From: Raillietiella orientalis | Lineage: Eukaryota | Assembly: GCA_036172245.1 (NCBI GenBank) | Contig: JAYWIR010000106.1 | Span: forward strand, 124,001 to 175,794 | Length of the DNA: 51,794 bases | Direction of reading: 5' to 3' | In this document: positions 1 to 51,794 of the stretch, in pieces | How positions within the stretch are numbered: position 1 is the stretch's first letter | How the letters are laid out: each line of letters begins with the position of its first letter | Position numbers and translations under genes: made by a program | Notes under the pieces: model-generated | Seen by the model: only the letters and a program-made list of their open reading frames with translations | Database searches by the model: none | Told to the model about the DNA's origin: nothing

Positions 1-451
1 TCCGAATGGGGGAGACCCTTCTCGAATCTTCTTCACCTTATACACTACCCCAAGCTTCGGATTTCATGTTTCCCTTTGCGAAACAGCGGCACGCTCGCCT
101 GCGGACCGCAAACCGAATTCGTGGAGAACACAGCAGGCAACGTGACACGCAGGAGAAGACGAAATGCAAAAAGGAAAATGACAAAAAAAAAGGGGGGGGG
201 GAAGCAAAACGTAGGTGACGACCCGCGTTTCAACTGCATATGGCATGGGAACGTGGAAACACTTTCACGCGACAGTCTTTCGACAGTGATTTTCATTACA
301 TACACATATAAAAGGTACAGAAAAACGCCAATCAATGAAAACGATACAGAATCCAATTTTTGTTACACCTCCAACTGCAAAATGTACAGAATCCGTAACC
401 CATCCAAATTGCGGTACATTCTCAATCCGACCGCTCTGCAATTTCAGCCAT

Positions 452-3194
452 TTACGTTTCTTCATCATAATCATCATAAGCATCTCGTTTGCGCTTAATG
501 GATGTGTTGCCGTCAGGAACAGGTTCGTGCTTCGTGTTATTTTCGAATTTGAGGTTCGAGCCGCTTTGCACCATAGGTACTGAACTATTACTCACTTGTA
601 CCTTGGGAACTGTATTTGGTTGACCTTGGTAGGAAGGAGAATTAAAAATTTCCTGACACTCAAGTCTACCTGATGTCATGCGGATTAATGGGGTTCCAGG
701 CTTTGGCATTGTGATAATCTTGGGTTTGGTGTTGAGAGAGGATATATTTGAAGACATTAATGCATTTGTGGGAATGGCAATGGATGTGCCTCCTTGCTTC
801 ACAAAGCTCACTGCAGGAGTGCTAATAGGCTGACGTGATGCTGGACTACATGAAACATGAAAGCTGCTGCGGGATGGAACTGCAACCGGAGGCTATGGAC
901 AGGGCAAAAACCATTCAAAATACATGAGTTCATAGTTCAACGCAATCAATGTGTGCATGCACAGAAGCATGTGAACTGCTGTTTACATCTTCACTGCATT
1001 CCACAAGATCATTTGGGGTTAATTTTGATTATCAACACATGCAAGTCAGAAAGTTGGATTGATTGAGATGAATACTCCACAAACTAAATCCATTCTTTTA
1101 GTTCTTATAATGTGCTATATCATTCTAAACCAGTCACTTGTTGATTGTTGATGATTAACAATTTATTATTATGGAATCAGAACTCATCTTAATTATACCT
1201 TAACTATCATTTCAACACCTTTAAAACAACAAACTTGAGTAGGACTTTCATTATAAAATACAGATATGTTCAAATATTACTAACAAAATGGACTAAGAAA
1301 CAGCACCCTATCGGAATCATGTCCCATGTATTTATGTAACTTGCTTATTCTCAATACAAAGTACTCAGCATTTTCACTGCAGATTTCCGTTTTAAACACA
1401 AAAACAATACAAATATTGTTACCAAGTCTGTCATAGATTAACATGTGGTATTCAACGACATCTCATGGTCTGTACAACTATCTTCAATCATGTCCAGCTT
1501 GATACTGTGGACTAACAGGCAGACCGCTTTCCCTTTTTTTATAGATGACACATTTAGAAGATAAATACATTCCTCAAATCATCCACAGAACATCCAGAAG
1601 ATTTTCAAGCTGGATACCTAATGTCTCCAAATTCATAATTCATTCCTGGGTCCCAGAAAGAACAATCTTCCGAAAGAAAAACTCATTTTTAAGGGGAAAT
1701 TCACCATGCTGCTTGCAGCAACGTAACATATAAATGAAAACTGTAACGACATTCAATATATTCTTTCCCAGAATTTTCTGAATTACAATGTCAAATGCGA
1801 CACAAAAGCTACATGAGTAACATGCACAAGAACGAGAGCAAATCGAAAAAAAGACAAAAAGTAATAGGAAAAATCTTTTCATCAAAACACAATAGAACGC
1901 CAACGTTGTTCAAATTCCATTCTTTATTAAATGAAAAAAGTCAACATTTCAAATCAAACATTCTTTGTCACATAAAAGCCCACTGTGATATGAAAACCCA
2001 GCATTGTTCAGGGCGGTAGAAAATTGAACAGAAAAACTTAAACCCCAACACCAGAAAGGATTCAAAAATTTTCAAGTTCACGCTAGGAGCATAAAGTGTG
2101 CAACGGAAACACTTCAAAACCACTTTCACTTCATGGTGTAGTAATCATAGACCTTTAAACTCTACAACAGTTGAAAACAATGGAGCATACTTTATTTAGT
2201 GTCTTCCAACAAACAATAGGGAAAATAACATGTGACTGGTCGTAGTAACATCACACAAAATGTTAGCTCGATGATATACACCACAAATCCATAGATATTA
2301 ACTCTCACATGCAATCCAGGCACAAAAGAAAATACACAAGTACTCAACAGTCATCATACCACGCTAATTGTAGACTAATCAAAAGGAGCTGAAAAGTTTC
2401 CAGCACAAGAGAACATTTACAGTGAATGTAATTTGCATCAGCATACTGAAAACGCGCTTGCTACGCACATAACATTGCTAGTTTCCATTTGCAATTTCAT
2501 CCTTACCTTCTTTAGACCTTTCAGTTTCAGGTTGCTAGAAGTTAAGCAATAGCGATCTGGTGGTAGTCTTATACCACAGTGAGGTTTTATTGGCGGTAAA
2601 GGATTTGCATTGCGTACTCGAGCAATTTCTAAAAGGAGCTAGAAAATACACAAGTTACCATGTTTTTAGAGACTTACACACTCAACCGAACTATGCATTA
2701 AATATGTACAACTGATTTAATTCCCAACACCCTGACGAAGTTCATTCTCTTGTGACATTTCAAATCAGTACCAAAGCAAACCTACACTTGCTTTCAAATA
2801 ATACACTACATCAGCACGAAAGAAATCAAATCCCATACATCTCTTGGTGGAGGAGAGGTAAAACTTCTGTCCGTCTGAAGCCGAACTGCCAGTTTGATAT
2901 CTTCAATATCGATTTGTTTTTTTTTTGCATGCCCAGCATAGATTCTTGCATCTTCTAATATACCAGTGACATACCCTTGCAGAAAAGTTCTTTCATGCTT
3001 ATGCAAACAGGAATAAATAACTTACTATAGGTAAAATCCAACAATTGGTTCACTACTTTCGACTCATACTCATGAACCCCAAGATCCTTTAATATCGCGA
3101 TTATAATATGAGCATCTTTGGGCAAATTAGGTTTATTGACTCCGCTATAAGAATTTGTATTACTTATGGAAGAATGTTGCTTACTACCAGTCAT
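452..3194 (-). CDS. TAF9: Transcription initiation factor TFIID subunit 9, 4 exons, 292 aa
   Basis: Exons 3194-3026, 2975-2839, 2638-2507 and 892-452 have GT-AG introns and compatible phases (879 nt). The translation contains the TAF9 histone fold and downstream motifs: [104 protein letters not shown], and a C-terminal [14 protein letters not shown] like metazoan TAF9. Confidence 0.95.
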
Positions 3195-4399
3195 GTTTCA
3201 TGCTTTTCAATCAAGCATTACAACCGCACACGGATTCCACTTTCCGCAACAAGCAGTTTAAACAATGGTAGGGGTGCCACATTAGCTACATCGATAAAAG
3301 ATACAAGACGAATACTAATTAGAGAAATCCAAGTACTTTGCAGAACTGATCTCATAAAAGCATAGTCCATTTCAGTTTTATGCATGACCTGATCAAATCG
3401 TGAATTTTCTGAAAGCTGACGAATCGAATTCCTAATCAAACCAATTCGGTATTTCCGTCTAGTAAAGGCAGTTTCCAGCTTTCTTCGTACTCTAAAGTCA
3501 GTACATAATCCTCTAACTGGAGCTCCAGCCGGAAAATGTGATTCAACATTCACCTAACGAAGAAATTTAAGTAATAAAATCGAATGAGCTGAATATAGAA
3601 AGCAGCAAGCTTTCCTTCTGAGTACATGCAATTACAATTTTCTAAAGCAAAACTATACAAGAACTACAATTCTTAAAAACTCAGTTTCCATTCCTTTTCT
3701 CTTGGCTTTGAAATCTAATGAGTTTCAAGAACCCTTTTCATTCAAATCGTAACTATTTTTTACGGACTGCAGATGTATATTCATGTCGAAATTATCCATA
3801 AACTGAGACAAAAATATCCAAAGTTCATAATTATTTAACCATCGCGACATCGTCCAAATTGATTTACTCATGTTCGCAAAAACCGTGTGCCAGTTGCAAA
3901 AATTCACTCATGCGTTTTAAATATCTGTTACTCCTATGCATTATTCAATTTGGCAAACTTCCTCTTGCGGCAGTTGAGGTAGTATTTGCTTAGGAAACGC
4001 TTCCAAGGGAAACCTCGAGAATAAGTAGGGAATTTCAGCCAATAATGATGTACTTTTCAAAAGGAAAAATGTTCTCAATCTAGTAATCTAATTACCTGAA
4101 AGGGAATGATTTCTCGTGGAACCATTTTTCCATCAAATCCTTTACTACTGACTTTGCCAAATAGGACAGAAATTGGAGACCTCAGAAGAAATAAAGACGA
4201 GTTCGAACGCTTACTTTATTTGAGATAAACAAGAACTGAAAACACGAAAACGTGCACAGACGATTCTCATTGGACCAAAAGACTTTCGAGAATCACATCG
4301 GCAACAGGAGACATATATCCATTGGAGATTGCATCCACCGGTGCAGCACCCATTACCTATCGAGAAGAGTACTGGATTTGTAGATGAGCAACATGACAT

Positions 4400-5420
4400 C
4401 GCCTGAGTGCCGTAGGCAGGCTGCGTCTTCCCTCCTTCGGCTTCGTGGATCTCGCGGAACTCGGATGGAAAGCAAATCGACGTGCGGATGTGCTGCCCGC
4501 GACTATGTCAAAGCTCGGAAAGGAATTGACGTGATCACAGTGAAGCTCCAGCACGAAACGACGCAGAGCGACACACCAGACCACACACGACGGTTTGTGG
4601 GTACTTGCTGAAGTCTCAGAATTTCACAAGTGCTCACAAACGGATCTTTGGGTTCCTCATTTTCCACTCCTATCCACATCATTCCTCAGCAGTGCTGAAG
4701 GTAACGGAGTAAGATCGATGCCAACTCGGAACGCTTCGCGGCCTTAGCAGAGGCTGTAGACTCCATCCCCCGCCACTCCTTGAATGAGCACTTTTGAATG
4801 CTCAGTGAAAGAGTAGATGCAAGCTCGGGAAACCGTATATAGCAGCAACAGGCAGTGAGACGCGCGTGCTGAAAACCCTCGAGCCTATGGCTGCTCAGAT
4901 AATTCCGCTGGAGTTGGGTTAACTTCGAGGCACGCCTACCGCCTTCCAAAGAGAGCTTATCGTAAGCAGGAGACCCTGCATGACCAGAATGGATTGAATG
5001 GAGGGATTATCTGATTTGCTGACGTTCGTTTCCCTTTAAAGGATTGGAGAGGCACTCCAAAACGTTGGCAACAGGGAACACTTGGCGAGACAAAGTGTTT
5101 CCGACGACCCAGAAACGCGGAGAACGGAAGCAGTACGTATCAATTAAAGAGATAGGAATGGAGAAGTTTTAGTTTGCCGGACGGACGGCCTCCTCTTATC
5201 TGTAAGCAGCGCGCAGCTCTCTCTCTCTTTTTCAAATTCACAGTGAACCTTCTCACAGCTTCGGGGAAGAGCCCAAAAGTTTCCGATGCACACCTCACGG
5301 TTTTGCAGCATGCAAGGCATACGTTGCAGTTGGTCCAGCGCTTTCACCTGCCTAACTGAAATTCCTTCGTGATATCCTCGAGTGCTATGGACGCACCTGG
5401 CAAATGCTTTCATCTTGTGC
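4400..5420 (-). mobile_element. Highly degenerate non-LTR retrotransposon RT relic (boundaries approximate)
   Basis: Minus-strand translations give HSTRGYHEGISVRQ (like QxGFxxGxS), EVCIGNFWALPRSCEKVH (like FLDLxKAFDxVxH) and LASTLSLSIQKC (like GLxLNxxKC), in the expected order. Motif resemblance only. Confidence 0.35.
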
Positions 5421-5432
5421 TCCTGACGTCAT

Positions 5433-5945
5433 TTAACACCATCCATGTTTGAAATGCACGCATACACTTACGTTCTTATGATTCGCTTGCACACAAAGAA
5501 GTAAACAAAATGCCACTTTGATCGGCTAACGATGCTCGGTTTTTCGATCACCTCTCTGAAACACCGAGAATAGCATAGTTGCATAGCTGTGTGTCGTACA
5601 TAACTTACGTGACTGTGGAGTGAAAGAGTAGAAGATCGAATGATCCCACCCTCGTGGGACTACAGAAATCGTATGGAATTTATTATATTGCATTGCACCC
5701 AAAGGAATTATTGCTTCTATTGGCATTATGATGAAAAATTTCAAATAGGCAACATGTGTTTGGCAAAAATTAAAATATTTTGTATGATGTGGTGTAGATA
5801 AACGATTCCGATGGTGGCTTTAAGCAGCACTCGATAGAACACACGGTACGAGATAGAACACTCCGTCTACAGAGATGGCAACACTGGTCGCGTGCCGTCC
5901 ACGCAGAACACTAAAATCTGATGCGCTCTGCACACAAAGGGTTAA
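5433..5945. mobile_element. Possible non-autonomous piggyBac-like element
   Basis: AT-rich segment bounded by TTAA (5433-5436) and AAAGGG-TTAA (5936-5945), the typical piggyBac end. Degenerate ~20 bp subterminal repeats (gatagaacac x2, gatggcaacact, cgcagaacact) lie at about 5834-5912. The left terminal inverted repeat matches poorly. Confidence 0.3.
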
Positions 5946-6089
5946 CAGCTTAGGGGAGCAAACAGCGGGAGGTGGGCACAACGTGACTGAACCCGACGAC
6001 GCCGGGATATTTAGAGAACAGTTCTATAAACATAAATGCGAAACCAGTTCCCAAATGAATAGATAAAAACGAAGGGGAGGGAAGGTGAA

Positions 6090-7950
6090 GACTGGAATGG
6101 GGTTTTTCGAGTGGACCGCGATGATGTCGCCACAACGGCTTCTGCCGAGAGTCCTCCACGTGCGAGTAATCTTCGCAGCCGGTACTTCGCGATCTCCCCA
6201 TGATGCCAGAGTGCTGAAGACGCTATCCTCCACGCTTCTTCAAGACTGCCGCAGTCCATCACAAGGTTCAGGAACGATGCCAAAGCACTCGCATCTCAAG
6301 CAGCTTGGTGACACACCTTCGGCAGATACCAGGTGCCTGCGCTAGTTTTGCTGAAAGCTCCAGCGCAGAAACTGCAGAACTTCTTGTTTCCACCATAGCG
6401 GAGCACTGCAGTGACTCTACAAAGGGGAAGGAACAAGGGTACTTCTTCTGAGGACACGCCGAGCGGGTCTTTCGACGAAGACGATGCGCAGTGGAGTGTG
6501 CAAGCCTACCCAGCCTGACTTCTCTCTCCTGCGATGGCTCTGTACAGCACACAATTGGCCGGGCAGGAGGAACAGCCGTCGTTGATCGCCTCAGGGTAGA
6601 TGGCACTGTGGAAAGAGATGTGGTGACCAGGCTCCGCAAATTCTGGTCCCCAGTACCTCTTTCAAAGCATGTCTGAAGAAGAGTCGCATGGGTTGAGGCT
6701 CCGCTGGCCGCATTCGTGGGCGCCCAGGCCGAAAGCCACGACCTCCTGCTGCCTCCAAGAAGTGCACTCCAGGGAATGGCAGGAGATCGATGGTTGGCCT
6801 TTCAGGAGGGAGGCGAGTTGCTCAGGGTGAAGCCAATTTCTGTAACCGGTACAGCATCCAGAGCGACCCTTTGCTGCCGGTGCACCTTTCGAAGATGAGG
6901 CATGCGTGGCCGCACCACGGGGAATTCCCGGGGAAGTCAGGACTCCCTGGCCGGAATCCTGGTTCGGCGCCAACAAATCTTAAATTCGGATTCAGGATTA
7001 CTTGTTGCAACGCTCGTTGCACCGATGTGCGCTGGAGGCCACTGAACAGTGGCACTTTCTCATCTCGAATGGCTGTACCATTTCTTCACGCGAAATTAAT
7101 CGGATTGGTGCGGTAAGGGAAAGGGGGATGCGAGCCGGCTCGAAACCAAAGGGACTTCCCCCACTAGGGACAAAAACTTGGTAGTACCTATGATTGGATG
7201 ATTACATAGGAAATGGAGTGGACTGCATCACGGTGCTCAGTATGCGCACCGAGGACCTTGGAACTCACATCCCACATTTCGCTGCCGTTCTCTGACAGGA
7301 GAAGGCGATCGCAGCTCCGCTGACCCATTAAGGGAGCCCCTGCCAGCTGCACGCTGTGGTCAATCGCCACCTAGGAGGTAACCGTTCCACCTCTTTCGTG
7401 GACAAGGCCTATAGGAAGCTGGATCGCCTCCTCGGCAACGCCCTTCCATCCCTCCTGCGTCACAGGCGCGCGTGCGTCGCGGTCCTCGCCTTCCCGTAGC
7501 GGTGACACTCCTTCGGCGCTCTCCCACACGAGTATTGGCACCGTTTTTCGGCACGTCAGAGTCTCCGAACAGCCGCCGAAGAGTCACGCCGAAGGATATG
7601 ACGGGATTTGGGACTGCACCGGGATGTCCGGGAGATCCTCTATGCCGGAGGCACTGCTCCCAAACAATCTCTTCTTCGGCGGGCCGAACTGCATCGCCCC
7701 TGGATGCAGTCCTTCGGACCTGGTGGGAGAGGAATTCGGTTAGACAGCAGAAGTCTCCGTGGACAGCTCCGAGGCTGTTGGACCTGAAGGACGATCGTTT
7801 GGGGACGACGACTCCTTCTTCGCAGAAGGGCTGGACGGAAGCGCCAGCGTCCTTCCTTTCTCGGGGGTAAAGTGCACTCCCTGGAGGAGAGTTCTTGGTA
7901 TGGAACGGGACTTTGGTCCGCGAATCGGATGCTCGGAGATCCCGAGAACT
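6090..7950 (-). mobile_element. Degenerate, internally deleted L1/Tx1-like LINE ORF2 relic
   Basis: Ordered remnants on the minus strand: AVHGDFCCL (APE GDFN), RPAEEEIVWEQCLRHRGSPGHPG (EEV..L..GKSPG.DG), QLAGAPLMGQRS...SKVLGA (GA.LN..KS...KVLG), IRLISREEMVQPFE (VSR..M..P..GG), ICRRC...RVLWH (C-terminal zinc finger) and EAWRIASSALW. Confidence 0.55.
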
Positions 7951-7959
7951 CAGAAAAAG

Positions 7960-8880
7960 AAAATACACATACGCTCAGTGTACGTGTATTCATATACACA
8001 TTCGTTTTCATACACGCAGTCATTCAGTTTGTTAGCTTTCACATCATTAACAGTAATACCGTTTCCTGTAATTAATTATCCTATTTTTATTATTGTAATA
8101 GATACGATGCAGATTATATTATCCGTAAACACACGGAACATTATGAAACATAGTTGTATGAGGTCATCATATACATTTCTATATACATGAATGTATACGA
8201 AAACTAATAAAAACGTACATATTCATGCGCATATATTTACATTAAAATTAATAACTGAACAATATATCTGAACAAGATTATAATGAATAGGTAAATCCGT
8301 GTGTGTATGTATGTGTATGTGTACATGCAGCTTTAGAATACACGTTTTCATTAATCCATTTTTTTTGTTAAGTTTTGTGAATTTGTTTGGTTTTTGTTTG
8401 TCCTCACCATTTTGGTCACAGTTAGTTTTATATTTCAAATATCCATATTTATTATTCATTGATTCTATGTCTAATCGTTTATTACGTTTACATTTATTTA
8501 TGATATTTATGTTCATTAACTACATATGCATGTTCATCCACTATATATATGTGCTCCTTTATTATGAATGTGTGTTCGTCGAGTACATATGTATATATAT
8601 CCATTTCGTAGCAATGTATCCATTCATTGGGTATGTATATCCATGCATCTTATATAATTAGTGGATCAATATGGATGTTTATACTCTACGCATGAAATAA
8701 ACGCATCTATTTGTCTGTATATGTATTTATAATCTTGTACACACACTTCAACTACGTGTACATTTGATAAATGAACTCTGTCACTTAACCTTAATGAATG
8801 TGTTTTCCAATAATGTTTCTGCTACTAATAATCAATAGGAATAACCAAGAATTTGTACGCTAACCTGTGGAGAATAGGCA
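7960..8880. repeat. AT-rich low-complexity tract with degenerate (TATG/TACA/TA)n microsatellites
   Basis: Sharp composition shift from GC-rich flanks, with runs such as gtgtgtgtatgtatgtgtatgtgtacatg (~8299-8328) and tacatatgtatatatatcc. Confidence 0.7.
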
Positions 8881-9329
8881 TGTGTGTTTCTTTTTTCTAA
8901 TCTTCGGGTATTGGGATAAGCACCTGCGGAAGGGGAAGTGGACACTGCCTGCAGATGGCAGGAGCAGAGCATCCACTTCCCTTCCGAAGGAATCCTTGCT
9001 CTCTCCTTCGACGGAAACTTCGCTAGGAATCCTATGCTGAAGAATTCTGCAGTCCCTGAGGGGAATATGCTGGCGAAGAGTTCAAGCGCGTGTGCGCGCG
9101 TGCGTGCGTGTCAGTTGGGCGCGCGTCGTTTCATGAGGCAGGCGCGTTGCGCAAATTTCTTTCCTAGTTGCCCGTTCGCACTGTGCTAACGGCTGTACGC
9201 CCTCTGGAGCTGGAGAGAGTGGCAGCCACCGTCACTCTTGCAGCTGCAATGAAGGGTTTCGGCTGGCAGCCTGGACTCTGCTCCGAGAACCGGAAAAAAA
9301 CACTTCAGCAGCTTCAGGAGCTATTCGCC

Positions 9330-11400
9330 CGAACGGGAAGCTGATGATGGATGGGCATCGCATGAGGTCTAGCTAACTGATGCGCAGTGAGGCTAGGGAA
9401 ACCTGGCGCGGTTCCTGCCAGCCAGCCTGCAGGAAGCAACATGGCAACTTCAAAAGGAACAGCAAGGATGGTATCAGGATTACGAAAACTTTGATGGATT
9501 TTGCACGGTGAATGCCAGTCGTCAACCAGCACAACGTCCGTCTTTCACAAACTACGCATCTGCAGCTGTCTTACCTGCAGAGATGCTGACCAAACCACCG
9601 ATTGAGGTCACTGGCTTTCGTCTCGAAGCAAACCGAATTCTTCGGCTTTCAGCAACCGATCTGTTGTTCTGATGCAAGAACTGTTGAGGCTTATAGCAAG
9701 TGGACAGTCCTTTCCACGAAAGTGTCCTCTTCTACGCGCTTTCTGAGTGGCCGCACGTGTCCTCCTTGTTGGATGACATCCTGTGACCAGCATACACGTG
9801 GAACCACTGCAGAGAGCATCGAAGGCACAGATGAATTGAGCTCTCGTGATAGTTTCCAATACACAGTCATTCACACTGCCCGAGTCGGTGGCCTGGCACA
9901 GGTAGTTTTCACGGGAGTTCTCTTCGAAGAAGACCGGGGAAGAGGGTTCCTTTTGGCGTTCGCTCCCAGACGTAAGAGCAACAGCCTTCTTCCGCAGGAG
10001 CAGTCTTGCATTTATGGGTTAGTGCCTCCGGAGATACCACCACCTGGAACTTGAAGAATCAGAAAGCATCCTCCAGTGACGGTGTCGAAGTTTCCCTCAA
10101 GTAGGTAGAACGGTTCCTCACCTCTCAACGATGAAAAAAAAGAGAACTCTTCCTCACCCCACCGAACAGCTGGAACAAAGAAACAAATGCAGAACTCCCA
10201 AGTATTTCCCTTTATCGAGAGCCACTCGGGAGGACAGAGAGGTCTCACAGTCAACTCAAAAGCCGCAACAGCCCTGTTGGACAGCATAGAGCGCAGTGGC
10301 GGCCGTAGGAAAGCTCTAAAACTGCGAAGCACCAGCGGAGTGCGGGTATGCTGCTGAAGTTCGAAAATCCAGTGGTGGTAGATCGAGGATGGGTGTTGTT
10401 CGTCCGAGAAGGGAAACACGACGTGCATCTTTCGCAGTGGCTAACAAAAGTTTGCCTTTCCTCCAAAGAAGAAAGATACATTTTCTGGAGTAGGTCGGAC
10501 GGCTCCATAAGAAATGCGACCTGTCTTTTCCGTAAGAGCGAAGGTGCGCCCATGACTTTGGATCGCCGAAAACTAGGGGCAGCGTTCGTGCATCGGGGAG
10601 TCTGGAATCCTGATACACTAGAAGCACAGCGAGAGAACTCCATCGTCGCTACCCCGCTACCCGGACAGCAGAAGAGCGACCGGGATTCCAGGGAGACAGT
10701 CCGCGGACCTGCGAAGAGAACGTCAGTGAATCTTCTGACCGCCAGGGGAACGCAATGCTCCGCAGCTGAAAGCAGTCTGCGTGACGTGGATCCAAGAATC
10801 TGAAAGAATTCGGCAAGGACCAGAAGAGGTGGCCTCAATCACCGTCAACCCTTAGCATCAGTGATGTGCGCCTTCAGATGGAAAAACGAAATTTGCTGAG
10901 CAGCATGATGAGTGACCTCGCGCTACGAACCGGCAGTGGCGAAAGTTGTCAGCAGATTTGGACGCAAATCCCTAAACTCTGACTTCGAGATTCATCTTCA
11001 GATTCGTGGCAATTCTTTGAAGAAATCAGAGAACGTGAAGTAAGCAAGGAGAATCCTCTTACGAATACAGAAAGGTACCATCAAGCGTTGACAGGGGGAA
11101 TGCGGAGGCACTGTCGTGGACCGAGTGGCTGCGCAAACACGTGGACGTCACAGTCAGCTAACCAGCCGGCCAGCTCGCAGAGATCCTGCTACATCACGCG
11201 ACTATGGAAATGCACATTCGGACATGAAATCTCGTCTTTTTGGAGAAACAAGCACTTTGATGGAATGTTTCCGCAGCTAACACTTAGTTATCATTTCTTG
11301 CAGGCGACTACAGCAAGTTATGCCCAAACTTTCACCCATTCGGTCACAGCAGCAACTTTTCTTCCCATGCCTGATGTCTTTTCTGCCATCTTCCAAACAA
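9330..11400 (+). mobile_element. Degenerate, internally deleted L1/Tx1-like LINE ORF2 relic
   Basis: Ordered remnants: ASLQEATW (APE LQE), NSLLPQEQSC (LI.PEQT), GLTVNSK (RT GL.VN..K), EGKHDVHLSQWLTKV, RYIFWSR...CLFRKSEGA (F.W...L..P..EGG) and RLWKC...SFW (H.LW.C zinc-finger region). Confidence 0.55.
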
Positions 11401-12329
11401 TTGTCCTCTGGTTCTAATACATCGTTCTCTACCGGAGACACTGATGCTGAAGAAGATGCAAAGGCGAAGAAAGGAATAGCAAGCAACTGCTCTATGTTTT
11501 CAGGAAAGATTTTTTCTTCTCCCTGGCGGTCAACCACTTTGCAAGGGCAAGTCGGAAGGAAAGAGTTCGTTCCAGGACTGGTGAGCTGCATGAACCATTG
11601 GGAAGTCTTTATTGATAAAAGTGTTGACATTTGCTGTTGAAACTGTGCCATTGACCTCAATCGTCACCTAGAAACAATCCTCTCTTCGATTCAATTGAGA
11701 ACCCTTCCATTGCTAACTCAGAAACAAGAGAGAAACTCTTTTAGACGAGCAACGTTTCTTTTATGATAGGAACGCATTTCTTACTGGGATAGTAGCGAGC
11801 ACATATGACGTACTCTGGTTGATAACCGTGGAAATCCAACCACATGTTGCTATTACCCTTCGTTATGACGTGAACTGAACTCATCGCGCTTCCGTTATCT
11901 TCAAAGGTCAGAATGCGACGAAAAAGTGCGCGCAGCCCGCAAAGGCTTCTTCAAAGGACAAGAATGACATGTGGACACCTTGGAATGACAGTGTCTTTCC
12001 ATCGCTGTATCTACGAAAACCAACGCAACGCATAACTGATTCTTCTAACAGTCTCTCTGGATTCGACTCGCTTGTCTAATTCAGGCGGAAGTCATGAGTA
12101 GAAGTGACCCAGCAATGTCGACTGCGCTGGCAACACTGAACTTGCGCATTTCTTCCTTTGAAAACTCTACCGTCCTAGTTTTCAAAATTATGGAGAGTTC
12201 ATCGTTTGGCATACGAATAATTCCTTCAGCTTTTGAGAAATCTCCGACATTCATTATGCTCTTTGCTTGGACGCATCACGCACCATAGCACTCCCAGCAT
12301 CCTCAGCTTCGAAACAGATCAGTGCGTCT

Positions 12330-12800
12330 GTCGCAGCATCCTAATCGTTGACCCCATCTTTGTGGGGTAGAGTGGAAGAACGCAAACTTCGTCCATACAC
12401 CACTTGATCCTGGAACCGCTATGTAGTATGGCAAATCTACAGGAGAGACGTTTTGGGACGAAGAACTGGCCAAAGGGTTCCCTCAGGCACAGAAGGCAAT
12501 TTGGCAAAGATCGCAAAGCACAAATGTCCGGTGCATCAAGTGAATCAGAAGAGAATTGGAAAGCAGGAAGCGAATATCAATTGCACGCCGAAAGCCAGAA
12601 AACCGGAAGCATCGAGGTGCAGAGGATAACCTCGATGCCCAAGGTCCTAAGGCAGCGAAAAAATTTCTAAAATGTCTGCTGTCCACCGTGCTCAAGCCAC
12701 AGGCTACGGAGGCAAAGGAGGGATTGAAAGTCGCGTTCTGCGAGCCCTCTCCATGCATCTGAAAAGAAGTCCCGAAAGTGCGGCTTTCCTGCCCGCCAAC
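12330..12800 (+). mobile_element. LINE APE/linker relic upstream of cathepsin L (also duplicated at ~24570-25040)
   Basis: DPIFVG*SGRTQTSSIHHLIL (like PTF....S.ID.IL), FWDEELAKGFPQAQKAIWQR (PWW..EL......KAW) and AKKFLKCL (K.FW). Motif resemblance only. Confidence 0.35.
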
Positions 12801-13418
12801 GTCAGTTCATAAAGGAATCGTTCAATTTCACCGCCGCCTTCCCCGTTGAGGCACGCATAAGGTTCTCGCTCTCCTGACCAACCTTCGTGTGCACGTTCTA
12901 CTGTGTGCATTCCACATTTCTGGTAATGGGGGTTCCTCGTGCGATTTCTCAGTATGTCAATAGGAATTTGCAGCAGAGAGGTCAGCGCAGCAGCACCAGA
13001 GTGATTGGGAATTCATTGCGCGTTTGGTTGCCTCAATGGAAAGAGCGAAAGAGTGTGCAAGAGTTCCGGAAGCAACTTCTGTTGTGTGCCTTTTTTGAAC
13101 GCAGCTCACTGCAAACACCCGCGCGCTCACGCTTGGGTCTGAAGGATTGCATCGAGTCAAGGTGATGGTTGTGAATCGACCCCTGCACGAGAAATGACAA
13201 AAGGAGGGTTACCACAAAACATCCTTTTAATCGTGCGTATCTCACGATGAAGCCACGACTTTCCATCTGCTTGAGATACTTGAAGATTACGGATTTTAAA
13301 TTTGTAAATTATCTCTTCAGGAGGACACCTGCTCCCTGATAAGCACGTCCTCGACATCGGCAAAGGATATTAATAGGCGGGAACTGCAGACCAATTTGGC
13401 AGAAGGATTTCCTTGTCA

Positions 13419-13424
13419 TTTCAG
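13419..13424 (+). promoter_or_regulatory. TTTCAG splice acceptor 14 nt before the cathepsin L ATG (5'-UTR intron or trans-splice site)
   Basis: ccttgtcatttcag|agctcctcgcgaagATG; the same site is present in the duplicate. Confidence 0.5.
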
Positions 13425-13438
13425 AGCTCCTCGCGAAG

Positions 13439-15453
<2,015 letters not shown>

Positions 15454-15460
15454 ATTCGCA

Positions 15461-15466
15461 AATAAA
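15461..15466 (+). terminator. Polyadenylation signal of cathepsin L
   Basis: AATAAA 7 nt after the TAG stop, conserved in the duplicate at 27698. Confidence 0.7.
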
Positions 15467-16249
15467 CTTACAAGTTCTATGCTGAATGAAGGGTGTTGGG
15501 TGGCTTTGATGACGTTTGCTCCATTCTTCTACTCTCAAATTGGTGTTTCAACATCTGACTTACTGAAATCAGCTTTTCTCATTATTCCTTCTGACTGATC
15601 TGCCACTATGGGAAGTGTTGTTTCTTGAAGCTTTTCTGTAACCACACTCAAAGAAAGGAACATAAGTTTGTAAAGCATAGTGCAGCACGTGAAGTGTAGC
15701 AAATGTCAAAGTATCCTCTGCACCTTTTGGAATAGCTGGTGATTTATAACAAGTTACAAATTACCATGTCAAATACCTTCAGGTCGAATAGCATTGCTCA
15801 ACTGATCTAGAGTGCTACCTGATCTGTCAAGTTTGGGCACACGTGCATCGGAGGAAGTCGTGTTACAGTATCTACATATTTTGTGAAATCACCCACAACG
15901 GAAGCTCACCTTGGTATTATCCTCTCGTCTTCTTGTAACTTATTGATTCCGTCAAGAACAAGTGTACATCCTTCTTGCATATCAGTGCGTTTCTTCTATG
16001 GCCTACAGAGTCTCACTAACCATTCCAAAAATTACATCCATTACTGCAAAGTTCGCATCTCCTTTCTTTCCGAGCTCTTCAATGGCAGCACAGTTTTTCT
16101 CTCTACAGCATTAAGGAAAATTACAAACGAAAATTTTGGAACGACTTCCTAAATTCATCACCCTGATGAATGGTTCTAAGGGAAAGGGAACAAGTTGTAG
16201 GGAAATCTGGAGAAATTCCGAAGGAAATCAGGAAATGAGACACGCCGTC

Positions 16250-19200
16250 CCATTCGAACCAGTGAGTTGACACGGAGCGGTTTTCTGAGCCAAGATCTGT
16301 TCCCTACACCAGAGTTTGCAATTGTCAAAATTACTTCAATTTTTCAAATGAGGTCCAGGAGACTGTCTTGAGTTCACGGGCATCTCACAGATGTGTGATG
16401 CACATTTTGTGTACCAACATTGCGAACATCATTCCAGACGAATGCAAGTACCGATATATTGGAACAGACGGAAATTCATTGCATGGGCATTCTCTTTTTC
16501 CAATGCGGAACAAAAATGTGTTGGATTTACGAGTTTCAAACGAAATCCTGAAAAGTTGAGGAAGCACTGAGACATCCGTGAAGAGATCGAAAAAACAATT
16601 TTCAAGACACATGCCAACTCTTTCTCCAATCATCAGCTACTTGATGTTGTTAGATATTCCATAAAGAAGTCTCAGTCGATGAACACCTAAGAGGAAATCT
16701 GCGACCAGCATCCAAAGAAACTCCAGCAGCATTCTTATGTTCACGGAAGGTTGATGAGTTGAGGTGACGGCATTCTGGAAATATGGTGGCGAAGCAAATG
16801 CAAGGGGTGTTATGGATGAACTAGAAAGAGCGACGTGATTCAAGCCCGGTCGCACCTTGGTGCCCCCTCAAACCGACTCCGAGACCGATAGCGAGTTTTT
16901 CTTGGATTTTGTCCTGGATACTCAGGATTTGGTGAGACGGAGGTCACGCCTGAAGGCAGCTCGCAATGCAGCTTGCATTTGCGCTAGATCCGAGTGCCGT
17001 CATGTATATCAATTACGGTACATTGATATGCAGACGGGGAACAAACGAATCTGCTTCTTCCGTGTTTTGAAAGGTTATGTCTCAGCATGGCTCGCTGAAA
17101 GTCCAGATTCTGCTCAAGTTGAGAAAGCATCTGCACTGAGTTGGAGCCAGCACGAAAACATTGATCCTGTTGCTGCTACTCCAAGGAACTTGTTCCATTT
17201 TCCCTGGTTTTCGTATTTTCTCTTTCCTCTTTGTTTTGTGGTCTCTGCCGTTTCCATCTGACCATCATGAAGCAGCGAAAGATTCGAGCCGAGGTCGATA
17301 AATTTTGCTAAGATACCAGTATACCCCTGGAATCTTAGCAGAGCCTCCTCTCGTGCTTAATGCCCTTTTAGCGTAATTGGCTCTTTTCAGTCATCAAGGA
17401 AGCATGAAATCTATTGAAAACTCTTGTCTTCGAGTCCCTTAGAAGAGCGAACTTGTCGTTTCCAAACTGAAGCTAAACTCGGCCGATGCTGCAAAATGCT
17501 CTTCGTGAAAAGTCACCTTCGTGTCGACTTTGTGAAATACTGAATGGACTTAAAGTACACAAACACTCGAAGACCCGATCTAATGCACAATTACAGGTTT
17601 TCATGATCGGAATCCAATTGACAAACCAAAGTGATTTTGGATCGCAATAAGCTGTCTATGCATCTTGGCAGTTCTTAGTGCCATGACGTTTCAAGAGTCC
17701 TCTAAAATCCGCATCTACCACTTGAGACATGGACTTGCGTTTCAGCACTCTCGGCAAAAACTTAATGATATTGATGGGATGATTTGCACACTCATCATGT
17801 TTGACATCATGTTTAACATGATGGGTGTTCCGCTTCGACGCCCATCGATCCCAGAATTTCAATCCAGAAGCTCTCTTCGGGATGTGCACTGCTGCTCCAT
17901 TCCGATAATATATTTCTCCATCGTTGAACTTGGAGAGTTGTCTCTTTTGATTGCAAATGGTTTCCATGCATACGAGTGTTTTCTCAGTGGACCAAATTTG
18001 ATCCTGCTCTGCTGTGAGAATTCGGATATTTCGCATTTTTTGCAAGTTTCCTGAACGAAATGCGATAAAAATTTTCCACAAAAAGATTCCCGAAAGTCCA
18101 CTGGATATTAGGGATAGACCGAAGCTACAAAAATGAAAATGGGATTGCAAGTGCATCATCGGAATCCATCTTCAAACTTGCTTTGGATTACTCGTGGCAG
18201 GTTCTTCCATAACAGCAAGTCTTTTATGCTGCATAAGTCTTCTCCTGGACTTTTATCTTGATGCATTCTTCTTTCCTTTATTCGTTCTGATCAGACTCTC
18301 AGTTGCAGTTGTCTTTCATTCTTAAATTAAAATGCCATCGAGGATAGCATTAGCTGCACAACTGTTCTTTAACTGGACTTTCTTTAACTAGCTTCGCATT
18401 CGATCTGCTATCGCATCGTCCAATGGCATCAACGCATCCGGAAATTTCCATTTCAAAAGCCATCGGCATCTTCATCAGAATCGCATCTTGAAACTTGGAA
18501 ATGAGAAGATTGTATTTTGAAAGCATTCGCGCTTCCTGTGCTTTTTCCTATCCCATTGCTCATGGTATCCCCATCCCTGCATTGCACACTGTGAAAAAAA
18601 GAAGGCGTAGTAATATTAAGATGAGAGTTCAGATCATTCCTTGGAACAAATGTTGCACAGAATATTTGAAATGAAAAGATATCATTTGAAAGATCAATTC
18701 TTTGATTCTATCTGTTTCTAATTCTATGATGTACTAATAGTTATGGAGGAATGAAATCATTTTTTTTCGGTTCTCTAAGGAAACTCCTTCCAATGCTCAA
18801 CATCCACTTTCAAGAAGTTTTGAGACCATGTGGCCTTTCCCAATAGTCCACATCTCAAACAACGTGGAAAGCGCCGTTTGCTAGGCCGCAAGGCACTACC
18901 AGGGGCCAAATGTCGGACGCCGTCCCGGTCAAACCTGCGCCGAGTTGCCATTGGTTTACCTCCATGCTCTTTTGTTCTTGGAACATTAATACATTTAAGC
19001 AAAAACTCTTCTGAAAGTTTTTTGCATGAGGAATCCTCTGCATCCACGCTGAATTTGTCCTCTAGCCAAGATGGAAAAGCAGAATTCCTTCAGCTCGTTG
19101 GCATACAACCATAGTTAAAGGAGAAGTATTCTTGCAAACAAGCTTTCTGGAAGGAAGTTGGTGTCCACTTCAGATGATCGTAACCTTCCGTCGACTCGGT

Positions 19201-19520
19201 GTGTTATTTTCCACGTCCTTTGCAAATTTTGCAACTTTCGGACTAAGGAAGAATTCCTGCGAGCTGTTTTCGAAATAGTCCAACGGATAAGTGGAAGCAG
19301 TCTCGTCTAGAGTTCTGAATTTCCGTGTAGCTGCCCTCGGAAATCTTTCCATCTCTAAAGTTGATTCTGCAATCCTCGGTTGGGCCCGGTTTTCTTTTGA
19401 TCATCACCTTTTCATCCGCCTTGTTGTCATGGTGATCGTCTTTCCATTCTGCTAATTGAATCCCAAACTCGTCGGGTTGTCTCTCTTTTAACGCCACTTG
19501 TTGCGACACATTCCAAAGTG
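16250..19520 (-). mobile_element. Degenerate near-full-length LINE (ORF1 knuckle + APE + RT), deletion-shrunken
   Basis: In order on the minus strand: PRCLRCGLLGK (ORF1 zinc knuckle remnant, ~18870); NIRILT...TLVCMET...RNGAAVHIPK (APE, ~18030-17880); KIRKPGK...RINVF (PKPGK...YRPI); VSLDAGRRF (LD.EKAF); ERVGMCLENCFFDLFTD (GVRQGC.LSP.LF); SVPIYRYL (V..YKYLG). Many stops and frameshifts. Confidence 0.6.
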
Positions 19521-20299
19521 AACGTCACTTTCAGAAGTGACGCACATACATAGGTGAGCACGTGAAAAATCCAACGAAGAACGGAATCCTACGCTACGAA
19601 CCTGGGCGAAGTCACAGTGTCAATTTCCACGGTTCTCCGTCACGGTGAACTTGGCATCCCGAATATAGAATTATCAAAGAAACGGAATGGCTTACTTGGT
19701 ATACGAATCCGCATTAACAGGTATTATTAACTGGTATCCGCCTTCATAACAGCAGGAAATGTAGTTAACGAACTCGGCGGCACGTCTAGTAAACTATTTC
19801 GCTGCAGATGAAAAATGGCAGTCCGCAGTCTGAGGGACTTCTTCACTCCCTCTGATTTGTTTTCCATCCTTTCTCCTGGCATTCAAGCTCAGAAAACGGT
19901 CAAAATTTTCATTCGTACAACTTAGAAGTCCGGAGTGAACTCCTAGCAGTCTTGATCAGCAGGAACCCAAGCAGTGCACGGCATCTGCGAACCTGTTGGT
20001 CGATTCCCGTTCTGCCGCGACGGCCGGAGGCAGGGATGGCAGCGAGCGCACTTTCGGGAGCGCCCAGACGGCGGCTAACTTTCGCGGCTACTCCCGTTTT
20101 CCGAACAGCGATTCCAGATTGCAGGGAGCCGCACTCCGCCGGCATGTTCGACGGCTCTCAATTCCTCATGTGACAAGAGCAATAGGGATGCGTCTCCGGA
20201 CCTTCCACTCAGGTTCAGCTCCGAGCGACGTTTCGCGAAACGCCGCTTCAACCGACCTCCAGCTACCAAGGAAGAAAACGAAAATCGGATGCACGTTCC

Positions 20300-21600
20300 G
20301 CGAAATATTCTTCGGGCGCTGAGTGCTTCGTGTCTCCATGATGGCGGCACTCAGTGTCGCCATTATGATTATAATCCGTTCGGATTGCCGACTTTTGCTT
20401 CGTCAGGGACACCGACTGAGAGCGAAAAATCTTCCACAAGTCAAGGGACTGCGTGCCAGCTGAAGGTAAGCGGAAATTGGCGCGAAAGTGAGAGGGAACA
20501 CAAACTTGGGTATCGTCATCATCGAGATGGATACCAAACGATCAGTAGATGCCAATTAGCGGATCCGATGCTACCATCTGTTGCACGCCTGGAAACGATG
20601 CTGCGAATGAGCTTGTGGATTCTGGCTGAAAGCGCAGCTTTGGAAGCCACGGTTCGATGGAGCAGGGCGCATATTTTCCTTGCAAAGGAAGAAAAAGCAA
20701 AACACGCTCAAAGAGAATTACCATTGCAGATGGAAGCATCGCTCCCAAACCCAGTAACCTCACAACCGGCTACACTTGTCCACTAAAAGCAAAGGGACGT
20801 ACATGGCAATCGGGGAACTTCGAGATACAACTTGCAGCCGCCCACCTAGCTGCATCACACGATCATTCCGCAAATGGCGGCGGCAGCCAACTTTTGCGAA
20901 TCTCTCCCTGCCGGTGAGGTTCCGAAAGGAGTGCACCCGTCCGAGAGCACACTCGCCATGCTCTTGAAGGCTTCGGGTCAACTTCGTTCCACTGGACCGT
21001 CTGCAACTTGCCAGCCAATGCAGCCAAATGGGATGTTCCGAATGTATTGGACAGAGTCCACTTGGTCCTCATTCTTTCCCTCCTAGGCTGTGAAGGGCAA
21101 TCTTTTTCGTGGTTGCGCGTTTTTCCATCTCTTGAAACTCTCTCCTTCCAAAACAAACATTTCGAAGCGAGGAAAGAATCGCAGACGTGACCGCTCCGTG
21201 TAGACCTTTACTTTCATAATTTATACATCAGGAAAATTGAAGCTGCTTATGCAAGCACTGGCACTTCGGGAGACGGAATCGTACTCCATCCTCGAAGGCA
21301 CCCCACTGTAACTGTTGCTGTGCAGTCTCTTCGTAGGTATGGCCAAGGTACTTGGCGAGAGCGACAAAGAAGACTGAAACTCCTTGGATTCTTGGATCCC
21401 GACTGGGCTAGCTGTACGTCGAGCGACTCCAGAAAATTCCGGTTCCACCATATGAGACGCTGGTACAGAGTGAGATCAGAACGGGCCACCGAGGATTTCA
21501 AAGAGGGTACATCGATTCGCTCGTGGTCTCAAGAACTTTCTCAGACTGCGTTCATCCGAAAGCGTGCTAAATTCTTGAAGCGTACGCCTGCGATGCTAAA
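20300..21600 (+). mobile_element. Degenerate LINE RT relic
   Basis: WSRAHIFLAKEEK (W..A.I.LIPK), KSKGTYMAIGELR (GR.T.DAI..LR) and EVPKGVHPSESTLAMLL (KGVRQG..LSP.LF), in order. Confidence 0.4.
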
Positions 21601-21765
21601 GGGTTATTAGCATTACACTGCCTTTCGTATTCCGCTCCCCTCAAGTAAGCTTTTGACCAGGTGTCTCATTGCCTGGGGGCGCCGGGGCGTTTACTTCTAA
21701 AGAATAGACATACATAGCGTTGCTTAACTTGGATGAGTCTTTTACTCGACGCGTGCAGTCTTCGC

Positions 21766-21854
21766 GGGAGGACGGGGCGTGATGGGGGGTGAGGGCCGGG
21801 GGACGGGGGCAGGGGATGGGTTCTGGGGGTGGTGGGAGGAGGCATTTGGGGAGG
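21766..21854 (+). repeat. G-tract cluster (G-quadruplex-competent)
   Basis: More than ten G3-G6 runs with short loops: ggggcgtgatggggggtgagggccgggggacgggggcaggggatgggttctgggggtggtggg. Confidence 0.7.
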
Positions 21855-21954
21855 TTGCACCGTGTGCTGAGCTGCTGCTATTCTGCTCTTGCTTGTCCTT
21901 TTTTCTTCGCGGTCATGTGAGTCCAACCACTTCCATTTCTTTGCCGATTTCGAC

Positions 21955-23960
21955 GAGGTGTGTCGCACTCATTCCAGCCGCGGGCCATTTCATGCCACCG
22001 ATAGCGTCCACGCGGGACGCATCACATTTGCAAATTTTCTGAAATTTACATTTTGGAGTGGGGATTCAGGAATATAAATAGGATAGTTAAAACACATTAT
22101 GTAATCGAGTGCATTTAATTGTAATGATATATAATTGCTTTTATTGGAACATTCATTGAATTCAAAGACTTTATGAAACGAAATTTCATCCTTTTCAGCA
22201 GAAAGTTGCCGGCGCTTTCCTCCTCCCACTTTTTGAATATTTGGATTCGGAGACTGAGAACAAACAATCTCCATTACGGCAGATGGATGCTCGTCAGTTC
22301 ATCTTCATCTGTAAGCCGTTTTGTTTCATTTCTTGCACGGAAAGGACTGCTCTAAAATCTGGAAGTTCTCCCAAAATGGCACCAAATTTGCGCGGGAAAC
22401 TTTTCGTTTTCCGGGTACTTGTCGCATCAATGAGAATTCATTTTGGAAATCCCTACTTCTCGATGTTTGTCCTGTAAAACCGACTCATTCTGGAAATCAA
22501 TTCATCCCAGTTGCATCGAAGTGGGAGCTCTTTTCACTTCGAAGGAAAAAATTTCTTCTCACTCCCTGAAATGATGAAAACGTTTATCGAATTTGTTTTT
22601 GATTTCTTCCATTGGATCACAGTATTGTGAAATCGAGCGAATTTGATTTTCTGCTTTTCACTGCTCACACGTAGGAAAATATGTGAAAGCGTTTTGTTGT
22701 AAATGATTTTTGAACAACGTAAGCTTTTGCACAAAACTTGCAATTGCCTGTTCCTATTCCCTATTAATTGATCTTTGCCTTGCAACGTAATATTCAGATT
22801 GTTCAGATGACCTGTAATATCTGCTAAAAATCCGAGGTCTTCAACCCACAAAGCATCTTTGGCGCCCTTTTCCTTCCTTTCATTTTTCATTTCAGGAAGC
22901 ACGATAATTTCCCCCAAAAGCAGATAGAAGCTCTTCAGGAGAACCAAAGAACTTCTGCGGAATAAGAAAGATCTTCGGACTCTGAATCTTCAAGGAACGA
23001 AGTAAGTTGGAGATGGTTCAGTGCTCCGGATGGAATCAAGTTGACTGTCTTCACGTACTTCCTCCATTTCCTATATTTTCAAACAGGGAACTCGTAGGTG
23101 GATGAGGCAATGGAAGACCCTGATTTTCAGTTTATCTGGATATTCATCTTGGAATTCTACTGTTAGTCTGGACACAAATCCTTTCCTTTCACCTGGGATC
23201 GTTTTCCTTTCGCTTTGGCGCCGTCAGTTGTTGTCACAGAAACGAGCCGTCAAGTTTCCGACAATTCCTCCGTGACCCTCATGTTGTCATCGCAACCGCG
23301 GAGAAAAAGAGCGGCAACTTGTGCAACATCTCTCACATCTGTGCATTCACCAATCGCCATCGAAAAGGATTGCACTTTGGTAGATATTTCCTGTAGTCGT
23401 CAGCTGATGTTATCTGCCATTTCAGTAATTCCGTCTGCCACCCTCTTTCCTGATAAGGATTGACATTTCTGGACAGACGATTTCGGCAGCATTTATCATA
23501 CGTTCCTTCATTGAAGGGCCATCGGTGGCTGATTTTGAACCTTTTGATGGGAAATGGCTTATTTCGGAACGAGCTCTTGTCACTGATTCACTGCTTTGCA
23601 TGAATTTCGCGAGCACTCGTTGCTGCTGGCTATTCAGTTAGTTCTTCTTCCTTCTTTTCAACTTTTCTTCTCTTGCATTTCCTTCGAAGCTCGAAAACGG
23701 TTCTTCGTGATTTCGTGCTGTGATGACGCTTCATGTTGTGTTCTTTAACGACACTTTGGCGAATTGATTGCTTGCAAATTAAACACGTGATTTTATTGTC
23801 CATTTCCACACTAAAGTTCACCTCTCACCTTTCTTGCAATCTTCTTCCCTCCTCACCAAACTCTCGTTTTTTATTTAGCGTGGAAAGCAACATTTTCTGT
23901 ATAAAAAATAACCGTTCAATGTAAAGTGCAAAAATTGGAGGAACCGCAACCGCTTACCTT
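21955..23960 (-). mobile_element. Degenerate hAT DNA transposon, SPIN/GTF2IRD2-like transposase pseudogene
   Basis: ATG at 23893: MLLSTLNKKREFGEEGRRLQER*...ITCLIC...KEHNMKRHH (BED-like finger), TTDGA, WVEDLGFLADITGHLNNLNITLQGKDQLI, and C-terminal NKTAYR...TDEHPSAVMEI...KRRQLS. A 5'-UTR intron is present (donor gtaagc ~23957, acceptor tatacag 23897). A hAT-like terminus gaggtgtgtcgcactc...gccgcgggcc lies at ~21955. The other end is cut off by the duplication breakpoint at 23994. Confidence 0.85.
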
Positions 23961-23993
23961 TTTTTTTAAGTAAGGTAGGAAAGAGCTCGCAAA

Positions 23994-27724
<3,731 letters not shown>

Positions 27725-27779
27725 AGTGGGTTTTGTGTTGGCACGCTGGTGGCACGGGAGTTGGCTCGTCGGAGAGGTC

Positions 27780-30050
27780 GCTGCGTTGTGAATTGCGAAT
27801 TGCACGGATTGCTCGGATCTCTGCAGCGATTCATTGGATGCAGGGATTGCGCAAGCGCAATGGCGATTCTGCAAAGCGCCGCAGCTTGCCATCCCGTTTG
27901 CTTTGCTACACCTTTTTTTGTTGCGACGCAGCATCCGTAACGAAGAAGGATGTTGTGAGCATTCTGGTTCAGTTGAATGGTGAAGTAACAATTCTTTGGA
28001 TTGCTGCTTTCCAGCCTGGTGCCTTTCCATCAGAAAGAGGATCGTATCTGTGTGTTACCTGCGCATCAGTTGAGTACCACCTGGTGTCGACTGCTGTATC
28101 CCTTGAGGTCTGGATTTGCATCCGTGGTGGTAGACGAAATCCTCGTTCGTGCTGGAAGAAACTGAAGAAGCATTCTTGTATTCCGCGCAGGTAGCGTGGT
28201 GATTGCTGACGGGCATTGGATACGACTCGCAACTGCCTTTGCGTTTGCCATAAAAACCCATATCGGGCAAATCGAGTGTGGGACCAGCACTCCGCCACGG
28301 CAGAGCAAGAGGAAGGACAATTCCAAAGAGAGGAAAAGCACGTGGAAGAATTTGGGTTCCCTTAAACAGACAAAGGAATTCCAGCTGGCTACCTCCGTTT
28401 CAGCAGCTTCAAAGCAATGAAAGCATCCTCACTGGAAGCGGAATCGGGATCTTGTTGTGAGCGGTGTGCGAAGCCCAATGGATAAGCAAATAGATAGGCA
28501 GTCGGGTATACCGACCCCGATGTGGGGTTTCATAGGCGCACATTCGTCAAAAAGGGAACGGAAAATCGGAGTTGATCTGCTGGGTGTCTTTGGAAGCCGA
28601 CCTCGACTGCTGCGTCCGACATGGAGAGCTTTCCTTCCCTTGTGCGTGCAGGCAATCCCGTTCGCAGACGGTCCTCTGGTGTATAGGTCCTTTTTCACGG
28701 TCACTGTTGCTCGCCCCTCTTGGAGATTCATCAGGAGAAGGACGGGTAGTGGACCTGAGCAGGTGATTATGGAACTCCTGAGATTCCGCGTCTGGAAAAA
28801 GAGGGATCTCAGCCATGAGATTCCATTCGCCACTGATTCATCAGTGTCCTCACAGCACGAATTGAAATTGATCCTACCATGCCATTCATGCCAATGCACC
28901 ACCGCCTAGTCTTCAACGTGAATCCATCCGCCGATCAAGGAGTCCTTCGTCGTGCGGTGCGCGTGGTGAATCACACGCACCAGAAGACATCTTTCCGATG
29001 TGAAAGGTTATGACGTACGGTTTCTCCGATGATCACATGCAGTGCGCGTGTGAGGAGGTGAAGCTTCTGCGAATGGAGTTCTTACGGAAAAAACTGCTAA
29101 TAGCGTGACTACACTTCCTGAATAGCCCTCGACTGTGCTGGGGCACCTCTGGCTGCTGCAATTTCTGGTGCAAAGTAGCGTGCGATTTGGGTCGAATTAC
29201 TCTAACTGCCATCCCTCCTTTTTCTTCTATTCGGACTTAAACGAAAGGTCGTTCCTTGTGACAGTGCTGTGTCACTTTTTTGTGAATAAACCCTTCTGGT
29301 GCATTGGGAACTGAGGTCTCCTATAGGCAGACTGATCATCCTTTAGGGTCCAATTATTCTATCAACGGGAGGCAGAAGTTCTTCAACAATCCGAAGATCT
29401 CTTCCTTTAGCGACGCTCCCACTGAAACGACCACGCACCTCGTCATGATGACGTAAGCGACTTTCCTGAAAGGGGCAGTTCGAAGAAGTCCTCGAGCCAG
29501 GCTAGAGCAAATCGCACAGATCTTCCGCATTGGAAGCCACTAGAGACGTACACAAGAAGGAGACCTGCCACCTACCGAGCCCGGAGAAGGTCCCTGAGGG
29601 ATGTCGGCAAGACAGAAACCGTGCTGCGAGATCGCAGGAAGGAAGAACAAATTGGAATGGTAGAGGCAGCGTCCGATGGCTGACTTTTGCAACGCATCCG
29701 CCCTACCCAAGAAACATATCCACCCGGAGAATTTCCTTCGAATCTCCTTGAAGGACGTACAGATCTTTGAAGTAAATTTTGGACGTGTTCATGCACTGTC
29801 GGAAATGCGAAGTTCGACGTTGCGACGTTGCGCGCCAACCGAATCACCTGACCGGTGCAGGAGAAGCCCCGGAGTGTGCCTGGGGTGGTGCAAGGAAAGC
29901 CTACCCGCACCTGCTGTTCCAGTGCTCTCCCAGCTGCTCAGAGCTCGGGGAACGTCTGCATGAACCTTATGACTCGCTGACTCGAAGGGTCTGCTGGGAC
30001 GCTGTCCGCTATCCGCGAAATATCGCCCGTTGCGTTTTTCGGAGCTCCGT
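27780..30050 (+). mobile_element. Degenerate Jockey/CR1/I-like LINE ORF2 relic (APE-RT-CCHC)
   Basis: VSILVQLNGEVTILWIAAFQPG (APE ..Y.PP), GSVVIADG, WGFIGAHSS (QxGFRxxHST), LLGVFGSRP...LPLCVQAIPFADGPLVYRS (GVPQGS...FADD..VY), RIEIDPTMPF (LGV.ID..L.F) and APECAW...YPHLLFQC (C..C...HLLF.C). Confidence 0.6.
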
Positions 30051-31289
30051 ACAGCTTACGCTAAAGGCGATGGGGCTCGGACTAGCGGAGATCCCTGTTC
30101 CGTCGGTGATCTGTTCTTCTAGGATGACTAAGAGATAGCCGCGCATCCCTCGACAGAAGGAGGAACTTGCTGGCACCCTGCAAAGGATGTAGGGACGCCG
30201 AGGATGTGTCTTCGATCTCTTCCCTCGCTCCAGCAACATCTTGGACTCTTCGGCGCTGGACACTCTGTTATTTATTTGTTGATTTCCCCCTCCTTCACTT
30301 CTTTCCCTGTAAACTTCTTTCGGCAAACTGCCGTCGAGCAGAGAATTCCTGCATCGCTTCATCTCGATCGTTTTCTCGAAGAGATTCGTTTCAGAGTGAA
30401 CGTGCGCGCGCGTGACCACCTGAGGACGCGCTCGTTTTGTTCCTCACCCGAGAAGTTCCGCTTATTCGGGTGCGCGCCTTCCGTTTCCAGGGATGCGCCA
30501 GCCGCCACCCTTGCCTCCATAGGCCTGCCTAACCGTGCGAACCACGTTGGTCGTTGCGTTCTTTACATTTTTTCCCTTCTGGAGGACGTGGCATGAGGGT
30601 GACTCCTGAGAAAAGGTCGGCTTAGCACCTGACTTGCACATGTGCCCCCGCCTGTTAATTGCAGCTCGTGCAACTGATTCCTCCGCACAAGGAAGAGTCT
30701 TAGGTTTCATTGCTTTGCGCCATCGAGGGACGATTTCGGCGGTACCATCACGACAGTCTTCGCTTCTTTGTGGTCACGCGAGAAGTCGGTTGTTTGGATC
30801 TGCGTTGCTCCGGAAAACTCTACGGTTTCACACTTTTTGTGGATTCTGCCCGTCTTTTGCAGTTCGCTTTCTTCTTTCCGGCCCACTTCACCATGAATGG
30901 CAAGAGGAGTTGTACATTTTCGCGTACTCTGGACGATGATTGCTTCCTACTCATTCGGATGTTATTTTGTGCTGCTGTTGGAAGAATGAAAACAGAGATT
31001 GCGATGTCGATGTGTTTTCCCTTTTTAATTTCAATCATTCCAGATGCATTAAAGTGGGCAGATGCGCAGCGGAGTACGTGATCGATGGATACTCGAAATT
31101 TCACGTGAAGACCGTGAGTTTACTCCTTCTTGGGTAGACACAGAGGGTCAGGCGGGATTTCGCAGCAGTTTCCTTGCCGCCGAGGACAAATCGTCGTCAG
31201 GCCACAGAAAGGGTGCGCCTTTGTTTCCTTCTTCCTCGGGAAGTTTGGTTTCAATCAACAAGTGGTAGAGACCCAAATGCGCGTCCATT

Positions 31290-31800
31290 CAAGAAGGATG
31301 ATGACTGGGCAGCAACGCTTGGGATACACCGCTGCAATACATCTTTGTTTTCGATCCATCTCATGAAGAAGGATTTGAGCGTGCCATTTAAAGCGTGCAT
31401 GTCTTGGAATGAAAAATCTGGATGGTTAGGTCTCGGCAAGTGCAGAAGAAAACTTAAAAAATAGGGCACAGATGTTCTTTTTATGAATTCGGTAGCATGG
31501 ATGAGTCCATCTTGAATTTTACTGGTTTTGATGCTGCTACGAAGCGTGCGCGACATTTAGGACGAGGTGACGCTGTCGTCTGGATGATATGATTATATGA
31601 ATGGATCCCATGGATGGTTCACCAATGCACTAGCAGCTGGTCCCGTTCCTCAGAAATGTCTGCGTGGCAGTGCAACAACATGCACTTGTGACGTCGTTGG
31701 AGTGGGTGCATCGTGCGTGGGAAGGAAAAAAGTCAGTGTTCCGTTTTGCATGCAGCAGACCGCACATTCGTAGATCATTGGTTATCGCAGCCAATCAAAT
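31290..31800 (+). mobile_element. Possible pogo/Tigger DDE transposase C-terminal relic
   Basis: IHRCNTSL...DLSVPFKACM (like P...TS.LQPLD..V..PFK) and TSLEWVHRAWEG (like V.EWV..AW). Weak and fragmented. Confidence 0.3.
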
Positions 31801-32749
31801 GGAAGGGCTATTTGAGCAACGATTAGAAAGCATCTTCGAAAAGGGGAATGAGTTCCGTGGGTGCTTGGAGGTTCAGCAGGACCCACAAAATATGGGTCTG
31901 TGCCCGTACCGAGTATCGACGATTTCGTCGCCGTTCTGGAGGTTTCGTGGGTTGGCAGCTCAACGCAATGAGCACGGAACTCTTTGAGGAAGCGCAACGA
32001 AAACACCTTTCGCTGTAGTACAGAGGTTGGCCACCCTGGACAGCTCGACAGTGATCCACCTGAGATGGACCACTATCGGTTTGTCCTTGGTTGAAGGGAA
32101 CGACTGCCTTCTATTTATTCCTTCCGTTTATTGGTGTCTCTATTAGGCGGTGGACCGTGATGGATACTTCGAGTGTTCTCCACCTTCCTGCCGCCACCGA
32201 ACGCCGACAGTGCCAGTAGTTGCCAGGGCACACTCGAAATCGCTGAAGCTCCCCAACGAAAGCTATTAGGTTCCTCTTTTCATCCTGCCTTATTCGTATG
32301 TGCAGTTTGCTTCGTACCCTTTCGCCACAGCTGCAGTGCCTGGGAACAGGAAGCAATTCGGGCTTGGGTGGAAAGAAACGTGACGAGCCCGGAAACACCT
32401 CGATTCCAGTAGTTGCCGTTTGATGCTCGCTGCTCACTGCGGAAAATCGTAGATCGCCCAAAGAAGACCACCTGGGCACTGGGTACCGTTTGCAGCCACT
32501 CTCTGCAGATTCGTTTGATTTGGTCATAGAGGCGGTATTACGAAAGGGGAAGTATCCTGCAAGATCTCGGGGAAGCAAAAGCAGCTAAGATGCTGGACGG
32601 CGCGTCAACTGGTTGATGGATGCGCCACCACCGTCCTTCCCAGAAGAATTCTCCCCTGGGTGGAACTTTTGGATATTCCCTTGGAAGAAGTGCAAATGAG
32701 AAGTATCGTGCCAGCTCTCTGTCATGGTGAGACTGACGGAGGTGCTGGT

Positions 32750-33750
32750 GGCGCCGTCGTCGTCTGGCGAGAAGCTTTGAGCGCGCATGGCACTCCGTGG
32801 GGGAAAACGGCAAACACCTCGGGAAGCGGTGGCGGCGGCGACTTCCTTGCGCAGGATGGCGCTGTGCAGCGGCGCCTTGCCTTTCCCTCGCCTCCGCCCG
32901 AGCGGACGAGGCTGAGGGACGGGAAGCAGTTCGCGGGACGCCCTCTTTCCACCAGGACTAATACGCGCCCTTCACTGCGCTGAGGACCCCCGCGGACGAC
33001 GGCCAGAGGACCGACTGCGTCTGGCTGCTTGAGCTGTGGATGGGCCTCAGGCGTGGAGCCAACCCGATCCCGGACACCCTAACCTGCTGTCCAACGGCAT
33101 GGACATAGAGTTCCTAAGCTTCGTGGAAAACGCCAAGCTGCCTCTGCTGCAGAGGCTGTTATCCCGGACGTCGTTTGCTGCGAAGGTTACCAAGGCGGTG
33201 GACGACAACAGACCGGTGAATCTACACCTCTTCTACGGCTGCAGAAGATCAGCAGCTGTAGAAGAGGTGTAGATTCACCCAGTGTTCGTGGACCACCCAC
33301 GTTTCCCCTGGAGTGCTGGGACTGGGCGTTGCAGTTTTTGCACCGGACTCTATTATGCAACACGCAAGTCCATTACTGGACGATAGGCAGTGCGACTCCG
33401 GACCGTGCCAGGAGGTGCAGGGAACGGGAAACGACCCCGCACCTATCGTTGGATTGCATTGCCCTCCTGAGCGTCTGAGAGAGTGTCGCTGCGGTCCTCC
33501 CGCTTTTGGTGGACAACGGCAGAGAGGTTTTGCTGCGCCTCTTAGCGCACGACACGACGTCGTCTGCAGATTCCCTCGCAGCCTTGTGCCGCCTAAGTGG
33601 GATCATGGCGGCGAGGATTCGCACTGAAAGTGGTCATACCAATCTTCTGCTCCTCCTAAGAAGATGGAAGACGGAAGATGACAAGATGCTCGCATCTCCG
33701 CCAGCAGATGGTGGAAAAAGGAAATTGCTCACATGCTCCAGAGGATGCTG
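32750..33750 (+). mobile_element. 3' fragment of the same L1/Tx1-like family as the 42.5-51.8 kb elements
   Basis: WALQFLHRTLLCNTQVHYWTIG...RRCRERETTPHLSLDCIAL...REVLLRL...SLAALCRLSGIMAA aligns by eye with LPCNARRHHRTWG...CVRCWERDILHHLLVDCVAL...RDVLKAL...SLAALCCLRGIFAA at 47396-46962. Confidence 0.75.
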
Positions 33751-34049
33751 AGGATGCAAAGACGAAATCTGTGATCCCTTCGTTTCCCTCCCCAACTCAT
33801 TTTAAGAAGGGATTTGTGTGAGTGTGTGCGTGTGCGTGCTTTTTTTGTGCACCCCTTACCCATCTTTCCTGTGCGGACCCCATCGGAGCCGCTTGCTCCT
33901 GGTTGAGGGTTCGAACTCCATCCGGGGAAGAAAACAACGCCGAGAACGGGGCCTGCGTAGTGGATTTCGAGCCCATTTCCTCAGGAAGATGAGGGCTTCT
34001 ACTGCAATGGCACCAATGGAAGCCAGATGCTCCCTCTGACTGTCTGGAA

Positions 34050-35200
34050 GTCGACCCTTTCGAACCATTTCAGAAATCGAGGAGTCTCGGCGTTTCCCCT
34101 CTAGTGGCGAGAACGAGGCCGTATCACCATGGAGCTGGTTGATATTCCTCTCGGGAGATCCTTGCCAGAGTGTAAATGTCCCTCAGAGTAAACGGGAGGT
34201 GTCCCTTAGGGGTTCTTTTCAGAAAAGGAAAAAAGGAGCGGTTCCCTCACGCGCTATCACTCGAAAAGGGTCCAGGACTGAACCCTTTTTGAGTACCCTT
34301 CGGAAAAGAAAGGAGCAGTGGCCACAAAAATCAAGAATCCTTCCGCAGAGAATAAGGAAGAGGTCTCCTTCGAAGACAGCCAGGCTGGTGATTCAAGACG
34401 TTTCCTTCGGGATTCCCTTATAAGCGCAAGGCGAACGGACTCCTTGTCCAGGAGCCCTCCTGGATTCATAGGGAAGTCACTTATAATTTAAAAACTCTCA
34501 AGCACCATCGAGTAGCGTGGAAACGTGCCCAGAGTCATCATCCGAGGCAACATCTTGATACCACAGCATTTCGAAATCTTCTACAAGATGATGCTGAGAA
34601 GGGCAGCCGGACGCTGGCCGACCAGTCCAGTTTTTACCAAGCACGCCAGCAGTGATTATCCATGCGAACGATCTGCTTTTTTTGTTTTCCATCTCCGCCC
34701 ACACAGCCAGAGGATATCGTCCTTAACGAGGCAGTAGCTGACTCGCCGACGACTGGTCTGCAAAAGGAAAACGGCAAAAGGATGGCGTGGAGGTGAAGCT
34801 CTGGCAAATATAAGTACACCAGAGCGAACGGATGCAGGAAGAGAAGCGGCCACCCGAAGGCAGAACAATGGAATTCACGAATCATCAGTCCTGCAAGCAC
34901 CTCTGCAGCGAGAGGAAACGGAGGGAAACGAAGCGACGATAGAAGGAAGGGAACAGGAGCGAATCCCTCCTGACGCTGCACCTTCCCTTTTCAAGGACAC
35001 TCTCCTTCGAGCTGCTGACACAAAAAGACATCAATCACGCGAGGAAGCAGCTTCCCGACAGCTGCACTAATTGGAATTTCCCCCGGGCAGCGTAGGAATG
35101 TTCTGGATCGTGTCGAGAGCTGCACTGCCCGTACGTCCTGAGCGCTTGCAGCTTTCGAAAAAATGCAAAAATGCAAATTCAAACCCATTTCTTGGATTTT
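34050..35200 (+). mobile_element. Degenerate RTE-like LINE relic
   Basis: IFLSGD (APE), VIIRGNILIPQHFEIFYKMMLRR (YRGI.LL...KIF.KIL..R), TAKGWRGGEALA (GVRQG..LS) and LIGISPGQRR (GL.IN..K). Confidence 0.4.
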
Positions 35201-35519
35201 CGATTTATTTTCCTCGAGAGTGCGCTATTAGGGTGCGCTCGTCGCCCATAAAATGGCCTCCGTGCTGCAGGAACCGCAGTGCAGCTCTCATCTCTCTCAC
35301 GCATTGATCGAAGGAACCCCAGGTAGCGTCCCGTACCCGGCACGACACCCTCCCGTCCTCGGGTGGGCAATCCGACACAGTCCCGTTTAATGCAGGCGCT
35401 CGTGGCTCCACGCGTCCCGGCGTCTCGAGCGAATGCGCGCGACCGCGTCCTTCCCTGTGTGGCGAGGCAATCCCGCCGTGGTCAGAACGTGCACGCTCCA
35501 GCCGGTGCCAATTTTTCCT

Positions 35520-36750
35520 CGGATATCGGGATGGAACCCTAGCAACTGGACGTTGGACCCATGCGCGGAGCGGCATGCGATCTATGGAGAAGGGGCGCAG
35601 TGGTGCGCGTCCGCTGGCCGAAATGAGCGCCCCTGATTGCGCTCCTCAGTCCGACACCCCGAGCTTCGTCTTTCAAGCCCAATTGACTGTTCATCCGTTT
35701 CCCAACCACGCTCCGTACATCAGGAAGTAGGGTCAGCCCTAAGCTAGCCAACGTCAGCAGCAGGCGTTCTTGCGCCCTCGCGCGCGTTGTCGCGGCGCTC
35801 TGCAGAGCCACCGATAGCTCTGCTGTCTTCCAGGGAGCCTCTCCGCGACTACAGAAGAACTCATCCGAGGACCACGAAAGATGAACAGGCCCTCAGTACC
35901 ACTGTGTCTCCTGGTATGGGTGCTCTGCTCCGCCAGCCTATCAGCGATGCATTGCAAGTAAGTGGGGACACTGACAGAGGACATTCGACCCTGGTGATCG
36001 TTGACCTATACAACGCGTTTTAAATGCTGGTGTTCTGCATTTCTCGGATGTGCACATAAGACCTTCGAAATGCTGCTTGCTAAGCCCACTTCCGAATTAT
36101 TTTCCTGATACCGCAATCTTCGCCAGCTGACGCGTTCCCGTGGCCGAGCACGCGGAGTGTATGCGGTGTGAGTCCCGGAAGACAGAAACGCTGCCGCCGC
36201 CCTCGACAGCATGATCAACTTCTTCGGCATACCAAAGAGGCCGCTCGATCGCACCGACGCGTGCACCGTGTGTGCACCAGCGAAGAGCCGTTCTATCCCC
36301 GACCGGTTGCCATGTGGCGGCGCGATGGTCGCCTCTCAACTCCATCGGAAGCGCTGCGTGCGCGCACACGCGGACGCGCACTCCGCAGGTGGATGCGCGA
36401 AGCAAACCGTGGAGATGAGCAGGGCACGCAACCACACGGTGGTTGCTAAGCACCCACCAGGGGTGTCGCTTTCTCTTCAAGGGCGCTCGTGGAGCGAGCG
36501 ACTTCGGTTGCGTCTCATCTGTCAACGCGGGCTGCACGTTCCAAAGGAGATCGCGTTGCCAGACGGAGACCGGAAGCGTTTCGTCCACCTGTTTCTTCAG
36601 CGCTCGTCGCTCTTCGATTCGGATGGCGCATCCGGTGGTTTCCGAAAACTGCGGGAGATCATCGGAAGTGTGACGCGTTGCTTTGGCGTTCGCGCGGAGC
36701 TTACGCTGCTCTACAGCGCATCTTAACGGCTTCAAAGGGATGATGGCGAG
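35520..36750 (+). mobile_element. Degenerate, heavily deleted L1/Tx1-like LINE ORF2 relic
   Basis: LIALLSPT (DIALLQET), KLANV, TLVIVDLYNAF (matches AVDLYKAFD in the copy at ~46720), AALDSMINFFG and RFVHLFLQRSSL (zinc-finger H). Confidence 0.55.
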
Positions 36751-36797
36751 CACATGAGCTTGCGCGTCGGCTGGGCTGTCACCTCTCTCCACGTTCC

Positions 36798-39700
36798 ATG
36801 CTCCAGCTCTTCATCATGATCGTTTCTTGTTCCAGAAGCTGTTTAGGGTTTGCTAAAAATTTCCTGGCGAGGAAAGCCAAAAATCCCGTTTCTGTACGGC
36901 TGGCTCGAACCGTAGGAGGGGTAAGTCTGGGGTTTCTGGAGGGTGGTTTTTCTTCCATTCTGAAGGCACCGTCAGAGATCACTCGCATTCCCCCATCTCC
37001 TCCCTAAATCTCGCCCCTAATTTTGGGGATTCGCATCAACTTCCTTCCTCCTAGTTAGCGCGAGGAAGATGCGGTATCCCGGTGCAGTTGCTGGTTCTAG
37101 TTGCACCAAGTATTTGGAACCGTACTCTGCAGCTCGCTGGAATCGGAACAGGTGGACAAGAATGTCATCCGGCATTGTGGCCAGAAATATTCTTCCTTGC
37201 TTTTATATCCTCAAACGCTGTTCGACTTTCCTGCAATTGGCGAATTTCGAGGGAATTCTCCCGCATCCCAGAAAATCAGCGTGGCATCGACACCCTTTTC
37301 GAAAACGCTCCCTATGTCCCAGCCTTTCCTGAACGTGAGAGTCATCTTGCAGTGATGCAGGAACACGAGTGGTCCACTAAAACTCCGTCAAGAGCGTATG
37401 CAAAGACGCGACTCTCGGTGCTTCGGGGTACGCGGTGTCACCGTGAAGCCTCCTCCGTGAGTGACGCTTCGAGCATCACTCGGCAGAATGCGCTCAGCCT
37501 GCCGGCATCATGAACCTCCGCTGTCTCTGCACGCGCCTCAGGTACTCTTGCCGGCATTCGTTTCCGTGGGGGATGCTGTTTTTCTGTGGTGCGCGTCGGG
37601 TTCTACCGAAGGTGGATGCGCGTCGCAGACTAACGATGCGTGGGGCGCCTGCCGGTGTCCTGGGACGGCAGTCGAAAACCGGCAGCATCCAGGTCGCTTA
37701 ACCCCGGTATCCGCCGCAGTAAACAGTAACGTATGCTCTCCTAGCAGAGAGTGATGTGTTTCTAGAGTCCAGTGGTGACCTCACGGGGAGACCGATGCCT
37801 CTGGACTGGGTTGATGGAGATTTTTGGGAGTCTTCGGATTTCTCGGCTTTCCTTCCATGTTCTTTTTGTTTATTGGCTCGTCGAGTGCTGAGGAACCGTC
37901 CGCCTCAGGAAGGTTTACTAAGCTGTTTGCCATCGTCCACCTCACCCTTGATGCGTGGGGCTTTTCCATTTTGTGGGGAGCCACCTCAAAGGGACCATTC
38001 GATGAATCCGAGAGGGCTTCCTAGGGAGCAGTTCTCTCTCCTCTTATGCTTGGGAGGGTAAACCAGAAGGGAAACCTCGTTCTAGTTGACTTTAAGGGAT
38101 CCACTTCAGGAACCTCTTCCTCTCCGGAGGAGTTGGGGACCAGTCCTTATCTCTTCTCCAGAGGGTACCCAGAAAGTATCCGCTCCCAGATCCTTTTTTT
38201 CTAAGGTAACCCGCATCGGAGGATTCTCGGAAGGATCCTGAAAGAGCAACTTGTAATCTCGCTCATTCAGCGTGGGCATCGGTCTCCCAGAATTGCCGCA
38301 TTAGTAGCTCCAGCCATCGTCATCCGCGAAAACGATCTCGATACCTGCTGCCGCCACCTGCCGTCCCGGTGACCACACGAGCGGAAGAAGAAAACCCTTC
38401 GGCGGTTCAAGGCGCGACAGGAGCGCCGTTTGCTCTCGGACGCGGTTTCTCCTGGCAGCAGCGCGATCCGCCGCCTTGTGACTCGTCCCGGAGAGCGCTT
38501 GCAAGTTTTGCAAGACCCCTGAGGGGCCGCAAATGCTTCTGCACCCTCCAAGAAGGAAGGGAAGGGGGTAGAGGGAGAGGAATTCAGAACCCGCAGAGGC
38601 TGTCAGCCCCCTTCCCGAAACGCAGGTCATTGGGTTTTTTCAGGTTCTGCTGATGCCAGTGGAACTGGGGCAGCCTGGTCAAGAAATGGTGCCGTCATTG
38701 AACAGTTACAAGAACGAAATGTGGTTCCTGTCGACGTCTTTTGTTTCTAAAAGTGAGTTCCCAGTTAAAGCTGTAGCTGAAAGCTCTCTCTTCCTTGCAG
38801 ATCGCCATTTTTTCGTTCCATCTGCGTCTCCAAATTGTAAGGTTACTGATACGGAATTCCAGACCAGTGATCTGATAGTTTCTGAAACAAAATCTGTGAT
38901 AACCGGGCTCATGGCTGTCGACACTTTGAAGGTGAAGAAGGACGCGCGCGCGCTCTCTCGAAGCACGTAGCCGGTGACGATGGAGGGTCGACGGATGGCT
39001 TGCGCCGGTTGCGTCTCTGCTAAAGCGTCCTTGAGGTTCTCGTGAAACTCTCGTTCCTTAAGGACAAGCACCACGGAAGGGTGGCATGCAGTCTTCTGCG
39101 TAATGGATTGTTTCGCTTTCCCGCACTGCGCTTGCCCGCGCTCCTTTCCATTCACGAATGCGAAAAGAGCACGTCCAGGTTCCGTCAATTCGCTTCCCGG
39201 TGCTGTCTGGAAACCACCGCTTCTGTCCATGCTGTCACGTGCGCTTCGTCCTCATCACCCCAGTTCCTCTGTGGGTCGCGCGGCGTCCTCGTCCGCGCTT
39301 CAGCTGAAGGAAAACCGGCTCTTCCCGACTGCCTTCCAAGTCGGTTCAAGCCGGCTGTTTCACGCTACAGTGCCTCCCCTCAGACGAGCCGAAGAGGAAC
39401 GGGATGCAGTCGCCACACACGCATTGCTCGCTCGCGCGCGCTCTCAGGTGCCTCGCGAGGAGTACTTCTACAGCCGGTGGTATTGCCGGAAGCGAAGACA
39501 TCCCTCGGAGTGAGAGAAATGCCTCCATGTTTTTTTTTTTTTTTTTCAGATCGAAAACATCTCCATTCCGAATGCGGAATTTGGGATCGCCACCTCAATA
39601 CAGCCCAACTTTTCTGTTCTCGCTGACGGCGTGATTGGACTGGGCTTCCCTGTGAAGGGCAAAAATTCGCCTCTTCGAAGCATAATCCAAGCAGGAAGCC

Positions 39701-40553
39701 TCGAGCCCATGTATTCTGTCTGCCTACCCAGGTACGGTGGGTCCAAGCGGGGAACAGTCTCAACTGCTTCTCGATCGCCGACTGACCCCTCCTGACACCA
39801 CGGATGAATGCTGCCAGGCTGAAAGCGAAAGCTTGCTTTATGATTGCCTGCTCCGTTCCCCAAAACAGGAGAGTAAAAGCGCGTTGTTCCTCAGAAATGC
39901 TTTCTCTGATGGATGGCTGTACTTCGGTGGTAGCAGATCTGATCTGTACAAAGGAAAATTCTCCTACCACAGTCTGATCGAGAAATCGGACTCTCACTGG
40001 AAGATCAAGATAAAGAAGTGAGCCCAAAATTGTTCAGGTTCTGCTCTCACCTCCCTCCTCCCCCGTTAGAGTGGTGTTCAACAAGCACACGCTGTGTGAT
40101 GGGTGCGTGGGGAAGGTGGTCATGGGATTTGGGCTAGCTGGTCCCAAGAGTCAGGTTTCCAAGATTCTAGAGGATCTGGGAGTACATTCGGAAAAGCGAG
40201 GGCATTATTTCTCGGAAGTAAGCTAACCAGCTTCTCGCTTCCCTTCACGCGAGGTTTTTCTCTTAGGTGAAATGTCAGCGTGAGTTTCCTATGCTGACTT
40301 TCTCAGTGGACAAATCGGTGTACGTACTGGAAGAGAAAGACTACATTACAAAGGTGAGTTAACGCGCTCCATGTCAACGCCACCCCAAATGTGATCACCC
40401 GCGCAGAAGGGGAACGACAACTGCACCGTGGAAATCTCAATGATGCCAAACGAAGACAATGTGTGGTACATTGGAGACCAATTCCTTATGAAGTACTGCG
40501 TCTCCTTCGACTATGGAAAGAAAAGGGTTGGCTTTGCGGAACAGAAAAACTAA
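36798..40553 (+). CDS. Pepsin-family (A1) aspartic protease homolog lacking both catalytic Asp (candidate secreted pseudoprotease), 8 exons, ~349 aa
   Basis: Exons 36798-36920 (less certain), 38644-38752, 38801-38931, 39550-39731, 39895-40017, 40070-40217, 40267-40353 and 40407-40553 are all GT-AG, phase-consistent and stop-free (1050 nt). Pepsin-fold landmarks: VELGQPGQE, FVPSAS, ITGLMAVDTLKI, FGIAT, DGVIGLGFP, YSVCL, GWLYFGG, HWKIKI, LCDGC, LAGP, FPMLTF...YVL...DYI, WYIGDQFLMKYCVSFDYGKKRVGFA. Confidence 0.88.
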
Positions 40554-40749
40554 GCAGGTTTCTCCCGCGTCGACCACGAGGATGGGCAAGGAGCTGCGTG
40601 TGGACTGCATGCTTGCGTCCTTCGCGGAAAATACATAGTGCACACTCCTAGGCTTCTAGTTTCTCAGCGTTCCCACTGACTCCCAAAACGGGGACGGGGG
40701 GTCCGACGGGCACAAGGGATGCAGCCTGCGTGGTCTGCGCGCGATGACA

Positions 40750-42500
40750 CCCAAGCTTCTAGGGTTTTAACCCCTCCCGGGAAGAATCGACGCCGGGAAT
40801 GGGTGTGCCATCGTGGATTTCTAGTCCATCCCTGAAGGTTCACGCTGGCTGGTTCACGGGTTTCAGTAGCAGCGGAGCTGGATGCTCTTCCTGACTGGCT
40901 GGAATTGGAAATCGACCCTCCAGGCACCTTCCAGGAATCGAGGAGGCTCAGATTCCCCCTCCGGTGGTGAGAACGGAACCTCACCACCATGAAGCTGATT
41001 GACATTCCCCTTGGGGAGTTTCCTCTCCAGTGTCAGGAATGCCCTCCTGAAAAAACGGGGGATGTCCTTTTGACGTTCTCTTCGGCGTCTCTGGGCTAGG
41101 AAGCAGGGCGACCATGCCTCCGGATGCAATGAGGGCGAAGGTTCTCTTCGGACTTTCCTCCCGAGCGTGACAGGAGCGGACTGTTGCCTCCTGAGGCTTC
41201 CTGAATTAACGGGGTGGTCCATCCAGGTTGCTCCTGAATTGAAGGGTCACATGCACTCGTGTTAGTTCTCAGGAGATGTAAATGCCCCGGCTGGGGAATT
41301 CCCGAGCTGATTAGCTGGGAGTGCATCTCCCATCTGCTCAGGGAATTCCTCCCTTTTGCTCCATCTTCTCCATTTTCTTCTCCCAGATAGCAAGGAACCT
41401 CGTTCCTTGTGAATCTTGAAAAAAAAAAAGAAAAAGGAAGAGAAATTTCGAAATTCCCTTCTGATGGGTAGTCCCTCGGAGCATTCGCAGGAAAAGCAAG
41501 TCAAGCAAAACATGATAAATGTAGGGTAGATGGTGGGAACACCGGGACTCCCGACCCTTTGGAACCAAGAACGCTGCAACCACATGAGCGGGCCCTCTTG
41601 CTCGTTCCTTCGATGATTGTTTTCAGAGGATCGTCGATCCTCTGAAGAGAACTTCTGGACCGGCACGAGATCACTAGATCTCTCAGGGTAGAGCCACTCA
41701 ACCGCGCCCGAGTATCCGCGGATCCCTACCGTCGAGAATGGGAGGTCAAAGGGCGAGAAGAGAACCCCTCTCTGGCGTCCTGGGAGGAGTCCGGGCCTCT
41801 TCAGTGGAAATCCCAAAGCTGTACCCACCCTTGAGCCTGAGTGAGCGGAGCACCTGATGCACCTCCCTCTAATCCGGGTGTTCCTTTCCGTGGAACTCTA
41901 GGTGGGAGACAGGCACCACTGCTGGTTCCATGTCACAAAGACTCTTCCAAGATGGAGCTGCGGTTTCATCCTTTCCAGCGTAAAGATGCCGCATCACTCT
42001 GCGGAGCGGACCTTCTCACGGAAGTGGGACTGCAAGGCGCTTCAGAGGGTCTTCCTCGACAGTCTGTTGGCCCGTCGTCTCGCCTCGACGGGTGGGGAAC
42101 AAACAAAAAGGAGCAGTCTCAGGAGGAGGGCAACAAAAGAGTTCCACCTGTCGGAGGTTCGCTCCGGAAGGTTCACAGCTTCCGGGTGACTAAGCCAATC
42201 AGCGGGCATCCTTCACATGCTCATGGAGACTCCGGATGTCCCTTTCCCTGGAAACTCCAGCTCGAATTCGAGCCTGAGATGGTCCAGAGCCGAAGTGACC
42301 CTTTCTCAACCGCCCATTTGACAGCTCAAGTTTTATACAAGGAAGGCGTGGTCGATGGCCTCGTGCATCCCAGGTTATCCGGTCAGCAAGTTGCTTGCAT
42401 TCACGGATGCACACAGCTCGTTGGCTACGAAGAAGGAAAGGCCTCTACCAAAGATGCCTGTTCCCTTCTCCCTATCTTTTTCCCAATGATTTGTTGTCTC
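40750..42500 (+). mobile_element. Degenerate RTE-like LINE relic
   Basis: SGDVNAPAG (APE GDFNARVG, ~41270), SCGFI...RVFLD (QxGF...FLD), SFRVTKPISG (F.V..GV.QG) and SGQQVACIHGCTQLVG (G..LE.V..FKYLG). Confidence 0.45.
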
Positions 42501-42554
42501 CTTCCTTGCGTTTCGGTCTCTCTGCCTGTTCGTCCTCCGTATCACACAGGGACT

Positions 42555-43635
42555 TTATTTAAAAAACTATACATTTCTGTGGTTGGACGATCGATCCTTT
42601 CACGTCACTTAGAACTATGAAAAGGAGCCTGGCGAAAGCTGACACGTAGGCCAACCTGATCAGCTCAACAGCTCAGGGGCAAGGAATAAAAATAAATAGA
42701 ACAATAAAAGCAAAAATGCAACAAAAAAAAGAAGTGGTGGCTTCGGGAAGGAATCACTGCGTGCTGGAGGGTCTCCTCCGCATCCTTGTAAGGATGCCTA
42801 CAAGTTCCGGTCTTAAAGTTTCTAGATGGCGCCATTCGGATGCTGTCCTCAGAAAGAGGACCGCAGGCGTCTATACATGGTGTCTCTGTTGTTTTGTCCT
42901 CCTCTGGCGTAACCCCATGCAGCCACGATCCCGCGCAAGCAGCGAAGTTCTGATAGGGATGCAGCCCGCGTGAAGGCGCTGCGCTGAAAGATGCACTTGC
43001 GTCTCTGGGTGTGCTCTCTGGTATCCTCAGGGACGCAACAAGGCATTCATACATGGGACAGAGGGCGACACAATCCATGAGCAGGTGCGAGAGGGACTGT
43101 CTCTCTCCGCACCTGTTGCAGTTGGGAATTACGCTCCCCCTGGTCCCCGAGCACGGACGCCGGGGTGGTCCCGGGAAGCAGTAGCAGAAGATCGTCTGCG
43201 TATGCCAACACGGCAGGTGTGCCCGGACACGGGGTCGCCAAAGTTGCCAGAATCTCTCTGTATGCTCTCAGCACTAATTCAAAGTAAATGCCGAAGAGCA
43301 AGGAGCCCCACTATTGCCCTGCCTTATGGCACGGCAGACGGGCAAGCCGTACATGTGCCGGCCGCTAAAAGAAATGTTGATAAACGCGAAGCAGATAACC
43401 CAGGAACACGGTCGGGAAACCCATGCGTTCCAGGAGCTCGACCGCGACTGCAAGGGCTCCAGGCACACATTCGTTGCTTCCCTGTTCCCGAGCGGAACAA
43501 AATCCAGGATTCTCCTGAACTGCCGTTGCAACCCTTGTTTGCAACTGTTACCATGTGCTGGAACAGATTGGCCTCCATTGTTCGTACGTGTGTTCCGGAC
43601 TGATCAGGGAATCGGCCACGCATCTCAGTAGCTCA
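42555..43635 (-). mobile_element. L1/Tx1-like LINE copy A: RT-to-3'-end fragment with a large internal deletion
   Basis: SLISPEH..RTMEANLF, RAIRQG and YFELVLRAY...AVLAYADDLLLLLP, followed directly by NCNRCGER...HLLMDCVAL. T-rich 3' UTR and AATAAA at ~42555-42560. Confidence 0.85.
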
Positions 43636-43751
43636 ACAAATAACTTTGTAAGCAACTTCGGGTGCGGACGTGTTTTTTCCGCGCTCCTCTGCGCCTGTTG
43701 TAAAGGCTTTCGTTGCGTTAGTGTTTGTGTGTGGTGCATCTGCGGTGTCCA

Positions 43752-45775
43752 ATGGCAGAAATGCCTGGGGACACCGCGATGGAGATCGGAGAGGGAGAGG
43801 CCTGTTCCTCTCCCCAAACCATAGAGGTGGAAGCAACCGCCACCTTGAAAAAGAAGAAACCGTCCCGTCGGAAACGAGGGCTACCGCCCCCTTGAAAAAG
43901 GGAGCAACTGCCCCCGTGCAAAAGAATGCAACCGTCCTCTTGGAAAAGGGGACAAACGCCACCCCGGAAAAAGGAGCAACCTCATCCTTGGATCCTTCCT
44001 CGGGAACGACGAAGACCTGGAGCGCCGTGGCTGCAGCACCATCCCCTGAAGCCATTGCCGAACTGTGTGCCTACCGGGATCAAGGGTATGAACCATCCTT
44101 GATTTATAAGGTAGGCAACCTTTTTGTGGGGAACACCGCTCGTAAATTTGAGAGAGAGTTACAGCGGTTGAATGTGAAAGAGGAAGACCTGGAAGGTATC
44201 TCCGTGATGAGTGGGGGCCAGCAGGTGGAGCTGACTTGCAAAGATGCAAGCCTGACTCAGCGCCTGCTGAACACTCCCATTACACTGGATGGCCGAAAGG
44301 TCTTACCGGTAACGGAAGATCGCTCCATTGTTGCACACCTAACCGGTGTAACTATTCGCATGACCAAAGCTGGCGTGCAGGAAGAGTTGCAAAAACATGG
44401 TACGGTGCACGCGCTCTGGACCAAGCCGAACGTCTTCCAAACATACGGAAGACTGTTCAGTGGCATGGCTGCAGCGCGTGTGACCGTCCACGAAAACGGT
44501 GGGCTGCCCCACAAACTCGACGTCGGCAACGAGGTCGTCGACATTTGGTACGTGGGCAAACCCAAGTACTGTGGGCACTGTGATGCAACAGGGCATCTGA
44601 AAAAACGGTGCCCTCACATCCAGTGTTTCCACTGCTGGGAGAAGGGCCATCTCCGGAAAGTGTGCCCAAAGCGGGAACCTCCAGCGCCCTCTGCCTTGAA
44701 AAAAGGTAATGGGAAGCGCTTGGAGAAAGCACGAAAGTCCAATGAGCCAACAGAGCGACAAAGCCAAAAGCTTGTGCTCGAACCCTCCCAGGAAACGCCG
44801 GTCGAGAAAACTCGCGACGACGCTGGTGAGAACGAGGGCTGGCGGACGGAGAAGCCCAAAAGTAAAAAACCCAGGAAAACCAAAGAACCGACAGCGGAAC
44901 CCGCGACATCTCAATTAAATAGGAGACAACGCCGCGCTTTACTCCGCGAATGTTCGGTCGCTTTGGAGCGAGTGGAGATCCCCGAGACATCCACCGGGGG
45001 AGATATCCCCCGCCTCGTTGACGACGAAGTCGCGACCGCGGAAGGCGAACCCTCTGTGCAAACAGAGGGGGAGCCGAGCGACGCGCTCGCCGTAATCGAG
45101 GACGCCGCCTCCCAACAGGTGGCGGAACAGCTCGCGTCCGAACTCGCGGACCGTAAAAACGGCGCGCGAAAGGCCTTGCGAAGGCCGGCCGCGACCAGGG
45201 CACCTCCGACAGGTGACCACGACCCGGATGACGGAAGTGCGTCCTCCTCCGCAGAGGCGCCTCCGAAGAAGACTAGACGGAAGTCCAAGAATCCGAAGAG
45301 GCGCATCCCGACGAAGAAAGAGGGGGACGCACCGGCAGCCGAGGGGGAATCCGGCAGCGTGGGAACGGAGGGAGCGATTTTCCCACCTTCCGCTACCGAG
45401 CAGCTGGCCACCCTGATGGAGGAGGGGGAGAAGGTAAGTGATTGCCGCCCCCTTCCAAAAGTGGGACCTGCTGAGGAGATAACCATGGAGGAGGGGGAGC
45501 AGACAGTTGACAACCGCTCCCCCCTGCCGTCCAGCTCAGCCGACGAATCGCCTCCCATGGAAGAGGGGGAGCAGATGCGTAAAACCCGCACCCTTCAACC
45601 GTTGCGGTCCGCCGAGGAATCAGCCCCCATAGAGGAGGGAGAACCGGTGAACGGTGATCTCATTCCTCCATTCGTCCCACCCGACCAGGGGGCGGGCACC
45701 CCATTGTCAGTTTCCCAGGAGCAACACCTGAGCTCGCCTGTCGCCGTCGATTACGCGTGGCCTGTTGGAACGTGA
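43752..45775 (+). CDS. LINE ORF1 (gag-like nucleic-acid-binding protein, RRM-like + 2 CCHC knuckles), one frameshift near 43848
   Basis: The likely ATG at 43752 (MAEMPGD...ATATL) is one frame off the 701-aa ORF. Knuckles CGHCDATGHLKKRC and CFHCWEKGHLRKVC are at 44570-44665, followed by a long acidic/basic disordered tail. Confidence 0.85.
43833..43992 (+). repeat. 24-bp coding minisatellite (~7 units, ATAPLEKG-like octapeptide) in ORF1
   Basis: gctaccgcccccttgaaaaaggga / gcaactgcccccgtgcaaaagaat / gcaaccgtcctcttggaaaagggg / acaaacgccaccccggaaaaagga and related units. Confidence 0.85.
45416..45660 (+). repeat. 69-72 bp coding repeat (4 units starting MEEGE/IEEGE) at the ORF1 C-terminus
   Basis: Unit starts at 45416, 45485, 45557 and 45629. 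Confidence 0.8.
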
Positions 45776-46764
45776 ACGGGCTGCGCGACGACGGGACACG
45801 GCCGCCACCCTGCGTGACTTCGACCTGGCGCTCCTGCAGGAGATCCACGTGATCACCGCAGAGAACGCCCAGGAGATCGAGAGGATCGCAGGGGAGCGGC
45901 TTGTGTGGCAATGCGGCGTCCGCAAAACCTTTGGGGTCGCGTTCTTCAGGAAGCCGGCGGTCGACGCAGCCGTGAAGGGCGTGCGCTTCGACGAAGCCGG
46001 TCGTGTCGGCCAGCTGATTCTCAGGTGGTCCGACGCGATCGACCTAGTCGTAGCAAACGTGTACGCCCCGAGCGGTCCTGCCAGGTACCAGGAACGTGCG
46101 GCGTTTCTAAAAACCCTGAAGCGCGACTGGCTGGAACAAGATGCCTCTCGGCGCTTGCTTTCGGATGACTCTCCGGCAATAGGGGAGAAGGAGATGTTAA
46201 GCCTCGACGAGCCTTTTCCCACCGGCGAAATTCTCGCCGGTATCAAAAGGCTCAAGAGGCGGAAAGCACCAGGGGAGGATGGCCTGCCCGCGGAGTTTCT
46301 TCCAAGCTTCGCGGCAGAGTGTGCACCCCTGGTGCTTCAGTTGACAAGGCTTATCCGAGACGAAGGCGATCTTCCCGCATCGTTTCGGTCAGCCAGAGTG
46401 AGGCTCCTTCCCAAGGGAGGAGACCTCAGAGAAATCAGCAACTGGCGTCCGATCACCATTGTGAATAAGGACGCCAAGCTGATCGCCGGATTGCGGGCGT
46501 CGCGTCTAGGACAGGTGGCAGGATCCGTAATTAGCCTGGAACAGACTAGCGCTGTTCCAGGGCGAAGTATGGACGCCAACCTGTTCTTCGCGAGCACATG
46601 GTTTTGCTGGCAGAGTAGTAAACATGATCGACAGCGTGTGAATGGCTACCTCGCTGTTGGGGAGCCGGCCGAATAGGAAAGGTGACACTGGGGCGGAGAA
46701 GGGGGCCCTAGCAAACGCGGTCGATCTGTATAAAGCTTTCGATTTTCACCCGGATTTCGCCGGG

Positions 46765-49700
46765 ACGATTATTCTGAAATCAACATTTACAAAGACGTGC
46801 AGTGGCTGGACCATTGCTCCAGTCACGCACGGAGGAACACAGAGCCTGCCGGGTCACCGGTTCATAGACCGGTACGGTCCAAGACGGCAGCAGGGGGAAG
46901 GAGGAAAAACAAAAAAACAAAACAAAAAAGAAAAGAGAAGTTGGAAGGGTACGGGAAGAGATCAATGTAGCTGGTGGGGCCATTGCATCCTTTGCAGGAT
47001 GCCGGCAAGCTCCTTCTGTATTGCTGCATCCAGTTGGAACCATCGAGACGCCCTCCTCAGGAACTGTAAGGCTAGCTGGATGGCACACATGTCGTGTGGT
47101 CCTCCCGTAGCCTTGCTCCAGGCGGCGAAAATCCCGCGAAGGCAGCACAGGGCTGCTAACGAGGCCACTGGCCGAAGGGCGTCGGCAACGAAGAGGGCTT
47201 TCAGAACGTCCCTGGGGTTGCCGCAGGGGATTCCAATGGCCGCGGCAAAGCGGAAACAAAGAGGCCGAAGGGCAACACAATCCACTAGCAGGTGGTGGAG
47301 GATATCCCGTTCCCAACACCTGACGCAATTGGGGTCCACCGCTCCCCAGGTCCGGTGGTGTCGGCGAGCGTTGCAAGGGAGTCCCCAGTGCTGCAACAGA
47401 AGAGCCGAATCCTGCCGCTTTGAGGGGGGGGTGGAGGTGTTCCCCAGTATTGGGGGCCACTTCCAACGTTCGATGGGAACGTCAAGCAGCGCGCCCCAGC
47501 GTAGAAGTCAATTGAAAGGCGTATTCGGGGTGGCAGCGTCAGTGAGCTGACCCGTCTTCCACTCTCCTATCTTCTTCTCCTTCTTGGAGATTGTTACTGT
47601 AACCTCCCACTTCGCCGCAAAATCGCTGTCCAGATCTTCCATCAGGGAGGGCAGCGCAGCAGCGAGGGGAGTTCTTCCTGCCCTCGCTCTCTTCTTTGGG
47701 TCCTCCAGGATCTCGCGGAGCGTGCAACTTCTGTAACCCCCAAACAGGAACCTTTGTTCCTGTTGGAAGCGTTTCATGGCGAACTGTCCCCACGTTCGAA
47801 CGGTTTCCTGCAACCAGGCACTACCGTTTAAAGGGCGACAGGTGACCATTCCTGGGTTTTTCCCTGCCAGCGCAGCCACCCTCCGTAGCTGAAGTCCGCA
47901 TCGGTTGACGCGGCAACGGAGTGCAAGAAACGTCTTGCCATTGGCTTGCTGGAGAAGGAGAAGTGCAGGGACGCACCAATAGGTGCACCACAACTCTGGA
48001 ACGAGTGCCGACAATCGGAACTGGAGCTAAAGCTCCAGCCGCTAAAGCGTCAGGAGGCCCAGACCACCGTTCCGACGACGAGCGCACAAGTCCTTTAAGC
48101 GGACTCGGGCCCGCCCGTTAGTCCAAACGGCGATACGGAGGAGGTCCTTTGTCCGCTTTTTAATTCTCTCTGTGGTAAGGCGAACAAAAAGCAGGAGGCG
48201 GTGGAAAGGAGCCGCGGACGTGTTCCAAACCGCGGCCCGTTCAGGCAGGAAAAACTTGTCGCCTCGCCGGGCTGATCGCCGTCTCTACTTTTTGGAGGCA
48301 GCCCGACCACGCTTCCGCAGGGGAGTAGTCCCCCAACGGCACACCAAGGTACTTGAAGTACCTCACCGTGGGGATTAGCAAACGGACCCAGTCCTGCTGC
48401 CCTGCCCACGCCGCACCAACTGGCATCACGGACGACTCCGCCCTGTTCACCGTAAGTCCGGTTCCCCGATGCAGCAGGTCAAAGAACTCCTCGACCGCCG
48501 CAGCCGGGGTGGACATAGGGAGCAGCAGCAGAAGGTCGTCCGCGTATGCTGAAACGGCCGGCGTAACGGCACAGTCGTTTGGCAGATGCGTCAGAGTTCC
48601 CCTGTACGCTCTCAGTACCAACTCAAAGTAGGTACTGAAGAGCAAGGAATTCAGGCTGTCTTTCTGCCTGATCCTACGCCGCACGGGCACGCCGTGAATA
48701 GTCTGCCCGCTGAAAGTAACGTTGATGAGCGCGCCGCGCCAGCTGGAGCGCAGATAGGCCAGTAATGAGGCCGGGAAGCCCAAGGTTTCCAGAAGCTCCA
48801 GAAGGAGATTCTGGTCGACGCAATCGAATGCTTACGGCAAGTCGACTGCGACCGCAAGGGCTCCCTCTGCCATCCGACCATCCGACCCCTTGCCGGCGCA
48901 CGCACTGGAATTCCGGCGGCGCACTAAGCTTCTTTCTTGTTAAGCTATAGCCAGGTGGAAGCGTGGAACAGGTTCGCCTCCATGCTTCGCCTGGGAACAG
49001 CATTTGTCTGTTCCGGGCTGATGAAGCTGTTGGCATCCCGTCCCAATCACTCTGCCCAAACTTTAGCTAGCAACTTGGCGTCCGCATTCACTATTGTGAT
49101 GGGACGCCAGATGTTCATGCTCCTAAGATCTCCTGCCTTAGGGAGGAGCCGCACCTTTGTTGAACGAAACGAGGCGGGAACTTTACCTGTCTCGTGTAGC
49201 AGCAGGGAGACTTGCTGTACCAGGGGGGTAAGCTGAGCCGCGAAAGTTTGGTAAAACTACGCGGGCAGGCCGTCCTTCCCTGGAGCCTTGCGCCTCTTGA
49301 GCTTCCCGATGGCCGACAGGATCTCGTCCATCGTGAAAAACTCGTCGAGGGTCTTTCTCTCCTCCTCCCCGATCGCTGGAGCGCCTTCTTGAAGCAGAAG
49401 TCGTGAGACGTTGCTCTCTGGAGGTGCCCTGGCATACAGGGAGGAGTAGTAACTCCGCAGCAGGCCGCGGATTTGAGCGGGTGCCGAGTGCTCCTGACGC
49501 TGATCGTCCAGCAAGCTGGCCGATCCAAACTGCCAGGCTTGCCTCTCGGCACCCGCTTTGTATATTGCCAGCCTGCGGATATCGGGGGTCCTGGCGTAGC
49601 GACGGGCCTGCAGATAGGCTCGTTTGTTACGGACTTCGGTCTCAACACCCGTAGGTGAGCGGTGCAAAGGGAACTGTTCGCAGAACTCCTGTTCCGACCG

Positions 49701-50378
49701 CTTAAAGCGGTCCCAATCCTGGAGTGTCCGCAGCCTGAGGCTCCGTATGAACGTGCGGAGATGTTCCGCCGCGTCCGGGAGCTTCAACCGGTCCCCTGAG
49801 AGACGCCATGTTGACAAGGGGGGGCCCTTGTCGCGCGGATGGATCTCGAGGACTACCGGGCGATGGTCAGACAGCTCGCACGGTAAGTTGCCGCGCCTGC
49901 CTACGCGAGGGCGCAGGTGCTGGTCAAGAAACACGTGGTCAATGCTGTCTTCCATCCCCGTTGGACTGGCCCACATATTACAGGTGTGCAGCGCCATGCA
50001 CACCTCGTTGACCAGGTCACGCTCGGGATTTCGCCCATCTGGTTTCAGGCGAACGTTGAAATCGCCTGCAACCAGATGGGCATTCCGCACGCCTGCTTTG
50101 GTCAGCCAGTTGCGCCTTAGGGCAAGGAAAAACTCTTTCCTCGCCCTCCTGTTCATCAGGTCCGCGCCTCTCGGTGCGTACACGTTCTTCACGAGCATAT
50201 CGATCGAGTGGGACCACCTGAGAGTCAGCTGGCCGACACGATCGTGATCGTTGAACCGCACGCCCAGAGTAGCGGCCTCGACGGCTAGCCGAAGCAGGTA
50301 GGCGACACCGCAGCTTTTCTGTTTCCCACACCTATACCATAGCCGCCATCCGGAGATCCGTTCGATCTCTTGCGCTTG
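46765..50378 (-). mobile_element. L1/Tx1-like LINE copy C: almost complete but frameshifted ORF2 (APE-RT-zinc finger) plus 3' UTR
   Basis: AQEIERI...NVYAP...VAGDFNV...IDHVF...SDHRPV (APE); KAPGKDGLPA, WRPITIVN, RIRQKD, VSAYADDLLLL, GLTVNRAES and FKYLGV (RT); CVRC...HHLLVDC (zinc finger); T-rich 3' UTR at ~46900. Confidence 0.93.
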
Positions 50379-51545
50379 TACAGTGCAGACGTGTTTCCGC
50401 GTCTATCCGCGCCAACGATAGGGCAACTTTGTGCCTGCGTTTTCGCTCACGATTGTATGTTCCTGTGCAATCTGCCAAGTAGCATAGTGCAACATGGCCA
50501 GTATACAGGATACTGTGGAGGAGCAAGCGACTGGATGCACTTCAGCTGCACTTGAAGCGGCCGCATCCTCTGTAATGGTTTCGTCGCCCCCAGTGAGGAG
50601 TTACGCCACCGTTACCTCCCAAAGACCGGGACCCTGCGATGCGGAGTTCCAGGCATATGTGTCATCAGGATACATGCCTGCACTCCGTTATAAGGTCAGT
50701 GGGCCCTTTAACGGGAGAATCGGTCGTGAGCTCAATGATGAGCTCGTCCGAATCGGCGTTCGCGAGGAGGAACTCCTTGCCATAATGCCTGCTGGCAGGA
50801 TGGAATATACGAAGATTCGGTGCAAGAACGCAGCACTTGTGCAGCGCCTTCTCCGTACGCCGTTGACCATCAATGGCAAGGAATTCCTACCTACCGCGAT
50901 GGACGACTCTTTTGTCGTTCAATTGTGCGACATCGAATCGGAAATGTCCGAACGCGATGTTGTAAGCGTGCTAGCGAAGTTCGCCACCGTGCACGCCCTA
51001 AGGAGGAGGCCGAACACTTTGAAGGATTTCTCCTCTGTCCACATGGCACAAGCCTCCGCGCGGATCACCGTCGCTAAATAGCGTGTTGTGCCTGAGCAGC
51101 TGCAGGTGAATAAAAAACGTCGTCCGCAAAAACTCGGAAAAAACAACGAGCGATCCGCGGATGAAAAGAAAGCATCCCCGCCCGCAACGCCCCGAAAGGG
51201 GAAAGTCACGGCGGGGAAGCCAATTAAAAAGGGGCGCGAGGGTTTGACGCGTGCCGTGCCTTCCCTCTCTGCCGAACTCACAGGCACCTCTCCGAGCCAG
51301 GAACCAGGAAATCTCCGTAACACCCTAGAGTAAAAGGTAGGAAAACAAAAAGATGGCAACAGTGCGAAGACTTCTTGCCCCGTTCCGTTGTCCCTTAAGA
51401 GGTCCGAACAGCCCCATTGCAGCGCAGGCCCCTCTGCGAAGGCTACGAAAGCCGTAAAAAGCAGCGTCGCGACGAGCAAAAGCATGCTGCATGCAGTCGC
51501 CTTATCGCCGACTCGGCAGTTTTCCCCAAGTCCCAGAAGGGGTGG
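50379..51545 (+). mobile_element. L1/Tx1-like LINE copy D: 5' UTR and degenerate ORF1
   Basis: 5' UTR similar to copy B. ORF1 from ATG 50494 is homologous to B ORF1 (GYMPALRYKV vs GYEPSLIYKV; CKNAALVQRLLRTPLTINGK vs CKDASLTQRLLNTPITLDGR). Stop at 51081; the knuckle region is deleted. Confidence 0.88.
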
Positions 51546-51794
51546 AATAAATTTATTTTTTTAGAATTTTTCTATAAAAACATTCACTCTACAATCTCAT
51601 CCATACCATTAGCACTTTTTTTACCACTATGAAGTCCTTCGGTTCTCACTAGTTCTGCACTCATGGTGGGTTTACTGCTGTTTCGTCCCGGGCGTCGTCT
51701 TCTATCCTCTTCAGGATGAATCGGTACGTCCAGGCTTGGATTTTCCCACAGTTTCTAATGCCGATTTCCCTCTACAGAAGCCCTTGTAGGATCT
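51546..51794 (-). mobile_element. Possible 3' end of a further minus-strand LINE (copy E), running off the window
   Basis: Minus-strand AATAAA at ~51550-51557 in a context resembling the 3' ends of A and C. The minus-strand translation ILQGLL*REIG...IQAWTYRFILKR is weakly like LRGIFAAW...IQLALQFLRR. It could instead be a host terminal exon. Confidence 0.3.

Follow-up and report, generated by a model that had tools for sequence, protein, structure and literature searches.

The window analysed here, a stretch of 51,794 nt in all, contains a predicted eight-exon gene of the pepsin fold on the + strand at positions 36798-40553 (Table 1). The exons splice to 1068 nt, comprising 355 codons and a TAA stop with no internal stops, all seven introns start with GT and end with AG, and the phases are compatible across the predicted model. 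The same model, with eight exons joining in frame through GT-AG introns and free of stops, had been proposed in the first-pass annotation. Read in its two alternative frames, the spliced sequence contains 21 and 12 stops. At the window-wide stop frequency of 0.032 per codon, 355 open codons have a probability of ~1e-5, and 0 of 20000 shuffles of the coding sequence stayed open, indicating that the open frame is not due to chance. GC contents at the three codon positions are 0.48, 0.36 and 0.55, so that a coding-type periodicity remains. The exons have GC contents of 0.42-0.51 compared with 0.48-0.585 in the introns, and around exon 1 the GC content dips to 0.44-0.48 against flanks of 0.56-0.60. 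The gene had escaped both ORF lists and word-index protein searches because it is so heavily split and divergent.

Table 1 Exons and motifs of the predicted pepsin-fold gene (positions in the window).
Feature	Position	Strand	Description
Exon 1	36798..36920	+	Proposed; ATG start, signal-like hydrophobic run at residues 2-9
Exon 1, VSVRLARTV stretch			Aligned with the N-terminal strand of mature pepsins
Exon 2	38626..38752	+	N-lobe active-site strand
Exon 2, family IGTPPQ... segment			Reads LGQPGQ...LNSYKNEMWFLS; HMM posterior '*' throughout the motif
First catalytic motif remnant	38701..38715	+	DTGSS to NSYKN (Asp32 to Asn)
Exon 3	38801..38931	+	Remodelled flap
Flap remnant	38884-38895	+	YGxG to ETKS; 5-residue insertion in exon 3
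Exon 4	39550..39731	+	N-lobe psi-loop DGVIGLG; Pfam Asp positions 80-142
Exon 5	39895..40017	+	Inter-lobe region LYFGG...HWKIKI; Pfam Asp positions 151-183
Exon 6	40070..40217	+	CDGC hairpin (Cys238/241) and second catalytic motif remnant
Second catalytic motif remnant	40119..40133	+	DTGTS to VMGFG
Exon 7	40267..40353	+	Cys281, first half of the conserved C-lobe disulfide pair
Exon 8	40407..40553	+	Cys313, C-lobe psi-loop WYIGD, FDYGKKRVGFA, stop TAA; Pfam Asp positions 272-314

Besides this gene, the window holds an intact cathepsin-L gene and a second cathepsin-L copy; a word-index protein search with a cathepsin-L exon returned generic cathepsin L/K matches only. A TAF9 exon shares 21 of 33 residues with Drosophila TAF9, as counted manually from the alignment. 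A coccidian or alveolate origin, considered at first, was set aside after this match, and the genome looks invertebrate-like. Pfam fragments of an endonuclease (49260-50402) and an RT (48244-48831) occupy different frames on the - strand; LINE-like remnants, all weak, occur at 32.3-33.6 kb. The earlier description of the neighbouring transposon DNA as decayed is partly confirmed by these fragments and remnants. Rfam gave no matches over the whole window.

The Pfam Asp profile (PF00026), a search with which had been proposed as a check, matches three of the eight exons colinearly, namely exon 4 (E 0.0049), exon 5 (E 0.13) and exon 8 (E 6.5e-7). Exon 8 alone exceeds the curated cut-off (29.5 vs 19.9 bits), and the remaining five exons have no Pfam match at E<=10. 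Two exons also show sub-threshold matches to TAXI_N and TAXI_C (E 0.012 and 0.027), which are weaker than the Asp matches on the same exons. Against an HMM derived from 19 segments of active domains, the spliced product aligns as one domain over residues 53-354 with 157.7 bits (E 2e-50), and the seven domain exons are colinear with the family profile save for five inserted residues in the flap and a small number of short indels. The nearest database proteins found by BLASTP are ordinary active A1 domains with ~27% identity over 314-325 aa (E 2e-30 to 7e-26). These data indicate that the predicted product belongs to family A1 by homology across the bilobed peptidase unit.

Comparison with PDB sequences pointed to the same family. 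Exon 8 matches procardosin B (29.4 bits) and plasmepsins (~27 bits) best, and the best 60 of its 62 PDB matches are procardosin, plasmepsins, cathepsin D, gastricsin, renin, pepsin and chymosin. Exon 4 matches gastricsin (E 0.0065), and the two exons with motif remnants, exon 2 and exon 6, have no PDB match at E<=10. The match of exon 4 to designed armadillo-repeat proteins was judged spurious, as it sums weak repeats with no stretch passing. Three metagenome loci from a scan with exon 4 were set aside as unrelated, each sharing a 46-residue local match only with the rest of the gene absent. A protein atlas search with the N-lobe read-through was uninformative (best score 0.78, to a bacterial hypothetical cluster).

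Much of the pepsin scaffold is kept. The V-I-G and Y-I-G psi-loops align with the family columns, and the inter-lobe core and the C-terminal strand are also retained. The pairs Cys238/Cys241 and Cys281/Cys313, noted earlier along with the psi-loops, occupy homologous columns and may form disulfides. Many A1 members have three conserved Cys pairs, of which the first (C45/C50 of pepsin) is absent here. The mature protein would have an odd number of Cys (seven), with C96, C185 and C338 as extra residues unpaired by homology. The product contains three N-x-S/T sites and has a predicted pI of 8.98, compared with pI 4.5-5.8 for 13 of 14 active relatives.

The catalytic residues have fared otherwise. 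The catalytic Asp motif of A1 peptidases is described in PMC2761423 as hydrophobic-hydrophobic-Asp-Thr/Ser-Gly-Ser/Thr. In the predicted product, the first motif reads S-L-N-S-Y-K (38695-38712; N-S-Y at 38701-38709) with high alignment posterior, and the second reads V-V-M-G-F-G (V-M-G at 40119-40127). Asp215 is aligned with Val by MAFFT and is deleted in the HMMER alignment, and Asp is absent in both. In the flap, the Tyr75 column holds Glu, Gly76 is replaced by Thr and Gly78 by Ser. The first-pass annotation had reported replacement of both DTG triplets at these same positions as well as loss of the YGxG flap, and both observations are reproduced, with ETKS found at the flap columns. We further compared 42 columns conserved in >=85% of 14 clean active domains, all of which keep the flap Tyr and which have both D[TS]G motifs by selection: the product keeps 1 of 11 catalytic or flap columns but 24 of the remaining 31 (p = 1.2e-4, Fisher test). 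The motif sites are saturated, with at least 18 changes in 33 nt needed to account for the 11 codons lost. An argument from selective loss presumes an ancestor with canonical motifs, and selection dated in this way lies in the past.

These alignments indicate that the catalytic apparatus is lost selectively in the predicted product while the scaffold is kept. Because Asp32, Asp215, their adjacent residues and the flap Tyr and Gly are all replaced, the predicted product cannot activate water as pepsin does and, judged by its motifs, cannot act as an acid protease. A protease with non-canonical catalysis, like the histo-aspartic protease of Plasmodium (His32 and Asp215), would be in keeping with the retained fold and cleft-forming scaffold. 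We regard such an activity as exceedingly improbable, since two aspartates are gone rather than one, residues 1-99 contain no Asp at all, and the closest Asp of the C-lobe, D239, is part of the CDGC hairpin and sits seven residues upstream of the catalytic position. Moreover, the replacements extend to the flap Tyr and the adjacent Thr and Ser, and the predicted pI is basic.

Another reading is that the gene model is wrong, with a catalytic motif or propeptide supplied by other exons or with the true 5' end at another place. Some features of the 5' part would allow this. Exon 1 and the choice of acceptor for exon 2 (38626, or a second in-frame acceptor at 38644) are predicted only, and the 48-nt intron at 38753-38800 is in frame and stop-free and could be retained. 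However, D[TS]G is absent from all three + frames of 35000-42000, so no hidden catalytic exon lies there, and the ORFs in the first intron have no Pfam match at E<=10. In addition, tblastn queries taken from the N-termini of 11 homologues recovered exon 2 only, plus chance-level matches (e.g. 35365-35430, E 0.19). With the seven domain exons colinear with the family profile as well, an error of this kind appears improbable.

The next issue is whether the gene is alive. In a substitution-only neutral simulation of 4000 runs, the frame, the start and the 14 splice dinucleotides all stayed intact in 3.5% of runs at 0.05 substitutions per site, in 0.18% at 0.1 and in 0/4000 at 0.15. Neutral decay does not fit these figures, and the frame looks maintained and not decaying. 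With 77 differences over 939 coding nt and already three stops, the second cathepsin-L copy is a pseudogene and serves as an internal control from the same window. The selective catalytic loss, the kept scaffold and the coding GC periodicity likewise agree with the earlier claim of a maintained frame.

Unlikely, though to be taken seriously, is that the gene is an unexpressed relic, i.e., an already non-catalytic or very divergent pepsin-family gene that was inactivated not long ago, for instance through transposon insertions that removed the promoter or the 3' end, and whose frame has so far escaped hits. The 1.25 kb that follow the stop contain no AATAAA, ATTAAA or common variant and the 800 nt upstream no TATA box, whereas the intact cathepsin-L gene has AATAAA ~10 nt past its stop. 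The surroundings are rich in transposon remains (decayed LINE fragments), and the neighbouring cathepsin-L pseudogene would itself be in keeping with a dead gene here. The first intron is unusually long (1705 nt). Exon 1 ends in a GTAAGT donor in phase 0, and its junction with exon 2 is a predicted one to which the homology searches of the 5' part lent no support. The gene is also a singleton, with no relatives in word-index protein searches with two exons (exon 4 and exon 8) and no second copy inside the window. The odd number of Cys counts against a maintained gene as well, and the same pattern of selective loss would be seen if a gene that was already non-catalytic had died recently. Against this, the 355 codons and the 14 splice dinucleotides are free of disabling mutation, the scaffold columns are kept and coding periodicity is present. 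For even odds of survival, neutral change since death would have to be less than ~2%, which would make the death a very recent one. On balance, we favour a maintained protein-coding gene for a non-catalytic A1 pepsin homologue, a pseudoprotease, at a probability of about 0.58.

The predicted product retains the two-lobed pepsin scaffold with the catalytic residues replaced. If the gene is such a maintained pseudoprotease, the protein would probably lack a propeptide, because exon 1 joins the mature domain directly, and it may enter the secretory pathway, because of its hydrophobic N-terminus and three N-x-S/T sites. It would be basic, with a predicted pI of about 9, unlike the acidic active relatives. 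The replacements G34Y, D215V, T216M and T218F suggest a more hydrophobic cleft, and a remodelled cleft partly filled by Tyr, Met and Phe may bind a peptide or protein in or near it. The roles suggested in the first-pass annotation (decoy, inhibitor, allergen or host-interaction effector) are conjectural. A more specific picture, which we hold to be doubtful, is that of a lineage-specific, basic, propeptide-less, secreted binding protein (a decoy or inhibitor) that would act in a digestive or host-interaction setting shared with its cathepsin-L neighbours, with the cleft rebuilt as a hydrophobic ligand pocket.

Several relatives of pepsin offer a comparison. The artiodactyl pregnancy-associated glycoproteins (PAGs), a family described in PMC2682831, are named in PMC2761423 among A1 members unable to be peptidases. 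Like the predicted product, PAGs have the pepsin fold with active-site residues not conserved. They are, however, a large, placenta-expressed, mammal-specific multigene family, whereas the gene here is a singleton in the window, and the genome here is not CpG-depleted and has ~50-nt introns, unlike that mammal-specific setting. One or both catalytic Asp are retained in many PAGs; the product here has neither, and the flap Tyr is missing as well. Bla g 2 of the German cockroach is referred to in PMC9541408 as an 'inactive aspartic protease' allergen. This pepsin-fold protein of an invertebrate is considered to be without catalytic activity, as the product here would be. In Bla g 2 the two aspartates are still present and substitutions next to them impair the enzyme, whereas in the product here it is the aspartates that are replaced. 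No specific kinship to Bla g 2 was seen, the nearest proteins being the active domains found by BLASTP.

A wheat xylanase inhibitor is given as a non-peptidase A1 member in PMC2761423. In plant pepsin-fold inhibitors (TAXI), the scaffold is reused for binding or inhibition, and the product here shows the sub-threshold TAXI_N/TAXI_C matches described above. TAXI proteins belong to the plant A1B lineage, however, and a glycosidase partner would be speculative for the product here. Bla g 2, PAG and xylanase-inhibitor chains are absent from the best 60 of the 62 PDB matches to exon 8, the sole exon compared in this way, which suggests that the predicted product belongs to none of these lineages. 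The best matches are active proteases of the cathepsin D, plasmepsin and phytepsin types, and exon 8 has a plasmepsin-like ...KN C-terminus. In contrast to the 14 active domains, which have both D[TS]G motifs and the flap Tyr, the product has none of these.

Dead relatives of pepsin are already well documented elsewhere, and the predicted gene would add one more such case. With both aspartates, the flap tyrosine and apparently the propeptide lost and the frame intact, it would be a clean case of a dead enzyme, and enzymes that die but keep their fold are a recurrent source of binding proteins, inhibitors and allergens.

The first-pass annotation proposed that eight exons at 36798-40553 splice in frame into a pepsin-fold protein, and a model rebuilt from sequence bore this out, with compatible phases, AG at 7/7 acceptors and 0 internal stops over a spliced length of 1068 nt (355 codons plus TAA). 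The open frame of this pepsin-like gene is not trivial: 21 and 12 stops interrupt the two alternative frames of the spliced sequence, at the 0.032 stops per codon seen across the window 355 open codons have P ~1e-5, and 0 of 20000 shuffles of the spliced sequence stayed open. The evidence for joining exon 1 to exon 2 across the 1705-nt intron consists of phase, a hydrophobic run at predicted residues 2-9, a local GC dip at the proposed exon 1 and a plausible MAFFT alignment of its VSVRLARTV segment with the N-terminal strand of pepsin domains. Exon 2 has two in-frame acceptors 18 nt apart, 38626 and 38644, the latter with the better pyrimidine tract, and retention of the stop-free, in-frame second intron would add 16 residues with the frame unbroken.

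Features of the pepsin-like gene (model rebuilt from sequence) and of its neighbours in the window
Feature	Position or length	Strand	Detail
Pepsin-like exon 1	36798-36920	+
Intron 1	1705 nt		donor GTAAGT
Pepsin-like exon 2	38626-38752	+
Intron 2	38753-38800, 48 nt		donor GTGAGT
Pepsin-like exon 3	38801-38931	+
Intron 3	618 nt		donor GTGAAG
Pepsin-like exon 4	39550-39731	+	Pfam Asp profile positions 80-142
Intron 4	163 nt		donor GTACGG
Pepsin-like exon 5	39895-40017	+	Pfam Asp profile positions 151-183
Intron 5	52 nt		donor GTGAGC
Pepsin-like exon 6	40070-40217	+
Intron 6	49 nt		donor GTAAGC
Pepsin-like exon 7	40267-40353	+
Intron 7	53 nt		donor GTGAGT
Pepsin-like exon 8	40407-40553	+	Pfam Asp profile positions 272-314; sole exon over curated cut-off
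Direct duplication	11757-15487 / 23994-27724		3731 nt, gapless, 97.1% identity
Cathepsin-L copy 1	~14092-15450		open reading; AATAAA at 15461
Cathepsin-L copy 2	~26329-27684		3 in-frame stops
TAF9 homologue exon	2958-3197	-	PF02291, E 5e-11
Non-LTR remains, 707-aa open frame	43652-45772	+	no Pfam match at E<=0.001
Non-LTR remains, RT fragment	48244-48831	-	PF00078, E 9e-5
Non-LTR remains, endonuclease fragment	49260-50402	-	PF03372, E 2e-6
Weak translated similarity to non-LTR remains	32.3-33.6 kb
Diverged same-orientation repeat	33928-34219 / 40778-41082		~36-80% translated identity, short segments

In an exon-by-exon search with Pfam Asp (PF00026), the profile of the pepsin family A1, 3 of the 8 exons matched, colinearly, and the exons expected to hold the catalytic motifs had no Pfam match (E<=10) and no PDB match. 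PDB matches of the last exon include procardosin B, several plasmepsins and cathepsin D. Exhaustive phmmer comparison of this exon with 1.84 billion representatives returned 29 proteins at E<=0.001 (best 53 bits), the named ones being A1 proteases from a sea spider, nematodes, a sea slug, a chytrid and a dinoflagellate. The joined-exon product was compared with the proteins found in this way: BLASTP gave 27% identity over 314-325 residues (E 2e-30 to 7e-26, covering residues 53-352), and an HMM from 19 active-domain segments matched residues 53-354 as a single domain with 157.7 bits, the N-lobe match being independent and the C-terminal match not, since the comparison proteins were picked by the C-terminal exon.

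MAFFT and HMMER were concordant on the replaced catalytic sites. Both place LNSYKNEMWFLS where the family has its first catalytic motif, and N-S-Y replaces the first DTG (Asp32) at 38701-38709, exactly as the first-pass annotation had claimed. Its other site-level claims also held. V-M-G at 40119-40127 stands for the second DTG (Asp215) by alignment (IVDTGTSL to VVMGFGL); HMMER deletes the Asp and Thr columns of this motif instead, and no Asp is found under either alignment. The flap I-x-Y-G-x-G is replaced by V-S-E-T-K-S after a 5-residue insertion (MAFFT, HMMER), and the psi-loops (DGVIGLG and WYIGD) and two standard Cys pairs (238/241 and 281/313) are retained, as are the GG core and FDYGKKRVGFA. 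Of the classical Cys pairs the first is gone, and three further Cys have no partner by homology. Asp is absent from the residues before 100 of the spliced protein, and D[TS]G occurs 0 times in any plus-strand frame of 35000-42000, so that no hidden exon there could restore a motif. PMC2761423 defines family A1 peptidases by a pair of Asp motifs, a flap Tyr and psi-loops; by this definition, the predicted product belongs to A1 by descent but cannot act as a peptidase. The proposed pseudoprotease reading is supported by the sequence, with both Asp motifs and the flap Tyr replaced and the psi-loops kept.

The surrounding DNA is eukaryotic, with GC of ~0.37 to 0.60 along the window and a CpG observed/expected ratio of 0.93, i.e. 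CpG is not depleted. Introns of ~50 nt occur in both the pepsin-like gene and the cathepsin-L gene. Each copy of the direct duplication carries one cathepsin-L gene of typical metazoan type (I29 propeptide and C1 domain, ~40-50-nt introns), and the coding divergence between the two (8.2%), mostly in 3' exons, exceeds the segment average of 2.9%. The TAF9 (TFIID 31 kDa) exon, identical to Drosophila TAF9 (PDB 1taf) at 21/33 residues counted from the printed alignment, sits where the window is AT-rich (GC 0.37-0.39). Taken together, this exon, the cathepsin-L type, the recurring short introns and the undepleted CpG suggest that the DNA comes from a metazoan invertebrate, the TAF9 exon being the strongest pointer to a metazoan. 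The non-LTR retrotransposon remains are split among different frames, with CCHC knuckles visible by eye in the 707-aa frame, and the diverged repeat flanks the pepsin-like gene.

No ortholog or paralog of the pepsin-like gene was obtained in sequence searches and window self-comparison, and its maintenance was judged by four indirect tests: loss selectivity, loss depth, an internal control and composition. Among 42 columns conserved at >=85% in 14 cleanly delimited active domains, the residue was retained at 1/11 catalytic and flap columns versus 24/31 remaining ones (Fisher p = 1.2e-4), and 4 of the 7 altered non-catalytic, non-flap columns carry conservative changes. Replacing the 11 motif codons took a minimum of 18 nucleotide changes over 33 nt. 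In a substitution-only neutral simulation (4000 runs per rate; survival meaning an intact frame, start codon and 14 splice dinucleotides), 50%, 25%, 3.5% and 0.18% of runs survived at 0.01, 0.02, 0.05 and 0.1 substitutions per site, respectively, and 0/4000 at 0.15. Cathepsin-L copy 2, the internal control, already contains 3 in-frame stops at a divergence from copy 1 of 77/939 coding nt. The pepsin-like coding sequence has GC1/2/3 of 0.48/0.36/0.55, and GC is 0.42-0.51 in its exons, 0.48-0.585 in its introns and 0.55-0.59 in its flanks. The gene may alternatively have died very recently: AATAAA, ATTAAA and common variants are absent within 1.25 kb downstream of its stop, whereas the intact cathepsin-L gene has AATAAA ~10 nt past its own, a TATA box is missing from the 800 nt upstream, decayed LINE pieces surround it and exon 1 is attached over a long intron; the alternative acceptor at 38644 and the stop-free 48-nt intron were likewise counted against a live gene. 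Judged from sequence, the four tests together show selection on the frame during the replacement of the catalytic residues.

Non-peptidases of family A1 are already known, including the pregnancy-associated glycoproteins and xylanase inhibitor named in PMC2761423, and PMC9541408 calls cockroach Bla g 2 an inactive aspartic protease. None of these appeared among the best 60 of 62 PDB matches of the last exon; the nearest relatives of the product are ordinary active A1 domains (~27% identity), and on these comparisons the gene is without specific kinship to the three. Another A1 pseudoprotease, in detail unrelated to this gene, is apparent in the database protein P0147 (793 aa), whose two tandem pepsin domains each keep the first Asp (FDTS or FDTV) and lack the second catalytic Asp (IESIRE, VASVLS).

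On an intact scaffold, the catalytic centre has given way to Asn/Tyr/Lys on one of its sides and to Val/Met/Phe on the second. No propeptide is apparent, and the N-terminus appears signal-like. The spliced protein has three N-x-S/T sites, and its predicted pI is 8.98, compared with 4.5-5.8 in 13/14 active relatives. This combination argues for a non-catalytic binding role as the likeliest; the decoy or effector roles proposed in the first-pass annotation are candidates. The class of non-peptidase A1 proteins was known before and the pepsin-like gene adds one more, whose product would most likely serve, without catalysis, as a binding protein in the secretory pathway.
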